From Salinivirgaceae bacterium (GTDB lineage: Bacteria; Bacteroidota; Bacteroidia; Bacteroidales; SZUA-534), in assembly GCA_017645945.1 (NCBI GenBank), contig JAGCNL010000053.1, positions 7,816-71,815 of the forward strand: a stretch of DNA of 64,000 bases. Direction: 5' to 3'. The notes under the pieces are model-generated. The model did not search any database, was not told the origin of the DNA, and saw only the letters and a program-made list of their open reading frames with translations. Both the position numbers and the translations under genes were made by a program. Positions within the stretch are counted from its first letter, which is position 1; each line of letters begins with the position of its first letter. This document shows, one piece after another, positions 1 to 64,000 of this stretch.

Positions 1-894
1 ATAGTTGAAATAACAAGCTTTGTCATAATTCTTACCATTTTCAATTAATTGTGGGGTAAATTGACATCCATCAATCAAATAGTAATGACCTCCATTTCTA
101 CGTTGAAAGGCTATAGGTATTATATCATTACATAGCGATTGGTAAATCAATCTTGCAGCTTCCTCATTAGAAGGTGAATCTAAAGGTTCTCTAAATTCTT
201 TAAAACCGAGGTTTTCTGCTGCTTGCTTTACAAAAATAGGAAGAACGGCTGTTCCTTTTTCTGTAAAAACAGAAACTGGAATAGCTTTACAGATTTTTTC
301 CATTATTTCTCTTACAATTGTAACATCAGTATTAATTAGTGGTTCGTAATCCTCCGTTTCTTTATTTTTCCTGCAGAATCTTCCAAAGTATTTACTATTT
401 TGATTAGTTTCAACATTATAATATTTATATAACCTGTTTAATGTTGGAAATCCTTTTTTTACAGAAGGAACATCCTTGTAATAGTACAATAATTGTAAGA
501 AAGCTATGGATAAACAACCTGCAGGCCTGTTCCCGTTCCATTCATCGATTGCAACTGGTGCTGATTCCTTCTTTTTTTTCCAAAATGATGTTATATATTT
601 CATTGTGGAGTTAATAACTTTAATTGGACTTACTCCACCCATCATAACATTAAAAGCACCATCTATATACTCTATAATATTATCATCTACATTTAGAAAG
701 TCTTCTGCAATAGAAGCTGGAGGAACGATTTGAGCGACAATAGATTGGATAGCCTCTTTTCTGTCATCAATATAACTATTGAAAGGCCAGGCTTGATGAT
801 AAAACGTTTCTGTACGATTTGTACAAGACCTGCCGTCACTTGGAATTTCATCCCAAGTTCTTTCTGCTTCTTTCGTAATAGGTATTACAGCCAT
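1..894 (-). CDS. papain-fold (clan CA, C10/C39-like) cysteine peptidase domain protein; 3' end runs off the window
   Basis: Absent from the ORF track because it has no stop in the window. Manual triplet check shows the minus frame is open from ATG (892-894) to nt 1, 298 codons. Translation starts MAVIPITKEAERTWDE. It contains WNGNRPAGCLSIAFLQLLYYY (Cys codon 505-507) and NGGHYYLIDGCQ (His codon 85-87), resembling the catalytic Cys and His blocks of streptopain/C39-type peptidases. No signal peptide. AT-rich. Confidence 0.55.
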   Translation of the reverse strand, partial: MAVIPITKEAERTWDEIPSDGRSCTNRTETFYHQAWPFNSYIDDRKEAIQSIVAQIVPPASIAEDFLNVDDNIIEYIDGAFNVMMGGVSPIKVINSTMKYITSFWKKKKESAPVAIDEWNGNRPAGCLSIAFLQLLYYYKDVPSVKKGFPTLNRLYKYYNVETNQNSKYFGRFCRKNKETEDYEPLINTDVTIVREIMEKICKAIPVSVFTEKGTAVLPIFVKQAAENLGFKEFREPLDSPSNEEAARLIYQSLCNDIIPIAFQRRNGGHYYLIDGCQFTPQLIENGKNYDKACYFNY

Positions 895-936
895 AGTTTA
901 TTTAATTAATATGTAAAACTTTTATAGTGTTGGGTG

Positions 937-1386
937 TCATTTATGTTTCTTATTTAGTTTGTAGTGCTCTGAAAAGCCAGAATAACTTACAGCAATACTA
1001 TCGCAATCAGACACTTTAATTGTTTCATATTCTAAGCGAGTATAAAAGGCGTAGTGTAGATCATTATTGACTAATAAAAGATGACGCAAATGCTCTGAAA
1101 GTGCCGAATCAATAAATGCAGATAGAACCCAATCACCAATATGTTTTTGATTTAATAGGTATTCTTTTGAAAAATAAAAGGTATCTGATGTGAAATTTGG
1201 TCTATATGCATCAATATCTAACTCAAAAATAGAAGAATCGTACAGTGTATCAATTGGATGATTTTTCTTAATTAATATTATTGTATTATTATATTGATAA
1301 TAACCTTTATCTGGATTATACCACCCACAAGCAGTAAATACTGCGATTATTGACATTATTACCAATGGTAAAATTATTCTTTTCAT
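937..1386 (-). CDS. small lipoprotein, unknown function (possible cognate inhibitor of the downstream peptidase)
   Basis: 149 aa ORF. N-terminus MKRIILPLVIMSIIAVFTAC is a lipoprotein signal with a lipobox Cys. Lies 42 nt upstream of the peptidase gene on the same strand. AT-rich like its neighbour. Confidence 0.6.
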   Translation of the reverse strand: MKRIILPLVIMSIIAVFTACGWYNPDKGYYQYNNTIILIKKNHPIDTLYDSSIFELDIDAYRPNFTSDTFYFSKEYLLNQKHIGDWVLSAFIDSALSEHLRHLLLVNNDLHYAFYTRLEYETIKVSDCDSIAVSYSGFSEHYKLNKKHK

Positions 1387-1466
1387 TTTTTAGATTTTAT
1401 TGTAATAATCACAAATTTTTTGTTTTCTAACCCCGTTAAACCCGTTAAACTTAAAACTTTACCCTC

Positions 1467-2753
1467 TCAACCTTCTAAACTTTTCAGCCTCACCGTCACG
1501 GCATTCTTGTGTCCGTCGAGCATTTCGGCGGCGGCCATTGTCTCAATCACGGGGCCCAAATGTCGGATTCCGTCGGCTGTAAGTTGCTGAAACGTAATCT
1601 TTTTCATAAAGCTGTCGATATTCACGCCGCTGTAGGCGCGGGCATAGCCGTTGGTGGGCAGCGTATGGTTGGTGCCCGACGCGTAGTCGCCAGCGCTCTC
1701 GCACGAGTAGTAGCCCATAAACACCGAGCCCGCCTGACGCACGCGCAGCGCCCAGTCGTCGGGGTTGCTCACCGACAGAATAAGGTGCTCGGGGGCGTAT
1801 GCGTTCACAAAATCCATTGCCGTGTCAATATCGTTGAAGCAGACAAACCGCGAGTTGGCCAGCGCCTTCTGCGCGAACTCACGGCGTGGCAGTTCGTCGA
1901 GTTGGCGCTGCGTCTCCTGCCAAACGTCCTCAATCTTGTGCTGCGAGAGCGACACCAGAACCACCTGACTGTCAGGGCCGTGCTCGGCTTGCGAGAGCAG
2001 GTCGGCGGCAGCGAACTGCACAGGCGTTTGGTCGTCCACCACCACCAGCACCTCCGACGGGCCAGCAGGCATATCAATAGCCACACCCATTGACGAAACG
2101 AGTTGCTTGGCGCACGTAACATATTGGTTGCCAGGACCGAAAATCTTGTCAACCTGCGGAATGGTCTCCGTGCCGAACGCCATAGCCGCAATGGCCTGCG
2201 AGCCGCCCACCTTGAACACCCGCCGAACGCCCGTCAGCCTTGCGGCGAACAGAATGGCGGGGTTGATTTTGCCCTCCTTGTTGGGCGGCGTGCAGAGCAC
2301 CACCTCGCCGCAGCCAGCAATCTGCGCGGGAATGGCCAGCATAAGAACCGTCGAGAAGAGTGGGGCCGAACCGCCAGGAACATAAAGCCCGATGCGGTTT
2401 ATCGGCGTTGCCTTCTGCCAGCAGCGCACCCCTTCGGCGGTCTCCACTTCAACCTGCTTGGGCATTTGCGCCTGATGGAATTTGGCAATGTTATCTTTCG
2501 CCGTGCGGATGGCATTTTTCAGATTATCAGACAGTTTGGCCTCGGCCTCGTTGAATTCCTGCTCGCTAGTGAGCCAACTTTCAGGCACCACCTTGTCGAA
2601 TTTCAGCGTCAGTTCGCGCAGAGCCTCGTCGCCGCGCTCGCGCACCTGCGTCAGCACGTCGTTCACCATTGGCGCCAGGCTCTGACGGTCAATCAGCGGC
2701 CGCGCCACAATATCTTTCCAGGCAATTCTTTCGGGGTTGATTATAATGTTCAT
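1467..2753 (-). CDS. hisD: histidinol dehydrogenase
   Basis: 428 aa ORF with typical HisD length and sequence (QAEHGPDSQ, GDYASGTNHTLPT). Directly downstream of hisG. Confidence 0.95.
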   Translation of the reverse strand: MNIIINPERIAWKDIVARPLIDRQSLAPMVNDVLTQVRERGDEALRELTLKFDKVVPESWLTSEQEFNEAEAKLSDNLKNAIRTAKDNIAKFHQAQMPKQVEVETAEGVRCWQKATPINRIGLYVPGGSAPLFSTVLMLAIPAQIAGCGEVVLCTPPNKEGKINPAILFAARLTGVRRVFKVGGSQAIAAMAFGTETIPQVDKIFGPGNQYVTCAKQLVSSMGVAIDMPAGPSEVLVVVDDQTPVQFAAADLLSQAEHGPDSQVVLVSLSQHKIEDVWQETQRQLDELPRREFAQKALANSRFVCFNDIDTAMDFVNAYAPEHLILSVSNPDDWALRVRQAGSVFMGYYSCESAGDYASGTNHTLPTNGYARAYSGVNIDSFMKKITFQQLTADGIRHLGPVIETMAAAEMLDGHKNAVTVRLKSLEG

Positions 2754-2763
2754 TGTTTTGAAT

Positions 2764-2910
2764 GTTTAGAGTTTAGGGGGAAGTGTTTAGAGTTTAGATA
2801 GTTGCAGCGCTGCGGTAGAGACGTAGCGCGCTACGTCTGTACAGTTTGCATTCGTTCGTAATTCGCAATTCATAATTCAAAAATCTCAACCCTTACCTCT
2901 TACCCCTTAC
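2764..2910. repeat. heptad-periodic word array in the hisG-hisD spacer (21 heptad slots in one register), with two GC palindromes in the middle
   Basis: Split from 2764: gtttaga gtttagg gggaagt gtttaga gtttaga ... ttcgtaa ttcgcaa ttcataa ttcaaaa atctcaa cccttac ctcttac cccttac. The left and right word blocks share the same 7-nt register (2855-2764=91=13x7). Embedded palindromes: GCAGCGCTGC (2804-2813) and AGACGTAGCGCGCTACGTCT (2819-2838). Confidence 0.8.
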
Positions 2911-2912
2911 CG

Positions 2913-3764
2913 TTAATAAATCATTTTCTCAATCGGCATTACCAGAATGCCTTCAGCGCCAAGGTTTTTCAGTTTGCCGATGATTTCCCAGAAGTGTTTC
3001 TCCTCAATCACCGAAGCCATTGACGACCAGCCGTCGGTCTCCAGTTTGGTGATGGTGGGGGCCTTCATACCAGGCAGCAGTTCGCTTGCGGCGGCAATCT
3101 TGTCGTTCGGGATGTTCAGCACGATGTATTTCTTGCCTTCGGCGTTCTTGTACGAGTCGAAGCGGAACAGCAGTTCGTTCAGAATCTCGCGCTTGTCGGC
3201 TGCAAGTTTCTTGTTTCCAATCAGAACGGCTTCCGATTTCATCACCACTTCAACCTCTTTCAGGTTGTTGCTCACCAGCGTGCTTCCCGAGCTTACAATG
3301 TCGAAAATGCTGTCGGCCAAGCCGATACCAGGTGCTATCTCAACTGAACCTGTAATCACATGGATTTCGGCCTTGATTCCGTTCTTGTCGAGGAAACGCT
3401 TCAGGATTCCCGGATACGAAGTGGCAATCTTCTTGCCGTTGAACCACTCAAGTCCCTTGTAGTCAATCTCTTTAGGGATGGCCAGCGACAGACGGCACTT
3501 GCTGAAGTCCAAGCGCTTGATAATCTCCGCGTCTTCCTGACGCTCTTCATACTCGTTCTCGCCAACAATGCCCACGTCGGCAATGCCGCTAGCCACGGCC
3601 TGCGGAATATCGTCGTCGCGCAGATAAAGAATCTCAACGGGGAAGTTCTTTGCGGGCACCAGCAGGGTGCGCTTTCCCGATTCCACCTTAATGCTCGACT
3701 CCGCAAGCATTGTCATTGTCTCGTCAAACAATCGGCCTTTGGCCTGTACTGCAATTCTTAACAT
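2913..3764 (-). CDS. hisG: ATP phosphoribosyltransferase
   Basis: The track ORF (2913..4169) is over-extended. The recognisable HisG sequence starts at MLRIAVQAKGRLFDETMTML (ATG at 3762-3764), giving 283 aa. The upstream part of the ORF covers the his leader region. Confidence 0.9.
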   Translation of the reverse strand: MLRIAVQAKGRLFDETMTMLAESSIKVESGKRTLLVPAKNFPVEILYLRDDDIPQAVASGIADVGIVGENEYEERQEDAEIIKRLDFSKCRLSLAIPKEIDYKGLEWFNGKKIATSYPGILKRFLDKNGIKAEIHVITGSVEIAPGIGLADSIFDIVSSGSTLVSNNLKEVEVVMKSEAVLIGNKKLAADKREILNELLFRFDSYKNAEGKKYIVLNIPNDKIAAASELLPGMKAPTITKLETDGWSSMASVIEEKHFWEIIGKLKNLGAEGILVMPIEKMIY

Positions 3765-3789
3765 ATTTTTATTCGTTTTAATAATTCCT

Positions 3790-3822
3790 AAACAAGAAAG
3801 GCTCGCATTGCTGCAAGCCTTT
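3790..3822 (-). terminator. his attenuator terminator hairpin
   Basis: Minus strand AAAGGCTTGC-AGCAAT-GCGAGCCTTT is a 10-bp stem including one G-U pair, followed by CTTGTTT. Located between the His-codon leader ORF and the hisG start. Confidence 0.6.
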
Positions 3823-3858
3823 GTATCATTTACATAGAACCAACCAGTCAATGCTCTG

Positions 3859-3903
3859 TTAGATTGAACCAAAGTAATGATGGTGGTGATGATGCTGTAA
3901 CAT
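3859..3903 (-). promoter_or_regulatory. his operon leader peptide ORF (MLQHHHHHHYFGSI) with six consecutive His codons
   Basis: Minus strand reads atg tta cag cat cat cac cac cat cat tac ttt ggt tca atc taa. 15 codons, about 95 nt upstream of the hisG ATG, followed by the hairpin at 3797-3822. Confidence 0.75.
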
Positions 3904-3926
3904 TTTCGTCTTAAATTTTTGTGCCA

Positions 3927-3934
3927 CAAAGGTA
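3927..3934 (-). promoter_or_regulatory. candidate Bacteroides -7 box (TACCTTTG) for the his leader/operon
   Basis: Minus-strand TACCTTTG matches the TAnnTTTG consensus, 24 nt upstream of the leader ATG. Confidence 0.45.
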
Positions 3935-4023
3935 AGTGCAGTTTTTTAATACGCAATAGCATATTGAAAAAAATCAAAAAAGAGCCGAGATGGCGAAAAT
4001 AGGCACACAACCAATCGATTTTA

Positions 4024-7005
4024 TTGCTACTTTTCAAAGTTCGTTCCCGAAACACTTTTGTTATGGATATGATTAACGACCACGAGGCTTTTGATTTGTT
4101 TTTCAAGAACAGCAACGATTTGATGCTTGTCTTGGACTCCGACTGCCATATCCTGAAAATCAACCCCACGTGTGTGAAAATCTTTGGTTATCAGCCCGAA
4201 GAGCTTATCGGGCGGCACATCATGGAGCTTGTGCACACTGATGATAAGGAGCGTGGCGAGCAGCAGATTAAGGAGATTTATAAGACAGAGGGCGTCAATT
4301 TTCCGTTCAAAAACAAGGCTTTGCACAAAGATGGCAGCACGCGCTGGCTCAGCTGGTCGTCGTGCGTCCTGGGCGGCATTTTGTATGCCACGGGTACCGA
4401 TGTGACAAGGCAGGAGGAGAGTCTGCGCAACATTGAGTACATCCGCCGCCGCTATATGAAACGCAGCGACTCGGGCATCGGCCTTTGGGAGGTCAATCTC
4501 GAAACCCGCGAATTCTCTGGCGATGAGCATGTTTATGAGATTTTCGGTTTGCCTTACCAAAGCAGCCAGACATTGCGCACGCTTGAGTTCGTGCTAACGC
4601 CCGAGGGCCGCGAGGTGGTCGTCTCGCACCTTAATAAGGTTATCTGCTCCAACATCTTCGAGAATTTCGACTGCGAGATTATCCGTCAGACCGACAAGCA
4701 GAAACGCACCATCAGTGTGACGGGAAACTTCATTTTCGACAAGGATTTCAGCGTCAAGTCGTTCTTTGGCACCATGCAGGACATCACTGAGCAGACGGAG
4801 ATTAAGCGCCAGTACGATGAGCTTTCAAAGCTTCAGCACACCATTCTCGATGCCATCGACTGCGGCGTGCTGCTGGTCAACAAGGGGCGTATCCAGTGGT
4901 TCAACAAGAAGGAGGCTTTCGGCTACACCGAAGATGATATGCGCGAACAGCGTTACGAGTTTGTTGATGTGTTCAAAGACCCCGCAATGGTTGCCAAACT
5001 GCGAGGCGACGGCTACAATCTGATGCGCATCGGCGTGACATATTCAACTGAGTTTGAGGTATATAAGAAAGACCGCACGCTGGCGTGGGTTCACGTCACG
5101 GGCAAAATGCTGTCCGACGAGAGCGTTGTCTGGACCATCACCGACATCACCGCGCAGAAGCAGGCGTCGCTGTCAATCGCCAAGAGCCACGCCCTGCTCA
5201 AGGACACCCAAAGAGCCGCCCATATTGGCAGCTGGGAGACCATCGGCAATGGCAAGTCAATCAAGCTTGACGATGTGGCCTGCCGCATTTTCGACATCAA
5301 GCGGAGCAACCACACCATGACGGTCAGCAGTCTCATGCGGCTGCTCGACCAGAAAGGGCGCGACAGTCTGCGGGCAAGCGTCAAATCGAACATTATCAAG
5401 GACGATACATTCATCAATTTCAACTGCCACATAACCACGCAGGCAGGTAACACACGGCACATATTTGTTACGGGCGACAACCTTAACTGGGGCACGGAGT
5501 CGGGGCGTATTGTCGGCATTGTTCAGGATGTTACGCGCATGGAGCAGCTTGAGCAGGAGCTGGAGGAGAAGCGAACCCGCATTGATGCCATCTATGCCAC
5601 CTCGCCAACAGCCATCGGTCTGATTCACGGTTACGACATTTTCGACTGCAACAAGGAGTTCTACAGAATTACAGGCTATCAGGCCGATGAGTTGAAGGAC
5701 AAAGGTCTGCTGAGGCTGATGTCGCCGAGCGAAATCGACCGTCTGAACCGCAAGGGCTTGCAGTCGAACGACAATGTGACTGTTCACTCGTTCGAGACCG
5801 TTTTTCTGCGCAAGACAGGCCGCAAAGTCAACGTGCTGCTGAATTTCTCAATCTTCGGACAGACCGACGGCAGCCCTCGAAGCAGCATTATATCCGTCAC
5901 CGACATCACAGCGCTCAAGATTGCCCAACAAACTAACTTTCAGCTTATTGAGTCAATCAACCAGTCGCAGAACGAGTTTATCATCTACGACAGCAACTGG
6001 ATTGCCGTCTATGCCAACGACAAGGTGTTTATGGCGCATAACTATGAATCAAAAGACATTATCGGCCAGCGTATCCGAGAATTTGATTTAGATAACAAGC
6101 AGCAAAACATTCTGTATCAAAAGCTTATGGAAACTGGCAGTGTCAACGGCGAATTCCAGGTGCGTAACGGCAACATGATAATATGGTATTCGGTCCGCAT
6201 ATCGCCAATCTACGACAAGAACAAGGTGATTACGGGTTATGTGTCAGTGAAAGAGGACATTACAACCCGTAAGAACATTGAGATGGAGCTGATGAAGGCA
6301 CTGAGCAAGGCCGAGCAGTCGGACCGCATGAAGGAGACGCTGCTGCAAAACCTGTCGCATGAGATACGCACGCCGCTCAACGCCATTTCGGGCTTTGCCG
6401 AAATCATCAGCGAGAGCTCTGGCCTGCCTGACGACACATTGAAATCATACACAAATATTATAAGCAACAGTTGCAACCAGCTCATGGGCATTGTGTCTGA
6501 CATGCTTGTGATGTCTGATATCCAGCTTGGGCGCACATCGGTTGCCGTCACACGCATCGTTCCTGACGAGATTCTCCGCAGGCTGCACCGAATCTTCCTT
6601 CAGCAGGCTCAGGCCAAAAACATCACGCTGGAATATGTCGAGCCAGCTGACAGCAGCGTGGTCATCTACACCGATGAGACCAAGCTTGTGCAGATTGTTT
6701 CGAATTTGCTCACAAACGCCATAAAATTCACTGATAAGGGAGGAGTGTGGTTCGGCTATTCAGCCAACGACAAGCAAATCGAATTTTACGTCAGAGACAC
6801 GGGAATCGGCATTTCGCAGGAGGACATGCGCCAGATTTTCGACCGCTTCTTCCAAGTCACCTCCAACAAGGCCAGCAGCTACGGCACTGGACTCGGACTT
6901 GCCATCTCGCAGTCGTTTGCCAAGATGCTTCACGGCGAGCTTAATGTGGAGTCGGAGCTTGGAAAGGGCACTGTTTTCCATCTGATAATCCCTATAAAAG
7001 TCTAA
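4024..7005 (+). CDS. multi-PAS sensor histidine kinase
   Basis: 993 aa ORF with several PAS-like repeats. H-box LSHEIRTPLNAISGF and ATPase motifs (DTGIGI, GTGLGLAI). The true start may be the internal Met at 4063 (MDMINDHEAF). Confidence 0.85.
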   Translation: MLLFKVRSRNTFVMDMINDHEAFDLFFKNSNDLMLVLDSDCHILKINPTCVKIFGYQPEELIGRHIMELVHTDDKERGEQQIKEIYKTEGVNFPFKNKALHKDGSTRWLSWSSCVLGGILYATGTDVTRQEESLRNIEYIRRRYMKRSDSGIGLWEVNLETREFSGDEHVYEIFGLPYQSSQTLRTLEFVLTPEGREVVVSHLNKVICSNIFENFDCEIIRQTDKQKRTISVTGNFIFDKDFSVKSFFGTMQDITEQTEIKRQYDELSKLQHTILDAIDCGVLLVNKGRIQWFNKKEAFGYTEDDMREQRYEFVDVFKDPAMVAKLRGDGYNLMRIGVTYSTEFEVYKKDRTLAWVHVTGKMLSDESVVWTITDITAQKQASLSIAKSHALLKDTQRAAHIGSWETIGNGKSIKLDDVACRIFDIKRSNHTMTVSSLMRLLDQKGRDSLRASVKSNIIKDDTFINFNCHITTQAGNTRHIFVTGDNLNWGTESGRIVGIVQDVTRMEQLEQELEEKRTRIDAIYATSPTAIGLIHGYDIFDCNKEFYRITGYQADELKDKGLLRLMSPSEIDRLNRKGLQSNDNVTVHSFETVFLRKTGRKVNVLLNFSIFGQTDGSPRSSIISVTDITALKIAQQTNFQLIESINQSQNEFIIYDSNWIAVYANDKVFMAHNYESKDIIGQRIREFDLDNKQQNILYQKLMETGSVNGEFQVRNGNMIIWYSVRISPIYDKNKVITGYVSVKEDITTRKNIEMELMKALSKAEQSDRMKETLLQNLSHEIRTPLNAISGFAEIISESSGLPDDTLKSYTNIISNSCNQLMGIVSDMLVMSDIQLGRTSVAVTRIVPDEILRRLHRIFLQQAQAKNITLEYVEPADSSVVIYTDETKLVQIVSNLLTNAIKFTDKGGVWFGYSANDKQIEFYVRDTGIGISQEDMRQIFDRFFQVTSNKASSYGTGLGLAISQSFAKMLHGELNVESELGKGTVFHLIIPIKV

Positions 7006-7082
7006 TTTTAAGCGATATAATTGTCGGAACAGATATTTTTAGAATCAATTCGATTTTCTGTTTGCAATAATTAAAAAATATT

Positions 7083-7090
7083 TACTTTTG
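7083..7090 (+). promoter_or_regulatory. candidate -7 box (TACTTTTG) for the tRNA-Leu pair
   Basis: Matches TAnnTTTG, 14 nt upstream of the tRNA 5' end. Confidence 0.45.
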
Positions 7091-7103
7091 CACCCGCTTG
7101 AAA

Positions 7104-7187
7104 GCCTAAGTGGCGGAATTGGTAGACGCGCTAGTTTCAGGGACTAGTGTTAGCAATAACGTGCAGGTTCGAGTCCTGTCTTAGGCA
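7104..7187 (+). tRNA. tRNA-Leu (anticodon CAG)
   Basis: Acceptor GCCTAAG/CTTAGGC. D-arm GTGGCGGAATTGGTAGACGC as in bacterial tRNA-Leu. Anticodon stem CTAGT/ACTAG with loop TTCAGGG. Long variable arm. T-arm GGTTCGAGTCC. Confidence 0.9.
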
Positions 7188-7210
7188 CTACAAAAAGTTC
7201 TTTATTTAAT

Positions 7211-7297
7211 GCCCAGATGGTGAAATTGGTAGACACGCTACTTTGAGGGGGTAGTGGCCGTTAGGCTGTGCAAGTTCGAGTCTTGTTCTGGGCACCA
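7211..7297 (+). tRNA. tRNA-Leu (anticodon GAG), CCA encoded
   Basis: Acceptor GCCCAGA/TCTGGGC. Anticodon stem CTACT/GGTAG (one G-U pair) with loop TTGAGGG. Long variable arm. T-arm AGTTCGAGTCT. Ends ACCA. Confidence 0.9.
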
Positions 7298-7300
7298 GAA

Positions 7301-7328
7301 GCTTCTGCAATGCAGAGGCTTTTTTTTT
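7301..7328 (+). terminator. intrinsic terminator after the tRNA-Leu pair
   Basis: GCTTCTG-CAATG-CAGAGGC hairpin followed by T9. Confidence 0.75.
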
Positions 7329-7380
7329 GCCCGATTTTGAGCGTTTACGGCGCTGTCGCGATGGTTGCGGGGGAACAACG

Positions 7381-7486
7381 AAAAAACGGCTCCGATGGGG
7401 AGTCGGGAGCCGTTTCTGATTGTTGCGGACGGGGAGTCCGCGTAAGCAACTAAAAACTATTATGAAGAAACATGTCTTTATCAGAC
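7381..7486 (-). ncRNA. candidate small RNA, copy 1 (two CUCCCC loops; paralog at 54268-54378)
   Basis: On the minus strand it is preceded by TACATTTG. It contains hairpin GCGGAC-UCCCC-GUCCGC (7425-7441) and terminator AACGGCUCC(C)GA-CUCCCCA-UCGGAGCCGUU plus U6 (7381-7414). About 80% identical by eye to the second copy. The boundaries are inferred. Confidence 0.6.
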
Positions 7487-7490
7487 GATG

Positions 7491-7498
7491 CAAATGTA
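7491..7498 (-). promoter_or_regulatory. -7 box TACATTTG of sRNA copy 1
   Basis: Minus-strand TACATTTG matches TAnnTTTG and is conserved in copy 2. Confidence 0.55.
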
Positions 7499-7520
7499 GG
7501 TGAGCAAATCGTTCGTGCTG

Positions 7521-7557
7521 GTTAAGAACAGGTTAAAAAGAGTTAATGAAAAGTTAA
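7521..7557 (-). promoter_or_regulatory. four phased TTAAC boxes upstream of sRNA copy 1 (candidate response-regulator site)
   Basis: GTTAA on the plus strand at 7521, 7532, 7542 and 7553 (spacing 11, 10, 11). Same arrangement and spacing in copy 2. Confidence 0.5.
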
Positions 7558-7679
7558 ACAGTCAGGAGTGTGCTGCGGAATGGTGGTTTTCTCCGCCAGT
7601 TCCGAAAGGTCGGCATACACATATTTTTAAGCAAAAAACGTAAAAAGCCGCAACGGTAGGAAAACTGCCCCATAATTGC

Positions 7680-7687
7680 TATCTTTG
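7680..7687 (+). promoter_or_regulatory. candidate -7 box (TATCTTTG) for the acnA-icd-citrate synthase operon
   Basis: Matches TAnnTTTG. Implies a 5' UTR of about 130 nt before the ATG at 7825. Confidence 0.4.
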
Positions 7688-7824
7688 CGATTTAAAAGCG
7701 GTGTCCGCACATTTATGCGGAAATGATGCATAAATATTTGGGCACCAGATTTTGAAAGGTTGTTTAAAACGTTGATTTTCAATAATCGGGGAGAGGCGTC
7801 TTCCCAAAAAACACATATAGAATA

Positions 7825-10089
7825 ATGCTTTTTGATTATGAGATGATTGCGCAATTCTACAACGAATTGCCCGCAAAAGTGGCCGAAGCCCGCAAGCTGT
7901 TAGGCCGACCATTGACTTTGAGTGAGAAAATCCTATACGCGCATCTGTCGCCTGAGGCCGAAGTCCGCAAATATACGCGGGGTGCCGACTACGCGCTGTT
8001 TGCGCCCAACCGCGTGGCTATGCAGGACGCTACCGCGCAAATGGCTCTTCTTCAGTTCATCAATGCTGGCAAAAGCCGCACAATGGTGCCTTCAACTGTG
8101 CACTGCGACCACTTGATTCAGGCCAACGTGGGAGCCGAGAAAGACCTTGCCGTGGCTAACGAACAGAACAAGGAGGTTTACAGCTTCCTGCACGACGTGG
8201 CCGCCAAATACGGCATCGGATTCTGGAAACCTGGAGCTGGCATCATCCATCAGGTGTTGCTTGAGAACTACGCTTTCCCTGGCGGAATGATGATTGGCAC
8301 CGACTCGCACACCGTCAACGCAGGCGGTTTGGGTATGGTGGCCATTGGTGTTGGCGGCGCCGACGCTGTCGACGTTATGGTTGGTCTGCCGTGGGAGCTG
8401 AAAATGCCGAAGCTTATCGGTATCAAACTCACTGGCAAACTCAACGGTTGGGCATCGCCGAAGGACATTATTCTGAAGGTGGCTGGACTGCTCACCGTCA
8501 AAGGCGGAACTGGCTGCATTGTTGAGTATTTCGGCGAGGGCGCGGCAACATTGTCGGCCACTGGCAAAGGCACCATTTGTAATATGGGCGCCGAAATCGG
8601 GGCAACCACTTCAATCTTCGCCTTCGACAAGAAAATGCACGAATACCTTTGCGCCACTGGCCGCGAGAAGATTGCCGCACTGGCCGAGAAGAACGCCGCC
8701 AATCTGGCAAGCGACCCCGAGGTTTACGCCAATCCCGAGAATTTCTACGACCAAATCATCGATATAAATCTTTCAGAAATAGAGCCTTACGTGAACGGAC
8801 CGTTCTCGCCCGACCTTGCAACGCCAATTTCGCAGTTTGCCGATTACATCCGCAAAAACAACTATCCCGAGAAAATGGAAGTTGGTTTGATTGGCTCGTG
8901 CACCAACTCGTCGTACGAGGATTTGGACCGCGCCGCATCGGTGGCTCGTCAGGCTAAAGAGAAGAATATCAAGGTAAAAGCGGAGTTTATTGTAAGTCCT
9001 GGTTCAACACAGGTGAAGAAAACCACCGACCGCGACGGTCAGATTGCCGCCTTCAAGGAGATTGGCGCGCTTGTTATGGCCAACGCCTGCGGCCCGTGCA
9101 TTGGTCAGTGGGCACGCCACACCGCCGACCCAACGGCCAAGAACAGTATCATCCACTCGTTCAACCGCAACTTTGCCAAACGTACCGACGGCAACCCCAA
9201 CACCCACGGGTTTGTGGCTTCGCCCGAGCTGGTTACGGCAATGGCAATTTCGGGTTCAATGCTGTTCAACCCGTTGAAAGACAAACTTATGACCGAAGAC
9301 GGCCGCGAGGTTATGCTTGACGCGCCTGTAGGTGACGAACTGCCTGCAAACGGCTTCGTTACCGACCCCGACGGCTTTATTGCACCGCCTGCCGACGGTT
9401 CGGGCATCGTTATTAAGGTGGACCCGAACAGCGAGCGTCTGCAACTGCTTGAGCCGTTTGCCGAGTGGGACGGCAAGGATTTTGATAACTTGCAACTGCT
9501 CATCAAGGCCAAAGGCAAATGCACAACCGACCATATCAGTATGGCTGGCAAGTGGCTGCGCTTTCGCGGACATCTCGACAACATCAGCAACAACCTTCTG
9601 ATTGGCGCCATCAACGCGTTCAACGGCGAGGCTAACAAGGTGCTCGACACCGCAAGCGGCAACTACACCGCCGTTCCCGACCTTGCTCGCTCGTACAAGG
9701 CACGCGGTCTGCGCAGCATCATCATCGGTGACGAGAACTACGGTGAGGGTTCGAGCCGTGAGCACGCTGCTATGGAGCCGCGTCATTTGGGTGTGAACGT
9801 GGTGCTGGCAAAATCGTTCGCTCGCATCCACGAGACCAACCTTAAGAAACAGGGTATGCTGGCGCTCACTTTCGCCGACAAGGCCGATTATGACCGCATC
9901 CGCGAGAACGACACCTTCGCCATCAGCGGCCTGACAACCTTCAGCGCGGGCGTGCCATTGAAAATGACCATCCGCCACGCCGACGGAACATCGGAGCAAA
10001 TAACTGTAAATCATACTTATAACGCTGCACAGATTGAGTGGTTCAAGTTGGGCGGCGCATTGAATCAAATTCGTAAACAATCAAAATAA
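7825..10089 (+). CDS. acnA: aconitate hydratase (mitochondrial-type aconitase)
   Basis: 754 aa ORF with aconitase Fe-S cluster motifs ([24 protein letters not shown]). Followed by icd and citrate synthase, as in the Bacteroides fragilis operon. Confidence 0.93.
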
Positions 10090-10099
10090 ATTGAATATT

Positions 10100-11362
10100 A
10101 TGGCAGAGAAAATCACAATCAGCAATGGTAAACTCAACGTTCCTAACAACCCCGTAATCCCCTTCATTGAGGGCGACGGAATCGGCCGCGACATCTGGCC
10201 TGCATCGCAAAAAGTAATGGACGCGGCTGTGGAGAAATACTACGGCGGCAAGCGCAAAATTGAGTGGAAAGAGGTTCTGGCTGGCGAGAAAGCCTTCAAC
10301 GCCACTGGCAGTTGGCTTCCCGACGAGACTCTGGACGCTTTCCGCGAATATCTGGTAGGCATCAAGGGCCCGCTGACAACCCCGATTGGCGGCGGCATCC
10401 GCTCGCTCAACGTGGCTCTGCGTCAGACTCTCGACCTTTACGTATGCCTGCGCCCCGTGCAGTATTACGAGGGCACGCCGTCGCCTGTGAAGCGCCCCGA
10501 GTTGGTTGATATGTGCATCTTCCGCGAGAACACCGAGGATATTTACGCTGGCATTGAATATATGAACGGCACGCCTGAAAACTTGAAAATCAAGAAGTTC
10601 CTGATTGAGGAAATGGGCGTTAAGAAGATTCGCTTCCCCGAGTCGTCGAGCATCGGCATCAAGCCTGTGAGTCAGGAAGGCACGGAGCGCCTTGTCCGCG
10701 CGGCCATTCAGTACGCCATCGACCACAAGAAACCGTCGGTTACGTTTGTGCACAAGGGCAACATTATGAAGTTCACCGAGGGCGCGTTCAAGATTTGGGG
10801 CTACGAACTGGCCGAGCGCGAGTTCGCCGACAAGGTTTACACCTGGAACCAATGGGAGGCTCGCAAGAAGGAAGTTGGCGAGGAGACAGCCAACGCCGAA
10901 ATGGACGCAGCCGCAAAATCGGGCAAAATCATCATAAAAGATTGTATTGCAGACGCTTTCCTGCAGCAAATTCTGACCCGTCCCGCCGAGTATTCGGTCA
11001 TCGCCACTCTGAACCTTAACGGCGATTACATTTCTGACGCTCTGGCAGCGTGCGTGGGAGGTATCGGCATCGCACCTGGCGCCAACATCAACTATCAGAG
11101 CGGTTTCGCCATTTTCGAGGCTACACACGGAACAGCGCCGAAATACACTGGCAAGAACGTGTCGAACCCTGGCTCGTTGCTGCTTTCGGGCGCAATGATG
11201 CTCGACTATATGGGCTGGACCGAGGCCGCCGACGGCATCCGCAAGGCTATGAGCAAAACCATCTCGCAGAAAACCGTAACCTACGACCTGCACCGAATGA
11301 TGGAAGGCGCCACAAAACTCTCGACATCGGAGTTCGCTGACGCCTTAATCAAGAATCTTTAG
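10100..11362 (+). CDS. icd: NADP-dependent isocitrate dehydrogenase
   Basis: The ORF track starts at a TTG at 10091. The ATG at 10100 ([12 protein letters not shown]) is more likely. Typical Icd sequence ([23 protein letters not shown]). Confidence 0.93.
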
Positions 11363-11505
11363 TTAGGATTTAGGATTTAGGAATTAGGAGGTAGGATTTA
11401 GGGGGATTGAATTACGAATTATGAATTACGACTACGGTCTGTTGTCTGAAGTCCGAAGTCCAAAAATCCGATTCACCGATTCAACAAAGGAATAAACGAT
11501 TAAAC
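11363..11505. repeat. heptad-periodic word array (icd-citrate synthase spacer)
   Basis: Starts immediately after the icd stop: ttaggat ttaggat ttaggaa ttaggag gtaggat ttagggg gattgaa ttacgaa ttatgaa ttacgac tacggtc tgttgtc tgaagtc cgaagtc. These 14 heptads are in register (11363-11460). Then ccgattca ccgattca and A-rich aaac words. Confidence 0.85.
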
Positions 11506-11516
11506 AAGAAAAAGTA

Positions 11517-12860
11517 ATGGAGAATTTCATATCTGACGTTTCAAGATTAGTAAACCAATCGTGCCAGATTGACAAGGATTTGTTCGACAAGTACAACGTT
11601 AAGCGTGGCCTGCGCAATTCCGACGGTTCGGGTGTGCTGGTTGGCTTGACAAGCATTGGCGACGTTGTAGGTTATCGCCGTGAGGGCGACACGCTGATTC
11701 CAACCGAAGGCGACCTGCGCTACCGCGGATTTCCAATCCGTGAGTTGGTGAGGGGCTTCCAGAGCGAAAACCGCCCGGGCTTTGAGGAGACAACCTTCCT
11801 GCTGCTTACCGGCAAACTGCCCACATCGCTGCAATTGGCCGAAATGACAACCCATCTGGCCAGCAAGCGCGATTTGGACGACTCGTTCATCAATATGATT
11901 CTTTCATTGCGTGGCCGCGATTTGATGAATATGCTGTCGCGTTCGGTGCTGATTCTCTACACGCTGGACGATACAGCCGAGGATTATTCGCTGCCGAGCC
12001 TTGTTAAGCAGTCGCTCAACCTGATTGCCAAGCTGCCGATTATCGTAGCTTACTCATATCAGGGAATGCGTCACGCGTTCTATCGCAAATCGCTGGTAAT
12101 CAGACACCCGCAGGCTAATCTGTCGGCGGCTGAGAACTTCCTGTATCTGCTTAAGGGCAACAAATACACGCCGCTTGAGGCCGAGATTCTCGACCTTATG
12201 ATGATTCTGCACGCAGAGCACGGCGGTGGTAACAACTCAACGTTCACAATGCGCCTTGTGTCGTCGGCAATGACCGACACTTATTCGGCCACAGCCGCAG
12301 CAATCGGCTCGCTGAAAGGCCGTCTGCACGGTGGCGCAAACCTTCAAGTGCTCGAGATGATGACTAACATCAAGAAGAACGTGAAGAACTGGAACGACAA
12401 GGAGGAGATTAAGTCATATCTGATGAAGATTCTGCGCAAAGAGGCTTACGACCGCTCAGGCAAGATTTACGGCATTGGACACGCCGTTTACACGCTGTCG
12501 GACCCGCGTGCTCAACTGCTGAAAACAAAAGCAATAGAGCTTGCTAAGGCGAAAGGGTTGGAGGCTGAGCTGCAGTTGTACCTGAACATTGAGGAGCTGG
12601 CGCCCAAAGCGCTTGCCGAATACAAGAACGGCAACGTTAAGCCAGTCTGCGCCAATGTGGATTTCTTCAGCGGCTTTGTTTACGAGGCCATCGAGATTCC
12701 GCACGAGCTGTTTACGCCAATGTTCGCCATCGCACGTATGTCGGGCTGGGCAGCGCACCGCCTTGAGGAGATGACCTTCACATCGCGCCGAATCATCCGT
12801 CCGGCTTACAAGAACATCCTGCAAAACGAGTACCATTACGTACCGCTGCAAGATAGATAA
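11517..12860 (+). CDS. gltA: citrate synthase
   Basis: 447 aa ORF with the citrate synthase signature HAEHGGGNNSTF and GHAVY. Third gene of the acn-icd operon. Confidence 0.9.
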   Translation: MENFISDVSRLVNQSCQIDKDLFDKYNVKRGLRNSDGSGVLVGLTSIGDVVGYRREGDTLIPTEGDLRYRGFPIRELVRGFQSENRPGFEETTFLLLTGKLPTSLQLAEMTTHLASKRDLDDSFINMILSLRGRDLMNMLSRSVLILYTLDDTAEDYSLPSLVKQSLNLIAKLPIIVAYSYQGMRHAFYRKSLVIRHPQANLSAAENFLYLLKGNKYTPLEAEILDLMMILHAEHGGGNNSTFTMRLVSSAMTDTYSATAAAIGSLKGRLHGGANLQVLEMMTNIKKNVKNWNDKEEIKSYLMKILRKEAYDRSGKIYGIGHAVYTLSDPRAQLLKTKAIELAKAKGLEAELQLYLNIEELAPKALAEYKNGNVKPVCANVDFFSGFVYEAIEIPHELFTPMFAIARMSGWAAHRLEEMTFTSRRIIRPAYKNILQNEYHYVPLQDR

Positions 12861-12926
12861 ATGATTGATTTACAGATAGATATGAATATTTTTGTAAATT
12901 ATTGATTTACAAGCAATTAGATAAAG

Positions 12927-12956
12927 AGCGAAGTCGGATAGGGGCTTCGCTTTTTT
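12927..12956 (+). terminator. intrinsic terminator after citrate synthase
   Basis: AGCGAAG-tcggatagggg-CTTCGCT followed by T6. Confidence 0.7.
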
Positions 12957-13647
12957 ATTTAGGTAAACTGATTGAAGCGGCTGACAATCAGGGGAGTATT
13001 TAATTCAGGAAATGGTGCCAGCATTAGCAACGATGCGTTAAGCGATTCAATTCTGTTGATTGTAATCATACAATGCAGCTGTCAATTCATTTTTCAGCTG
13101 AAATGTAGAATTTTCTTTGTGTGCCATAAATGCATGAGCCATTGGTCAGAATGCGGCGCGTAAATCGTCTGAGATTTTGATTTTTCGCATACATCAAGAC
13201 CATTGTACGATTCAGGCGCAAAATTCGAGGATTTCGGTGATTTGTGTGAGAAACGTATTTCCATAGAATTATCGTGCTCAATATGCGCCAGAATTCAATA
13301 TTTGCGAATTGTTCCGGTAATCTGTCCAGATATTTGATTCTTAGCGCGTTTTTTTGAATTTTTTCAGAGTTTTTTTGCTGGTGGGGAGTATTTTCATATA
13401 TCCTATTTAACATAATATAAATTATCAGACAAACATAATAATCCGAAAATTACCACGGAATTCATGAAAAACACGGAAATTTCATAATTACCACGGAACG
13501 CACGGAAAACACGGAAATTTTAAATTGTGGCTAACCGATTCTTGCTGATTTATGCCGAGATTACTGTTCAACCCAATCGGCGGTTTTGAGATTTTCAATG
13601 CGCGAAAAATATACTCAATTAGCGAACCGGCGCAAAAGATTAACGGC

Positions 13648-13676
13648 AAAAAAAAAGAGCTGCCAAGTGACAGCTC
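13648..13676 (-). terminator. intrinsic terminator after the 13720-14292 gene
   Basis: Minus strand GAGCTG-tcacttgg-CAGCTC followed by T9. Confidence 0.65.
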
Positions 13677-13719
13677 ATAAAAACAGAATATGTTTTTTAT
13701 ATAGTTGGTTTGGTTGGTT

Positions 13720-14292
13720 TTAGTCTTTTCGTCCGCCCCAATCAATCGAAACGCCGAAAGCGATTGACTGATAGTTGGTTATCTCGGTTTCCCTGTTGTG
13801 TACACGTTTGTCCTGCAATAGATTGTAGCCGCACCACATGTTGAAGTGAGCCAGACGGATTCCAACAGCCGGCAGCGCGTACAGGCCGTTGACATCGCCC
13901 ACAGCATAACCCAGTTTCAGGTCGGCAAACGGAGCGTATTTGCCCATCGGCATTTCGTATCTTGCATTGAAGAAGAACGGCATTGCAAAGTCGAAATCAT
14001 CGTTGCTGTAGCACTCATAGGTATTTGAGTTATCGTCGTAAGTATTGTAATAGAAGTCATCGTTGTTGGTCACAAACTGCATTGAGGCGCCCATGCCCAA
14101 GTACAGATTGTTCGATTGTATGCCGTGAACGGTTGTGATTGCAAACCGGTCGTACGGATGAGAACTTATGCCGGAGAAGATGTTCATGCCGGCAAAACCG
14201 CGGTAACCCTCGGTTGGTGCTGCAGTAAAATCGCCTGCAAACAAGCTCAGGCTCATTGAAACTGCGAAGATTGATAACATTAACTTTTTCAT
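13720..14292 (-). CDS. small outer-membrane beta-barrel protein (porin-family-like)
   Basis: 190 aa ORF with signal peptide MKKLMLSIFAVSMSLSLFA. Alternating aromatic/Gly-rich strands. C-terminal portion IAFGVSIDWGGRKD. Function inferred from composition only. Confidence 0.5.
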   Translation of the reverse strand: MKKLMLSIFAVSMSLSLFAGDFTAAPTEGYRGFAGMNIFSGISSHPYDRFAITTVHGIQSNNLYLGMGASMQFVTNNDDFYYNTYDDNSNTYECYSNDDFDFAMPFFFNARYEMPMGKYAPFADLKLGYAVGDVNGLYALPAVGIRLAHFNMWCGYNLLQDKRVHNRETEITNYQSIAFGVSIDWGGRKD

Positions 14293-14455
14293 AATTGCAC
14301 TTTTTATTTGTTTTTCATAATTGAACTGTCTTTTGGGGCAGTTCGTAAATAAGACAATTTTGTGGGCATCTACCCTACCTCTTTCGTTGTTTTTTTTGCG
14401 GCCAATCGGTTTTTCTGTTTGTGAAACCGATGGTCGGATTTGTTGTAACCAATTG

Positions 14456-14487
14456 AAAAAGAGACCGCTCGAAAACTCGGCGGTCTC
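14456..14487 (-). terminator. intrinsic terminator after the 14524-16530 gene
   Basis: Minus strand GAGACCGC-cgagttttcga-GCGGTCTC followed by TTTTT. Confidence 0.65.
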
Positions 14488-14523
14488 ATAAATGCGAATG
14501 ACGCATTTTAATGTGAAAACAAG

Positions 14524-16530
14524 TTATAATCCTAATTTGAACACCACAATGTCAGAATCGTTATAGGTGGCACTCACCCACACTGCGTTGTCGGCGGCAG
14601 CTGCCAGACCGTTGAACGACACTGTTTTCGAGCCATCGAAAGTCTTTGTGAAGACCACCTTGCCGCTGGCGTCAATCTTTACCAGAACCATGGCGTTGCC
14701 GAAGGTGCCGCCGCTCACAACCGAGCCGTCGGGCAGAATGCGGCTCTCTTTGAAGGCGCCGTCTGTCGGAAGGTCGAACTGAGCCTCCCAGAGCTTCTTG
14801 CCGGCTGCGTCGAAGGCCACAGCATAACCTTTCGACTCCTTGGTGCCTGTATAGACGGTTTTGCCGTTCTGTATGGCTGCCGATGAGAGTTTGCATCCGT
14901 CGAGCATGTTATCCCATTTGATGTAGCCCAGCTCGTCGATTTGAGCCACCCAGCTGTCGTTGAAGGCCATGCTGCACACGTTGCCTGTGACGTCGAGCGC
15001 AAGCGATGTAACCTTCTTGCCTGGTGCGTAGGTGCGAGTCCAGAGTTTGCGGCCCTGTGCGTTGAGCTTGGTGATGAGCGGTGTTGGCAGTGCGGTGTCG
15101 CCCTCCTGCACGTAGCCGCCAAGCAGCGATTTGCCATCAGCGTAAACCACCATCGAAAGAACCTCGTTGCCCTCAAATTTGGCGTTGATTTCGTTCTTGC
15201 CCTGCGGATTCATCTTGAAGAACCACGACTGGCCGGGAACGGTGTTTTTGATGGCGTTGGTGAGACCTGCGGCGTAGAGAGAGCCTGCATTGTCGATGTA
15301 GGCAGTGCTTACGCGGTCGTCGAAATCGTTGCCTAAGATGTCGTTTTTCTGCATTTTACCTTCGGCGTCGAGCTTAATCATCCAAACATCGTCCATGTCG
15401 TCGTTGAGCGATGGTGTGTTGGCGATGACCATCAGCGAGCCGTCGGCAAATGTGGCAATTGAGCCGCCAAAGTCGCGTGCAGCCTTGTTGTCGAAGCCGC
15501 GGATGACCTTGTAGTTCTCCATCGGCAGGTCGGCAGCGATTGACTGTCCGAGAGCAGCCGATTTCAGGTTGAAGATGTCAACAAACATCTCACCCTCAGG
15601 ATATTGCGACACAAACTTGTTGTAAGCCTCGATGCTGTTGACTGATTTTGCCCAGTCGAAGAGCAGCTGGCGTTTCAGCAGTTTGGCCTCGGGCATCTTG
15701 GGCGAGTTCGGATATTGCTCCATAAACTGCTCAATGGCGTCGAGAGTGTGCTTCTGTGCGGCCTCGTCGAATGCCAGAATGCCTAATTTCTTCTTGGCCT
15801 CCTCATACTGCACGGCATCAGGATAGTTGTCCACAAACTGCTTGTAGGCGGCGAACGTGTTGGCTTCAACTGTCTGCTTGTAAGCCAGTGCGTTACGCTC
15901 CTCTTTGGCGATTATTGTCTGTGCTGCGTCGGGATATTTGTTCAGGAAATAGTTGAACGCATCAACCGTGCCGGCATTCTCAGCCTTGCGGAACTCAATG
16001 TAGTTGCGGATATGCACCACATTGTTGTAGTATTTCGAGTCGGGGAACTCCTCGAGGAATTTTTCGGCATATTGCAGATTGTTCTCCTCGCGGACAAACT
16101 TTATCAGCTTCTCCTCCACCAAGTTACGCTCGATTTCCATGTTCTTGTCGATTGGCTTTCCGCGACGCTCGAGCTTCTGTGCCATGAAATATGTGTCGAG
16201 TACTTTCTTGTCGTCGGCTGTGAAAGTTGACACGCCTGCGTCGGCTTTCTTGAAGTGGTGCCAGCCGCGGAAATAGTCTTTCTGCGAGTAAGCGTCGTAC
16301 GAGAGCACGATGGCCATACCAAGGTTTGCCATGGCGTTGCTGGCGTCTTTGGCCAACACTTTCTCAAGCGTGGCGCGGGCTTTGTTCATATTTTCATCAA
16401 CGGCAGGCTGACGGTCTTTGGCCTTCACTCCGGCAACAATGTCCTCGAAAGCCTTTTCGGGCTTTTGCGCCATGGTCGGCAGCACCATTGCCACCGACAT
16501 CAGAAATGCGAATATAATATGCTTGTTCAT
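14524..16530 (-). CDS. secreted protein with N-terminal helical repeats and a C-terminal beta-propeller-like region
   Basis: 668 aa ORF with a signal peptide. Recurrent F(L/V/M)xxYP(D/N/E) helical repeat (FLNKYPDA, FVDNYPDA, FMEQYPNS, FVSQYPEG). The C-terminal half has repeated G(K/R)xLW motifs. Confidence 0.5.
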   Translation of the reverse strand: MNKHIIFAFLMSVAMVLPTMAQKPEKAFEDIVAGVKAKDRQPAVDENMNKARATLEKVLAKDASNAMANLGMAIVLSYDAYSQKDYFRGWHHFKKADAGVSTFTADDKKVLDTYFMAQKLERRGKPIDKNMEIERNLVEEKLIKFVREENNLQYAEKFLEEFPDSKYYNNVVHIRNYIEFRKAENAGTVDAFNYFLNKYPDAAQTIIAKEERNALAYKQTVEANTFAAYKQFVDNYPDAVQYEEAKKKLGILAFDEAAQKHTLDAIEQFMEQYPNSPKMPEAKLLKRQLLFDWAKSVNSIEAYNKFVSQYPEGEMFVDIFNLKSAALGQSIAADLPMENYKVIRGFDNKAARDFGGSIATFADGSLMVIANTPSLNDDMDDVWMIKLDAEGKMQKNDILGNDFDDRVSTAYIDNAGSLYAAGLTNAIKNTVPGQSWFFKMNPQGKNEINAKFEGNEVLSMVVYADGKSLLGGYVQEGDTALPTPLITKLNAQGRKLWTRTYAPGKKVTSLALDVTGNVCSMAFNDSWVAQIDELGYIKWDNMLDGCKLSSAAIQNGKTVYTGTKESKGYAVAFDAAGKKLWEAQFDLPTDGAFKESRILPDGSVVSGGTFGNAMVLVKIDASGKVVFTKTFDGSKTVSFNGLAAAADNAVWVSATYNDSDIVVFKLGL

Positions 16531-16541
16531 AACTATTTAGA

Positions 16542-17936
16542 TTACTTCTTTAAAACAAAAAATTCAACTCGGCGATTGTTGCTCTTGCCTTGGTCGGTCA
16601 GGTTGGTGTCGATTGGGCGGGTTTTGCCGTAGCCTTTTGCTTGCAGCATGTTGGGGCTTATCCCCTTCGATACCAAATAGTTGACAACGGCTTGTGCGCG
16701 TGCTTGACTCAGTTTCAGGTTCAGCTCGTCGGAGCCAACATTGTCAGTGTGACCGCTGATTTCAATCTGACTTACAGTGCCTTCGGCCAGGAATGCGGCA
16801 ATCTTGTCGAGCTCGGCATTCGACTGTGGCAGCAGCGTGCTCTTGCCAGTCTCGAAGAAGATGTTGTTCAGAATAAGCGCAGAGCCTTCCTCAATGTTGC
16901 GGAGGCCGTCAGTGAAGGGGTCTTCGGGGATTTCAGGCTGAACGAAAACAACCTTGCCGCTGTTGTGGCAGTTGTTCTTGTCGGAAACGGTGTAGGTGTA
17001 GGTTCCGGCCGGCAGATTGGTCAGCTTCTGCCCTGTCGCGCCATTCGACCATTTGATGCTGTATGGCGGTGTTCCGCCCGATATGCCCAGGCTGATGACG
17101 CCGTCGTCGATGATGCGCTGGATTTTGCCGGTCACAGGGTCGAGACCGCCAGTGTAGGCAGAGTCAACAATCACTGTTTCAAGACCTTTCGGCACGCAGG
17201 CGCACACCTCGCAGGTGGTCAGCGGACGAATCTCAAAATCGTCGAAGAAATAGTATGCGTATTTCTTGCCTTTCTTGTTCTGCACGTCCTTGCCGGTCAC
17301 CACGTAGTTGGTGTTCTCGTAGTTCTTGAAGTTGCCCACGGTGAAGAACATCTCGTTGCCCGATGCGGTGTAGAGCATGCAGTAGTGCTTCCACTCGTCG
17401 GTGTTGTCGAGGAACAGGCCCGACTCGTTGTTAAGCTGGCCGTTGTAGTTCAGGAAAGTGGTGTTGCCGTTGGCGATTTTCTCCTGCGAGAAGTATATGC
17501 TCAACTGGTCGACAGCGAACATTGAGCCGTTGGCCAGCTTGTACCAGAACGAAACGCAGTAAACCTCTCCCGCTTTCATCGGGCTTTTGAGCTCGCCCTG
17601 AATGTACTCGCGGTAGTCGCGGTCAGAGCCGGTCAGAATGGCGCCCATGTAGCCTTTTCCGCTGTGCGGCTGGCTGTAGCCGGCAAAGTTGTCGGGCACT
17701 TTCACGTCGCCCGTGCTGCATTTGTTGAAATAGTCGGGCGTGGTGAACGACGGGTATGTCCAGTGCGGTATCAGCCTGTGCGACTGGTCGTTGTAGATGT
17801 AGGTTTCAGGGCACTTCTCATACTGTTCGAAACTCGGGTTGTAAACCATATTGGTCTCATCTTCAACTTCTTGTGCCATAAGAAGTGCCGGACAGGCGCA
17901 CAAGATTCCGAGTAAATTGACAAATTTTTTGTTCAT
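16542..17936 (-). CDS. OmpA-family (OmpA/MotB C-terminal domain) protein with a SprB-like repeat
   Basis: C-terminus SGHTDNVGSDELNLKLSQARAQAVVNYLVSKG...NRRVEFFV is a classic OmpA_C peptidoglycan-binding domain. GGTPPYSIKWSNG resembles a SprB repeat. The probable start is MNKKFVNLLG (ATG 17934-17936), not the track start at 17963. Confidence 0.8.
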   Translation of the reverse strand: MNKKFVNLLGILCACPALLMAQEVEDETNMVYNPSFEQYEKCPETYIYNDQSHRLIPHWTYPSFTTPDYFNKCSTGDVKVPDNFAGYSQPHSGKGYMGAILTGSDRDYREYIQGELKSPMKAGEVYCVSFWYKLANGSMFAVDQLSIYFSQEKIANGNTTFLNYNGQLNNESGLFLDNTDEWKHYCMLYTASGNEMFFTVGNFKNYENTNYVVTGKDVQNKKGKKYAYYFFDDFEIRPLTTCEVCACVPKGLETVIVDSAYTGGLDPVTGKIQRIIDDGVISLGISGGTPPYSIKWSNGATGQKLTNLPAGTYTYTVSDKNNCHNSGKVVFVQPEIPEDPFTDGLRNIEEGSALILNNIFFETGKSTLLPQSNAELDKIAAFLAEGTVSQIEISGHTDNVGSDELNLKLSQARAQAVVNYLVSKGISPNMLQAKGYGKTRPIDTNLTDQGKSNNRRVEFFVLKK

Positions 17937-18065
17937 CGGTTTTTCTCTTTTATTTCGATTCAAAAATGTTCATTTCAATTCAAAAAAGTGGGGTTAAGAT
18001 ACGCAAAAAAACTATTGTGTGCTTCGCTCCCGTCCCATAAAAACTAACAATTTTGGAACAGTCAG

Positions 18066-18311
18066 TTAAAGCATTGCTTCAAGTGCGGCAACGGCAGAGG
18101 CTATGTCAGAAGAAAATGTGGAGTGCGAAAGAAGGAAATCTGTGCGGCCGTTGGCAAGCTGCGCATAAAGCTTGCTGTTCATGCTTTCCACATACGAGGC
18201 AATGGCATATTCTATCTCCTCCTTCTGCTGCGGGCTGTTGGAATACTGATAAACACGCCACTTCTGATGGAAGAAACAATAGGCCGATTCGATGCTGTGT
18301 GGGGAAAACAT
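18066..18311 (-). CDS. hypothetical small protein (81 aa)
   Basis: The track ORF starts at 18347, but its first 12 codons are read out of the heptad array. The probable start is MFSPHSIESAY (ATG 18309-18311). No family recognised. Confidence 0.45.
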   Translation of the reverse strand: MFSPHSIESAYCFFHQKWRVYQYSNSPQQKEEIEYAIASYVESMNSKLYAQLANGRTDFLLSHSTFSSDIASAVAALEAML

Positions 18312-18320
18312 TGTGAAGGC

Positions 18321-18530
18321 AGAATTTAGAATTAAGGCATTAGGCACTGGGCATTAGGCAATAGGTGTTTGGTATTGGGTGTTGGGTGTTGGGGAATTAC
18401 GAATTATGAATTACGAATTACGAATTACGAATTATTGCTTTTTTTGTCTGTTGTCTGTTGTCCGTAGTCTTAAGTCCTAAGTCTCAAGTCTTAAATCCTA
18501 AATCCTAAATCCTAAATATTAAATATTAAA
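18321..18530. repeat. heptad-periodic word array, 30 consecutive heptads in one register
   Basis: Verified base by base: agaattt agaatta aggcatt aggcact gggcatt aggcaat aggtgtt tggtatt gggtgtt gggtgtt ggggaat tacgaat tatgaat tacgaat tacgaat tacgaat tattgct ttttttg tctgttg tctgttg tccgtag tcttaag tcctaag tctcaag tcttaaa tcctaaa tcctaaa tcctaaa tattaaa tattaaa. The array fills the whole spacer and overlaps the stop codon of the 18526-18711 gene. Confidence 0.9.
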
Positions 18531-18711
18531 TAAACCTTTTGTGCTCTTCGGAGTATTGGAAACCTTCGGCGGCGAGGCGTTGCTCAAGCTCGTTGCGGTT
18601 GATGTTGAAATGGAAGCAAATCTCGTCGAGCGTGTCGAATTCCTCATCGCGCAGCAGGAAATTGATGGCCGACACAAGCATTGGTGTGTCGTTTAATGGC
18701 AAATGGTCCAT
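18526..18711 (-). CDS. small conserved protein, DUF4250-like
   Basis: 61 aa ORF, MDHLPLNDTPMLVSAINFLLRDEEFDTLDEICFHFNINRNELEQRLAAEGFQY. It resembles the short DUF4250 family as I remember it. Not verified. Confidence 0.5.
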   Translation of the reverse strand: MDHLPLNDTPMLVSAINFLLRDEEFDTLDEICFHFNINRNELEQRLAAEGFQYSEEHKRFI

Positions 18712-18816
18712 ATTGTTGATTTTTCGCGCAAAAGTAGCCTTTTTCTTGTTGTGTAGGCAAACAAAAACTGCCGAACAAAATGCCCGGCAGTTTCCTACAA
18801 ATGTATCACTTTAAAA

Positions 18817-19419
18817 CTATTTCTTCTGATTTGCCTCATATTCAGCGTTCAAGCCTTCAATGATGTCGTTTGTGATGTTGTACTTCTCGTTGGCGTACCA
18901 CATGCTGCCGCCGATGGTGCGTGTCAGCACGAATTTGTAGCGCTCCGGAGTGTTGTACTTGGTTACGTAAGCTGAAATCTTCTCGAACAGCTGGTTGTTC
19001 ATGTTCTGCTGCTCAACAGCCAACTGCTGCGAGTACTCGTCCTGAAGGCGCTGGAACTCCTGCTGGCGGACAAGCAGACGCTGCTGCTCTTCTTCGGCGC
19101 GCTGAGTGGTCAGGAAGATGCCCTTCTGAACCTTGTCCTGGAAAGTCTCGATGTCTTTTTGAAGTGCTTTTGCATCGCGCTCAAGCTTGCTCTGCATATT
19201 GGCGTACTTCTTCATGATGGCATCGTTCAGCTCAATCGAGAGTTTGTAGTTAACAAGGATTGAATCGACGTCGATAAATGCGATGTCGCACGCTCCGACA
19301 GCTGTCGAATCGTTGGCCGCAACGGCAGCCGGTGCCTGTGTCTGGTTTGCACAACTTGTTGAAAGGAAGCCCATTGCAACTACTGCAATTGCACAGGCAA
19401 AAATTGAATTAGTCTTCAT
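18817..19419 (-). CDS. OmpH/Skp-like periplasmic chaperone lipoprotein
   Basis: Probable start MKTNSIFACAIAVVAMGFLSTSC (lipobox). Q/E/K-rich coiled-coil body typical of the OmpH family. Confidence 0.6.
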   Translation of the reverse strand: MKTNSIFACAIAVVAMGFLSTSCANQTQAPAAVAANDSTAVGACDIAFIDVDSILVNYKLSIELNDAIMKKYANMQSKLERDAKALQKDIETFQDKVQKGIFLTTQRAEEEQQRLLVRQQEFQRLQDEYSQQLAVEQQNMNNQLFEKISAYVTKYNTPERYKFVLTRTIGGSMWYANEKYNITNDIIEGLNAEYEANQKK

Positions 19420-19505
19420 ATAAATCTGTTTTATTACTTTATTTTTTTGTTGCGCCAAATGTATTACAATTAGCGGGATTTAGCAGTTTTTGTCAATCTT
19501 TTTTT

Positions 19506-19584
19506 GGTGAATCGGTGAATCGTTTAATGTTTAACGGGTTTAACCACTTAATTCTGAATTCTGATTTCTAAATTCTGAATTTTC
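19506..19584. repeat. word array (two 8-mers, then nine heptads in register)
   Basis: ggtgaatc ggtgaatc, then gtttaat gtttaac gggttta accactt aattctg aattctg atttcta aattctg aattttc. The array ends at the cstA stop codon. Confidence 0.8.
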
Positions 19585-21000
19585 CTACTTCTTCTTGGTT
19601 ATATACCGAATGGCGATGAACGACAGCACAACTGTGAACACAAGGCCGATTGAGTAGCCCCACACGGGTGGCAGCGAGAATCCTTCGGGCGCCAATAATA
19701 TATATGTGCTGCAAACCGATGTCATAAAGATGGCAGGAATGAGCGTTATGATATAACGACGTCCGTGGCGGTACAGATAGGCTGTAATAGCCCACAGAGT
19801 GAAGATTGACAACGTTTGGTTGAACCATCCGAAGTAGCGCCAAAGCACGGCAAAATCGATGAGCATAAGCACTGCTGAAATGGCAAAAATTGGCACCGAA
19901 ACCGCCAGACGTTTTGGTATGGTGTTCTGCGGAAAATGCAGAAAATCAGCAGTTATCAGTCGTGCAGAGCGCAGAGCGGTGTCGCCCGATGTGATTGGCG
20001 CGGCCACAACACCCAGAATGGCCAGAATGGCACCAATGCGGCCCATCCAGTCGTTGCAGATGAAGTTGACAATGTTAGCCGGATTGCCGTTCATTTTGAG
20101 TGCAAGTCCTTCCGATGTACCGCCAGCGTATTTGATTGCGGCGGCAGCCCAAATCAAAGCCACAAAACCTTCTGTAATCATTGCGCCATAGAAGGCGATG
20201 CGGCCATAGCGCTCGTTTTTCAGGCATCGGGCCATCATCGGGCTTTGCGTGGCGTGGAATCCGCTGATTGCACCGCAGGCAATGGTTATGAACAGGAATG
20301 GGAAGATACTCAATCCTTTAGGATGATGAGTATGGAATGCTTCAGTTATCTCAGGCATCGAACCGCTGTGGGTGAAAATGCCAATGAACACGCCTGCCGC
20401 CATAATGAGCAGCGCCAGTCCGAACACGGGATAAATCTTGCCGATGAGCGTATCGATAGGCAGCAGAGTTGCCATCATATAATAGCAGAAGATGATGACG
20501 CACCAGAAGGTCTTGCTGCCGATGAAACCCGCTGTCGGTGTCAGTCCTTCGAGCAGACCTGCAGGCGTGGTTACAAACACGGCACCCACCATTACCATCA
20601 GCAAAAGCGAGAACACGCGCATAACCTGACGCACACCCAAGCCCAGCTCATCGCCCACAATCTCGGGCAGCGACGCGCCGTCTTTGCGCAGCGAAATCAT
20701 TCCCGACATAAAATCGTGAACCGCGCCGCCGAAAATGCAGCCCAGCACAATCCACAAGTAAGCCGCAGGGCCAAACAAAATGCCGCCGATGGCACCGAAG
20801 ATTGGTCCCGTGCCGGCGATATTCAAAAACTGAATCAGAAACACTTTCCAAAGCGGCATCGGAATGTAATCGACACCGTCCTGACGAGTGTAAGCTGGTG
20901 TCTGGCGGTTGGCATCAACCCCTAACACCTTCTCAACAAATGCACCATAGAATAAATAGCCCAAAATAAGGGCAAGAACTGAAACAATGAATGTTATCAT
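19585..21000 (-). CDS. cstA: carbon starvation protein A family transporter
   Basis: 471 aa polytopic membrane protein. The N-terminal region through FLNIAGTGPIFGAIGGILFGP is typical of CstA. Confidence 0.85.
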   Translation of the reverse strand: MITFIVSVLALILGYLFYGAFVEKVLGVDANRQTPAYTRQDGVDYIPMPLWKVFLIQFLNIAGTGPIFGAIGGILFGPAAYLWIVLGCIFGGAVHDFMSGMISLRKDGASLPEIVGDELGLGVRQVMRVFSLLLMVMVGAVFVTTPAGLLEGLTPTAGFIGSKTFWCVIIFCYYMMATLLPIDTLIGKIYPVFGLALLIMAAGVFIGIFTHSGSMPEITEAFHTHHPKGLSIFPFLFITIACGAISGFHATQSPMMARCLKNERYGRIAFYGAMITEGFVALIWAAAAIKYAGGTSEGLALKMNGNPANIVNFICNDWMGRIGAILAILGVVAAPITSGDTALRSARLITADFLHFPQNTIPKRLAVSVPIFAISAVLMLIDFAVLWRYFGWFNQTLSIFTLWAITAYLYRHGRRYIITLIPAIFMTSVCSTYILLAPEGFSLPPVWGYSIGLVFTVVLSFIAIRYITKKK

Positions 21001-21039
21001 AATTGTATTTTTTAATCGATGTGCGAAGGTATATAATTT

Positions 21040-21262
21040 GGTGAATAGGTGAATTGATTTTTTTGCTTGGATGGACTGCAGACTATAGACAACCGACTGT
21101 AGACAACAGACAACAGACTGCAGACAAAGCTAATGCCCAACCCCCAACACCTAACACCCAACACCTATTGCCTAATGCCTTAATTCTGAATTCTAACTTC
21201 TAAATTCTGAATTCAGATTTCTAACTCCTAACTCCTAACTCCTAACTCCTAAATCTACCTAA
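21040..21262. repeat. heptad-periodic word array, at least 26 heptads in one register (21074-21255)
   Basis: ggtgaata ggtgaatt, then gactgca gactata gacaacc gactgta gacaaca gacaaca gactgca gacaaag ctaatgc ccaaccc ccaacac ctaacac ccaacac ctattgc ctaatgc cttaatt ctgaatt ctaactt ctaaatt ctgaatt cagattt ctaactc x4 ctaaatc. The words are reverse complements of those at 18321-18530. Confidence 0.9.
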
Positions 21263-21274
21263 CACCCCTCCGTG

Positions 21275-22930
21275 CTACTCCTCTTCCACGCCCCATTCAA
21301 CCAGAATGTTGTCAGGGTTCCAATCGTCGCTCCAGCCGTCGGGTTGCGACATGGCACGGCAGCGGATTGTCAGGCTGTCGCATCCGGCAAACGCCTCATC
21401 TTCAATATTCTGAACCGATTCGGGGATGGTGACCATTTCAAGGCTGCTGCAGTCGGAGAACGCACATTCGTCGATTCTCACAACTGAGTTTGGAATATCA
21501 ACCGATGTCAGGCTGCTGCAATCCTCAAACGCGCTGCCGCCAATGCTCTTGACCGATTCGGGAATGGTCACTGCAGTCAGGTCGCGGCAACCGCGGAACG
21601 CATTGCTGTAAACAAAACGGCAGCCTTCGCTAATCTCGCAGGCAGTTATGTCGTCAGATTTGGCCTTAATCAGGCACAAATACGGATTTTTGGCGTTTCC
21701 TAAATATAATGCGTTGTCGAACTCATTGAATTTCAGGCATGTGCAATCCTCAAACGATTCCCAGCCGATGCTTGCTACCGAATCAGGAATCACAGCCGAC
21801 TCCATTTTGCGGCAGCTCTTGAACGCCCAATTGTCGATGCATGCAACCGAATCAGGCACTACCAGCGACAACAAGCTACCACAACCCGCAAATGCGCTTT
21901 TCTCGATGTCGGAAACCGAATCGGGAATGGTGACAGCCGTCAGGCCGTAGCAACCGCGGAACGCGCTGCTGCCAATGGTTTTGACGGTTTTCGGAATGCT
22001 ATAGGCGCCCATCTTTCCTGCCGGATAGCATATCAGGCGCGTTTTTTCCTTGTCGAACAGAACACCCTCGTCCGAAGTGTAGTTGGCATTCTTGCGCTCA
22101 ACGTTTATGGCTTTCAGAAGGCTGCAGACGCGGAACGCACCGCCGCCGATTGATGTCACTGAGTCGGGTATGTTGACTGATTTCAGCTGTGCGCAACCCT
22201 CAAACGCATAATCGCCAATGGTTGTCACTGAGCCTGGGATAGCAACCGATGTGAGGCCGCTGCCTGCAAATGCTTCGTTTCCAATGCTTTTGACAGATTT
22301 TCCGATGGTTGTCGATTGCAAACTACGGCAGTTCGAGAACACTCTGTGTCCGATGGCTGAGACCGAATCGGGAATAACAACCGACTCCAGGCTGCTGCAA
22401 TTGACAAACGCGCCATCGTCGATAACAGTCACAGTATTAGGAATATCGACCGATGTAAGGCCACGGCAGCCGTAGAAGGCATTGTCGCCGATGCTGGTGA
22501 CTGAACGCGGAATTTTTATCGATGTGAGGCCGATGCAGCACGAAAACATGTTGCTGCCGATGTGTTTGACTGAACTGGAGATGGTTACCTGCGTCAGTCC
22601 GCTGCAATTCTGAAACGCATAATCGCCAATTTTCAGAACTGAATCGGGAATCGTGACCGAAGTCAGGCTGCTGCAGCCCATGAACGCGCCATCGCCAATT
22701 TTGCGCACCGAACGCGGAATGGTGACCGATTTGAGACCGACGCAGTTCTCAAAAGCGCTGTCGCCGATGCTCGTCACCGCATATCCGACACCGTCCACAC
22801 AAAAATCATCAGGAATGGCAACCTCCTCATCTTCACCGTTATAACGGGTTATGGTCACTTCATGGTTAGCTTTGTCGGTGATTTCAAAAATCAATCCCTC
22901 TTCAGTGTTTTTGATTGAACAGGTTCCCAT
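21275..22930 (-). CDS. BspA-type leucine-rich repeat protein
   Basis: 551 aa ORF with about 20 tandem ~23-aa repeats of the form IPDSVTSIGDxAFxxCxxLxSV. No N-terminal signal peptide (MGTCSIKNTEEG). Confidence 0.8.
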   Translation of the reverse strand: MGTCSIKNTEEGLIFEITDKANHEVTITRYNGEDEEVAIPDDFCVDGVGYAVTSIGDSAFENCVGLKSVTIPRSVRKIGDGAFMGCSSLTSVTIPDSVLKIGDYAFQNCSGLTQVTISSSVKHIGSNMFSCCIGLTSIKIPRSVTSIGDNAFYGCRGLTSVDIPNTVTVIDDGAFVNCSSLESVVIPDSVSAIGHRVFSNCRSLQSTTIGKSVKSIGNEAFAGSGLTSVAIPGSVTTIGDYAFEGCAQLKSVNIPDSVTSIGGGAFRVCSLLKAINVERKNANYTSDEGVLFDKEKTRLICYPAGKMGAYSIPKTVKTIGSSAFRGCYGLTAVTIPDSVSDIEKSAFAGCGSLLSLVVPDSVACIDNWAFKSCRKMESAVIPDSVASIGWESFEDCTCLKFNEFDNALYLGNAKNPYLCLIKAKSDDITACEISEGCRFVYSNAFRGCRDLTAVTIPESVKSIGGSAFEDCSSLTSVDIPNSVVRIDECAFSDCSSLEMVTIPESVQNIEDEAFAGCDSLTIRCRAMSQPDGWSDDWNPDNILVEWGVEEE

Positions 22931-23101
22931 ATCTGCTTTGTTTTTAGTTTTTAGCTTTTAAAAATAGGAAAAATTTTAATCGAGAGTAGGTTTCCGCGTA
23001 AATATTTGCGAAAGTCACGTACAAATTCCGTCTTTGAAACGCACCTGGTCCATGTCTCATAATAGGTTGATAACTTATTCTATTGACTATCGATTTTTAG
23101 A

Positions 23102-23109
23102 TAATTTTG
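23102..23109 (+). promoter_or_regulatory. candidate -7 box (TAATTTTG)
   Basis: Matches TAnnTTTG, 23 nt upstream of the ATG at 23132. Confidence 0.4.
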
Positions 23110-23131
23110 GGGCATTAAATAAAACGAATCT

Positions 23132-24541
23132 ATGAGCGGATTTTTTGGGGCAGTCACCAATACCGACTGCGTTTCCGATGTTTTCTACGGTACCGACTAC
23201 CACTCTCATCTTGGGACAAAACGTGCGGGTATGTCGATTTATTCGACAAAATTAGGCTATCAGCGTGCTATCCACAGCCTTGAAGACGGTTATTTCCGAA
23301 ACAAGTTTGAAGGCGATATGGCAGGATTCAGTGGCGAGTCGGGAATCGGCTGCATCAGCGACAACGAGGCGCAGCCGTTGGTCATCTTCTCGCACCTGGG
23401 GCGCTTTGCCATCACCACAGTGGCCAAAATAAACAATGTTGATGAACTGGCCGACCGTTTCCTGCGCGAGGGAAAAACCTTCACAGAGACCAGCCAGGGC
23501 GGCATCAACCCCACCGAGCTGATTGCCATGCTCATCTGCGAGAAGCAGAGTTTCAAAGAAGGAATCGAGAACGTCTACAACAGCATAAAAGGCTCGTGCT
23601 CAATGCTGATTCTGAACAAGGACGAGATTATCGCCGGGCGCGACAAACTGGGCCGCACTCCTATCGTTATCGGTAAGAAAGAAGGTGCCTACTGCGCCGC
23701 TTCCGAGACTTCATCGTTCCTGAACCTTGATTACAAAGTTGAAAAATATATTGGTCCGGGCGAGATTGTGTCAATCCGCAACAATGGCTATTCTGTTCTG
23801 CGCGAGGCAAATAACGAGATGCAGATTTGCTCGTTCCTGTGGGTTTACTATGGTTATCCACCGGCATGCTACGAGGGCATCAACGTTGACCAGACTCGCT
23901 ACCGCTGCGGTCAGAAACTTGCCGCCAACGACGATGTGAAAGACGCAGATTTTGTGGCTGGTATCCCCGATTCGGGCGTTGGTCACGCAATGGGCTACAG
24001 TGCCGCTACAGGCATTCCGTACATGCGTCCTTACGCAAAATACACGCCGACATGGCCGCGCAGCTTCATGCCGCAAAACCAGAAACAGCGTGACTTGGTG
24101 GCAAAGATGAAGCTGATTCCGAACGCTTCGGTCATCAACGGGCGCAAGGGTATCTTCCTCGACGACTCGATTGTGCGCGGTACTCAGCTGAAAGACAATG
24201 TGAAAGACCTGATGGAGGCTGGTATCAAAGAGGTGCATATGCGCGTTGCCTGCCCGCCGCTCATCTACCCTTGCGAATATCTGAACTTCAGCCGTTCGCG
24301 CTCGTCGCTTGAGCTGGCTACACGCAAGGCCATTGTTAAACTTGAGGGCAAAGAGGATGTCGATTTCTCAAAATATGCCGACCCCGATTCGCAGGAATAC
24401 AAGGATATGGTTGAGCAGATGCGTAAGGATATGAATCTGACCACGCTTCGGTTCCAGCGCCTTGAGGACTTGATTGAGGCCATCGGTCTGCCGAAAGAGA
24501 AGCTCTGCACCCACTGCTGGGACTGCTCGAGCCGAGGATAG
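23132..24541 (+). CDS. amidophosphoribosyltransferase-like protein (PurF paralog lacking the N-terminal Cys nucleophile)
   Basis: 469 aa ORF with a class-II amidotransferase-like N-terminal half and a PRPP-binding motif (FLDDSIVRGTQ). The N-terminus is MSGFFG rather than MCG. Confidence 0.7.
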   Translation: MSGFFGAVTNTDCVSDVFYGTDYHSHLGTKRAGMSIYSTKLGYQRAIHSLEDGYFRNKFEGDMAGFSGESGIGCISDNEAQPLVIFSHLGRFAITTVAKINNVDELADRFLREGKTFTETSQGGINPTELIAMLICEKQSFKEGIENVYNSIKGSCSMLILNKDEIIAGRDKLGRTPIVIGKKEGAYCAASETSSFLNLDYKVEKYIGPGEIVSIRNNGYSVLREANNEMQICSFLWVYYGYPPACYEGINVDQTRYRCGQKLAANDDVKDADFVAGIPDSGVGHAMGYSAATGIPYMRPYAKYTPTWPRSFMPQNQKQRDLVAKMKLIPNASVINGRKGIFLDDSIVRGTQLKDNVKDLMEAGIKEVHMRVACPPLIYPCEYLNFSRSRSSLELATRKAIVKLEGKEDVDFSKYADPDSQEYKDMVEQMRKDMNLTTLRFQRLEDLIEAIGLPKEKLCTHCWDCSSRG

Positions 24542-24619
24542 TGTGAAGTCCCGATAGCTATCGGGATGAAGGATTGAAGTGATTTAAACCGAGAGTAATA
24601 ACCTTAAATACTTGAAATT

Positions 24620-24781
24620 ATGATTTTTAAGATTTTTATCGTAGCATTTATTTTTGCTTGCGGCCTGTATTATCTGGTATGTTTTCTTGAGATGTTCGGT
24701 ATTATCAAATTCACTCCGGAGAATCAAGAAGTCTCATTCCCCAAGATGCTGATACCCTTTTACTATTTCTTTAAGAAATGA
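24620..24781 (+). CDS. possible small membrane protein (53 aa)
   Basis: Below the track length cutoff. MIFKIFIVAFIFACGLYYLVCFLEMFGIIKFTPENQEVSFPKMLIPFYYFFKK has one hydrophobic helix. AT-rich and unverified. Confidence 0.3.
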   Translation: MIFKIFIVAFIFACGLYYLVCFLEMFGIIKFTPENQEVSFPKMLIPFYYFFKK

Positions 24782-24809
24782 TTGTTAATAACCTATAAAT
24801 CTTTTAGTT

Positions 24810-25991
24810 ATGCTGAATATTTCGAGAAAGCGAATCGTCGGCGGAGTTTGCGCCGTTTTCGCACTTGTGGTGCTCTCAATGCTTGGCCGAATTGGCGAAG
24901 ATGTTAAGAATGAGACAATTGTAGTGAACCAATTCCCCTTCACGGGAAAAATGGACTATTGGACAACGCCTGGTTGGCGCGGTCAGTGGTTTGGTAAGAC
25001 AACCGTTTATCACAAGACCGAGCAGCTGTGGTTTGGTGCCACTGACGAAGGAAACCGCGCGAACGGCACTCCTATTCCGGTCATCTTCAACGATGCTTCT
25101 GACGGCTTGATTTACGGCTCGTTGCGTGTGAAATTGCCGACTGACATTGAGCACCTGTCGCGCATCCAAACAGACTACAACGGTATGGACCGCTTGATGA
25201 ACGACCTCGTAAAACAGACTGTTACAAAAGTAATCTATGCTTCAGGCCCGCTGATGTCGGCGTTCGAGAGCTATGCTGAGAAGAAGAACGACCTGATTGA
25301 ATACATCACCGACCAGCTGAACAACGGTGTTTACAAAACTACTGTTAAAACAGAGGAGACTATCGACCCAATCACGGGTGAGAAGAAAACGACTAAAATC
25401 GCGGCTCTCGTTCCCGATGAGAACGCTCCCGGCGGCTTCAAACGTTCAGAGTCCTCTCCTTTCAAATATTACGGTATTGAGATTGGCCAAGTGTCTGTAA
25501 GTAAGATTGATTACAGCGACAAGGTTAAGCAGCAGATTTCGCAGCAACAGGAGGCCAACATGCTTATCCAGACTTCAAAGGCAAAGGCTGCAGCAGCCGT
25601 TCAGGAAGCCATCCGCGCCGAGGAAGAAGGTAAGGCTAAAGCCGCTCAAGCCAAGTGGGAACAAGAGCGTATAAAGGCTACTGAGGTTACCAAGGCCGAG
25701 CAGGAACGTGAGGTTTCGCGCCTGGCAGCTGAGAAAGCCGAATTCGACAAGAAGAAAATTATTGCTGAAGGTCAGGCTGAAGCCGAGGCCAACCGCTTGA
25801 AAGTTGCTGCAGGTCTGACACCGCAGGAGCGCGCCGAGTGGGATTACAAGACCAAAGTTGGTGTGGCTGAAGCAATTAGCAAAGTACAGCTGCCCCGCAT
25901 TGTGACGGCAGGTGGAGCCGGCAATTCAAACGCAATGGATGCCATGGGCTTGAAAATGCTTCTTGATGTGAGCGAGAAACTGAGTAAGTAA
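24810..25991 (+). CDS. SPFH/band-7-like membrane protein with a coiled-coil C-terminus
   Basis: 393 aa ORF with an N-terminal TM segment and an A/E/K-rich coiled coil (AKAAAAVQEAIRAEEEGKAKAAQAKWEQER). Family assignment is from general resemblance only. Confidence 0.5.
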   Translation: MLNISRKRIVGGVCAVFALVVLSMLGRIGEDVKNETIVVNQFPFTGKMDYWTTPGWRGQWFGKTTVYHKTEQLWFGATDEGNRANGTPIPVIFNDASDGLIYGSLRVKLPTDIEHLSRIQTDYNGMDRLMNDLVKQTVTKVIYASGPLMSAFESYAEKKNDLIEYITDQLNNGVYKTTVKTEETIDPITGEKKTTKIAALVPDENAPGGFKRSESSPFKYYGIEIGQVSVSKIDYSDKVKQQISQQQEANMLIQTSKAKAAAAVQEAIRAEEEGKAKAAQAKWEQERIKATEVTKAEQEREVSRLAAEKAEFDKKKIIAEGQAEAEANRLKVAAGLTPQERAEWDYKTKVGVAEAISKVQLPRIVTAGGAGNSNAMDAMGLKMLLDVSEKLSK

Positions 25992-26062
25992 CTTGAACTT
26001 TATGTATGAAACGACAAGGATTCCGGTTGGAATCCTTTCGTTTTGATATAGAACCAAGAAAA

Positions 26063-28375
26063 ATGTCGATTCGGAGTTTATTTGCCGCATTGCTTATTCC
26101 GCTAATTATCAGCGGTTCGGCTGCTGGAGCTGAAAGTGAAGCTTCAAGTCAGTCGAAGCGCCCCAAAGTGGGACTTGTGCTGTCCGGAGGCGGTGCGAAA
26201 GGTATGGCGCACATTGGCGTTCTGAAAAAGCTTGAGTCGGTCGGGCTTTACCCCGATTACATCACCGGCACAAGTATGGGTAGTATTGTAGGCGCCTTAT
26301 ACTCAATAGGTTATTCGGTTGAAGAACTTGAAGATTTTGCCCGTAACTCCAATTGGCTCGAGCTGATGTCGAACACACTCGACACACGCTTTATATCAAT
26401 AAATCAGAAAGATGACCTTGGCTGCTATCCTGTGGAGTTCACTTTTGAAGGTGGCAAGCTGATACGTTCGTCAGGCGTGATTGAGGGACAGAACCTTTCG
26501 CAGTTTTTCTCGCGCCAGACGTGGTGCACTGCAGGCATAAACAGTTTCGACGACTACCCCATTCCGTTCCGCTGCTATGGCGTTGATATTCTGAAAGGAA
26601 GACTGGTTGAATTCAAGGACGGCGACCTTGCGCAAGCCATTCGCAGCAGCATGGCCATTCCGTTGGTTTTCTCGCCCGTATTGATTGAGACTCTGGCCGA
26701 TACGATGCTTATTGTCGATGGCGGCGTGATGCACAATTTCCCGGTTGAAGATGTGCGCAATATGGGCGCTGACATTGTGATTGGCTCCTACACTGGTTAT
26801 GATGAGTCAGTTACAGCTGCCGAAATGAACTCAATCGCAAAAATTACTGGCCGTGTGCTGATGTTTGGCGGTGTGAAAGATTCGAGAGACCAGGCGAAAA
26901 TGATTGACCCGAAATACCTGATAACGCCCAATGTAAAAGGCGTGCAACCATCTGATTTCTTGCAGGCTGATCTCATCATCAAACGCGGCGAGGATGCAGC
27001 CGAACTTCATATTGCCGACCTGAAACATCTTGCCGATTCGCTCAACGCCATTGAGCCGCGCAAACGCCCTGCTCCGCTTGTCAGGCGTGACTCGATAAAG
27101 GTCAGCCGCGTAGTAATCTGCGGTATTGAAAATACCGACAAGGAAAACGCCTACGGCATCATCGGTATCAGTGAGAATCAGTATGTTTCGGTGGCTATGA
27201 TTGAAGAGGGAATCACCCGTTTGTATTCAACACTGCTCTATAAATCAATCAATTACTGTATTGAATCGACACCCGACGGAAAAATCGCATTGGTTTTCAC
27301 AGTCAAGGAGAAAGGTCCTGCGCAACTCGATTTGGGAATCTACTACGACGAGACTTACAACATCGGTTTTACTGTGAAATACAGCCGCCGCAACTTTTTG
27401 AACAAAAAGTACGATGCGTTTGTTTTTGCCAACATCAACCGCTATCCGGGCATGCAGGCGCAGATTAGCCGAAACATCAGCAAAAACAACACGTTGAGCC
27501 TCAGCTCGCAGGTGGAGTATTTCTTCGATTTTAAAAAACTATACGACAATAACTATAAGCTCGGCGAGATAAAATTCAACCATTTCAACTGGGATGTCAT
27601 TGGTATCAACAAAGCCTTTGGAAGTCATACAAAATTGTGTGCATCAACATTTTATGAAACGTTATACACAAAAGTTGACCGTAATGTCTATTCGGCTCTG
27701 CCCGACACCAACTCAAACATATACTTCCAGTACGGCATGCGCTTGAAAATGAAGCACAACTCACTCGACCACAACATCTATCCAAAGACGGGCGCACGCT
27801 GGGACATTGAGGCTAAGGGCGTGCTGGGCTCGCACAAGAGAGTTGAGCTTTATGGACGAGAAGACTCGGTTTGTGACCGCACCAGTTACTTGAAATTCAA
27901 CACTAATTTCCAGTATGCGTTCACGGTTATGAAAGACCATATCACGCTACTTCCTTCGGCAAGTATCGGCATAGGCACTGACAATATGAATTTTGCTGAT
28001 GAGTTCTTTATTGGAGGCTATCGTTACAACAATCGATATGGCCAGATACCGTTTGCCGGATTGAAGCTGAATCAGTACAGCACGCATAATTACTTCATGA
28101 CGGGTATCTCACTCCGTTTACAGGATTATACCCCATTTGGCATCGAGCTTTTAAAATACGTGAATGGCATTGTCGGTGTGAACGTTATGGCAGCCTATGA
28201 CGCACTTTCCAACATTGATTTATTGAACCCTGCGTATATCAACGGAGCCATCCATGAAGGTTTCTTAATTCGTACGCCCATTGGCCCAATCACATTTGTT
28301 TGTGCCAATGACTATAAGACGGAAAAGAGAAGCTTGTATTTCAGCGTGGGATTTAATCTGCCGTATATCAAATAG
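26063..28375 (+). CDS. patatin-like phospholipase fused to an Omp85/surface-antigen-like beta-barrel
   Basis: GLVLSGGGAKGMAHIGV and GTSMGSIVG (GxSxG) patatin motifs plus a DGG catalytic Asp region. The C-terminal ~350 aa are beta-barrel-like and end in aromatic residues. Probable start is MSIRSLFAALL (26063); the track ORF starts at 26006. Confidence 0.8.
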   Translation: MSIRSLFAALLIPLIISGSAAGAESEASSQSKRPKVGLVLSGGGAKGMAHIGVLKKLESVGLYPDYITGTSMGSIVGALYSIGYSVEELEDFARNSNWLELMSNTLDTRFISINQKDDLGCYPVEFTFEGGKLIRSSGVIEGQNLSQFFSRQTWCTAGINSFDDYPIPFRCYGVDILKGRLVEFKDGDLAQAIRSSMAIPLVFSPVLIETLADTMLIVDGGVMHNFPVEDVRNMGADIVIGSYTGYDESVTAAEMNSIAKITGRVLMFGGVKDSRDQAKMIDPKYLITPNVKGVQPSDFLQADLIIKRGEDAAELHIADLKHLADSLNAIEPRKRPAPLVRRDSIKVSRVVICGIENTDKENAYGIIGISENQYVSVAMIEEGITRLYSTLLYKSINYCIESTPDGKIALVFTVKEKGPAQLDLGIYYDETYNIGFTVKYSRRNFLNKKYDAFVFANINRYPGMQAQISRNISKNNTLSLSSQVEYFFDFKKLYDNNYKLGEIKFNHFNWDVIGINKAFGSHTKLCASTFYETLYTKVDRNVYSALPDTNSNIYFQYGMRLKMKHNSLDHNIYPKTGARWDIEAKGVLGSHKRVELYGREDSVCDRTSYLKFNTNFQYAFTVMKDHITLLPSASIGIGTDNMNFADEFFIGGYRYNNRYGQIPFAGLKLNQYSTHNYFMTGISLRLQDYTPFGIELLKYVNGIVGVNVMAAYDALSNIDLLNPAYINGAIHEGFLIRTPIGPITFVCANDYKTEKRSLYFSVGFNLPYIK

Positions 28376-28397
28376 TTAGTTGATATTCAGTGCGATA

Positions 28398-29339
28398 TTA
28401 TCGTAAGTCCCCGCATTTTTTGTATCTGTCTGCCAGATATTCCTGCTCCCATTGGCCTTTGGTTGGGAAAAGGATGGCTCGGCGGCCGATGCGGTGCAAA
28501 TCCATTATGGTTGTGTAGCCCGACCGAGCAATCACATGCGGTGCCAACATGAGTAAACTGTTCAATTCTTGTGTTGATAGATGGTTGACAACGAGTGCGT
28601 TGCCATTGGTTACTTGATATTTTAGATTAGGTTCCGCTCCCACCACAAGAATACGTTTGGCAACACCATTCAGACGGCGCAGCACGCATTTTGTAAACAG
28701 CTTTTTCTGCCTTCCTGGTCCCGACAGCACAACCAGCACTTGCGGCACAGGCAGCGAAGGCTCGTGCATGCAATCAGCACTGAACCTTGAGAGCGGCCCG
28801 ATGTACTCAACCTCAGCATCGAGCGCTCCACCGTGCGATAACGCGCCTGAGAGCGACTTTGGGGCATCGGCATAGTCCGGTACACATATTTTGCCAAAAC
28901 GACGCAGCAGACGGGCTGTAAATGCGTGCAGCGGCTTTTTGAACAGTCGCAGGCATGGCAGCAACTGAATGTAGAGCTGGTGCGTGATGATGGTGCAGTT
29001 GGCTTTGCGGCTCCAAAGGCCGTATCTGTTGTCAGAAATGACTCGGCTCACTCCCATCTGCTTTATAATCCGTTGCAAACGCCAGTGCTCCAGCAAGATA
29101 CTTGCGCCGAAAAACGGTATTTGCAGCGCAAGTGCCAGCGGCAGCGGCCAAAAATAGCGCATCCGCCAGCCTTTCAGCCTGATATGCGTAAGGTTTGGGA
29201 ATTCTTGTTTAAGAAACGCGGCAGCCGCTCCGTCAGCAGCAATTATGACCTTCTCTCCTTTTGCCAGACACTCGTTTATTATTGGCACACAACGTGTTGC
29301 GTGACCTAATCCCCAATCGAGTGGCGCAACGAGAGTCAT
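28398..29339 (-). CDS. glycosyltransferase (GT28/MurG-like fold)
   Basis: 313 aa ORF. N-terminus APLDWGLGHATRCVPII resembles the G-loop of the GT1/GT28 family. The C-terminal region has SGYTTIMD. Confidence 0.55.
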   Translation of the reverse strand: MTLVAPLDWGLGHATRCVPIINECLAKGEKVIIAADGAAAAFLKQEFPNLTHIRLKGWRMRYFWPLPLALALQIPFFGASILLEHWRLQRIIKQMGVSRVISDNRYGLWSRKANCTIITHQLYIQLLPCLRLFKKPLHAFTARLLRRFGKICVPDYADAPKSLSGALSHGGALDAEVEYIGPLSRFSADCMHEPSLPVPQVLVVLSGPGRQKKLFTKCVLRRLNGVAKRILVVGAEPNLKYQVTNGNALVVNHLSTQELNSLLMLAPHVIARSGYTTIMDLHRIGRRAILFPTKGQWEQEYLADRYKKCGDLR

Positions 29340-29344
29340 TGATA

Positions 29345-29442
29345 GTAGGATTTAGAAGTTAGGATTTATGAGTTGGAAGTTAGTAATTAGTAGTAATCTG
29401 CGATTAAATCTTAATTCCTACATCCTAAATCCTAAATATCTT
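29345..29442. repeat. heptad-periodic word array whose two halves are reverse complements
   Basis: gtaggat ttagaag ttaggat ttatgag ttggaag ttagtaa ttagtag taatctg cgattaa atcttaa ttcctac atcctaa atcctaa atatctt. All 14 heptads are in one register. TTAGGAT on the left and ATCCTAA on the right are reverse complements. Confidence 0.85.
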
Positions 29443-29942
29443 TATACCAGTCGTTTAGACAGCGTGTCGTGGCGCATTTTGCTGTTGACAAAATCGAACG
29501 GATAGAGCAAAACCACGCCCGGTTTGATGCCTTTCTTGAAGCAGCCGTATTCGTTGTCGATTCCCAAAACGCGCGCCGCACCGATTGTGGCGTTTGCCAG
29601 AGCATCGTCGAACGAAGCGCCATCAGTTTGCAAGCCAAACATTTGGTTTACAACAGGTTCCTTTGCGTTGTACGAGAGCTGGTTGGGGTCTGTAACATCG
29701 ATTTGAACGCCAGAAAGACAGCGGATACGCACGCCTTTTTCGGTCATATCGGCGCTGGTAGAGTTGATGATAAAGCCAGGAACCAGAACGCCGTTGTGGT
29801 ATTCAAGTCCCTCTTCCTCAATCAGTTTGCCGCCTGTATCGACAATGTCGAGAATTGTTCCGTCGTCGTCAACCACCAAATGTCCGAATTTGATAGGCTT
29901 TTCGATGCACGGATAAACCACGTTTGCTGCTATCTTTCTCAT
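29442..29942 (-). CDS. short amidohydrolase-like protein lacking the catalytic barrel
   Basis: 166 aa ORF. The N-terminus (GHLVVDDDGTILDIV...GVLVPGFIIN) and the C-terminus (ANATIGAARVLGIDNEYGCFKKGIKPGVVL) resemble the two ends of metal-dependent amidohydrolases. There is no HxH motif and no central region. Confidence 0.45.
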   Translation of the reverse strand: MRKIAANVVYPCIEKPIKFGHLVVDDDGTILDIVDTGGKLIEEEGLEYHNGVLVPGFIINSTSADMTEKGVRIRCLSGVQIDVTDPNQLSYNAKEPVVNQMFGLQTDGASFDDALANATIGAARVLGIDNEYGCFKKGIKPGVVLLYPFDFVNSKMRHDTLSKRLV

Positions 29943-29969
29943 ACTGTTGCTAATAAATTCAATAGTTTG

Positions 29970-30566
29970 TTAAATGTTTTCAGGTGTAAATTTATTATTT
30001 CGCTCTTTCGTTGGATTCAACGGCGGCAATTTTATTCCACAATTTTGACAAATTTCAGTGGAATCCGTACTGCGCGGCGTGCCGCAAGCAGGACAAATGC
30101 CAGGATTCGACATCCAAACCATCTGATTATGTTGCACTTGCGCCTCGCCTTCGAAAGTAGGAAGACAAATGGCATTGGCTATCGCCTTGCGAATGAATGA
30201 GTTCTGAATCGATGCAGTGCCGAAACCAACGGCAACAGCGGCCGCAATCAGTATGTATGTGACTGTTTTGTAATTGTTCACACCTACAATCACGGCGGCA
30301 ATGGCTATCATCACTGCCAGGAAAAGCGCGTTTTTCAGGCTGAAACCGTAACTGACAACAGCTTTCGACGGCTCGGTGCGCACGCTGACGCTGATGGGCG
30401 TCGGGACAAGGAAAAGTCGGCGCCAATTGTGGATAAATAGCTGATTGCCTTCGGTTTTAAGGTCGAGCGTCTCACCTATTGCACATTCGGCATCGGGCAG
30501 CTGAAGGTCGGCTGAGTTGTAGAACTCAACGTTGTCAGAATACCAGAATGGCTGACGGGAAGGCAT
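29970..30566 (-). CDS. membrane protein with a C-terminal zinc-ribbon (CPACG...CQNCG)
   Basis: 198 aa ORF with two predicted TM helices in the middle and a CxxC...CxxC motif near the C-terminus. Confidence 0.5.
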   Translation of the reverse strand: MPSRQPFWYSDNVEFYNSADLQLPDAECAIGETLDLKTEGNQLFIHNWRRLFLVPTPISVSVRTEPSKAVVSYGFSLKNALFLAVMIAIAAVIVGVNNYKTVTYILIAAAVAVGFGTASIQNSFIRKAIANAICLPTFEGEAQVQHNQMVWMSNPGICPACGTPRSTDSTEICQNCGIKLPPLNPTKERNNKFTPENI

Positions 30567-31154
30567 TTATTTGTTGATAAAATAATGGCGCAGCTCTTTC
30601 TGCACCACGCAGCCCAGCGTGTCGTGTGGGTTATTCACTTCAACCTTGACAAGCCCGATGTTTTTGGCGTAGTACTCGCGAGTGTTCCAATGGTCGACAT
30701 TGTCCAGACTTTCAATGAATTCAGTGACGCAATAAATGTTTTTGTAAACCGAATCGCCCACTACAAGCGAATCGATGGCAACCTCGGAGCGTTTCAGCTT
30801 GTCGCCGTTGTTTTCATCGACAATCCAAACCGCACTGCCCTTGGCGCGGAGCAGTTCCTTCATCGGATAGAGCGGCGAAGGCTGGTAGATGCTGTATTTG
30901 TAGAGGTAATGGCCGTCCCACACGGGCACGTAGCACTCGTCGGTGTAGTCGGTCGATGTGGTTGACGGACGGTAGCTGTGGAGCTCGTAGCTGGTGGCGC
31001 GTACGCGGGTGCCGTCGGTATAGTCCCAATATGAGCCTGGAAAAGCAGGCAGATAGGCGTCCGGGGTGATGTATTGAGGGTCAGAGCCGTCGCCGCAAGC
31101 CGCAAAAACGGCCAGTCCGGCAGCCACAATAAACGAAAGTCTAAACGTTCGCAT
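30567..31154 (-). CDS. lipoprotein, unknown function
   Basis: 195 aa ORF. MRTFRLSFIVAAGLAVFAAC is a lipobox signal. Abuts the next gene and overlaps the lgt 3' end by 14 nt. Confidence 0.6.
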   Translation of the reverse strand: MRTFRLSFIVAAGLAVFAACGDGSDPQYITPDAYLPAFPGSYWDYTDGTRVRATSYELHSYRPSTTSTDYTDECYVPVWDGHYLYKYSIYQPSPLYPMKELLRAKGSAVWIVDENNGDKLKRSEVAIDSLVVGDSVYKNIYCVTEFIESLDNVDHWNTREYYAKNIGLVKVEVNNPHDTLGCVVQKELRHYFINK

Positions 31155-31941
31155 TTTTATCTCTTTTTAATGATAACACAATGAATATCAAGCCTAAAAT
31201 CACAAACGGAATGCTCAGCCACTGCCCCATGTCGAGCGTCATCGACTTCTCAAAATCGACCTGAGTCTCTTTGGTGAACTCGATGAAGAACCGGAACGAG
31301 AAGATGAGCGCCATTGTCAGGCCGAAAATCAGTCCTTTTCGCTTCGGCGCATTGGTCTTGAAGTACATCCAGAGCAGCGTGAGCCCCATTGTAAGATAGC
31401 CCAGCGCCTCGTATAGCTGCGACGGGTGGCGCGGGAAATCCTCGCCGTTGTTCTCGAAGATGAAGCCCCACGGCTGCGTTGTCGGGCAGCCTACAATCTC
31501 AGAGTTCATCAGGTTTCCCATCCGGATGAAGAATCCCGAAAGGGCAATCATTATGGCCAGACGGTCGAAGAGCCAGAGCGTATCGACCTTGTATTTCTTT
31601 ACAAAGATGCCCAGCGCGATGAACAATCCGATGCCGGCGCCGTGACTGGCCAAGCCTCCCTCCCATATTTTCAGTATCTGCAGCGGGTGGCGCAGATAGA
31701 TGTCGGGCTCGTAGAACAGGCAGTGCCCCAGTCGTGCTCCGACAATGGTGCCTATGAAGAAATATAACAGCAAGGTGTCGATGTAGTCGAGCTTCACACC
31801 TTCGCGCTTGAAGATGTGCTTCATAAGGTAGTAACCCACCACGAAAGCTGTGGCGAAAAGCACGCCGTACCAGCGCGGCCCGAAGGCGCCAATGCTGAAG
31901 ATTTCAGGCGACGGATGCCAATGAATGTATGCAAGGTCCAT
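31141..31941 (-). CDS. lgt: prolipoprotein diacylglyceryl transferase
   Basis: 266 aa polytopic protein. IHWHPSPEIFSIGAFGPRWYGVLFATAF and GGLASHGA are typical of Lgt. Confidence 0.85.
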   Translation of the reverse strand: MDLAYIHWHPSPEIFSIGAFGPRWYGVLFATAFVVGYYLMKHIFKREGVKLDYIDTLLLYFFIGTIVGARLGHCLFYEPDIYLRHPLQILKIWEGGLASHGAGIGLFIALGIFVKKYKVDTLWLFDRLAIMIALSGFFIRMGNLMNSEIVGCPTTQPWGFIFENNGEDFPRHPSQLYEALGYLTMGLTLLWMYFKTNAPKRKGLIFGLTMALIFSFRFFIEFTKETQVDFEKSMTLDMGQWLSIPFVILGLIFIVLSLKRDKNANV

Positions 31942-32043
31942 TTTGAACGATTTTGCGCAAAGTAAAGCAGAAAAGAGTGAAGTTACAAGGTTTCTAGCAC
32001 GGATGACACGGACGGCACGGATTTTTTGTCGCTGCCCACTGAG

Positions 32044-32499
32044 TTAAAACCCGATTTTCGGCGACACCATATCTTCTATGAGCACGCCGATGCAGCCCTT
32101 GGTTTCGCTGTCAACATCCAGACGGTTTGGTGCGGTGATAATCAGCTCAACGCTGTTGTGCTTGCGGCATGAAAACTCAATGTCGGTCAGAAAATCATCC
32201 TGTGAGTTGTCATAAAGAATGCGGCCGTCAGTGTTTTTGATTACGAACGATACAACGCCGTTATAAAGCGAATCGGAGCAAATTGTCATTCTATAGTCCT
32301 TACCTTCAAGCAAATCCATATAGACGCATTTGCTCTCACCAGGCTTGAAAGCGAAGCTCACAGATGCCTCGTTGACCGAATACGCAAAAGCCCCTTTCTT
32401 GGGGCAGCAGTTTTGTTTGTGGAAATTGAAGCAGTCCTGCGCCTTCAGATTGCAGCAGACTCCTAAGAGCAGCAACGATAGCAGGATGCGTGAAGCCAT
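32044..32499 (-). CDS. secreted Cys-containing protein, paralog B of a tandem pair
   Basis: 151 aa ORF with a signal peptide. Shares blocks with the upstream gene (GKDYRMTICSD/GRDYRISFCHD, ILYDNSQDDF/VLYDNSEDAF, C-terminal GCIGVLIEDMVSPKIGF/GCIGILIEHMITPVKGF). The start overlaps the upstream stop (TGATG). Confidence 0.6.
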   Translation of the reverse strand: MASRILLSLLLLGVCCNLKAQDCFNFHKQNCCPKKGAFAYSVNEASVSFAFKPGESKCVYMDLLEGKDYRMTICSDSLYNGVVSFVIKNTDGRILYDNSQDDFLTDIEFSCRKHNSVELIITAPNRLDVDSETKGCIGVLIEDMVSPKIGF

Positions 32500-33020
32500 C
32501 AGAATCCTTTGACAGGTGTAATCATGTGTTCAATCAAAATTCCGATGCAGCCCATTTCTGTGTCTTTCCTGACAAAAATCAAGTCGCTCTGACCTTCTGC
32601 CTCCGACATGCGGCTGCTGCCCGGAACTTCAATCTCGATGTATATTTCACTTGTTTGTGTGACAGTGAATTCAAAAGCTGAAGCGAAAGCGTCTTCCGAG
32701 TTGTCGTACAATACGTTCTCGGTTGCCACATCAATGATTCTCATTATTATTCCTTCGCCAAGAATTTCGTCGTGGCAGAACGAAATGCGGTAGTCGCGTC
32801 CGTTGTAGATAATTGATTTAATGCGAGATACCTGACCTTTAACAAACAATGCGCTGCGCGAATCGTCAACAACACGATAATAGATATTCTTACTTGTCGG
32901 GCAACTGTCCTTGTGATAGCCCCAGCAACGGCGCATCGAATAATCGTTGGTTTGTGACATACCTGCAAACGGGAGCAGAATAATAAACAGCAAAAGGATT
33001 TTTATCGATTTTCTATTCAT
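32499..33020 (-). CDS. secreted Cys-containing protein, paralog A of a tandem pair
   Basis: Probable start MNRKSIKILLLFIILLPFAGMSQ (ATG 33018-33020); the track ORF extends to 33086. Paralogous to 32044-32499. Confidence 0.6.
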   Translation of the reverse strand: MNRKSIKILLLFIILLPFAGMSQTNDYSMRRCWGYHKDSCPTSKNIYYRVVDDSRSALFVKGQVSRIKSIIYNGRDYRISFCHDEILGEGIIMRIIDVATENVLYDNSEDAFASAFEFTVTQTSEIYIEIEVPGSSRMSEAEGQSDLIFVRKDTEMGCIGILIEHMITPVKGF

Positions 33021-33140
33021 CGTGTTCAATCTGTGAATGTTAATAACATATTGGCGAGAAAGTTTCCCTTCTATCCAACACCGCAAAATTATATCTTTTA
33101 ACTTAAAAAAATAAAATTGGTTTCATTATTTGTTATCGTA

Positions 33141-33833
33141 CTATCCGAACTCGCTCAAACTTTCGAGCAGCTGCTTGCTCAAAATCTTGACATTCTTTCC
33201 TTCGATGTTGATAATCTTATCGTTATGAAACTCTTTCAGAATTCTGATGGCGCTCTCGGTTGACATTCCGCAGAAATCGGCCATATCGCGGCGGGTAATC
33301 TGCATGTTGAACTCGTCGGAGCCGTAGATGTTGCGTGAGAAATGCAGCAGTGCGTCGGCCATACGTCCGTTCAGCTGCTTTTGCGTGAGGCTGATAATCC
33401 TGTCGATGGTGTTGGAGTATTCCTTATTTAGCTGGATTATAGACTTTTCCGCAAAATCAGGATATTCTCTAATCTGGTTTTTAATGATATTGACGTTGAC
33501 AGAGAAAACCGTCGTCGGCATTACGGTTGCTACGGAAAAGAGGTTTGTCTCGTTGTTGTAAATCGATGACAACCCGAACACCTCGCCCTTGCGGACGAAA
33601 CTCATTATAAGATTCTCGCCTTTGTACTCTCTGTAAACCTTCAGCATGCCGCTGACCACAAAACTGACGTTAGTCGCAAAAGAGCCCTGCTTGCAGACAA
33701 TCTCATTCTTGTTGTAATCGAGACAAACGCTGTTTTTCAATACTATAGCCCAATGTTCGTCAGTCAGCTGATCAAACCAAATGGGGAAATCTTCTTTTTT
33801 TATCTGCATATCTTTCCATGTTTTTAGTTGCAA
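33141..33833 (-). CDS. Crp/Fnr family transcriptional regulator
   Basis: 230 aa ORF with a cNMP-binding-like beta-roll (GEVFGLSS) and a C-terminal HTH (RRDMADFCGMSTESAIRILKEF). Confidence 0.8.
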   Translation of the reverse strand: MQLKTWKDMQIKKEDFPIWFDQLTDEHWAIVLKNSVCLDYNKNEIVCKQGSFATNVSFVVSGMLKVYREYKGENLIMSFVRKGEVFGLSSIYNNETNLFSVATVMPTTVFSVNVNIIKNQIREYPDFAEKSIIQLNKEYSNTIDRIISLTQKQLNGRMADALLHFSRNIYGSDEFNMQITRRDMADFCGMSTESAIRILKEFHNDKIINIEGKNVKILSKQLLESLSEFG

Positions 33834-34010
33834 AATAATCGGAGGCTTTCTCCTCCATAAATTTTATGTGAATATATGAAGTGCGATTGTGATTCACAAA
33901 TTTTTCTGACGTAAATCATAAAAATAACCTTTTTCGGCAAACGGCGGCTGGTGTTTGACTTTCACATCAAGACTGACTATATTCGCCGCGCAGTTAATAA
34001 TTACTACACA

Positions 34011-35876
34011 ATGAACTACCTGCAAGCCGAAAACATCGCCAAATCGTACGGCGACCTTGTGCTTTACAGCAACATAAGTTTGAGCGTCGAACGTGAGCAG
34101 CACGTGGCCATCATTGCCAACAATGGTGCAGGAAAGACTTCGCTGCTGCGGATTTTGGCTGGCGCCGACACTCCCGACAGCGGCAGTGTCACTATTCGCA
34201 ACGACCTGCGGCTGGGCTATCTTGAGCAAAGTCCCAAGCTTAACCCGGAACTTACTGTCATTGAGGAAGTTTTCGAATCGTCGGATGTGACGCTGCAAAC
34301 CATCAAAGAGTATGAGATGGCTTGCCTCGACACTAATGCCGAACGGCTGGCCAACGCCACAAGTGCGATGGACGCTTCCAAAGCCTGGAACTATGAGGCT
34401 CGCATCAAACAGATTCTCTCACAGCTGAATATCAACAATTTTGAGCAGAAAGTCGGGCAACTGTCTGGCGGACAGAAAAAGCGCCTTGCGCTGGCAAAAA
34501 CGTTGATCGACGACCCTGACATTCTGATTCTCGACGAGCCAACGAACCACTTGGACCTGAATATGATAGAGTGGCTCGAAGCGTTCCTTAACTCATCGAA
34601 ATCGACATTGATAATGGTCACTCACGACCGTTATTTTCTCGACCGCGTGTGCGACATCATTTACGAAATCGACGACAAGCAAATATTCAAATATCGCGGC
34701 AACTACTCTTACTTCCTGGCCAAACGCGAAGAGCGTATCTACAATCAGAACAGCGAGATAGAGAAAGCCCGCCAACTCTACAAAAAGGAACTTGACTGGA
34801 TTCGGCGAATGCCGCAAGCGCGCGGAACAAAGGCCAAATACCGCATCGACGCATTCGAAGACATCAAGGCAACAGCCTTCAAAAGCACCAAAAGCGAGTC
34901 AATGCAAATCGACATTAAAGGTGCACGGTTAGGCACAAAAATCATCGACCTTTTCAGCATCGACAAGCGGTTTGGCGACAAGGTGCTCCTCGACGATTTT
35001 ACCTATCAGTTCCGTCGCGGTGAGAAGATTGGCGTGGTTGGCTCGAATGGCGCAGGTAAGACCACGCTGCTGAACATCATCACTGGCAACGAGCCTTGCG
35101 ACCGCGGCCGAATTGAAATCGGCACAACCATCAAAATCGGCTACTATAGGCAGGAAGAAGTGTCGTTCGACGAGAACAAGCGCGTGATTGAAGTGATTCA
35201 GGATGTGGCCGAAGACATTGCCGTTGGCGAAGGCACAAGGCTGTCGCCCACGCAGTTTCTGAACTATTTCCTGTTTCCGCATCAGATGCACTACGCCTAC
35301 GTGAGCAAGTTGAGCGGCGGCGAGCGCAAACGTCTTTATCTGATGACGGTGCTGATGCGCAACCCAAATTTCCTCATTCTCGATGAGCCTACCAACGACC
35401 TTGATATTGTGACACTTAACGTGTTGGAAGATTATCTGTCGAAGTACGACGGCTGCGTGCTGATTGTGTCGCACGACCGCTTTTTTATGGACAAGGTGGT
35501 TGACCATCTGTTTGTGTTTGAAGGAGATGGAAAGATTAAGGACTATCCTGGCAACTACACTCAATACCGCGACTGGAAAAACAGTCAGGCGAAAGCCGAA
35601 ACGGCCGCCGCCAAGCCCGAGCAATCGCAGCAGAAGCCGCGCGAGCGCGCCGACGCCAAACGCCGAATGACCTTCAAGGAGAAGAAGGAATTTGAGCAGC
35701 TAGAGGCTGAAATAGAGCAACTTGAGACCGAAAAAAGCGAGATTGAAGCTGCATTGTCGGGTGGTGAGAGCGACGCAAAGCGAATCACCGAACTCTCAAC
35801 CCGATTCGACGAAGTGAGCCGCCTTCTCGATGAAAAAAGTGACAGGTGGATTGAGTTGAGCGAGATTGAGAGTTAG
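34011..35876 (+). CDS. ABC-F family ATPase (Uup/YheS-like)
   Basis: Two ABC cassettes (ANNGAGKTS / LSGGQKKR / ILILDEPTNHLD and GSNGAGKTT / LSGGERKR / FLILDEPTNDLD), with a charged coiled-coil C-terminus and no TM domain. Probable start MNYLQAENIAKSYG at 34011. Confidence 0.9.
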   Translation: MNYLQAENIAKSYGDLVLYSNISLSVEREQHVAIIANNGAGKTSLLRILAGADTPDSGSVTIRNDLRLGYLEQSPKLNPELTVIEEVFESSDVTLQTIKEYEMACLDTNAERLANATSAMDASKAWNYEARIKQILSQLNINNFEQKVGQLSGGQKKRLALAKTLIDDPDILILDEPTNHLDLNMIEWLEAFLNSSKSTLIMVTHDRYFLDRVCDIIYEIDDKQIFKYRGNYSYFLAKREERIYNQNSEIEKARQLYKKELDWIRRMPQARGTKAKYRIDAFEDIKATAFKSTKSESMQIDIKGARLGTKIIDLFSIDKRFGDKVLLDDFTYQFRRGEKIGVVGSNGAGKTTLLNIITGNEPCDRGRIEIGTTIKIGYYRQEEVSFDENKRVIEVIQDVAEDIAVGEGTRLSPTQFLNYFLFPHQMHYAYVSKLSGGERKRLYLMTVLMRNPNFLILDEPTNDLDIVTLNVLEDYLSKYDGCVLIVSHDRFFMDKVVDHLFVFEGDGKIKDYPGNYTQYRDWKNSQAKAETAAAKPEQSQQKPRERADAKRRMTFKEKKEFEQLEAEIEQLETEKSEIEAALSGGESDAKRITELSTRFDEVSRLLDEKSDRWIELSEIES

Positions 35877-35995
35877 GTGTTAGGCACTAGGCATTAGGCA
35901 TTAGAAAATTACGAATTATGAATTACGAATTACGATTAACCAATTCACCGATTATCCAAAATTCTGTAGTCTGTTGTCCATAGTCTGAAGTCCCC
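35877..35995. repeat. heptad-periodic word array (17 heptads in register)
   Basis: gtgttag gcactag gcattag gcattag aaaatta cgaatta tgaatta cgaatta cgattaa ccaattc accgatt atccaaa attctgt agtctgt tgtccat agtctga agtcccc. Starts directly after the ABC-F stop (agTTAG). Confidence 0.85.
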
Positions 35996-36015
35996 AAAAG
36001 CGATTCATCAAAAAA

Positions 36016-37191
36016 ATGAACCATTTCACTCATCTGCAAGATTTTATCCGCACCACAGAAAACTGGAAGGATGTGATTCACCACAAGCCTTACTGCGTGC
36101 GAATATCGCCATGCCCGTTCAACGACAGGTGGAACTTGCTGATGTACAATATGCACCATTGCGATTTCAGTCTGGATGTGGTGCGTGAGTGCCGCGGCAC
36201 GGTGGTCGACGACGACGGCAACATCATCTGCGCCCCGTACACCAAATTTTTCAATTTCGATGATGAACACGCCGACGCAATTGATTGGCAATCAGCCGTA
36301 GTGCGCGAGAAAATCGACGGCGTGCTAATCAAGATGTTCAAGCACGAAGGCCGCGCCTACTGGCTCTCGAACGGCGGTTGGGACATCTGTCATATCGACC
36401 TTACGGGAACGCCTTTCAATAATGCTGAAGAGATGCTCAATTCGCTTCTCGACGCTGCTGACCGCCAATGGATTGACCGTATTCCCGATGGCTATACGCT
36501 TATGTTTGAGATGGTTAGCCCGTTTAGCCGCATCATCTGCTTCTACAACGAGACCAAACTTTGGTTTCACGGCATCCGCGACAACAACGGCGACGAAATG
36601 ACGCCCGAAGCGGCCAAAGAGCAATTCGGCATTCCGTTCGACATTCCGCGGCAGTATCCGTTCCACTCGCTTGAAGAAGTTCATGCCGCCATCGGCAGTT
36701 GGCAGAGTTACTCGCAGGAAGGCGTGGTGGCATGTGATAAGGATTTCAAACGCTTGAAAATCAAGTGCGAAGACTACATCAACAAGAAGTTCGGCAACGA
36801 TGCCAACTCGCTTCGGCAACTCTGGCACATTTGGGCCGACGGCAGTTTCGACGACCTGCCCGAAGGCGAGCAGCGCTGGCGCGTGATGCTGATGAAGGAT
36901 GTTATTGACAATCAGCAATATCGGTTTGAACAGATTTGGAACGCCGCCAACCGCCTGCTGACAGAATGTGGCAACGATTACAAGCAGTGCGCCTGCAAAA
37001 TCAGCGAAAGCGAAGAGTCGCCCCTGCGCAAAAATCTGCTGTACACGGCCGCCCGCAACACAAAAGACGATTTTCTGCAAACCGTCGAGACCAACCTGAA
37101 GCAGAACTACGGTCATTTTCTGAACATTATGGCCGAATGTGGTGCAAACTTGACACCCGTTCTTTCGCGGAAATACGAATCCTATTTTTAA
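36016..37191 (+). CDS. ATP-dependent RNA ligase, T4 Rnl1 (RnlA)-like
   Basis: 391 aa ORF. ECRGTVV...APYTKFFN, then motif I REKIDG (Lys99, codon 36310-36312), MFEMVSP, EGVVA and RLKIK. The order and spacing parallel T4 Rnl1 (ECRGIMF, PMEKFFN, KEDG, NFEFVAP, EGYVA, FKIK) as I recall that sequence. Confidence 0.7.
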   Translation: MNHFTHLQDFIRTTENWKDVIHHKPYCVRISPCPFNDRWNLLMYNMHHCDFSLDVVRECRGTVVDDDGNIICAPYTKFFNFDDEHADAIDWQSAVVREKIDGVLIKMFKHEGRAYWLSNGGWDICHIDLTGTPFNNAEEMLNSLLDAADRQWIDRIPDGYTLMFEMVSPFSRIICFYNETKLWFHGIRDNNGDEMTPEAAKEQFGIPFDIPRQYPFHSLEEVHAAIGSWQSYSQEGVVACDKDFKRLKIKCEDYINKKFGNDANSLRQLWHIWADGSFDDLPEGEQRWRVMLMKDVIDNQQYRFEQIWNAANRLLTECGNDYKQCACKISESEESPLRKNLLYTAARNTKDDFLQTVETNLKQNYGHFLNIMAECGANLTPVLSRKYESYF

Positions 37192-37196
37192 AAATT

Positions 37197-37841
37197 ATGA
37201 CTCTCACCGAACGCTACCGAAACGTTATTGACTGGTTCAGCCGCAATATGCCGACAGCGCAGACCGAACTGCACTACTCGAACGCCTATGAGTTGCTGGT
37301 GGCGGTCATTCTTTCGGCACAGTGCACCGACAAGCGCGTGAATCAGGTCACCCCTGCCCTTTTCCGCCGTTTCCCCGATGCAAAGGCAATGGCACAAGGC
37401 TCGGTTGACGAGATTTTTGAGTTGATAAAAAGTTGCTCGTTTCCCAACAATAAAGCCGCACACCTGCTAGGAATGGCGCAGATGCTGACCTACAGATTCG
37501 ACGGCAAGGTTCCCGATAACATTGAACAACTGCAGCAAATGCCTGGCGTCGGCCGCAAAACCGCCAATGTGATTCTGTCGGTCATCTACAACAAGCCTGC
37601 GCTGGCCGTAGATACGCATGTGTTCCGCGTCTCGGCACGCATCGGCCTGACCGTGAACGCCAAACGCCCCATCGACACAGAACGGCAATTAGTCGAAAAC
37701 ATCGCGCCCGAACTATTGCCGATTGCGCATCATTGGCTAATTTTGCACGGACGCTACGTCTGCACCGCACGCAAGCCGAAGTGCGAAAGTTGTGGATTGT
37801 CAGGCTGTTGCGCCCATTTTGAAACCGAAGTCAAAAAGTGA
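37197..37841 (+). CDS. nth: endonuclease III
   Basis: Start MTLTERYRNV; the track ORF is over-extended from 36936. HhH-GPD motif (LQQMPGVGRKTANVIL, VDTHVFRV) and a 4Fe-4S cluster motif C-x6-C-x2-C-x5-C at the C-terminus. Confidence 0.92.
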   Translation: MTLTERYRNVIDWFSRNMPTAQTELHYSNAYELLVAVILSAQCTDKRVNQVTPALFRRFPDAKAMAQGSVDEIFELIKSCSFPNNKAAHLLGMAQMLTYRFDGKVPDNIEQLQQMPGVGRKTANVILSVIYNKPALAVDTHVFRVSARIGLTVNAKRPIDTERQLVENIAPELLPIAHHWLILHGRYVCTARKPKCESCGLSGCCAHFETEVKK

Positions 37842-37975
37842 TGAAACATCGTCTGCCGAAACTGTCAATCGTAACCTGCTTTTTGCTGATTTTGTGTCTG
37901 CTGGCCTCATCGTGCGCCACACAGAAGAAACGCTATAAAGGCTACGCTCCCTGCCCGTGCGAGAAAAATCATTAA
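37841..37975 (+). CDS. possible mini-lipoprotein (44 aa)
   Basis: Below the track cutoff. MKHRLPKLSIVTCFLLILCLLASSCATQKKRYKGYAPCPCEKNH has lipobox LASSC. The ATG overlaps the nth stop (TGATG). Confidence 0.45.
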   Translation: MKHRLPKLSIVTCFLLILCLLASSCATQKKRYKGYAPCPCEKNH

Positions 37976-38050
37976 TTCCGTTTTAAAACAAAAAAGGCTT
38001 CACCCCCATTCTGGTTGCAAAGCCTTTGATATATAACAACTTGCCGCTTG

Positions 38051-38602
38051 TTAGCAGCAACCGCTGCATCCGCCTTCCTTGCCTTTGTCGCCGCAGTTGC
38101 AACCGCCACCGCAGCCACCGCCGCAGTTGCGCTCAAGTTCGGCCATTGTGGGATTGCGCACTTCAATAACCTTGCCTTTGAAGTGCAGGTCGGCACCTGC
38201 AAGCGGGTGGTTGAAATCCATTTTCACCGCTTCGGCAGTCGACGACACAACAACGCCGTGCAGACGGTTGCCGTGAGCGTCCATCATTGGAATGGTGTTG
38301 CCAACGGTTATCAGTTCCTTGTTCACCTTGCCGCTTTCATCCTGAAAGACATTGATTGGCACATCGACAATGGCTTCTTCGGTGACCTGGCCGTAAGCCT
38401 GGTCAGCTGTCAGCACAAAGTCGAACAACGAGCCGCACTCAAGGCCGTCAAGGTTTTTCTCGAAATGCGGCAGCATCATGCCTGCGCCAAAAAGGAATGT
38501 CAGCGGATGGTCTTTCTCGCACACTTCTATCAGTTTTGCGTCAGCGTCGTCGTACTTCAGTTCGTAAGTCACTGACACCATTTTTCCGTTCTCAATTTTC
38601 AT
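38051..38602 (-). CDS. slyD: FKBP-type peptidyl-prolyl isomerase, SlyD-like, with a Cys/Gly-rich C-terminal tail
   Basis: 183 aa ORF. MVSVTYELKYDD, an IF-domain-like insert and MDFNHPLAGADLHFKGKVIEVR are typical of SlyD. The tail is NCGGGCGGGCNCGDKGKEGGCSGCC. Confidence 0.8.
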   Translation of the reverse strand: MKIENGKMVSVTYELKYDDADAKLIEVCEKDHPLTFLFGAGMMLPHFEKNLDGLECGSLFDFVLTADQAYGQVTEEAIVDVPINVFQDESGKVNKELITVGNTIPMMDAHGNRLHGVVVSSTAEAVKMDFNHPLAGADLHFKGKVIEVRNPTMAELERNCGGGCGGGCNCGDKGKEGGCSGCC

Positions 38603-38664
38603 TTTATTATGTTTTTAATTCGATGGCAAAGGAAATAAGATTTTTCCGAAAAACAGCATACCCG

Positions 38665-39207
38665 TCAATCGTCACCGTTTTTGAAAAAACTGAAATTCAC
38701 CGCGCCGTAATGCTTGTGCATGTAGAATTGCGGCATCTGGTCGAACTTGTTTTTCTCAGAATGCTCCATAATGAACAATCCGCCGTCGGCTAGTATCTTG
38801 CTGTCAATCACCATTTGTGGGATTTCAGGCAGCTGCGGCAAATCGTATGGTGGATCGGCAAAGATGATGTCGAATTTTTCGGCACATGCAGGAACGTATT
38901 TCAGAACATTGGCGCGAATCACCTTCAGTCCTTTCATTGACAATTCTGCGGCCGTCTTGCGGATGAAACTGAAATGATTGTAATTCAGTTCTACGCAAGT
39001 TATGTCTGTGCATCCACGCGATGCGAATTCGTACGATATTCCGCCCGTTCCGCCAAACAGGTCGAGCACTTTAACAGATTCAAAATCAATCGAATTCTCA
39101 AGGATATTGAAAAGACTCTCTTTGGCAAGATCGGTGGTCGGCCGTGCCTTGAAGTTCGACGGCGGCGTTATCAGCCTGTGCTTGTATTGTCCGCTGATTA
39201 TCCGCAT
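38665..39207 (-). CDS. rsmD: 16S rRNA (guanine966-N2)-methyltransferase
   Basis: 180 aa ORF. MRIISGQYKHRLITPPSNFKARPTTDLAKESLFNIL, LDLFGGTGG and the DPPY motif. Confidence 0.85.
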   Translation of the reverse strand: MRIISGQYKHRLITPPSNFKARPTTDLAKESLFNILENSIDFESVKVLDLFGGTGGISYEFASRGCTDITCVELNYNHFSFIRKTAAELSMKGLKVIRANVLKYVPACAEKFDIIFADPPYDLPQLPEIPQMVIDSKILADGGLFIMEHSEKNKFDQMPQFYMHKHYGAVNFSFFKNGDD

Positions 39208-40115
39208 TGGTATAGGTTTATCATGTTTGTGAAATAATGCGACGGCATGTCGTTGAAGCCGTAGGCGTACTCAAAATGCGACGGCATGGCAAAATAGCCG
39301 ATATTCCGCACGTATTTCTTCATCGATTCCAGTATCGGACTGTTGGCGGGCAGAACGCCGCAAACATTCACAGGAACGGTTGTAGGCGACAATCGAAGGC
39401 TGTCGATGGCGTTCAGAAAGAAATAGTTGAAATCGTCAGTCGATTTGTAGCTGAACGTGTTGTAAAGTGTGATTTCGCCGTTGTCAACAAGCACAAAGTC
39501 GAAAAACGCAGGCATCAGGTTGATATACACGCGCTTATCACCACTTTCGAGTTTGCTTCGCAGTGTCAGGTCTTCAATCATCGGCACCGACTGGTGATAG
39601 AACCTCACTGACTCGAACCGAGCACGGAAAATGTCAGCCAGCACTGTCGGTATGCTGAAAACCACATACGATGAGTTGCCGAAAATATAGTTCGACATCA
39701 ACTCGTGGCCACGCTGTAATTCCTGATTGAAACGGAACCATACTTCTTTTTCGTTTTCATCAAAATAGGCGGCTGGCACAAAGGTGTAGCTTGTTGTGGC
39801 AAAGAGCAGCTTGACGTGGCTGAATCGGCATTGCAGCAGCGGCTCGCTGTCAAAAACAGCATCAATCTGCTTTGCGAGTGTACGGAACGCCGTCACCCTA
39901 TTGAATTGATAATGAGCCAGTGCGACATATTTGTTTCGTTCACGGTCGAGCACGGAAAACGAAAATCCCTTCAGGAAAACCTGAAGGGACAGATGGTATT
40001 TGTCGACATTGACGTAGTCGAACGATTTGTCTATGAAATGAATGTTCTGCAACAAATCTGTATGGTTTTTATTCCCAGTTTCCAGCGCCGTTGTTGACTT
40101 CGGTAACCGAACCAA
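39198..40115 (-). CDS. conserved hypothetical protein (DUF3822-like)
   Basis: 305 aa ORF immediately upstream of rsmD and overlapping it. Family name is from memory of Bacteroidetes synteny and is unverified. The start codon is uncertain; the ORF overlaps the upstream gene by 47 nt. Confidence 0.45.
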   Translation of the reverse strand: MVRLPKSTTALETGNKNHTDLLQNIHFIDKSFDYVNVDKYHLSLQVFLKGFSFSVLDRERNKYVALAHYQFNRVTAFRTLAKQIDAVFDSEPLLQCRFSHVKLLFATTSYTFVPAAYFDENEKEVWFRFNQELQRGHELMSNYIFGNSSYVVFSIPTVLADIFRARFESVRFYHQSVPMIEDLTLRSKLESGDKRVYINLMPAFFDFVLVDNGEITLYNTFSYKSTDDFNYFFLNAIDSLRLSPTTVPVNVCGVLPANSPILESMKKYVRNIGYFAMPSHFEYAYGFNDMPSHYFTNMINLYQCG

Positions 40116-40683
40116 CTTTCAGGCCTTTGTAGTCGAGACCATCGTTAAGATTGATAATCTCCTGCTCGTCAAGACCTTTCAGGATGTATTTCGATGGTGC
40201 TGATGCTTCAAACACCTTCACCTTCAGTTTCGATTGTGTCTCAATAACGCCTTTCTTCAAAGTGAACTCACGGCCACCAGCATAAGGAATAAAGCGCAGC
40301 GAGTCGATTTTGTAGTTGGCTGGATAGAGAGAGTCGAGCACCGATACTTTAGTGGTGTCACGGATAATCATACCCTTCTGAATGGCCTCTTTCTCAGAAA
40401 TTTGACCGAGCAAATCTTCAGGAATTTCACCAATCTTACGAACGATTGAGAACTCGCCGGTCTTAACAAAGTCAATCAGAGTGTCGAAACTTGCAGTGTA
40501 GTCGCCGTTCACTTCCTTGAAGGCGCCTTCAGCGGTTCTGATGTCTTTCAACCTCTGAATGGTTTCAGCGTAGCGTTTCTGCTGTTCTTTCTGAAATTCA
40601 ATAGGTTTGACAATGCTTTGAACTGTGGCGTAAGCCAAAAAAACAATCAATCCTGCTAACAATACGTGGATAAGTGCTTTCAT
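40069..40683 (-). CDS. membrane-anchored hypothetical protein
   Basis: 204 aa ORF with a single N-terminal TM helix (MKALIHVLLAGLIVFLAYATV). No family recognised. Confidence 0.5.
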   Translation of the reverse strand: MKALIHVLLAGLIVFLAYATVQSIVKPIEFQKEQQKRYAETIQRLKDIRTAEGAFKEVNGDYTASFDTLIDFVKTGEFSIVRKIGEIPEDLLGQISEKEAIQKGMIIRDTTKVSVLDSLYPANYKIDSLRFIPYAGGREFTLKKGVIETQSKLKVKVFEASAPSKYILKGLDEQEIINLNDGLDYKGLKVGSVTEVNNGAGNWE

Positions 40684-40884
40684 TACAATATAAATGTTTA
40701 ATTATTAACTATTAAAAGCAAAACCGCAAAAACTATCGGCGCAAGCCCCGACTGCAATGCATGCTCTGCAAACGAGTGCAAATATAAAGGTTTGTTCCAA
40801 AAATCAGCCGATTGTAACCGTTTTTCGTCATAAAATTATTTACCCAATGGTAAATTGCAGATAACCAAAGGATTAATATTTTAT

Positions 40885-40975
40885 ATTCAGAATTTAGAAT
40901 GTAGAATTCAGAATAAAAATAGAATTTTAACATGATCAACTTGAAATCCAACCAATCCCCAAATACCTATTGCCT
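40885..40975. repeat. heptad-periodic word array in a divergent intergenic region
   Basis: attcaga atttaga atgtaga attcaga ataaaaa tagaatt ttaacat gatcaac ttgaaat ccaacca atcccca aatacct attgcct. The vocabulary overlaps with 21179-21220 and 21130-21178. Confidence 0.7.
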
Positions 40976-41029
40976 AAAGCCCGTCATCAAACTTTTCTCT
41001 TGTCAAATCCGTTTGTTTTGTTTTAGTTC

Positions 41030-42469
41030 GTGGGCATGAATCAGAGTGTTTCGGAACGGATAAAAGACGCATTGGGCTACATGCCGACAATCGACCAGCA
41101 GGAGTTGATTTCGCGCATCAGCACGTTCATCGGCAACTATTACTCGCCCGACCACCGCGACGACACACTTATAATAAAAGGATACGCCGGCACAGGAAAA
41201 ACATCGATGGTGGCGGCTCTTGTCAAGATTCTGCCGAAAATCGGGATGAAAGCCGTGCTGCTCGCTCCCACCGGACGCGCCGCTAAAGTGCTGGCTGGAT
41301 ATTCGGGACACCAGGCATTCACTATCCACAAGAAAATCTACCGTCAGAAATCGGCTTCAGCCAATGGCTTGGGCAATTTCGTGCTCGACAACAACAAGCA
41401 CCAGCGCACCATATTTATAGTTGACGAGGCTTCGATGATTTCGAACGACCAGTCGGAAAATTCCATTTTTGGCAGCGGTCGCCTGCTCGACGACCTTTTT
41501 GAATATGTTTATCGCGGCGAGATGTGTAAGCTGATTCTTGTCGGCGATACCGCGCAGTTACCGCCCGTTGGGCTTGCCATCAGTCCTGCGCTCGACGTGA
41601 AAGTGATTGGCGAGATGGGCTTCAGCGTCAGTGAATTCGAGATGAAGCAGGTGGTGCGGCAGACGCGCGAATCGGGCATTCTGCACAACGCCACTCTCCT
41701 GCGCCAGTCGCTTGCCGAGAATCTGCAAGGCTATCCGCATCTGACAACCACCGATTTTGCTGATGTGCGCCGAATTACGGGCGGCGAACTGATTGAAGAG
41801 ATTGAGAACTGTTACGACGAGTTCGGCATTGGCAACACAATGGTGCTCTGCCGTTCGAACAAGCGAGCGAACAAATACAACGAAGGCATCCGCCGCACCA
41901 TTCTGTGGCGCGACGAGGAGATTGCCAAAGGCGACCTGCTGATGGTTGTGAAGAACAACTATTTCTGGCTTGGCGACGAAGAGAAGGAAATAACGCCTTT
42001 CATCGCCAACGGCGACATTGCCGAAATAACACGCATTGGCAAGTACCGCGAGCTGTACGGGTTCCGCTTTGCCGACGTTGATTTGAAGCTGGCAGACTAT
42101 CCCGAAATCGAGATTCAGACAAAGATTATGCTCGACACGCTCACGTCGGAATCACCATCGCTCACCTGGGACGAGAACCAGCGGCTGTTTGAGGCTGTAA
42201 TGGCCGACTACGCCGACATTGGCAACAAGCGCGACCGTATTAAAAAGGTGAAGGAGAATCCCTACTTCAACGCTCTGCAGATTAAGTTCAGCTACGCCAT
42301 CACCTGCCACAAGGCACAAGGCGGCCAGTGGAAGGCAGTTTTCATCGACCAGGGCTGGCTCACTGACGACATGCTCAACACCGAGTTTCTGCGTTGGCTC
42401 TACACAGCCTTCACACGCCCGACGGTTAGGCTCTATCTGGTCAATTTCAAAGACGAATTCTTCAAGTAA
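41030..42469 (+). CDS. RecD/TraA-like superfamily-1 DNA helicase
   Basis: 479 aa ORF. Walker A GYAGTGKTS, Walker B IFIVDEASM, VGDTAQLPPV, and C-terminal AITCHKAQGGQW (UvrD_C-like). Confidence 0.8.
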   Translation: MGMNQSVSERIKDALGYMPTIDQQELISRISTFIGNYYSPDHRDDTLIIKGYAGTGKTSMVAALVKILPKIGMKAVLLAPTGRAAKVLAGYSGHQAFTIHKKIYRQKSASANGLGNFVLDNNKHQRTIFIVDEASMISNDQSENSIFGSGRLLDDLFEYVYRGEMCKLILVGDTAQLPPVGLAISPALDVKVIGEMGFSVSEFEMKQVVRQTRESGILHNATLLRQSLAENLQGYPHLTTTDFADVRRITGGELIEEIENCYDEFGIGNTMVLCRSNKRANKYNEGIRRTILWRDEEIAKGDLLMVVKNNYFWLGDEEKEITPFIANGDIAEITRIGKYRELYGFRFADVDLKLADYPEIEIQTKIMLDTLTSESPSLTWDENQRLFEAVMADYADIGNKRDRIKKVKENPYFNALQIKFSYAITCHKAQGGQWKAVFIDQGWLTDDMLNTEFLRWLYTAFTRPTVRLYLVNFKDEFFK

Positions 42470-42472
42470 CCG

Positions 42473-42886
42473 ATGACCGACAACATGCAGAAACAGCCTG
42501 AAATTCTGATTGTTGACGATATTCTCATCAACCGCATGCTGCTGACCGACATTCTGACATCGCTTGGCTGCCGATGCACTAAGGCGCATAATGGCGAGGA
42601 AGCCTTGTCTATGTTGCGCGACCGTCCTTTTGACATGATTCTGATGGACCTGGAAATGCCAGTGATGAACGGCTTTGAGACAACCGCCGCCATCCGCGCG
42701 ATGGAGGGCGAAAAATCGCAAACGCCAATCATAGCCATCACCGCCCACAACGCCGACGAGATTGCAGACGGACTCGCCGCCTCGGGTTTCACTGGTGTGA
42801 TTACCAAACCTTTTCTCATCAGCAATATCGAAAAATTGGTGGATGAATACTGCCGCTGGAGCCAAAAACCGCTCCGTGGCAATTGA
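42473..42886 (+). CDS. stand-alone response regulator receiver domain protein
   Basis: 137 aa ORF. ILIVDD, phospho-acceptor context MILMDLEMP, and conserved T (AITA) and K (TKPF). No output domain. Confidence 0.85.
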   Translation: MTDNMQKQPEILIVDDILINRMLLTDILTSLGCRCTKAHNGEEALSMLRDRPFDMILMDLEMPVMNGFETTAAIRAMEGEKSQTPIIAITAHNADEIADGLAASGFTGVITKPFLISNIEKLVDEYCRWSQKPLRGN

Positions 42887-42996
42887 TTTCCTTTAGGTTA
42901 ATTTCAACTGCCGAATATGCATTTAACTATAAATCAGCTACATGCGATTATTTAAAAAAAGAACGAATTTTTGTTTTTCAGTAATAATTATTCCTC

Positions 42997-43004
42997 TATA
43001 TTTG
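42997..43004 (+). promoter_or_regulatory. candidate -7 box (TATATTTG), with TTTG at 42970-42973 as a possible -33
   Basis: Matches TAnnTTTG upstream of the HU gene. Confidence 0.5.
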
Positions 43005-43055
43005 CAGACACAACGAAAGAGAATTTAATTAGTTGATTATAAAATATTTTAAGCT

Positions 43056-43340
43056 ATGACAAAAGCAGACATCGTAAGTGAAATCTCAAAAAACACAGGT
43101 ATTGAGAAAGTATCAGTTCAGAAAATTGTTGAAGCCGTTATGGATAACATCCAGAACTCAGTTTCAGCTGGTGACAATGTTTATCTGAGAGGTTTTGGTA
43201 GTTTTATTACCAAGAAAAGAGCTAAGAAGACTGCTCGCAACATCTCAAAGAACACCACACTGGTGATTCCGGAGCACTTCATCCCAGCTTTCAAACCTGC
43301 TAAAGGATTCATGAATAAGGTGAAAACTAATGTAAAATAA
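43056..43340 (+). CDS. hup: HU family DNA-binding protein
   Basis: 94 aa ORF. MTKADIVSEISKNTGIEK...LRGFGSF...ARNISKNTTLVIPEHFIPAFKPAK is typical of HU/IHF. Confidence 0.9.
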   Translation: MTKADIVSEISKNTGIEKVSVQKIVEAVMDNIQNSVSAGDNVYLRGFGSFITKKRAKKTARNISKNTTLVIPEHFIPAFKPAKGFMNKVKTNVK

Positions 43341-43355
43341 TAAATTGTTACGGTT

Positions 43356-43445
43356 ATGCCAAACGGAAAAAAGCACAAAAGGCACAAAATGGCTACGCAC
43401 AAGCGTAAAAAACGCCTTCGTAAGAATCGTCATAAGAAGAAATAA
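43356..43445 (+). CDS. highly basic 29-aa micro-protein (possibly bS22-like ribosomal protein)
   Basis: Below the track cutoff. MPNGKKHKRHKMATHKRKKRLRKNRHKKK, followed by a strong terminator. The ribosomal assignment is from memory of similar Bacteroidetes peptides and is unverified. Confidence 0.45.
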   Translation: MPNGKKHKRHKMATHKRKKRLRKNRHKKK

Positions 43446-43465
43446 TCTCTTTTAGATGATAATAC

Positions 43466-43506
43466 AATAAACCTTAAGAGCCTGCTCTCAAGGTTTATTG
43501 TTTTTT
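43466..43506 (+). terminator. intrinsic terminator after HU and the micro-ORF
   Basis: AATAAACCTTAAGAG-cctg-CTCTCAAGGTTTATT (one mismatch) followed by GTTTTTT. Confidence 0.75.
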
Positions 43507-43682
43507 AGGGATACTGACACGGAATTATTGAGGTGCAATACCCCGAAACATGGCCCTATCCCACTCTTTTCGGCATTTTAATTGATTGCCCCCGATTACG
43601 TGCGGGGTAGAAAATTCATTGTTTTAAAACAACGATGGCTGCATTGCATGCTTAAAACCATCGGAACAAAACATTTCGAAAC

Positions 43683-45230
43683 GTGAATAAGGAACTGGTT
43701 ATCAGTGCAACACCGTCAGAGGTTGTCATTGCGCTGGTTGAAGACAAAATACTGGTTGAACTGAACAGAGAAAAGACCAACACCAATTTTTCTGTCGGCG
43801 ACATCTATTTGGGCAAGGTGAAGAAAATCATGCCGGGACTGAACGCCGCCTTTGTTGATGTTGGCTACGAGAAAGACGCTTTTCTGCACTATCTTGACTT
43901 AGGACCGCAATTCCGTTCAATCAACAAGTTTGTGCAAAGCTCCATTGAGAACAAGAATCCGCTGAAATCGATTGCCAATTTCGACATGGAAGAGGAAATC
44001 GACAAGCACGGAAGAATTAATCAGGTGCTACGCGACGGACAGACCATTCTGGTGCAGATTGCCAAAGAGCCCATCTCGACAAAAGGTCCGCGTTTGACGT
44101 CGGAAATATCGATTGCCGGGCGTAATCTGGTGCTCATCCCCTTCTCTGACAAGGTTTCAGTGTCGCAGAAAATACAATCGCAGGCAGAGCGCGAGCGGCT
44201 GCGCAAGATGGTGCAGAGCGTGAAGCCGAAGAATTTCGGTGTAATTGTGCGCACCGTGGCTGAAAACGCCCGTCTTGAAGATCTTGACGCTGAAATCCGC
44301 GAACTTGCTGAAAAATGGCAGTCTGCCTTTGCGAACATCAAAAGCCAGCCGCCGAAACTTCTCATTGGCGAACTTGATCGCACAACAGCCATGCTCCGCG
44401 ATATGTTCACGCCCGAGTACAACAACATCTACGTGAACAATGCCAAGTTGTACGAGGAGACAAAGGAATACATCCGCAACATTGCCCCCGACTGCGAAAA
44501 AATCGTAAAACTCTATGATGGCACTCGCCCGATTTTTGAGCATTTCGGACTCGAAAAGCAGATAAAATCGCTGTTCGGCAAGACTGTGGCAATGCAAAAA
44601 GGCGCCTATCTGGTCATTGAACGTACTGAGGCACTGCATGTTATCGATGTGAATTCGGGCAACCGCACACAAAATAACACCAATCAGGAGGAGAACGCCA
44701 TAGATGTGAATATGGTGGCTGCCGCCGAAATTGCACGCCAGCTGCGCCTTCGCGATATGGGCGGAATCATTGTCATCGACTTCATTGACATGCACACAGC
44801 CGAAAACCGCAACAAACTGTATGAGTACATGAAAGAGTGCATGCAGAACGACCGTGCGCGCCACCATGTGCTGCCACTCAGCAAATTCGGTCTGATGCAG
44901 ATTACGCGCCAAAGGGTTCGCCCGGAGACAACAGTCCGCACGCTTGAGAAATGCCCGTCGTGCAATGGCACAGGCGAGGTCACTCCCACTTTCCTGCTGA
45001 TTGACGAATTGGAGAACATTATCTGCTGGGGGCTTAAAGCATACAAAAACAAACGGATAACGCTGGCCGTTCACCCGTTCATTGCCGCCTATCTGAACAA
45101 AGGTCTATTCTCAATCAAACACCATTGGAGGCGCAAGTACCTGCATCGTCTGAAGGTTGTAGCTACAAGCTCATACGCGTTCCTTGAGTATGCGTTCCTT
45201 GACAAGGACAACGAGAAGATTTATTTGTAG
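43683..45230 (+). CDS. rng: ribonuclease E/G family (RNase G)
   Basis: 515 aa ORF with a GTG start. S1-like N-terminus (GDIYLGKVKKIMPGLNAAFVDVG), ALHVIDVNSG, and a CPSCNGTG zinc link. Confidence 0.88.
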   Translation: MNKELVISATPSEVVIALVEDKILVELNREKTNTNFSVGDIYLGKVKKIMPGLNAAFVDVGYEKDAFLHYLDLGPQFRSINKFVQSSIENKNPLKSIANFDMEEEIDKHGRINQVLRDGQTILVQIAKEPISTKGPRLTSEISIAGRNLVLIPFSDKVSVSQKIQSQAERERLRKMVQSVKPKNFGVIVRTVAENARLEDLDAEIRELAEKWQSAFANIKSQPPKLLIGELDRTTAMLRDMFTPEYNNIYVNNAKLYEETKEYIRNIAPDCEKIVKLYDGTRPIFEHFGLEKQIKSLFGKTVAMQKGAYLVIERTEALHVIDVNSGNRTQNNTNQEENAIDVNMVAAAEIARQLRLRDMGGIIVIDFIDMHTAENRNKLYEYMKECMQNDRARHHVLPLSKFGLMQITRQRVRPETTVRTLEKCPSCNGTGEVTPTFLLIDELENIICWGLKAYKNKRITLAVHPFIAAYLNKGLFSIKHHWRRKYLHRLKVVATSSYAFLEYAFLDKDNEKIYL

Positions 45231-45250
45231 ATAACGATAGAACGACAAAA

Positions 45251-45277
45251 AGCACGGAAGTTATCCGTGCTTTTTTT
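45251..45277. terminator. bidirectional intrinsic terminator between convergent genes
   Basis: AGCACGGA-agtta-TCCGTGCT flanked by A5 upstream and T7 downstream. Confidence 0.75.
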
Positions 45278-45311
45278 ATGTTTCACGCATAGCGCTTCGC
45301 TCTCGCTTTTT

Positions 45312-46517
45312 TCAATCCTTCAATTTGATTTTCAGCAAAATACTGGCAGCGTCGCGCTCCTCAGGCTCCAAACTTTTGATATAATCGGCATTCTGCTCCA
45401 GATAGGCGCGATATTCGGCCCGGGTTTTCTGCAAACGGGCGTCCAAAAGGTCGTCGTGGCCATCGAGAATGTTGGCAATATCGGAGTTTTTGCATTTTGC
45501 GTAGAGATATTTTCCGTCGGTTTGGAAAACTTCAGCCTTCTTGAAAAGATTGAGCAAAAGACCAGTGGCCGACTCCTCAAAATCTTCGTCTATCTTGATT
45601 GACACAACGTTGTTTGTGCGCTTGTCGAGCAGCAGGCGGTATCGTGATTTGTCGTAGCTGTAGATGAAAGTCACAAACTTGCCCGATTCGCCCAGACCGT
45701 TAAAATTTCCATCGTATTCATACAGGTTGAAAAAATTGTCGTTATCAATCATTTCTTTAACAATTTTCAGCGTCATCGGGTTGGGTAGCACAAATTCGAT
45801 GCTTTGCTCCGTTTCGCCGTAAACTGTGAATAAATGGTTGTCGTACATAACAAAGAAACGAACGGTGTCACCGTTGGCATAGTAGTCCGGCGCAGGACCA
45901 AACGAAATAAAGAAGTTGCTCTGCGGAACCGTAAAATGCTTCGACTTGACGTTGAACTGACTGTCTGTCAGATATAAAGCAGGGGTGGTGTCCGACGCAA
46001 AACTGAACGGAGTAACCAATGCGTAACCGCCGTTGCTCAACCTCAGTATGATGTAATTCATAAACGACTCGTCTAGCTCGAACTTTCTGCCCAAAAAGGC
46101 GCATTTCTGATTGTATTGGCCGATGACGCGCTTGTGGTCGCAAACGCAGAGTGTATCGCCAATGCAAAATATTGAGCTCAAATAGTTTATTTCGCCTGGG
46201 CCGTTGCCTTTGATTGTGCGGCCCGATATTTTCTCACCCGTTTTGTTGTCGAAACACAGCAATTCTAATCCTCTGTTTTCCACCATATAAGTGTAGTTGT
46301 CGGCAAATGCCAAATGTTGATAACCGGCAAGCGACCATTTGTCGTCCATTTGCAGATTCATTACCGAGATTGACTCGATGTTTGCGGCAAATGCCTCTTT
46401 GTCAACTGTTCCAGGAAGTTCAACGCTTGTGGGAACTACAGTTGAGTTATTTTTGCTGTTGCAGGCGGTCATAAGAGCCGCCAGCGCAATGGCGGTAAAG
46501 GTGAGTTTGTTCCTCAT
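45312..46517 (-). CDS. lipoprotein, probably of the 6-bladed beta-propeller family common in Bacteroides
   Basis: Probable start MRNKLTFTAIALAALMTAC (ATG 46515-46517); the track ORF extends to 46676. Family assignment is from general resemblance only. Confidence 0.45.
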   Translation of the reverse strand: MRNKLTFTAIALAALMTACNSKNNSTVVPTSVELPGTVDKEAFAANIESISVMNLQMDDKWSLAGYQHLAFADNYTYMVENRGLELLCFDNKTGEKISGRTIKGNGPGEINYLSSIFCIGDTLCVCDHKRVIGQYNQKCAFLGRKFELDESFMNYIILRLSNGGYALVTPFSFASDTTPALYLTDSQFNVKSKHFTVPQSNFFISFGPAPDYYANGDTVRFFVMYDNHLFTVYGETEQSIEFVLPNPMTLKIVKEMIDNDNFFNLYEYDGNFNGLGESGKFVTFIYSYDKSRYRLLLDKRTNNVVSIKIDEDFEESATGLLLNLFKKAEVFQTDGKYLYAKCKNSDIANILDGHDDLLDARLQKTRAEYRAYLEQNADYIKSLEPEERDAASILLKIKLKD

Positions 46518-46707
46518 AATTGAAAGTTTTTGAATGTTTATGTTATTTGTTGATTGTAAACACACAACAAATTTATTGATATCTACTAAAAAAACAATAG
46601 TTGGTTGGCTATAATTGGCAGTTGGGATTGATTGGATGAAAAAGGCTACCTCATAAAAATAGGAAAACCCCTGCAAACAATTGTCTGACAGAGGTTTGAA
46701 AAACTTG

Positions 46708-46781
46708 TGACCCCGGCGGGATTCTAACCCACAACCTTTTGATCCGTAGTCAAATGCTCTATACAGTTGAGCTACGGGGCC
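46708..46781 (-). tRNA. tRNA-Arg (anticodon ACG)
   Basis: Minus strand GGCCCCGTAGCTCAACTGTATAGAGCATTTGACTACGGATCAAAAGGTTGTGGGTTAGAATCCCGCCGGGGTCA. Anticodon stem TTTGA/TCAAA with loop CTACGGA. Confidence 0.88.
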
Positions 46782-46793
46782 CTAAAGCGGTTG

Positions 46794-46801
46794 CAAATAT
46801 A
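46794..46801 (-). promoter_or_regulatory. candidate -7 box (TATATTTG) for tRNA-Arg
   Basis: Minus-strand TATATTTG lies 13 nt upstream of the tRNA 5' end. Confidence 0.5.
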
Positions 46802-46871
46802 GATGTTTTTTCAATTGGTGCAATTATCGAAATATCTTTTTTAAAATATTTTTTAATTCATTGCAGCACAA

Positions 46872-47756
46872 TTATTTAACTGCATCATTCAAGGCTTTTA
46901 TCTTCGCATAAAGCGTGTCACTCACCGTTGCAAGCGGCAGACGAACGATATTTTTTGCTTTGCCTTGCAGTTCAAGATAGGCTTTTACGCCCGACGGACT
47001 GCCTTCGGCAAACAGTGTGTCGATTATCGGCAGGAACTTCAGATGTTGCTCACGAGCCTCGCTGAAACGGCCTTCCAAAGCCAAATTGACAACTTTGCTG
47101 AACTGAGCTGGGAATGCGTTCTGAAGCACCGAAATCACGCCCGAGAATCCGCACGCGATAAGCGGCAGAGTCAGCGCATCGTCACCCGAAATCAGGATGA
47201 AATCCTTCGGGCATCGTCTGGCAAGCTGCATACACTGAGCCACGTTGCCTGAAGCCTCCTTCACTCCCACAATGTTGCGGCAGTCGTTAGCAAGGCTCAC
47301 AACCACATCGGGCGAGATGTTGATGCCCGTGCGGCTTGGCACGTTATATAGAATTATCGGTTTATCAACATTGTCGGCCAAAGCCTTGAAATGGGCGTAC
47401 ACGCCGCGCTGGTTGGGCTTGTTGTAGAACGGCGCAACCGAAAGCAGAGCCGCGATTTTGTCGTTTTTGGCATATTCCTTGGCCTGTGCAATCACGTCGG
47501 CAGTGTTGTTGCCGCCACAGCCCACCACAATCGGAATGCGTCCGTCAACCTTGCTGATAATGAAATCGAGCAGCTCGTCTTTTTCTGATTTTGAGAGAGT
47601 TGCTGGTTCGCCTGTCGTGCCCAACGCCACAATATAGCTTGTGCCGCCCGCCACTTGCGACTCAATAAGGTTTTCGAGAGCCTGATAATCTATTTTTCCA
47701 TCGGAACCGAATGGTGTGACCAATGCCACGCCCGTTCCTCGCAATTGTTGCATCAT
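46872..47756 (-). CDS. dapA: 4-hydroxy-tetrahydrodipicolinate synthase
   Basis: 294 aa ORF. GTGVALVTPF, GTTGE, and the active-site Lys context VGVKEASGN. Confidence 0.92.
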   Translation of the reverse strand: MMQQLRGTGVALVTPFGSDGKIDYQALENLIESQVAGGTSYIVALGTTGEPATLSKSEKDELLDFIISKVDGRIPIVVGCGGNNTADVIAQAKEYAKNDKIAALLSVAPFYNKPNQRGVYAHFKALADNVDKPIILYNVPSRTGINISPDVVVSLANDCRNIVGVKEASGNVAQCMQLARRCPKDFILISGDDALTLPLIACGFSGVISVLQNAFPAQFSKVVNLALEGRFSEAREQHLKFLPIIDTLFAEGSPSGVKAYLELQGKAKNIVRLPLATVSDTLYAKIKALNDAVK

Positions 47757-47764
47757 ATTGATAA

Positions 47765-48301
47765 TCAGTTAAATTTCTTTAGATAAAATTGTATCTGTTC
47801 AAAATAGTATTTCGCGTCTTTTGTGTCGTCGATGCTCAACATCAGATCGAACGGCTGACGGTCGGCAAAGTGGCCGATGCGGAACTTCGCGGCTGTCCGA
47901 TGCAGCATCAGCCTTGTCGGATAGTAATCGGCCGAATTCAAGTCGATGAGAATGTCGAACGCTGTTGCCTCGAAATCGGCCACCATACTGCTTTTGGAGC
48001 GGTACATAAAGTCAAGGTCGGCATCGGTGAACAGGTTGAAATGGCACTGCTGCTGATAGGCCGAAAGTTCCTTGCGGTTTGGCACGTAGCCCAAAGCCGT
48101 CACACCCGCCTTGAAAGCCGAGAGCTGGCTGTAGGCGTAGTTGGCGTCGGCAATGTCGGAATCTGACGAAACGGCAAACAATAACCCCACTCTTGCGGCC
48201 TTCTCGAGCGGGCAAGGCACGGCCACACGATTTTGTACATCGTGCTCACCAACAAAGAGTTGGCTCAATTTCAGCCGAATAGGATTGTACCGTTTCTGCA
48301 T
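47765..48301 (-). CDS. conserved hypothetical protein
   Basis: 178 aa ORF between secA and dapA on the same strand. No family recognised. Confidence 0.5.
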   Translation of the reverse strand: MQKRYNPIRLKLSQLFVGEHDVQNRVAVPCPLEKAARVGLLFAVSSDSDIADANYAYSQLSAFKAGVTALGYVPNRKELSAYQQQCHFNLFTDADLDFMYRSKSSMVADFEATAFDILIDLNSADYYPTRLMLHRTAAKFRIGHFADRQPFDLMLSIDDTKDAKYYFEQIQFYLKKFN

Positions 48302-48308
48302 AATGCTG

Positions 48309-51300
48309 TTATTCAGGCAGATTCATTCCGTGGCAGTTTTTGAACTTCTTGCCGCTGCCGCAGGGGCACGGGTCGTTGCGGCCAACCTTCTTGTCCACTC
48401 TCACGGGCTGTACTTTGCGGTCCTCGGGGCGTTGGCCCTGTCCTTGCTCGGTGCGGCCTGTGTTGAATCGGCTCATATCGAGTTGGCGGCGCTGCTCAAC
48501 CTGACGAACCTGCTCGGGGTCCTGATTTGGCAGATTGCCCTTCATAATTATCGAAACAAGTTCGGAATTTATCTTCTCAATCATCGCCTTGAACAGGTTG
48601 AACGACTCGAATTTGTAAATCAAAAGCGGGTCTTTCTGCTCGTAGGTGGCGTTCTGAACCGATTGCTTCAGGTCGTCCATCTCACGCAAGTGCTCGCGCC
48701 AAGCGTCATCAATAGTCAAAAGGCTGATACTCTTTTCGATAGATGTTACCAAATCTTTGCCTTCCGACTCGTAGGCGCGTTTCAGATTGGTGACGATGTT
48801 GTAGGTCTTGCGGCCGTCGGTAATCGGAATCACAATGTTGGTATATGTCTGACCTTGAGTCTCATACACGTTCTTGATGACAGGCCAAACGCGCTGCTGT
48901 ATCTGCTGCGATTTGCGTTTGTATGCGTCGATGGCAGCCTGATAGAGTTGGTTGGCCAGTTCGGCGGCACTCTCGCGGTTGAAGGTTTCCTCATCAAACG
49001 GCGTGTCAATTGAGAGCGTGCGCACGTTCGAGAGTTTCAGTTCCTCGTAGTCGTTGGCGTCCTTGTACTCGTTGGCCATCTGCTCGCACACATCGTAGAT
49101 GTTGTTCACGATGTCCACCTGCAGGCGGTCGCCGAACAGAGCGTGGCGGCGGCGCTTGTAGATAACCTCGCGTTGGTTGTTCATCACGTCGTCGTACTCG
49201 AGCAGGCGCTTACGGATGCCGAAGTTGTTCTCTTCCACCTTCTTCTGCGCGCGTTCGATTGATTTCGAAATCATTGAGTGCTGAATAACCTCGCCTTCCT
49301 CAAGTCCCATCTTGTCCATCAGGCCTGCAATGCGGTCAGAGCCGAAGAGTCGCATCAGATTGTCCTCGAGCGAAACGAAGAACTGCGACGAACCAGGGTC
49401 GCCCTGACGACCTGCACGGCCACGCAACTGACGGTCGACGCGGCGCGACTCGTGGCGCTCGGTGCCCAGAATGGCCAGACCGCCCGCCTCACGCACTTCA
49501 GGCGTCAGTTTGATGTCGGTACCACGGCCCGCCATATTGGTGGCGATGGTCACCGTGCCGCGTTTACCAGCCTCGGCCACAATCTCGGCCTCACGTTGGT
49601 GCTGCTTGGCATTCAGCACGTTATGCTTGATGCCGCGCATTTTCAGCATTCGGCTCAAAAGTTCTGAAATCTCGACCGATGTGGTACCCACAAGCACAGG
49701 GCGGCCTGCCTCGTTGAGTTTCACAATCTCGTTGATGACGGCGTTGTACTTCTCACGGGCCGTTTTGTAAACCAAATCGTCGTAGTCGATACGCTGCACG
49801 GGGCGGTTGGTCGGGATGACCACAACATCGAGTTTGTAGATGTTCCAGAACTCACCAGCCTCGGTCTCTGCGGTACCAGTCATACCCGCAAGTTTCTTAT
49901 ACATACGGAAATAGTTCTGCAGCGTAATGGTTGCGTAGGTCTGCGTTGCGGCCTCGACCTTCACGTTTTCCTTGGCCTCGATGGCTTGGTGCAAACCGTC
50001 GGAATAGCGGCGGCCTTCCATAATACGGCCCGTCTGCTCGTCAACAATCTTCACCTTGTTGTCCACAACCACATACTCAACGTCGCGCTCAAACATCGCG
50101 TAAGCCTTAAGCAACTGATTTATAGTGTGGATACGCTCGGTTTTTATCGAGTAATCCTGCAGAAGTTTGTCTTTTTTCTCAACAAGTTCGGCTGTTGGCA
50201 GATTCTGATGCTCAAGTTCGGCAATCTCGGCGCCGACATCGGGCATCACAAAGAAATTCTTATCTTCCAAATCGCTCGAAATCAAATCGATACCTTTATC
50301 TGTAAGTTCGATGGCGTTCTGCTTCTCTTCAATGATGAAGTAAAGGTCATCGGTGATAAGGTACATATTCTTGCTGTTGTCCTGCATATAGAAGTTCTCG
50401 GTCTTCTGCATCATCACCTTCACGCCAGGCTCGCTCAAATAGCGGATGAGCGGCTTGTGCTTCGGCAGACCTTTGTTTGCGCGCAGTAGCAGTTTTCCGC
50501 CCTCTTCCTCGTTGCCTTCGGCGATGAGTTTCTTGGCGTCGGCCAGAAGTTTCGTAACCAGGTCGCGCTGAGCCTGATAGAGTTTCATCACCTGCGGCTT
50601 GAATTGGTCGAACAGTTGGTTGTCGCCCTTTGGCACGGGGCCCGATATAATAAGTGGTGTACGGGCGTCGTCAATCAACACCGAGTCCACCTCATCGACG
50701 ATGGCGTAGTTGTGGCGGCGCTGCACAAGGTCGTCGGGGCTGATGGCCATATTGTCGCGCAAATAGTCGAAACCGAACTCGTTGTTGGTTCCGAAGGTCA
50801 CATCGGCCTGATAAGCCTTGCGGCGCGGCTCGCTGTTGGGCTCGTGCTTGTCGATGCAGTCCACGCGAAGACCGTGGAATTCGTAGAGCGTGCCCATCCA
50901 TTCGGCGTCACGTTTTGCCAGATAGTCGTTCACTGTGACCATATGCACGCCTCTGTGTGTCAGCGCGTTAAGGAACACGGGCAGAGTGGCCACAAGTGTT
51001 TTACCCTCGCCAGTGGCCATCTCGGCAATCTTGCCTTTGTGCAGAGCCACACCGCCGATAAGTTGCACGTCGTAGTGCACCATATCCCACGTGATGGGCG
51101 AGCCGCCAGCGGTCCAGGTGTTGAACCAGATGGCCTTGTCGCCGCGGATTTCAACGCTGTCGCGGACGGCGGCAATGTCGCGGTCGAACTGCGTTGCGGT
51201 AACCTCGACCTCTGTGTGCTCTTTGAACCTGCGCGCGGTGTCCTTGATAATGGCAAAGGCGCGCGGCAGCAGTTCGTCGAGCACAACGGCTATTTTCTCA

Positions 51301-51593
51301 TCAATGGCCTCTTCGAGTTTATCTATCTGATTGTAAAGACCTTCCTTCTTCTCGATGTCTTCCTCTTGCTCAATCTGTTGGCGCAAATCGGCAATCTGCT
51401 TGTTCTCATCGCTTATGCGGTCTTGTATAATCTGCTGAAGTTCAATGCTTTGCTGGCGCAACTCATCGTTCGAGAGATTAGCCAGTTTGGCGTACTCCTC
51501 GTTGGCTGCGATAACGTATGGCATTATCTCTTTGATGTCCCGGTCGGATTTGTTCCCGAACAATTTTGTCAGGAACCCGTCAATTATTCCCAT
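48309..51593 (-). CDS. secA: preprotein translocase ATPase SecA
   Basis: 1094 aa [27 protein letters not shown], and the C-terminal zinc-binding motif [14 protein letters not shown]. Confidence 0.97.
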
Positions 51594-51837
51594 ATATTAT
51601 TTTGTAATTATTTGTTTATCAAATGATTAATTATTAAATACATATTTTTTGCAAATACGGCAAAAGTAAAAGATTTTTGGCACGAAAATCCGTTTTTAGA
51701 AAATAGTAAGCATATATTTCATATGTATGGATTTTGAACGCCAAATAAAGCGTTGGCACACGAAAGGTTTAATCCGTTTTCCTCGCATGCAAATAATAAA
51801 ATAGTGTCGCTTTGTGCGAATCCGTTGGGGCAATGCT

Positions 51838-52536
51838 CTACCCTTTCACCCCAAGAATATACCCCGTTCCGTGCACGTTGGTAATCTCAATGTTCGGGTC
51901 GGATTTCAGGTATTTGCGCAGTTTGGTGATGAAAACGTCCATACTGCGGGCGGTGAAATAGCCAGTCTCGCCCCAGATTTTCTCAAGCGTCAGATTGCGG
52001 TCCACCACGTTGTTGACGTTCTGATTCAGGAAGTAAAGCAGGTCGGCCTCTTTGGGCGAGAGTTTGGTTTGCGAACCATCTTCAAACGTCAGGGTGCGGT
52101 TCTTCACGTTGAACACATAGCGGCCAATCGTCAGTTCTTCGACGGAATTATCGAGCTGCGGGCTTGCAGGCGTGCGCTTCAGAATGGCTTTTATCTTATA
52201 GATAAGCAGTTCAGAATCAAATGGTTTGGTGATATAATCGTCGGCACCAATCTTGTAGCCTTTAATCATATCTTCCTTCATATTCTTGGCTGTCAGATAG
52301 ATAATCGGTATGGCAGGTTTCAACTGCTTGATTTCGGCACCAATGGTGAAGCCGTCGACGTGGGGCAGCATCACATCCAAAATGCAAAGGTCGAACTGCC
52401 CTGCCTTGAAGGTGGACACTGCGTTCAGGCCATCATCGACAAGCGTAACGTCCAATTCGTTCATTTCCAGGAACGAACGCAGCACCGAGCCGAAATTCAC
52501 ATCGTCCTCAACCAAAAGAATCTGTTGCTTTGACAT
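51838..52536 (-). CDS. OmpR/PhoB-family response regulator (RprY-like)
   Basis: 232 aa ORF. Receiver domain (ILLVEDD, LDVMLP, KPF) plus a winged-helix C-terminus. Downstream of its kinase. Confidence 0.9.
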   Translation of the reverse strand: MSKQQILLVEDDVNFGSVLRSFLEMNELDVTLVDDGLNAVSTFKAGQFDLCILDVMLPHVDGFTIGAEIKQLKPAIPIIYLTAKNMKEDMIKGYKIGADDYITKPFDSELLIYKIKAILKRTPASPQLDNSVEELTIGRYVFNVKNRTLTFEDGSQTKLSPKEADLLYFLNQNVNNVVDRNLTLEKIWGETGYFTARSMDVFITKLRKYLKSDPNIEITNVHGTGYILGVKG

Positions 52537-52548
52537 ATCTATAAGTAT

Positions 52549-54123
52549 TTATGATTCAACGTTTTCATCGATTGTCGGCAGCCAGATTTCGAAGGTGCTC
52601 CCCTCGCCTTTCTGACTCGACACTTTGATTTCGCCCTTGCACGAGAGCACAATGGCCTTCACGTAACTCAATCCGAGCCCGAACCCTTTGACAGTGTGCA
52701 CGTTACCCGTCGGGTGGCGGTAGAACTTCTCGAACACCTTCTCCTGCGTCTCCTTGTCCATACCTATTCCCTTGTCGCTCACCGAGATAAGCAGGTCGGT
52801 GCCAATGTTGCGGGTGGTGACGGTTATGTCGGGCGGCGTATCGATTGAGTATTTATTGGCATTATCCAACAGGTTGTAAATCACATTGATAAAGTGCGAT
52901 TGGTCGACGCGGGCAAAATCGTTTTTGGCATTGTTGACAAGTTTGATTGTGCCGCCACGGTGCTCAACCTGAAGGCTGATATTGCTCACCGCCTTCTCAA
53001 TAAACGGCTGAACGTGAGTGGGTTGCAAGTTCAGATTAAAATCTTTCTTGTCGAGCATCGACATTTGCAGCACCGTCTCCACCTGACGGTTCATTCGGCG
53101 GTTCTCCTCCTTGATAATGCTTGTGAAACGCTGAATTTTCTCGGGGTCACCAATCACCGACGGCGACGTGATTGAATCGGCAGCCAACTGAATTGTGGCC
53201 AGCGGCGTCTTAAACTCGTGCGTCATATTGTTCACAAAATCGGTCTTCACCTCCGACGTGCGTTTTTGATCAACCATTGTGCGGATTGTCACCCAAAATG
53301 TTATCAATATGATAGTTGTGAACAAAACCGAGCCCCATATTGGCAGCATCACCGAACTGTAAATCACGTTGCGGCGGTCGGGAAAATAGACCGAGAGTTT
53401 CTCGTCGTGCTGCGCGAAATCGTTGGGAAACAGGCTTGTTTTGAATGTCCGCTTCTGACTTTTGTAGCCCTTCGATTTCAGATTCTCATACGGCACACCC
53501 TTGCTGTCGGTGACGGCGAACTCAAACGGAAGGTCGATGCCCGCGTTGCGGAACTCAAAGGCCAGCGTGGGCTTGATGGTTGTGAAATCGACGCGCTCGC
53601 TGATTGGGCGGTCCTTGATGTTGAACTCGAAAAGCATCTGCTCCATCAGTTGCTCCATCCCCGCGCGCCCCCATCCGCCTCGGCCCTCGGGCTGAGTAAC
53701 CGACGAGTAGGCTTGGAACGACACATTTCCGCCATCGACAACGGTATCAATCTGATAACTAATGGTTTCCGTATTGCCATTCCTCTCCTTTTTCATCTTC
53801 GAAAGGTCGATGACGTGCTCCTTGCTGCGGTTGCCGAAATCGCTCAGCGTCATAATGAGCGATTCCTCCTGACGGTTGCGAGCCTTGCCTGCCATTCCCG
53901 ACATAAAGTTCGATATGAAAAATGCATTCTGATTGCGCTCGATGCGGAAAGCCGCATTCTGCAAGGCAAAGTTGACGTGCTGCGCAAACTGCTCGTCGCG
54001 CACCGAGATGGCCTTGCGAACCCAGAAAATCTGCACGGCGATGATGCCAAAAAGCGACACTATCATCAGTGCCAGAATGCCCGAAAAACGTTGTCGTTTC
54101 ACTGCTTTAGAATTTTGATTCAA
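52549..54123 (-). CDS. sensor histidine kinase (RprX-like)
   Basis: 524 aa ORF with two TM segments. H-box MTHEFKTPLATI and ATPase motifs (DKGIGM, GFGLGLS). Confidence 0.9.
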   Translation of the reverse strand: MNQNSKAVKRQRFSGILALMIVSLFGIIAVQIFWVRKAISVRDEQFAQHVNFALQNAAFRIERNQNAFFISNFMSGMAGKARNRQEESLIMTLSDFGNRSKEHVIDLSKMKKERNGNTETISYQIDTVVDGGNVSFQAYSSVTQPEGRGGWGRAGMEQLMEQMLFEFNIKDRPISERVDFTTIKPTLAFEFRNAGIDLPFEFAVTDSKGVPYENLKSKGYKSQKRTFKTSLFPNDFAQHDEKLSVYFPDRRNVIYSSVMLPIWGSVLFTTIILITFWVTIRTMVDQKRTSEVKTDFVNNMTHEFKTPLATIQLAADSITSPSVIGDPEKIQRFTSIIKEENRRMNRQVETVLQMSMLDKKDFNLNLQPTHVQPFIEKAVSNISLQVEHRGGTIKLVNNAKNDFARVDQSHFINVIYNLLDNANKYSIDTPPDITVTTRNIGTDLLISVSDKGIGMDKETQEKVFEKFYRHPTGNVHTVKGFGLGLSYVKAIVLSCKGEIKVSSQKGEGSTFEIWLPTIDENVES

Positions 54124-54159
54124 ATTTAGTCAAAAGCCGGTTTGTTCCAGTTGACTTTG

Positions 54160-54167
54160 CAAATTTA
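54160..54167 (-). promoter_or_regulatory. candidate -7 box (TAAATTTG) for the kinase-regulator operon
   Basis: Minus-strand TAAATTTG lies 37 nt upstream of the ATG at 54123. Confidence 0.45.
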
Positions 54168-54194
54168 TCGTTCCTGCTCCACTTTCCGCGTGGT

Positions 54195-54231
54195 TTAACG
54201 TTTCGTTAACTCTTTTTAACAGCGCCTTAAC
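54195..54231 (+). promoter_or_regulatory. four phased TTAAC boxes between divergent promoters (candidate response-regulator site)
   Basis: TTAAC at 54195, 54206, 54216 and 54227 (spacing 11, 10, 11). Same as at 7521-7557. Confidence 0.5.
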
Positions 54232-54253
54232 CAGCGCGAGCCGTTTGCCAACA

Positions 54254-54261
54254 TACATTTG
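54254..54261 (+). promoter_or_regulatory. -7 box TACATTTG of sRNA copy 2
   Basis: Identical octamer to copy 1. The flanking TTTGC-N5-TACATTTGCA is conserved. Confidence 0.55.
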
Positions 54262-54267
54262 CAACGT

Positions 54268-54378
54268 CTGATTAGGACAATATTTTCTTCATAATAGGTT
54301 TTTAGTTGCTATGCGGACTCCCCGTCCGCCAAAATCAGAAACGGCTTCCGACTCCCCATCGGTGGCCGTTTCACTTTT
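54268..54378 (+). ncRNA. candidate small RNA, copy 2 (paralog of 7381-7486)
   Basis: Contains GCGGAC-UCCCC-GUCCGC (54312-54328) and a terminator-like hairpin AACGGCUUCCGA-CUCCCCA-UCGGUGGCCGUU (54340-54370), followed by UCACUUUU. The boundaries are inferred. Confidence 0.55.
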
Positions 54379-54382
54379 ATCC

Positions 54383-54420
54383 AAAAAAAGAAGACACAAA
54401 CCAATGCAGCTTGTGTCTTC
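54383..54420 (-). terminator. intrinsic terminator after the 54443-55210 gene
   Basis: Minus strand GAAGACACAA-gctgcattggt-TTGTGTCTTC (10-bp perfect stem) followed by T7. Confidence 0.8.
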
Positions 54421-54442
54421 TGTAGTGGAGAACAATCTCACT

Positions 54443-55210
54443 TTATTTTTTCTGGTTATTACCCATTATCATATTGTATTGCACGGTGATGTAACCGTCG
54501 CTCGGGAAAATCTTGTTAGCCAGCGTGATAACGGCTTCGGCATCTTTCTTGCGCTTGTCTGCCACCAAATCCTGAGTATATTTCATAATGCCGTCAACAA
54601 TCATGCTTTTTACAATTGGGTCGGGCTTGATTGTGCCGCCATTGACAATCTGCTCGGTGAGTTTGGTGCGGGCCTCGCTCATTTCGTGCTCACCTTGCGT
54701 GACATTGTTCGACATGCATTTGAGAATGCCTGAATAGTACATGAACAGATAGTCGGTTTTCTGGTTCAGTTTCTCGTAGTTCTTGGCCGCTGCTGCCGCC
54801 TTTGTGTAGTTTCCTTTGTCGAAATTCGTCTTAATCTCAGCTTTAACGTGTTTCTTCAGCTCGTTGATGAAATCGAGATTCTGCGCGTAGAGCTCGCCTT
54901 CAACATCCTTGCGGATGAATTTCTGCGTGTATTTGATGGCTTGACGCATGCCGTCTTTGTAATCAGCGGCAACTTCAGCGTCGGGTGACTCATAAAGTTT
55001 CACCATGCACATGGCTGCATAAAGGTGCGGCTCAGCCTCGCGGCTTGCAGCGGGGTCTTCACACATATCTTCGGCTTTGAACAGGCAAATCTCATATTTG
55101 CCCGAATTGTAAAGCTTTGCAAGCTTCTGATTATGCCCGCCTTTCACTTGCGCAAACGAGCTTGCGCAAACAAGCAGGCTTATTGCCGTATAAACAAGAC
55201 GTAAATTCAT
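54443..55210 (-). CDS. secreted helical-repeat protein, unknown function
   Basis: Probable start MNLRLVYTAISLLVCASSFAQ (ATG 55208-55210); the track ORF extends to 55291. Composition is alpha-helical and TPR-like. Confidence 0.5.
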   Translation of the reverse strand: MNLRLVYTAISLLVCASSFAQVKGGHNQKLAKLYNSGKYEICLFKAEDMCEDPAASREAEPHLYAAMCMVKLYESPDAEVAADYKDGMRQAIKYTQKFIRKDVEGELYAQNLDFINELKKHVKAEIKTNFDKGNYTKAAAAAKNYEKLNQKTDYLFMYYSGILKCMSNNVTQGEHEMSEARTKLTEQIVNGGTIKPDPIVKSMIVDGIMKYTQDLVADKRKKDAEAVITLANKIFPSDGYITVQYNMIMGNNQKK

Positions 55211-55403
55211 CGGTGTATAATTTATTCCACAAAAAAAATCAAATGTTGCTAAATAAACAATTTTTTTAAGCCTAATATTATGCCGAAACACGCTAAATAA
55301 TCAACAACAAATACACACAGATGCTTGAAAAACCAGCATCCATACATGTTTTCAAACCATCTCATTTATTCAACTTTCTGAACTTCAAATTTCAAAATTC
55401 TAA

Positions 55404-55411
55404 TAATTTTG
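55404..55411 (+). promoter_or_regulatory. candidate -7 box (TAATTTTG)
   Basis: Matches TAnnTTTG, 21 nt upstream of the ATG at 55432. Confidence 0.4.
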
Positions 55412-55431
55412 TCGCAACTAATTGAACTAAT

Positions 55432-56778
55432 ATGCAGAAACCAATACAAGACTTCTCGATAGGCTACACAATGCTGAAGCACTATTCGAGGTTCTACGTC
55501 CGCAAATTCTTCAAGACGACAACCATTGTCGGGCTCGACAATATTCCGAAAAATACGCCGGTGATTATCACCCCCAACCACCAGGACACGCTGATGGACG
55601 CCCTGTGCATTATCTACAATGTGCACGGCCGTGCGGTTTTTATGGCTCGTGCCGATATTTTCGGTAAATCGAAGCTGATTGCCAACACTTTGCGCTTCCT
55701 GAAGATTCTTCCGCTATACCGCATTCGCGACGGCGTGAAGGAGCTTAAAAACAACGATGCGTCGTTTGAGGAGGCTGTGGGCGTTTTGGAAGCCCGTCAG
55801 AAATTGGTTGTTCTGCCTGAAGGCAGTCACGTTGGCGAGCGCCGTCTGCGCCAGTTGAAGAAAGGCGTGGCACGCATTGCCTTTATGGCCGAGGAACGCA
55901 ACAATTTCGAGTTAGGGATTCAGATTGTGCCCGCCGGACTCGACTACACGCACTATATCAACGTTGGCGCGCGGTTTATGGTTCAGTACGGCAAGCCGAT
56001 ACCTGTGGCCAAATACAAGGATTTGTACCAAGAGAATCCGCAGAAGGCAATGGCCGCGCTGATGGACGACATTCGCGCCGGAATGCTGCCGCTGATGCTC
56101 AATCTCGACAACGAAGCCGAATACAAAACGCTTGAAACACTCGACGATATCTATATCAACGACCTGTACAAAGGTCACCAGAGCCGTCGTCGCGTGAAGC
56201 ACACCGAGATACTTGCAAAGAAACAGCAGATGGGCGAGAAACTACTTGCTTTCGCGCAGTCGCAATCGGCTGAATATGAGAATACTAAACAGTTGGCCAC
56301 CGAGTTCCGTACGCTGTTGGAGAAACTCAATCTGCGCCTGTGGGCGGTTGCCAAAGACAGCTATTCGGTGCTTGGAATCTTCTTCAACCGATTGCTGCAG
56401 TTGCTCTTTCTGCCTGTTTTTCTGCTCGGCTTTATCCCGAACATTCTGCCATTCTATCTGCCTGTGCGTTTCACTCGCGGCATTAAAGACCCGCAGTTCC
56501 TGAGTTCGGTGCGGTTTGTGATTGCAGTGGTGGTCTTCACTCTGTTCTATCTTATCTACCTGATACCGTTAATGATATTCCTTCCGAAATGGTGGATGGC
56601 GATTCTGTTGGAGGTGGCGTTGCTGTATCTTGCCGAATTGGCAGTCCGCTACACCACTTGGTTCCGTAAGACAACGGCCCGTGCACGCGTCAACCGCTAC
56701 CGTCGCCGCAAAAACGCCGATTGGCTGCGCCTGACCGAGTGCCGCGATGGAATTTTGAACGTTCTGAAGAAGTTGTAA
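55432..56778 (+). CDS. lysophospholipid/glycerol-phosphate acyltransferase family protein with a C-terminal membrane domain
   Basis: 448 aa ORF. Acyltransferase block ITPNHQDTLMDAL and VVLPEGSH. C-terminal TM helices. Confidence 0.7.
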   Translation: MQKPIQDFSIGYTMLKHYSRFYVRKFFKTTTIVGLDNIPKNTPVIITPNHQDTLMDALCIIYNVHGRAVFMARADIFGKSKLIANTLRFLKILPLYRIRDGVKELKNNDASFEEAVGVLEARQKLVVLPEGSHVGERRLRQLKKGVARIAFMAEERNNFELGIQIVPAGLDYTHYINVGARFMVQYGKPIPVAKYKDLYQENPQKAMAALMDDIRAGMLPLMLNLDNEAEYKTLETLDDIYINDLYKGHQSRRRVKHTEILAKKQQMGEKLLAFAQSQSAEYENTKQLATEFRTLLEKLNLRLWAVAKDSYSVLGIFFNRLLQLLFLPVFLLGFIPNILPFYLPVRFTRGIKDPQFLSSVRFVIAVVVFTLFYLIYLIPLMIFLPKWWMAILLEVALLYLAELAVRYTTWFRKTTARARVNRYRRRKNADWLRLTECRDGILNVLKKL

Positions 56779-56788
56779 TACTAAAGCG

Positions 56789-56959
56789 ATGGCAGATAAC
56801 TATTTAGAACGGCATTACGAGGAGTATGAAGCCAAAAAGGCTGCTTGGGAGAAGGCGAAAAAACTTGGCAAATACAGGTCGAAACGGGCTGTAAGTGCGC
56901 CACAACAACCTTCGGGCACTGCTTCTAAGAGCGCTGACGGTTCAAGCCAACAGAATTAA
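56789..56959 (+). CDS. possible small protein (56 aa)
   Basis: Below the track cutoff. MADNYLERHYEEYEAKKAAWEKAKKLGKYRSKRAV... The N-terminal DNYLE motif recalls short conserved Bacteroides peptides. Unverified. Confidence 0.4.
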   Translation: MADNYLERHYEEYEAKKAAWEKAKKLGKYRSKRAVSAPQQPSGTASKSADGSSQQN

Positions 56960-56996
56960 ACTTTTGCTTTAAATAACATTTTTAAAACCATAATAA

Positions 56997-58271
56997 ATGA
57001 ATAACTTAGGTCTGAAGATTCGGCTTATTGCAATGAACCTGATGATATACGCCGTTTGGGGCGCGTATCTGAGTTCGCTCGGTATCTATTTAGGCAATAT
57101 CGGTATGGGCACAAGCATTGGCGCCTTTTTCGCCGTGCAGGGCATTGTGTCGCTCTTTATGCCAGCACTGATGGGCATTGTGGCCGACAAATGGATTCCT
57201 GCGCAACGGTTGCTTGGTATGTGCCAGGGACTGGCCGCAATCTTTATGGCTTTGGCCGGACTGATGGGAATGCGTTACGGCGCTGATGTCACTTTTGCTC
57301 AGATATTTCCGTTCTATGCCGCCAGCGTTGCGTTCTTCATGCCGACAGTTGCACTGGGTATCTCGGTGTCGTACAATGCGTTGGAGCGCGGCGGACTCGA
57401 CACCATGAGCGCCTACCCGCCCATTCGTGTTTTCGGTACCATCGGTTTCATTGTGTCGATGTGGATTGTGGATTTGACTGATTTCAAGTCGGATTACCGT
57501 CAGTTGTTCATTTCTGCGGCATGGTCGCTTGTGCTGGCCGTGTACGCTTTCACGCTGCCAAATTGCCCCACAAGTGGCGGCAAACGCTCAGCGTCGATAG
57601 TTGAAGCGCTCGGGCTGCGGGCGTTCACGCTCTTCGGCAACCGCCAGATGCGGCAGTTCTTCATCTTCTCGTTTATGCTTGGAATGTGCCTTCAGGTGAC
57701 GTTCGGTTTTGCGGGCACTTTTATGAGCGACTTCGGCCAAAATCCCGACTATGCGGACGCCTTCGCAGTTCGTCACAACATAATGTTGAGCTCGCTCTCG
57801 CAGGTTTCCGAAACGCTTTGCATTCTTCTTATTCCTTTCTTTTTGAAGCGGTTAGGTATTAAGAAGGTGATGCTTATTTCGATGCTGGCGTGGGTTTGCC
57901 GCTTCGGATTCTTCGGTTTGGGTGACCCCGAAGGCGGCGTTTGGCTTTTCGTCCTTTCGATGATTGTTTACGGTGTTGCGTTCGACTTTTTCAACATCAG
58001 CGGCTCGCTGTTTGTGGACCAAAACACCACGGATGACATCCGATCAAGCGCGCAGGGCGTGTTCATGATGATGACCAATGGTCTCGGTGCAACGGTTGGC
58101 TCGCTGCTTTCGCAAATGGTGGTTAACAAATTCGTTTACAACCGATTGGGCGAACCATCGTTCGATATGATGCAAGGCTGGGCAATGGCTTGGTACGTCT
58201 TTGCCGCTTTCGCATTGGTGATGGCCATTGCGTTTGCTATCATCTTCAAATACAAACACGTAAGGAGTTAG
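56997..58271 (+). CDS. nupG: nucleoside:H+ symporter (NupG/XapB family MFS transporter)
   Basis: 424 aa, 12-TM-like protein. The N-terminus LKIRLIAMNLMIYAVWGAYLSSLGIYL is typical of the NupG family. Confidence 0.75.
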   Translation: MNNLGLKIRLIAMNLMIYAVWGAYLSSLGIYLGNIGMGTSIGAFFAVQGIVSLFMPALMGIVADKWIPAQRLLGMCQGLAAIFMALAGLMGMRYGADVTFAQIFPFYAASVAFFMPTVALGISVSYNALERGGLDTMSAYPPIRVFGTIGFIVSMWIVDLTDFKSDYRQLFISAAWSLVLAVYAFTLPNCPTSGGKRSASIVEALGLRAFTLFGNRQMRQFFIFSFMLGMCLQVTFGFAGTFMSDFGQNPDYADAFAVRHNIMLSSLSQVSETLCILLIPFFLKRLGIKKVMLISMLAWVCRFGFFGLGDPEGGVWLFVLSMIVYGVAFDFFNISGSLFVDQNTTDDIRSSAQGVFMMMTNGLGATVGSLLSQMVVNKFVYNRLGEPSFDMMQGWAMAWYVFAAFALVMAIAFAIIFKYKHVRS

Positions 58272-58462
58272 GATTTAGGAGTTAGAAATTGAGGAAGTGG
58301 TAAGGCATAAGTAATTGGATGGTTTTGAATTAAACTTGTTATCCCGATAGCTATCGGGGCCGTAAAACTTTAAACGAAACGATAAACTTCTAAACTGCGA
58401 AGTGACTAAACTTAAACTTTAAATACTAAACTCTAAACATCTCAACACTAAACGTTTAAAAT
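58267..58462. repeat. word array with a central 16-nt palindrome (two heptad blocks in different registers)
   Basis: The left block incorporates the nupG stop: gttagga tttagga gttagaa attgagg aagtggt aaggcat aagtaat. Centre: CCCGATAGCTATCGGG (58343-58358). Right block: gactaaa cttaaac tttaaat actaaac tctaaac atctcaa cactaaa cgtttaa, running into the next ATG. Confidence 0.8.
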
Positions 58463-59407
58463 ATGAAACTATCTGCTGGAATAGATATAGGTGGCACCAA
58501 CTCAGCTTTCGGACTCGTTGACGATAACGGAAAGATTGTGGCGCGAGGCAACATCAGCACACGCAATAACTCTGATTTTCAGGATTATGCAAATCAAGTT
58601 TCTGACGGAATCCGTCAGTTGCTTGGTCAAATCAATGGCGCCGAACTGTCGGGAATCGGCATTGGGGCAGCCAACGGCAACTACTTCAGCGGCTGTATTG
58701 AGAATGCCGCCAATCTGCCGTGGAAGGGTCTTGTGAAGATTGTGGAAGCCTTTAAGAATCAATTCGGTGTGCCCGTGTTCCTGACCAACGACGCCAACGC
58801 CGCCGCCATTGGCGAGATGGTGTACGGCGGTGCAAAGGAAATGACCGATTTCATTGAGATTACCCTTGGAACTGGCCTTGGCAGCGGCATTGTGACTGGC
58901 GGCAAGATGCTTTACGGCCACGACGGATTTGCAGGCGAGTGCGGTCACGTGATTGTAGAGCGTGGCGGGCGCGACTGCGGCTGCGGACGCAAAGGCTGCC
59001 TTGAGACCTACGTATCGGCCACTGGCGTGGTGCGCACAGCAACTGAATTACTGGCTAAACGCAATATTGACAGTGAGTTACGCTCTATTCCAAACACAGA
59101 GCTGACAGCTTTGAAAGTGTCGCAAGCGGCTAATCGTGGCGATGCCATTGCCAAAGAAGTTTTTGAGTTTACGGGCGAAATGCTAGGGCGCGCATTGGCT
59201 GATTTTGTGGCAATTACAAGTCCGCAAGCAATATTTTTGTTTGGCGGTTTGGCAAAGGCTGGCGAGATTCTGTTTGAGCCTGTCCGCCACTCAATGGAAG
59301 CCAATATGCTGAATATCTTCAAGAACAAGACGCAGGTGCTGCCGTCGCAGTTGGGCGACGATGCGGCAATTCTCGGTTCGGCCGCGCTGGTTTCGTTTAA
59401 TCAGTGA
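58463..59407 (+). CDS. ROK family sugar kinase (glucokinase-like)
   Basis: 314 aa ORF. DIGGTN, the ROK signature with CGCGRKGCLE zinc motif, and GGLA. Confidence 0.85.
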   Translation: MKLSAGIDIGGTNSAFGLVDDNGKIVARGNISTRNNSDFQDYANQVSDGIRQLLGQINGAELSGIGIGAANGNYFSGCIENAANLPWKGLVKIVEAFKNQFGVPVFLTNDANAAAIGEMVYGGAKEMTDFIEITLGTGLGSGIVTGGKMLYGHDGFAGECGHVIVERGGRDCGCGRKGCLETYVSATGVVRTATELLAKRNIDSELRSIPNTELTALKVSQAANRGDAIAKEVFEFTGEMLGRALADFVAITSPQAIFLFGGLAKAGEILFEPVRHSMEANMLNIFKNKTQVLPSQLGDDAAILGSAALVSFNQ

Positions 59408-59411
59408 CGCT

Positions 59412-60050
59412 ATGTCCGCTACCAGCACTTGTCTATTAAGCACCGCCTATTGGGCGCCAGTTCAATGGTTTACAAAGATTGTCAGCCACAGCCAGGTGCT
59501 GATTGAGCAGTTCGAGACCTTTCCCAAACAGAGTTACCGCAACCGCTGCGCACTCTACGGCCCCAACTGTGTGCAGACGCTGCAAGTGCCTATCCTTAAG
59601 AGCGATACGCACAACCCAATGACGCGCGACATACGCATTGCATACCAAACACCGTGGCAGAAGAACCATTTCAACACCATTCGGTCGCTCTACAAGTCGT
59701 CGCCGTTTTTCGATTATTATGCCGATGACATTCTGCCGTTCTATGAGCGCCGTTTCGATTTTCTGCTTGACTATAACCGTGCAATACTCGAAGTGTGCTT
59801 AAAATGGCTGAAAATGCCCAATAACACGATTCTGACCACCGATTACGCGCACACGCCCGATTGCCCCGATTATCGCAACACAATCCACCCGAAGCAGTCG
59901 CACCAATCGGCCGACCCACATTTCGAGCCGCAGCCATACACACAGGTATTCAGCGAGCGTTTCGGATTCATCCCGAATCTCTCAATCATTGACCTTGTGA
60001 TGAACTGCGGTCCCGATGCCAAATCGGTGTTGATGGACGGAGTTAAATAA
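59412..60050 (+). CDS. WbqC family protein
   Basis: Probable start MSATSTCLLSTAYWAPVQWF. QSYRNRCALYGPNCVQTLQVP is typical of WbqC-like proteins. Confidence 0.7.
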   Translation: MSATSTCLLSTAYWAPVQWFTKIVSHSQVLIEQFETFPKQSYRNRCALYGPNCVQTLQVPILKSDTHNPMTRDIRIAYQTPWQKNHFNTIRSLYKSSPFFDYYADDILPFYERRFDFLLDYNRAILEVCLKWLKMPNNTILTTDYAHTPDCPDYRNTIHPKQSHQSADPHFEPQPYTQVFSERFGFIPNLSIIDLVMNCGPDAKSVLMDGVK

Positions 60051-60094
60051 TTAGATTGTACTATCTGATTATCAGTTAATTATAAACGACAAAA

Positions 60095-62278
60095 CTATCC
60101 CAGATACTTTTCAAGCAGCGACAGCATCTTCTTTAATTTTATCGGCTTGGCAATGAAGTCGTTGCAACCTGCATCAAGAGCCTTGACAACATCGGCATAC
60201 ATGGCATAGGCTGTCTGAGCGATAATCGGCACAGTGGTATTGAATGTACGAATCTGCCGTGTAACCTCATAACCGTTTATGTCTGGCAGTTGTATATCCA
60301 TGAGTATCAAGTCGGTATCAGGATTTTTGCGGATGAAGTCGAGTGCCTGCGCCCCATCAACGGAACGTGACATAACCGGTGGCCCCTGCATCTTGAGCAT
60401 GGCCTCAATCAGCATGTAATTGGCGTCGTTGTCCTCTACCACATGGATTTTCTTGGTCACCCATTTCTTGGTATCGACATTCGACGGGCGCACATTCGGC
60501 TGATGAACGCCTATCGGCAGCGTGAAGAAGAACTGCGAGCCCTCGTTGGCCGACGAGTAGCACCAGATGCGGCCTTTAAGGTGCTCAACGCATCGGCGGG
60601 CGATGCTAAGCCCAAGTCCGGTGTGCTTCTCCTTGCCTTCTGTATAGAATGGCTCGAAAATCTTCTCTTGCAACTCGGCAGGAATGCCCTTGCCCGAGTC
60701 TTTCACAAAGAAGACAATCTCGTCGTTGTCGGTGGTGCCGTACCCCATGTCGACTGACGTCACATCGCTTTCCTCAAGTGCGTTATTTACCAGAGCGTCA
60801 AGCACTTTGGTCACAATTTTGGCATCGGTGTAAATTTTGACTGATGTCTGCGGAATCTCCAGCCTCAGGGCGATGTTGCGCGCAAGTGCCGTGTTTTGCC
60901 AGCGTGCGTGATATTCGGTCAGGAAGGTGCAAACATCAATGGTTGACGGCTCAAGTTTAAGCAGCTGTCCGCTGATGCCCGTCCATTCGGCAATCCCGTT
61001 CAGGGCATCCAGAAACGCTGAATCCTTCAGCTCGGCGCACGATTCTTTCAGCTTGACACCCAGCAATTTAATGTTGGATGCTATTTTGTTGTTGTTCTCG
61101 ATTATGCGCTGTTTCTCGTTGTTGAGCTCGTACTCGTAATTCTTAATCTGTGTAATGTCGCGCGACACGTTGAGCACGGTGTTCACGGTGCCGTCTTTCG
61201 ACATTTCAGGCACCATGCTGGCCTGGAAAATGCGCTGCTGCCCCTCCACATTCATTTTGAATTCGAACTTCAGGTTGCGCCCGGTGCGGAAAACTTCGAG
61301 GTGCATCTCTTCAAGGAATGATGCGGTATTCTGGTCGAAATCAATGTCCATGGTGTTCCGCCCGATGAATTTTGCGGCAGGGATTTTGGTTATCTCCTCC
61401 ACGGCGCGGTTCACGTAGGCGTAAGTCAGGTTGCGGCCGTAGCGCGATATCATGTCGGGACTGTTGTCGGCCAGCATTCTGAACTCCTCCTGGCTCTTGA
61501 GCAGGGCCTTCTCGGTGATTTTCTGCGCTGTGATATCGGTGATGACATTGTACGAGATTGTTTCGTTGTTCTGCGTTTTTGTCTTGCTGAAAACACATTT
61601 TATGCACTTCTCCTGTCCTGCCCGATTCAGAATCCACACCTCGGCGCTGAAGAAATTCGGATTGATTTTCTGCTGCTCGGCCATCAGTTTTCCCAACCGT
61701 TCACGCTCATAATCGCAGATGAGTGACAGCGGCGAGGCCGATTTAAGCTGCTCCTTGGTGAAGCCTGTAATTTTGGTGCTGGCGCTGTTGGCGAACATCA
61801 GCTTGCCGTTCTCATAAATCATTATGCCGTCGGTGATGTTCTCCGCCATCATCAGGAAGCGGAACTCGCTGTGGCGCAGCGCGGTAAGTATTTTTGTCAG
61901 ATTGCCGGCGTTCTGCTGGAAGGCCGTCAGATAGGTCTGCCCGTCGGGCGCGTGCATCTTGTAGAGAGTTATCTCCGATGAGATTGCAGGCTCGATGAGA
62001 GGAATAATCTGCGTTGCGTACGATACGCCTTCAGGGCCGATTTCGGCATCAATAAACTGCTGAATATCAGCCTCAGACTTAAACAAGCCAATTCCAACCG
62101 GCGTCAGCGATTGGTAGTTTTCTTCAGTGCATTTAAGCAGCTCGCAGGCGCTGCGGTTGATTTTGTGCAGCACCAGGCTTTGTCCATCGACCCGCATGAT
62201 AAAAATCGGCTGCGGACTCCGCGCAAACCAATTATTGCAGTCAATGGCATGGATAATATCAAAATTGTTGTCAATCAT
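60095..62278 (-). CDS. hybrid PAS sensor kinase-like protein with a C-terminal receiver; no recognisable H-box
   Basis: 727 aa ORF with PAS repeats, an HATPase_c domain (VKDSGKGIP, HTGLGLSIA) and a receiver (VVEDND, LILMDIQLP, AKPI). The region where HExxTP is expected reads NKIASNIKLLGVKLKE. Confidence 0.8.
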   Translation of the reverse strand: MIDNNFDIIHAIDCNNWFARSPQPIFIMRVDGQSLVLHKINRSACELLKCTEENYQSLTPVGIGLFKSEADIQQFIDAEIGPEGVSYATQIIPLIEPAISSEITLYKMHAPDGQTYLTAFQQNAGNLTKILTALRHSEFRFLMMAENITDGIMIYENGKLMFANSASTKITGFTKEQLKSASPLSLICDYERERLGKLMAEQQKINPNFFSAEVWILNRAGQEKCIKCVFSKTKTQNNETISYNVITDITAQKITEKALLKSQEEFRMLADNSPDMISRYGRNLTYAYVNRAVEEITKIPAAKFIGRNTMDIDFDQNTASFLEEMHLEVFRTGRNLKFEFKMNVEGQQRIFQASMVPEMSKDGTVNTVLNVSRDITQIKNYEYELNNEKQRIIENNNKIASNIKLLGVKLKESCAELKDSAFLDALNGIAEWTGISGQLLKLEPSTIDVCTFLTEYHARWQNTALARNIALRLEIPQTSVKIYTDAKIVTKVLDALVNNALEESDVTSVDMGYGTTDNDEIVFFVKDSGKGIPAELQEKIFEPFYTEGKEKHTGLGLSIARRCVEHLKGRIWCYSSANEGSQFFFTLPIGVHQPNVRPSNVDTKKWVTKKIHVVEDNDANYMLIEAMLKMQGPPVMSRSVDGAQALDFIRKNPDTDLILMDIQLPDINGYEVTRQIRTFNTTVPIIAQTAYAMYADVVKALDAGCNDFIAKPIKLKKMLSLLEKYLG

Positions 62279-62420
62279 GACAATTCATTGTTTGTAAAAC
62301 AAATGCTTTCGAATGATTTTAATAGTGGGTTAAATATATTGAAAATTCCTTTTGCTCCAAATAAAATTTCTTTTGTTATTTTGCCGTCAACATCCGAAGG
62401 GAGAAAAACTGAATTTTGAC

Positions 62421-64000
62421 ATGCTTCCGCGACTTTACACCATCATCAGATATTACTTGTTTTGGATAGCGTTTTTTGTGGCTGTCCGTGTGTTTTTTGA
62501 GCTTTACAACATCAGGCTGACGGCTGGTTTGTCGTTTGGCACGGTGCTTGGCACTTTTGTCCATGGATTGAAGCTCGACCTCTCGATGGGCGGCTATCTG
62601 ACTGCATTTGTGACACTTGTGATGGCCGCCACCTTCAGATGCAAAGGTCGCTTGACGGCAAAAATAGTTGGCGCCGCAACCATCATTTTCATCATAATCT
62701 TCTCGATTATAGGCATTTGCGACTGCGAACTTTACCGCAACTGGGGCTTCCGCATGGACAGCACCGTGCTCATGTATCTGAAAACGCCCAAAGAGGCCGC
62801 CGCCTCCACTCCTGTCTGGCTCACAGCCATTTTTCTGGTCTGGATTGCTATTTTCTGCTGGCTCAGCATCAAGGCTTACCGCAAGTTTGTCAGTGAGCGG
62901 ATGCAGAAGCTCGAGCCTGAATCGTGGAAGGTGCTGCCAGCAATGGTGTTTGTCTGCGCGCTTTTGGTGATACCCATCCGCGGCGGCTTTGGAATGCCTA
63001 TTCGTGCAGGTTCAGTCTATTTCAGCGACCAGCAGTTTGCCAACCATGCGGCCGTGAACGTGCAGTGGAATTTCTGCAACTCGCTGCGTTACACCAACGT
63101 TCAGCAAACCGACAATTATATGCCTCAGGCTCAAGCCGATAGCATTGTGGCTGAAATGCTGCGCCGCGACACATTGCAATATCATCTGCTCAATACAAAG
63201 CGTCCTAACATACTGATAATGTTGATGGAAAGCTTCACGGCGAAACTTGTTGGCTGTGTGGGCGGCACCAAGGGCGTCACGCCAAATCTCGACAGCCTTG
63301 CCCGTACTGGTGTGCTGTTCAGCAACTGCTACTCCAACGCCGACCGCTCCGACAAGGGCATTGTGAGCATTTTGAGCGGCTATCCGGCACAGCCAACCAC
63401 ATCAATCATGAAATTCACCGACAAGGCCGCCAAACTGCCGCATTTGAGCCATAAGCTGAACGCCGAGGGCTACTCATCGTCGTTCTACTACGGCGGCGAC
63501 ATCGGCTTTGCCAACATGAACTCGTATTTTATTGCAGGTCAATACAATCCGATAGTCTCGAAAGATGCGTTCCAGCACAGCGACATGAACTCGAAATGGG
63601 GGGCGCACGACCACGTTGTTCTCGGTCGCTGGCTCAATGACCTCGGCAACAGCAGCGCACCGTTTTTCAGCGTGCTGTTCACTTTGAGCAGCCATGAGCC
63701 ATTCGAGGTGCCGCACACAAGCCGCTTCCTCGACAAAACCGAAGGCGGAATGTTCACAAACACAGTCCATTACTCCGACAGCTGCATTGGCGATTTTGTG
63801 CGTCGTGCATCAAAAGAGCCCTGGTGGGATAACACGCTGCTGGTGCTTGTTGCCGACCACGGAAGCCGCCTGCCCGACCATTCGACAAACTATGCGCTCC
63901 GTCGCTTCCACATTCCGATGATTTGGCTTGGCGGCGCTCTTACAAAGACCGACACTGTGATTGATAACTATTTGTCGCAAAACGATATACCGCTGTTACT
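62421..64000 (+). CDS. LTA synthase / sulfatase-family membrane protein; 3' end runs off the window
   Basis: Absent from the ORF track because it has no stop in the window. Manual triplet check shows an open frame from the ATG at 62421 to the window end. N-terminal TM helices, then sulfatase-fold motifs (ILIMLMESFTA, RSDKGIVSILSGY, SSHEPF, VADHGS). Confidence 0.75.
   Translation, partial: MLPRLYTIIRYYLFWIAFFVAVRVFFELYNIRLTAGLSFGTVLGTFVHGLKLDLSMGGYLTAFVTLVMAATFRCKGRLTAKIVGAATIIFIIIFSIIGICDCELYRNWGFRMDSTVLMYLKTPKEAAASTPVWLTAIFLVWIAIFCWLSIKAYRKFVSERMQKLEPESWKVLPAMVFVCALLVIPIRGGFGMPIRAGSVYFSDQQFANHAAVNVQWNFCNSLRYTNVQQTDNYMPQAQADSIVAEMLRRDTLQYHLLNTKRPNILIMLMESFTAKLVGCVGGTKGVTPNLDSLARTGVLFSNCYSNADRSDKGIVSILSGYPAQPTTSIMKFTDKAAKLPHLSHKLNAEGYSSSFYYGGDIGFANMNSYFIAGQYNPIVSKDAFQHSDMNSKWGAHDHVVLGRWLNDLGNSSAPFFSVLFTLSSHEPFEVPHTSRFLDKTEGGMFTNTVHYSDSCIGDFVRRASKEPWWDNTLLVLVADHGSRLPDHSTNYALRRFHIPMIWLGGALTKTDTVIDNYLSQNDIPLL

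Follow-up and report, generated by a model that had tools for sequence, protein, structure and literature searches.

Intergenic heptamer repeats have been catalogued since about 1990, and the classical STRR words are CCCCAGT, TTGGTCA and CAACAGT. Pneumococcal BOX (boxA-boxB(n)-boxC) and the E. coli BIME are built from modules of 30-60 nt that form stem-loops. In cyanobacteria, the STRR and the heptanucleotide LSSR were described by Mrazek (2007, summarised in PMC4679880 and PMC4692102). TAACTGA repeats and heptamer assemblages have been reported from Beggiatoaceae, Cyanobacteria and five Bacteroidetes (MacGregor 2015, PMC4679880); according to the same report, Gramella and Aequorivita carry long TAACTGA arrays joined by other heptamers, with shorter spacers in close relatives that lack the arrays, and Elizabethkingia contains nearly identical intergenic regions with heptamer assemblages (PMC4679880). 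G-rich heptamers of the GGGAATC and GGGGA(T/C)T types are known from Xanthomonas and Nostoc (Rehm 2015, PMC4692102), where intergenic positions are conserved while length and sequence vary among close relatives (PMC4692102). No origin or function has so far been accepted for the STRR, LSSR, TAACTGA or GGGAATC arrays.

Here we analysed a 64,000-nt stretch of DNA (the window) from the metagenome-derived genome of an uncultured Salinivirgaceae bacterium (Bacteroidales), in which a chain of 7-base repeats of about 220 bases fills the gap between an LRR protein gene and cstA. This array and its relatives are a more elaborate form of the known intergenic heptamer repeats of the STRR/LSSR type. As far as the two summaries describe the STRR and LSSR, the likeness extends to tandem 7-nt units, many arrays per genome, an almost exclusively intergenic location, arrays that often begin near the end of the upstream gene, conserved positions with length and sequence variable among close relatives, and a proposed origin by slippage in steps of ~7 nt. 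Measured against the same summaries, the present arrays differ in their Bacteroidales host, in being mosaics of up to 6-8 word classes in conserved order, in having modules on the 3' side that are not heptads (the 8-nt word H and the 24-nt unit K), and in offering direct evidence of whole-array copying between loci. They are not cyanobacterial STRR in the strict sense: the host is a member of the Salinivirgaceae, and no TRF consensus unit equalled CCCCAGT, TTGGTCA or CAACAGT.

The other known systems resemble the arrays in part. They share with the TAACTGA repeats an intergenic location and a mostly 'forward' orientation with respect to the next start codon, and their K word CTAAACT is found immediately before start codons, where TAACTGA also occurs. 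Even when 1 mismatch was allowed, the window contained no TAACTGATAACTGA, and MacGregor (2015, PMC4679880) follows one word and reports no conserved multi-block order or polarised gain. The GGGAATC-type arrays are likewise heptameric, intergenic and closer to the upstream ORF, but they consist of a single word, form G-quadruplexes and occupy either strand about equally, whereas those described here are mosaics in which only the D block (GGGTGTT) has G-tract character, inconsistently across arrays. With BOX and BIME the arrays share a dispersed intergenic location, fixed-order modules with one module type in variable copy number, presence inside operons and a lack of coding capacity; they differ in their blocks of 7-nt tandem units, the absence of excess folding (z -1.39 to +0.56) and of any Rfam match, and there is no sequence similarity.

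Results

The array lies upstream of cstA (19585-21000, minus strand; CstA match 6.2e-63) and downstream of a gene for a BspA-type LRR protein (21275-22930, minus strand; LRR_5 match 1.7e-127), these Pfam matches confirming the flanks named in an earlier note made from the DNA letters. Positions 21074-21255 (182 nt) divide into exactly 26 heptads in a single register, eight opening with G and the following 18 with C. Self-identity of this segment was 0.71 at lag 7 and 0.64 at lag 14, compared with 0.23-0.29 at every other lag, and 2000 shuffles gave a lag-7 identity of 0.28 ± 0.033 (maximum 0.41). TRF independently detected period-7, -14 and -21 arrays at 21074-21252. The head-to-tail 7-nt unit and a length beyond chance are those of a heptanucleotide SSR. 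The earlier note had claimed at least 26 heptads in register, each opening with C or G, and had listed the words GACTGCA/GACAACA, CTAATGC/CCAACAC, CTGAATT/CTAAATT and four copies of CTAACTC; all of this was borne out (26 heptads; lag-7 identity 0.71 vs 0.28 shuffled), but several of its 8-mer 'words' (GAATTCAG, GGCATTAG and GGTGTTGG) are in fact a heptad plus one base.

Read in the sense of the flanking genes, with all parts on the minus strand, the spacer begins directly after the LRR stop codon (21275-21277) with a degenerate 5' edge that holds a D-like word (21256..21274; CACGGAGGGGTGTTAGGTA). Block A (21221..21255), nearest the stop codon, comprises five heptads, GAGTTAG four times and GATTTAG once, each containing TAG, so that stops fall in all three frames. 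The six heptads of block B (21179..21220) are of the AATTCAG, AATTTAG and AAGTTAG types, and its GAATTC palindrome words are the sole inverted repeat in the spacer. Blocks C and D (21130..21178) follow with seven heptads (GCATTAG/GCAATAG and GTGTTGG/GTGTTAG/GGGTTGG), and blocks F/G (21074..21129) with eight that end in GTC (TGTTGTC, TGCAGTC, TACAGTC, TATAGTC and similar). Next comes a non-repeat linker (21056..21073; CATCCAAGCAAAAAAATC), and a like junction of a C-run and an A-run also occurs 3' of the F/G block in other arrays. Block H (21040..21055), nearest the start codon, consists of two 8-nt units, AATTCACC TATTCACC; here GATTCACC is a genuine 8-nt unit outside the 26-heptad register, and this module is conserved in sister species. 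So is the unique leader (21001..21039), which contains a box at 21024-21031 (TACCTTCG) followed by an A-rich stretch reaching the cstA ATG. The box is one mismatch from the Bacteroidetes -7 motif TAnnTTTG, and block H stood 8 nt from this -7-like box in 3/3 species. The whole array was identical in four independent metagenome assemblies, which excludes an assembly artefact. These assemblies (99.97-100% identical overall) showed no population-level length polymorphism, indicating that slippage does not proceed rapidly on the time scale of populations.

The window holds about eight heptad arrays, all between ORFs (flanking genes assigned by Pfam), the dispersed non-coding distribution of heptanucleotide SSRs (LSSR/STRR in the broad sense). 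They are composed of tandem blocks of 7-nt words, with the 8-nt word (H) and the 24-nt unit (K) at the 3' side, and share the word classes A (GGAGTTA), B (GAATTCA), C (GGCATTA), D (GGTGTTG), E (GAATTAC), F/G (GTCTGTT/GTCCTAA), H (GATTCACC) and K (CTAAACT). On the plus strand, the icd-to-gltA array (11363..11505; order A-E-F-G-H) begins at the icd stop codon; the ABC-F-to-RNA-ligase array (35877..35995; A-D-C-E-H-F-G-(H)) has the stop codon inside its first word and ends 7 nt before an ATG; and a third (58263..58453) runs from a block A just past a stop codon through a short hairpin to block K with the 24-nt unit and then the ATG. On the minus strand are the cstA-to-ompH array (19500..19581; B-K-H) and one in a divergent spacer (2764..2912), where GGTAAGG words, E, a hairpin and K words reach the ATG of the gene at 1467-2753. 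The arrays fill their spacers, extending from the upstream stop codon to just before the next start or promoter, and show a composition gradient along their length with early stops in all frames. Several leave no room for a promoter, suggesting that they are probably transcribed as intercistronic RNA.

A further plus-strand array (18321..18532; B-C-D-E-F-G, then TAAATCC x3) keeps about 30 heptads, counted by eye, in one register. It is flanked by the minus-strand genes for DUF4250 (18526-18681) and an 81-aa protein (18066-18311), and lies mostly antisense to both. Aligned to 21040-21262 in opposite strand orientation, it is 80% identical across 81 nt, in agreement with the reverse-complement vocabulary reported in the earlier note. 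A plus-strand ORF at 18053-18316 that would make this array sense was rejected because its translation is Cys/Arg/Trp-rich junk, whereas every assembly has the minus-strand ORF annotated as a gene.

Aligning the oriented arrays, as the earlier note had proposed, showed them to be colinear in both the MAFFT alignment and the block maps. With the block classes being our own assignment, class pairs in seven window arrays were 48 concordant and 6 discordant, a result reached in 0 of 20,000 within-array permutations. The sister species have the same block order as the window, and non-orthologous pairs between the window and one sister species gave 49 concordant against 5 discordant (p = 0.00025). 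The arrangement is that of a BOX/BIME-type mosaic, with modules in fixed order and internal copy number variable. Departures from it occur at 35877, where D comes before C and an H block before F/G, and at 21262, where a D remnant comes before A; the previously claimed common order across unlinked loci is therefore a strong tendency (48 vs 6) with exceptions, and the random order that would have spoken against it appeared neither in the seven window arrays nor in the sister species. Polarity relative to genes is a tendency and no rule: the GT-rich strand is sense in about 6/7 independent co-directional spacers, but the 18321-18532 array is mostly antisense, a reversal that two species retain at the DUF4250 locus. 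Replication-strand-driven polarity was ruled out by the arrays of opposite polarity at 18321 (+) and 19581 (-), which lie ~1 kb apart.

The spacers of sister species also gave evidence of paralogous copying. The LRR-to-cstA spacer of L246 and the 195aa-to-198aa spacer of L252 are 91.7% identical over 109 nt without gaps (E = 1e-41, relative to an 18-spacer database). The match spans non-repetitive sequence and contains TGGTAATATGTTAAAC and CAGCGAAGCGA units; its 24-nt unit also occurs at 58383-58420 of the window. Arrays at unlinked loci are thus homologous and colinear. An alternative is that each array grew in situ by independent slippage and converged on favoured heptads without homology. 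Single words are indeed widespread: scans for (GAATTAC)n and for its variant each returned at least 120 loci in many phyla, the variant string GAATTAC-GAATTAT-GAATTAC recurs widely, and window words were commoner in IMG/VR (47, 29 and 13 counts) than two scrambles of the same composition (6 and 7), so some words evidently arise repeatedly. This reading nonetheless leaves the shared multi-block order unexplained and fails on the shared non-repetitive junctions and on unlinked spacers that are 92% identical along 109 nt. The word combination was also absent elsewhere: among the matches listed, companion words surrounded (GAATTAC)3 or its C/T variant at 0 of 240 loci from many phyla, and at least three window classes clustered at 0 of 342 unrelated loci with the same single words, in a scan backed by a positive control. 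Order, identity and locus scans already contradict independent slippage, which we regard as very improbable, in agreement with the earlier argument that it cannot explain the order (48 vs 6; 91.7% over 109 nt; 0/342 loci). The variant string AATTACGAATTATGAATTACGA, present in three window arrays, was dropped as a lineage marker, as at least 120 metagenome loci carry it.

Although CstA is 96-97% identical between the sister species compared, their orthologous spacers carry different blocks. In the cstA-to-ompH spacer, K, H and the promoter region are conserved while the distal part varies, being B4 in the window, D9 in L246 and (GGAGTAA)~12 plus D3 in L247. Among the orthologous 195aa-to-198aa arrays (L246, L250, L252), we saw indels of 7 and 14 nt and a 3' half that had been exchanged in its entirety. 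From one sister species to another, arrays therefore gain or lose entire units and have entire blocks replaced, and the variation in length and sequence among close relatives at one position is that of heptanucleotide SSRs. L249, whose CstA is 80% identical, has no arrays within 21 kb, indicating that the trait is confined to a subgroup.

The 195aa-to-198aa junction further revealed a polarised gain. In the window and two outgroups (L251, L253) it reads TAAATG or TAGATG with no spacer, whereas L246, L250 and L252, a clade that excludes the window, carry an array of 214-258 nt. A whole composite array was thus gained, in one clade, at a site previously without any spacer. Together with the ungapped 109-nt match, this supports the option of common origin that the earlier note had raised. 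Shared order, turnover, array gain and 92% paralogous identity lead us to regard the arrays as homologous, copied mosaics that diversify by slippage.

Such a gain would also be expected of a non-autonomous transposable element, a MITE-like or IS200/IS605-type passenger. The composite array would then be mobile as one defined unit, its transposase would be encoded elsewhere and the heptad blocks would be cargo expanding after insertion. The complete array of 214-258 nt at a zero-length junction, the 92% identical paralogous copies, the occurrence of arrays in both orientations and a synteny breakpoint of L247, located where the array that precedes cstA has its distal edge, all fit this scheme. 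The hallmarks of such elements were nevertheless missing. No terminal inverted repeats or subterminal hairpins were present, the only inverted repeats being the internal GAATTC words, and the L250 and L252 arrays having no inverted repeats. At the gain site (empty ...AAATAG/ATG..., filled ...AAGTAG/TTAGG...AAAAAAA/ATG), a single event, no duplicated flank was seen. Array ends are variable and fall at stop and start codons, as trimming by selection would produce; no transposase lies near the arrays within the window; and the copies differ too much in content to define one unit. We therefore consider a transposable element improbable. Neither a target-site duplication nor terminal inverted repeats mark the gain site, and no recombinase lies close to it; ectopic conversion is therefore a putative route of copying.

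A third alternative, that the arrays act as structured non-coding RNA, a terminator or attenuator, or a CRISPR-like array, is the least probable of those weighed. The related spacer at 29340-29441 does form a significant long hairpin, conserved in L252 (z = -3.6 and -3.45), and an inverted partner accompanies about 10% of the E arrays from other phyla among the matches listed. For the LRR-cstA array and three sister arrays, however, fold z-scores were -1.39, +0.56, -0.32 and +0.47. Within the arrays, no Rfam family was matched and no tRNA was found, and a scan for G+C-rich hairpins followed by a T-run detected no terminator-like site in the array spacers. CRISPR repeats are 24-48 nt long and separated by spacers, whereas these 7-nt units are tandem and directly adjacent, with no unique spacers. 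Two related ideas were also set aside: a Rho-loading role, in which a C-poor sense strand avoids rut sites, was unsupported, since only blocks A-D are C-poor (5% C), while K/H parts and whole arrays often have C>G; and G-quadruplex formation rests on an inconsistent feature, D blocks sometimes having GGG and orthologues having GGTGTTA with GG only.

Discussion

Our data favour, with a probability of roughly 0.6, the reading of the LRR-cstA array as one copy of a lineage-specific mosaic family of intergenic repeats, copied between loci, remodelled by slippage and tolerated as a passenger. Slipped-strand mispairing in 7-nt steps would expand and contract the blocks, which would explain why 26-30 heptads stay in register, and new words would arise by point mutation and then be amplified. 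Ectopic recombination, gene conversion or template switching would copy whole arrays or multi-block segments between intergenic sites, with shared word blocks serving as homology, so that block order would be preserved and homogenised. Persistence would reflect the tolerance of operons for such passengers: the 5' blocks place TAG in all three frames, the arrays bring neither a terminator hairpin nor excess RNA structure, and their 3' end, A-rich and G-poor, resembles Bacteroidetes sequence before start codons. We found no evidence for a dedicated function of the heptad part. The H and K modules near the start codon, like the leader, are conserved and may represent cis-regulatory sequence of the usual kind.

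In the main functional alternative, the arrays would serve in cis as platforms, either within DNA or within RNA that is intercistronic or untranslated, and their block order would be selected. Their readers would be proteins with a footprint of ~7 nt (cold-shock-domain, S1 or other single-strand binders) or a DNA-binding regulator, and the layout would place stop-codon words after the upstream gene and H/K words before the downstream start; RNA words to be bound would include (GGAGUUA)n, (GAAUUAC)n and (GAUUCACC)n. In its favour are the non-random order common to loci and species, the GT-rich strand sense of most arrays, the conservation of H and K near starts next to variable distal blocks, the position of H 8 nt from a conserved -7-like box, and the probable inclusion of several arrays, with no promoter room, in operon transcripts. 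Moreover, the K word CTAAACT resembles TAACTGA in sequence and position, and binding by S1, Csp or Csr has been proposed for TAACTGA repeats immediately preceding start codons (MacGregor 2015, PMC4679880). Set against this, orthologous blocks have been freely swapped and their copy numbers changed at 96-97% CstA identity, the 195aa-to-198aa array is absent from the window and two outgroups despite the same flanking genes, one array runs opposite to its genes, and in L250, L252 and L253 start codons are preceded by (TAAATCC)n in the opposite sense. No candidate binding protein is known, and shared descent already accounts for the shared order. Selected syntax is, on this balance, unlikely.

A bolder possibility, likewise improbable, is a previously unrecognised self-propagating intergenic element with a dedicated 7-nt copying machinery, or a block grammar read by a protein. 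Such an element could spread into operon stop/start junctions without inverted repeats, target duplications or hairpins, and its machinery could be a recombinase or polymerase able to copy or re-synthesise units of 7 nt. If so, the recurrence of GAATTAC, GGAGTTA and GGCATTA across phyla and viral contigs would reflect a shared molecular reader or writer, not chance.

This lineage is unusually informative because the history of the arrays can be read from multi-block mosaics, a polarised whole-array gain at a zero-length operon junction and paralogous copies that are 92% identical, which together make it possible to answer whether such arrays are grown in place or copied. For the arrays described here the answer is probably that they were copied and then remodelled by slippage. 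Naturally filled and empty operon junctions are available for testing the effects of arrays on expression. If the arrays are merely tolerated passengers, an oddity receives a tidy explanation; if a protein reads the grammar, Bacteroidales would have a new regulatory layer. Features compatible with selection are the conserved order, the GT-rich sense at ~6/7, the kept inversion at DUF4250 and the distance of 8 nt from H to the box.

Heptad arrays fill intergenic spacers in the window

The spacer between two minus-strand genes, encoding a BspA-type LRR protein (21275-22930; LRR_5, 1.7e-127) and CstA (cstA, 19585-21000; 6.2e-63), is filled by a heptad array at 21040-21262. On the + strand, positions 21074-21255 parse into 26 consecutive heptads with no indels (GACTGCA GACTATA GACAACC ... 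CTAACTC x4 CTAAATC), the first eight beginning with G and the next 18 with C. Self-identity of this stretch reached 0.71 at lag 7 and 0.64 at lag 14 and was 0.23-0.29 at other lags; 2000 shuffles gave a lag-7 identity of 0.28 ± 0.033 and never exceeded 0.41. TRF recovered the same arrays, confirming the 26-heptad register that an earlier note had read from the sequence alone. The array sequence was identical in four independent metagenome assemblies. A metagenome contig with an identical CstA (L003, 4596-15738) matched window positions 14911-26057 at 95.2% identity (11 kb, 24 gap openings), and at 100% across the three array spacers compared, which suggests a recombinant or mosaic strain.

A period-7 scan together with TRF located about eight heptad arrays in the 64-kb window, every one between ORFs: 2764-2912 (spacer of a divergent pair), 11363-11505 (icd to gltA), 18321-18532 (DUF4250 and an 81-aa gene), 19500-19581 (cstA to ompH), 21040-21262 (LRR to cstA), 29350-29437 (166-aa gene to glycosyltransferase-like gene), 35877-35995 (ABC-F to RNA ligase) and 58263-58453 (between genes at 56997-58271 and 58463-59407). 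The neighbouring SprB repeat/OmpA, OmpH and BspA-LRR genes indicate Bacteroidota, and the closest CstA homologues come from MAGs labelled 'Salinivirgaceae bacterium' or 'Bacteroidales bacterium' in their sources.

Unlinked arrays have a common block order

Words were grouped into classes A (GGAGTTA/GGATTTA), B (GAATTCA/GAATTTA), C (GGCATTA/GGCACTA), D (GGTGTTG/A), E (GAATTAC/T), F (GTCTGTT), G (GTCC/TNNA), H ([GA]ATTCACC) and K (CTAAACT/GTTAAAC). Read in gene sense, the LRR-to-cstA spacer begins with the stop codon and a degenerate D-like word, followed by block A (four GAGTTAG and one variant), block B (six words of AATTCAG/AATTTAG type), blocks C and D (GCATTAG and GTGTTGG types), blocks F/G (eight NNNNGTC words), a C/A-rich linker, block H (two 8-nt units, AATTCACC and TATTCACC) and a 39-nt unique leader before the ATG. 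With each array oriented by its word strand, the block orders were A-E-F-G-H (array 11363), A-D-C-E-H-F-G (35877), D-A-B-C-D-C-F/G-H (LRR to cstA), B-K-H (19581), B-C-D-E-F-G (18321), A-K (58263) and E-K (2912). Using these classes, which we assigned ourselves, class pairs across pairs of window arrays were concordant in 48 cases and discordant in 6, a value reached by 0 of 20,000 within-array block-order shuffles (mean ~0, sd 9.5). A stricter scan accepting exact word doublets only gave the same picture (AEFGH, DEFG, ABDFH, CEFG), and colinearity was visible in a MAFFT alignment of five arrays. Arrays from sister species kept this order (CECGFG, CADCKHFG, DKH, CDH, CDK, DCFGKH and CKH), and pairing window arrays with non-orthologous ones of a sister species gave 49 concordant vs 5 discordant class pairs (p = 0.00025). 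Together, these results support the word order that the earlier note had seen at several unlinked loci, with exceptions: at 35877, D stands ahead of C and an extra H block ahead of F/G, and in the LRR-to-cstA array a D remnant precedes A.

Arrays are remodelled in sister species

Orthologous spacers were compared in loci L245/L246 (CstA 97% identical, syntenic with the window) and L247 (CstA 96% identical, neighbours differing). Arrays were present in all orthologous spacers of L246 and L247, with different blocks. The stop-proximal part of the cstA-to-ompH spacer holds four B words in the window, nine D words in L246, and about 12 GGAGTAA plus three D words in L247; the start-proximal part is conserved, with GTTAAAC words, two to four H units and a promoter-like box, TAATACATTTGG. 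Upstream of cstA, the order is C-A-D-C-K-H-F/G-K-H in L246 and C-D-E-K-F/G-K-H in L247, which has a divergent OTCase on the upstream side; all three keep the last H, the A-rich leader and the box TACCTTCG (window 21024-21031). In the orthologous arrays of L246, L250 and L252, the 5′ halves can be aligned and are set apart by indels of 7 and 14 nt (E x3 vs E x1); the 3′ halves are swapped wholesale. No arrays were found in 21 kb of L249, a locus whose CstA is 80% identical. The synteny break of L247 (9625-9720) lies exactly at the distal edge of the array ahead of cstA, with OTCase/PyrI in place of the LRR gene. L247 also carries, downstream of ompH, a type II CRISPR-Cas locus (cas9, cas1, cas2; 12313-18433) that the window lacks.

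For the common order, the earlier note had offered functional syntax as one reading. A selected grammar read by a protein is, in our estimate, unlikely.

Evidence for copying of whole arrays and array segments

The junction of the 195-aa and 198-aa genes is a stop-ATG with zero spacer in the window (30566/30567, AAATAAATG), L251 and L253, whereas in L246, L250 and L252 a composite array of 214-258 nt takes up the whole interval from the stop TAG to the ATG. The 198-aa protein is 82% (L250, P0127), 75% (L251, P0131), 85% (L252, P0126) and 57% (L253, P0140) identical to that of the window. A tree from identities over three neighbouring proteins pairs L246 with L252, joined successively by L250, the window, L251 and L253; a single array gain in the ancestor of L246, L250 and L252 would be the parsimonious reading. 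The gained array already has the canonical order; two H units and then an A-run close it ahead of the ATG.

An ungapped 109-nt alignment links the LRR-to-cstA array of L246 to the array between the 195-aa and 198-aa genes of L252, at 91.7% identity (E = 1e-41, 18-spacer database). It takes in the non-repetitive sequence TGTRTTGGTAATATGTTAAAC and the 24-nt unit CTAAACTTCTAAACAGCGAAGCGA, of which a diverged copy lies at window 58383-58420. The ABC-F-to-RNA-ligase array matches the L246 195aa-to-198aa array at 94% over 48 nt and the L246 LRR-to-cstA array at 82% over 61 nt, the latter spanning the 'discordant' H-F/G arrangement. Such paralogous identity and common multi-word strings in unlinked spacers cannot be produced by independent slippage, which the earlier note had found hard to square with conserved word order; with the whole-array gain they bear out its option of a common origin. 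Movement as a defined mobile element is very unlikely: the gained array runs from stop codon to start codon, no target duplication is visible at that site, and no terminal inverted repeats were found in the arrays examined. The unit CTAAACTTCTAAACAGCGAAGCGA is itself repeated in tandem, two to four times, within K modules of three unlinked loci (window 58383-58420; L246 9780-9850; L250/L252 ~9880-9970), a higher-order unit inside otherwise 7-nt arrays.

A proposed copied passenger model

The arrays are register-preserving heptad chains with unit-step indels, block replacement, whole-array gain, paralogous copies and lineage-specific colinearity, and we favour, with a probability of about 0.6, a model in which they are copied passengers remodelled by slippage. 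Blocks would grow and shrink by slipped-strand mispairing, and mutated units would be amplified into new blocks, as suggested by neighbouring words that are often one base apart (TTAAGTC, TTAAATC, CTAAATC and CTAAATA in the 18321 array). Multi-block segments may be moved by ectopic recombination, gene conversion or template switching primed by common blocks, which would keep colinearity and seed new sites.

Operons would tolerate such passengers through a TAG in each A-D word, the lack of a terminator and an A-rich, G-poor tail before the ATG. Owing to the TAG words, stops occur in all three frames within 2-43 nt of the spacer start; no terminator-like hairpin was found after the array; and composition shifts from G-rich and C-poor (5% C) to the tail (4% G, 47% A). 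Initiation regions in Bacteroidetes are A-rich and unstructured, which the array tail matches in composition. Several arrays end 7-31 nt short of an ATG or separate cistrons that once abutted; judging from this spacing, such arrays are very probably transcribed as intercistronic RNA.

The earlier note had also tied word order to gene direction, which held in part. The GT-rich word strand is sense in six of seven independent co-directional spacers of the lineage (icd-gltA, ABC-F to RNA ligase, LRR-cstA, cstA-ompH, 56997-58271/58463-59407, and 195aa-198aa in L246/L250/L252). The reversed one is the DUF4250 spacer, where array 18321-18532, to which the earlier note had likened the LRR-to-cstA array in reverse complement, is antisense to the minus-strand DUF4250 (18526-18681) and 81-aa (18066-18311) genes, except for three GGATTTA directly after the DUF4250 stop; this orientation is kept in the sister species. 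A + strand ORF there was rejected, its translation being Cys/Arg/Trp-rich junk. In L250, L252 and L253, (TAAATCC)n of 'reverse' sense likewise stands immediately ahead of start codons. Polarity relative to genes is therefore a tendency only, 6 vs 1, or 6 vs 3 with single-word arrays, and not statistically secure. Replication direction does not set it, since opposite polarities occur in arrays ~1 kb apart.

Single words are widespread

(GAATTAC)3 occurred at at least 120 loci in GTDB genomes, the matches listed including Nostocales, Saprospiraceae, Ignavibacteria, Acidobacteriota, Chloroflexota, Planctomycetota, CPR and others, and AATTACGAATTATGAATTACGA at at least 120 loci in JGI metagenomes; among the (GAATTAC)n matches listed from genome, metagenome and viral-contig loci, Akkermansia also appeared. 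None of 240 loci among the (GAATTAC)3 and AATTACGAATTATGAATTACGA matches listed had the window's companion words within 250 nt. Clusters of at least three word classes were absent from 342 unrelated loci among the matches listed, viral contigs included, and numbered 11 in ~190 kb of this lineage. Single words are thus widespread and, as judged from these searches, their combination is lineage-specific. In IMG/VR, two scrambles of the same composition gave 6 and 7 stretches, compared with 47 for (GAATTAC)3, 29 for (GGAGTTA)3 and 13 for (GGCATTA)3. This makes the window's words 2-8 times commoner, and some heptads may be generally favoured, two scrambles being too few to say.

Heptameric repeats are over-represented in intergenic DNA of Xanthomonas and Nostoc, nearer the upstream ORF; their positions are conserved, but the repeats vary between relatives (PMC4692102). 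The 5-11-nt LSSRs (Mrazek 2007, as cited in PMC4679880) are the same repeat class, and in Beggiatoaceae, Cyanobacteria and five Bacteroidetes, TAACTGA arrays are reported 'forward' of start codons (MacGregor 2015, PMC4679880). The present arrays belong to this broad kind. We found no description of conserved multi-block order over many loci and species, of a polar layout with variable stop-proximal blocks and conserved start-proximal modules, or of a polarised gain with paralogous copies showing that arrays are copied.

An inverted GTAATTC partner lies within 300 nt in ~10% of the (GAATTAC)n loci listed. The change of GAATTAC to GAATTAT (C-to-T, CG context) shows the same pattern at 11409-11431, 18394-18434 and 35907-35935 and recurs in at least 120 unrelated metagenome loci (L125-L244), which suggests that the mutation arose repeatedly, perhaps through deamination at methylated CpG, rather than being inherited from a common ancestor.

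Structures and other repeats in the window

A structured RNA was rejected (fold z-scores of -1.39 for the LRR-to-cstA array and +0.56, -0.32 and +0.47 for sister arrays), as were a known RNA family (0 matches in arrays) and a CRISPR array. Three tRNA genes, two adjacent tRNA-Leu (anticodons CAG and GAG) and one tRNA-Arg (ACG), at 7104-7297 and 46707-46781, were the only Rfam and ARAGORN matches in the window. CACGGAA-containing units with periods of 9, 18 and 38 (TRF score 118 for period 38) occupy 13448-13520, upstream of the gene at 13087-13413, with no relation to the heptad vocabulary. A G+C-rich palindrome, GTAGAGACGTAGCGCGCTACGTCTGTAC, lies mid-array in the divergent spacer (2800-2835), and a shorter one, CCCGATAGCTATCGGG, between blocks A and K (~58338-58353). 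The minus-strand spacer 29340-29441, between the 166-aa and glycosyltransferase-like genes, holds an inverted pair of heptad blocks: words of GGATTTA type follow the stop codon, and their complements stand ahead of the start codon. This spacer is closed over its full length by a single long hairpin (z = -3.6); its L252 orthologue (11126-11228) has different words (CTAACTT x5) and folds too (z = -3.45).

Follow-up and report, generated by a model that had tools for sequence, protein, structure and literature searches.

Same-sense arrays of repeats lying upstream of the core promoter, such as those of PhoB and of Bacillus subtilis PhoP, typically activate transcription. The Pho box of B. subtilis PhoP consists of TTAAC-like repeats in which the core TT(A/T/C)ACA occurs four times, and in the cpxP-cpxRA system a kinase-regulator operon is divergent from the gene of a small exported protein, with shared direct-repeat sites serving both promoters. 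The site of SphR is made of three or more CTTAACCT repeats with a period of 11 bp (PMC1906773), and Porphyromonas RprY has been reported to bind its own promoter (PMC5706477). In the open-access literature, with most subscription journals outside it, we found no operator or binding motif of the RprX/RprY type, no TTAAC repeats described for Bacteroidetes, nothing relevant on envelope-stress systems, and no small RNA (sRNA) linked in Bacteroidota with a two-component system of the classical kind.

The window, by which we mean the whole stretch of 64,000 nucleotides that was analysed, carries two copies of an sRNA gene, each preceded by four TTAAC boxes, and one of the two copies is divergent from a kinase-regulator operon. 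Judging from the comparisons reported below, the array of boxes is very probably the docking site of the adjoining type of regulator in dozens of species.

Two TTAAC arrays and a kinase-regulator operon

The features of the two loci are the following.

54195-54231, + strand: array copy 2, a putative operator of four TTAAC boxes, motif positions read in the sequence (boxes at 54195-54199, 54206-54210, 54216-54220 and 54227-54231, by pattern match)
7521-7557, - strand: array copy 1, four TTAAC boxes (7553-7557, 7542-7546, 7532-7536 and 7521-7525), both array and boxes by pattern match; kinase-regulator pair absent nearby
54254-54261, + strand: -7 box TACATTTG of sRNA copy 2, 22 nt past box 4
7491-7498, - strand: -7 box TACATTTG of sRNA copy 1, 22 nt past box 4
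54160-54167, - strand: TAAATTTG, in a conserved slot, the divergent -7 box of the kinase-regulator operon, with 27 nt between it and box 1
54121-54128, - strand: another TAAATTTG, some 19 nt upstream of the kinase GTG, outside the conserved slot, read in the sequence
52549-54102, - strand: sensor histidine kinase, 517 aa, GTG start, HisKA and HATPase_c domains, from a public-contig gene call
51838-52536, - strand: OmpR/PhoB-family response regulator, RprY-like, 232 aa, Response_reg and Trans_reg_C domains
54265-54378, + strand: sRNA copy 2 (ends approximate), open and conserved at its 5' end, then hairpin 1 and a terminator hairpin that has a T-run
7378-7487, - strand: sRNA copy 1 (ends approximate), with a clean hairpin and T6 terminator, from alignment to copy 2

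The initial annotation had described the same array of four TTAAC boxes, in steps of 11, 10 and 11 bp, ahead of both sRNA -7 boxes, and we confirm its coordinates. The start-to-start steps are identical in copy 1 and copy 2 and average 10.7 bp, which places all boxes on one face of the helix. Same-sense repeats about one helical turn apart and adjoining the core promoter form the layout of an OmpR/PhoB-type operator, as the initial annotation had argued from a phasing of about 10.5 bp, and this layout (11, 10 and 11 bp; 22 nt to the -7 box) is shared by copy 1, copy 2 and no fewer than 100 related loci. Its figure of 23 nt between box 4 and the -7 box comes from counting base to base; 22 nt lie between the two.

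Chance does not account for the boxes in the window: the three-box pattern was found 4 times against 0.00 expected from 100 dinucleotide-preserving shuffles of the window, and the two-box pattern 4 times against 0.08 expected from such shuffles. The pattern scan of the 64 kb gave no further two-box site beyond both arrays. Overall the two copies are 83% identical, the likeness beginning 1-3 bases ahead of box 1; the spacer between boxes 3 and 4 differs at 5 of its 6 positions, while the four boxes are identical.

A scan of the window for sigma-70-type promoters is uninformative for Bacteroidota. The definition of the -33 motif comes from Bacteroides fragilis, and in Flavobacterium the motif was not found globally (PMC7366714); because this motif is not universal in the phylum, the absence of a -33 element at the sRNA promoters argues only weakly for activation.

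At copy 2 the gene order is kinase, regulator and then secA. The kinase starts at the GTG at 54102, in agreement with the gene call on public contigs, and we rejected a TTG start. The kinase matches HisKA (3.8e-14) and HATPase_c (1.9e-24) in Pfam and, as read from its translation, has two predicted membrane spans around an outer domain of about 230 aa, for which there is no Pfam match; the kinase of the sheep-rumen genome RGIG6642, the sister genome to which L026 and L065 belong, is 99% identical to it. Those kinase homologues that carry names put the organism among uncultured Salinivirgaceae of the order Bacteroidales. The Pfam matches of the regulator, Response_reg (2e-28) and Trans_reg_C (9e-16), place it in the OmpR/PhoB family. 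Its best NCBIfam match is RprY (NF051850) with 263.9 bits, which does not reach the equivalog cut-off of 370. RprY is likewise the best match of all 12 other array-linked regulators from different orders, with 245-315 bits, all below 370. Calling the operon RprX/RprY-like, as was done initially, is fair on the strength of this best match (264 bits), though the score stays short of equivalog level. A search of solved structures returned generic family members only, for example RegX3 and MtrA, at about 1e-30.

Conservation and linkage of the array

We chose relatives of the locus by the identity of their kinase protein (94% to about 50%), a choice independent of the DNA pattern. The array was present at 22 nt from the -7 box in 7 of the 8 evaluable kinase relatives, with the window's own contig (L001) counted. 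The others are as follows.

L004, kinase 80% identical: four boxes in steps of 11, 10 and 11; 22 nt; -7 box
L252, kinase 79% identical: four boxes in steps of 11, 10 and 11; 22 nt; -7 box
L006, kinase 60% identical: five boxes in phase; 22 nt; -7 box
L249, kinase about 50% identical: four boxes; 22 nt; -7 box
L250, kinase about 50% identical: four boxes; 22 nt; -7 box
L251, kinase about 50% identical: five boxes in phase; 22 nt; -7 box
L007, kinase 53% identical: array absent

The spacers diverge among these relatives while the TTAAC boxes stay. The initial annotation had made its reading depend on the phasing being conserved in relatives, and conserved it is in these seven. The relative without an array, L007 (53%), counts against the reading of the array as an operator.

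We also searched one genome per species, 185,579 species in all, for the exact pattern TTAAC-N6-TTAAC-N5-TTAAC-N6-TTAAC. The scan gave at least 119 loci, and about 105 of the matches listed belong to Bacteroidota or close allies. Since 20 specified bases match about once in 10^12 positions at equal base frequencies, some 1-10 chance matches would be expected in the whole collection. Carriers include Prolixibacteraceae, Draconibacterium, Mariniphaga, Maribellus, Carboxylicivirga, Saccharicrinis, Marinilabiliaceae and Lentimicrobiaceae, as well as Rikenellaceae, Salinivirgaceae, Chitinophagales, Pontibacter, Polaribacter and Tenacibaculum; among the matches listed (from at least 119) none came from Bacteroides, Prevotella or Porphyromonas.

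Among the matches listed, tblastn with the window proteins found a kinase homologue at no fewer than 72 loci and a regulator homologue at no fewer than 57, and no kinase-regulator homologue by any of the 14 non-Bacteroidota arrays. The regulator homologues from other lineages are 47-59% identical to the window's regulator, and that of the sister genome (L026) is 97% identical. The loci were cut on 8-kb tiles, so that some are short of upstream flank; where at least 1.5 kb of flank was available, the kinase is divergent and directly upstream of box 1 in 61 of the 77 Bacteroidota-type loci listed. This result upholds the tie between the array and the adjacent OmpR-type system that had been proposed from the window, and because the linkage extends beyond the window copies, the array is not a by-product of sRNA duplication. 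The linkage to the kinase is an association and does not give the identity of the binder.

The linked loci share a rigid frame made of the kinase -7 box, 27 nt, the array, 21-23 nt and the target -7 box. The target -7 box (TAnnTTTG) lies 21-23 nt past box 4 in 59 of the 71 linked loci listed, and at exactly 22 nt in 37. On the other side, 60 of the 72 linked loci listed have a CAAAnnTA whose first base is at -36, -35 or -34 relative to box 1. The window's TAAATTTG at 54160-54167, with a start at -35, fills this slot; the divergent kinase promoter proposed initially is thus the conserved one, and the array of copy 2 does lie between it and the sRNA promoter. The consensus of the linked set is tTTAAC-tTTTC.-TTAACa...t-TTAACc.g.c.-TTAAC, with spacers that are nearly information-free, and the spacer from box 4 to the target -7 box holds no sequence information in this set.

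In most lineages (L010-L128) the kinase ATG is found about 4-6 nt past its -7 box and about 40 nt from box 1, so near to the promoter that a leaderless or nearly leaderless kinase mRNA is predicted there. The window kinase starts 93 nt from box 1, with a leader of about 50 nt. The second TAAATTTG at 54121-54128 (- strand), absent from the initial annotation, is nearer to this start and is possibly a proximal kinase promoter specific to the lineage.

The regulator and the boxes also vary together. Two residues ahead of the RSMDV segment of the recognition helix co-vary with the base that follows TTAAC. When these residues are (I/L/V)G (L010, L012, L020, L025, L033, L053, L085, L090, L091, L096, L098, L099, L101, L110 and L120), all four boxes read TTAACA in 12 of the 15 loci with a full-length regulator. 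When they are T(A/T/G), which is the window's type, T, C or G follows box 1 in 31 of 32 cases and the later boxes, box 2 above all, are more often followed by A. The co-variation of residues and base fits regulator-operator co-evolution, with shared ancestry as a confounder.

In Polaribacter and Tenacibaculum at least 10 of the arrays listed are directly upstream of dapF, which encodes diaminopimelate epimerase, an enzyme of cell-wall precursor synthesis (L011, L015, L024, L036, L037, L046, L057, L102, L103 and L121; L107 has the same context without dapF). No kinase-regulator pair was found for these 10-11 arrays on the 0.3-7.9 kb of upstream flank that their 8 kb loci contain, and this, too, counts against the operator reading. 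The dapF array may be an unlinked member of the regulon or the site of a different regulator. We observed that box 1 of these arrays is preceded, at a distance of about 20 bp, by an extra TTAAC (TTTTAAC) that keeps roughly to the helical phase of the boxes.

Secreted proteins and sRNAs as putative targets

In most lineages the target of the array is a gene for a secreted protein. Among the window's relatives (Salinivirgaceae and uncultured lineages allied to them) the target is either an sRNA or a non-coding stretch that resembles one. A first class of protein targets comprises signal-peptide proteins of 200-400 aa with a conserved K-I-x-K-I-x-x-N-G-x-x-x-x-D-T, often with a type IX secretion C-terminal domain (Por_Secre_tail, E down to 5e-17). 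The second class, found in the (I/L/V)G subgroup, comprises signal-peptide proteins of 78-108 aa rich in lysine and cysteine (16-25% lysine, 3-7 cysteines in K/C-rich tails) and without a Pfam match. Phosphate-uptake or phosphatase genes were not found among the array targets that we examined. The sRNA is a lineage-specific target of the array.

Several features mark the sRNAs as candidate trans-acting sRNAs: a predicted promoter of their own, an intrinsic terminator, the lack of a conserved reading frame and a compensated structure. The units are about 110 nt long, with fold z-scores of -3.8 for copy 2 and -6.0 for copy 1, and in the consensus fold of the family 9 of the 18 pairs of hairpin 1 and the terminator show a compensatory change. 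Neither copy matches Rfam 15 at the gathering threshold, the window giving three tRNAs only, and a permissive Rfam search of 54100-54450, the region of copy 2, yielded nothing with an E-value below 0.88.

We count 11 distinct sRNA loci: the window's two, L004/L005 (counted once), L006, L026, L065, L252, L135, L137, L209 and L226. The four-box array is present in all 11. Four of them (L135, L137, L209 and L226) were recovered in metagenomes through a pattern for the sRNA only; this pattern had at least 120 matches, and these four were the real homologues among the matches listed. We rejected the remaining listed matches as AT-rich chance, since they have neither the array nor the hairpin pair nor a family-like terminator. 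L209 is near-identical to the copy 1 locus and keeps its array. In all the unlinked sRNA copies (copy 1, L065, L226, L135 and L137) the array is kept and the kinase-side promoter is absent, and the array therefore belongs to the target promoter.

When the sRNA loci are aligned, the boxes, the -7 box, TCATAA and AGTTGC show no variation. The invariant 5' stretch UCAUAA...AGUUGC of the RNA is likely the seed, and it is complementary to a start-codon region of the form GCAACU...UUAUGA. A search of the 64-kb window for the seed complement returned the sRNA genes themselves only, and a duplex-energy scan of the window had no standout and no convincing gene-start site, its best site (16821-16870) being within a coding region away from gene starts.

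Two reading frames overlap the copy 2 locus, and both are probably spurious. One is a 42-aa gene called on public contigs that spans the array (54130-54258, - strand), a frame that is not conserved in copy 1; the other, the sole ATG frame, is a 140-aa ORF (54311-54733, + strand) that begins within the sRNA, has no counterpart in copy 1 and runs into the convergent gene at 54443-55291.

We also noted the surroundings of the two copies. Copy 1 converges on two adjacent tRNA-Leu genes (7104-7297, + strand; anticodons CAG and GAG), and copy 2 on an uncharacterised 282-aa gene, which has no Pfam or NCBIfam match and has its own 15-pair terminator hairpin in the region 54389-54421. In each of the two window sRNAs, CUCCCC is exposed in both hairpin loops (loop regions 54311-54328, 54345-54365, 7408-7425 and 7444-7460). 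This element is kept, or nearly so, in L135, L137 and L026 but not in L004, L006, L065 and L226, a distribution that makes it a feature of a sub-lineage and not the conserved seed of the family.

A further observation concerns the sister locus L026, which is 94.5% identical in DNA to window positions 51837-54220, the likeness ending inside the array after box 3. In its array (4688-4724) the spacer between boxes 3 and 4 reads CTGTTC, as it does in window copy 1; the body of the sRNA is different. A breakpoint inside the operator looks like the trace of cassette exchange or gene conversion between sRNA paralogs.

More distant kinase relatives give a hint as to where the sRNA came from. In L249, L250 and L251 (kinase about 50% identical) the array is followed by a non-coding stretch of 75-170 nt with a hairpin and T-run (reverse strand; L249:1462-2030, L250:1647-2030 and L251:1442-2030). 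The 5' motif of this stretch (ATAAATAG..GTTGTT) is related to the sRNA seed, and in L250 the stretch is about 140 nt ahead of a Por_Secre_tail gene. These loci hint that the sRNA derived from the leader of a target gene, with L249-L251 as a transition state. We also observed six kinase-linked loci of uncultured Bacteroidales (L042, L052, L059, L113, L118 and L128) with no plausible ORF right after the promoter, at a place where their close relatives L027, L050, L051, L076 and L082 have a secreted protein of about 200 aa. They may represent further non-coding targets.

Proposed operator function and comparison with known systems

We consider it likely, from the sequence comparisons above, that the array is the operator of the regulator at 51838-52536 and that the phosphorylated regulator activates both sRNA promoters. 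The membrane kinase (52549-54102) would phosphorylate the RprY-like regulator, which would then bind the array as two head-to-tail dimers on one helix face. Box 4 would be at about -40 to -36 from the start site, in the place of a -33 element, and the bound regulator would recruit RNA polymerase with the primary sigma factor to the -7 box 22 nt downstream. Both the sRNA beside the operon and its unlinked paralog (7378-7487) would thereby be switched on. A box 4 that abuts the -33 position, as PhoB-type activators do, and four boxes that fit two dimers make activation the likeliest outcome. Since the divergent -7 box is 27 nt away from the bound array, feedback on the expression of the kinase-regulator operon is probable too.

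Alternatively, the regulator may bind the array as a repressor or a dual regulator, with occupancy of box 4 blocking the -33 position and release inducing the sRNA. It is conceivable that a box 4 in this place blocks the polymerase as well as it could help it, the lack of a -33 element does not demand an activator in a phylum where this element is not universal, and the -7 boxes TACATTTG are near consensus, which fits a promoter active alone. Same-sense arrays of the OmpR/PhoB family just upstream of a core promoter typically activate, however, and simple occlusion would tolerate variable positions, so that the strict register of 21-23 nt (59 of 71 loci listed) suits polymerase contact better. 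We thus regard repression as unlikely, though as a serious rival to activation.

It is also conceivable that the array is the Pho-box-like site of another regulator, for example the PhoB of the phylum, with the adjoining operon as one member of its regulon. The boxes resemble the four TT(A/T/C)ACA cores of B. subtilis PhoP, several of the kinase homologues are named 'PhoR' by JGI, and the 11-bp TTAAC repeats are close to the SphR Pho box of at least three CTTAACCT repeats (PMC1906773). Against this, the window regulator scores 158.9 bits with the Bacteroides PhoB model (cut-off 270), its second-best match after RprY, and the kinase 85.9 bits with the PhoR model (cut-off 500; NF053854 and NF053855 for the PhoB/PhoR pair). 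The targets examined are uncharacterised secreted proteins, small Lys/Cys-rich proteins and sRNAs, with no phosphate-uptake or phosphatase gene among them, and both the divergent pairing (61 of 77 loci listed) and the residue-base co-variation point to the neighbouring regulator. With the cut-offs missed and no phosphate-acquisition gene among the array targets examined, we rejected membership in the PhoB/PhoR phosphate regulon, and a site for another regulator appears quite improbable.

That the boxes have no regulatory role, being the remains of a recent duplication of the sRNA cassette or a structural bent-DNA element, is highly improbable: the mutual identity of the window copies proves little at 83% overall and their T-rich flanks (TTTTTAAC) could add curvature, but the boxes are invariant and the spacers diverged across kinase relatives of 50-94% and across orders of the phylum, and comparative data contradict a reading that leaves the linkage to one two-component family unexplained.

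Returning to the array as the operator of its neighbour, we tentatively put forward a broader picture, which we find somewhat harder to accept than to doubt. The window would hold one case of an undescribed phylum-wide module, made of an RprY-like pair, a universal four-box TTAAC operator placed rigidly between divergent promoters, and a single, dedicated exported target. In Salinivirgaceae the target would have been replaced by an sRNA, possibly from the 5' leader, that multiplied and spread the operator with it. The window's lineage would have put the operator and promoter frame to a second use, in the service of a non-coding RNA whose paralogs then spread.

If this is true, Bacteroidota would have their first example of an sRNA under the control of a two-component system. 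Little of the gene regulation of this phylum has been mapped well, and the array gives an unstudied signalling system testable targets. Its 37-bp signature of fixed geometry would locate direct targets in any genome, so that the regulon, the signal that induces it and what the conserved exported proteins do can be tested in cultivable Maribellus, Pontibacter, Saccharicrinis and Draconibacterium.

In kind the system appears ordinary, as a predicted OmpR-family operator, a divergent module with proposed autoregulation and sRNAs under putative two-component control. As an instance it is new, in that we found no published description of it in the open-access literature (most subscription journals lying outside it). 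The layout of the phylum-wide array module is identical to that of cpxP-cpxRA. The half-site differs, being TTAAC here and GTAAA in Cpx, and no sequence relationship of the targets to CpxP was found; some array targets carry a type IX secretion C-terminal domain, and in the window's lineage an sRNA replaces the exported protein.

The Pho boxes of SphR and PhoP have a near-identical grammar of 3-4 same-sense TTAAC-containing repeats at 10-11 bp (PMC1906773 for SphR), and like the window array they are placed beside the core promoter, where they replace an upstream promoter element. The window regulator differs from the Pho regulators in failing the Bacteroides PhoB model and in having targets that are not phosphate-acquisition genes. 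RprX/RprY of Bacteroides fragilis and RprY of P. gingivalis are the best family match, and the reported binding of RprY to its own promoter parallels the proposed autoregulation. Here the differences are that 13 of the 13 regulators tested are below the equivalog cut-off and that the known RprY targets nqrA, ahpC and chaperones are not beside arrays among the matches listed.

For the sRNAs the parallel is EnvZ-OmpR with OmrA/OmrB in Enterobacterales (PMC12692685 is a review), where an OmpR-family system drives two homologous sRNAs with a shared 5' seed, as is proposed for the window. The window differs in belonging to Bacteroidota, in having a sigma-ABfr -7 box, in having four TTAAC boxes instead of OmpR sites, in that one of its sRNAs is divergent from the operon of the system itself, and in giving no evidence of an Hfq-type chaperone. 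The spread of sRNA paralogs would thus parallel that of the enterobacterial OmrA/OmrB, with an independent origin.
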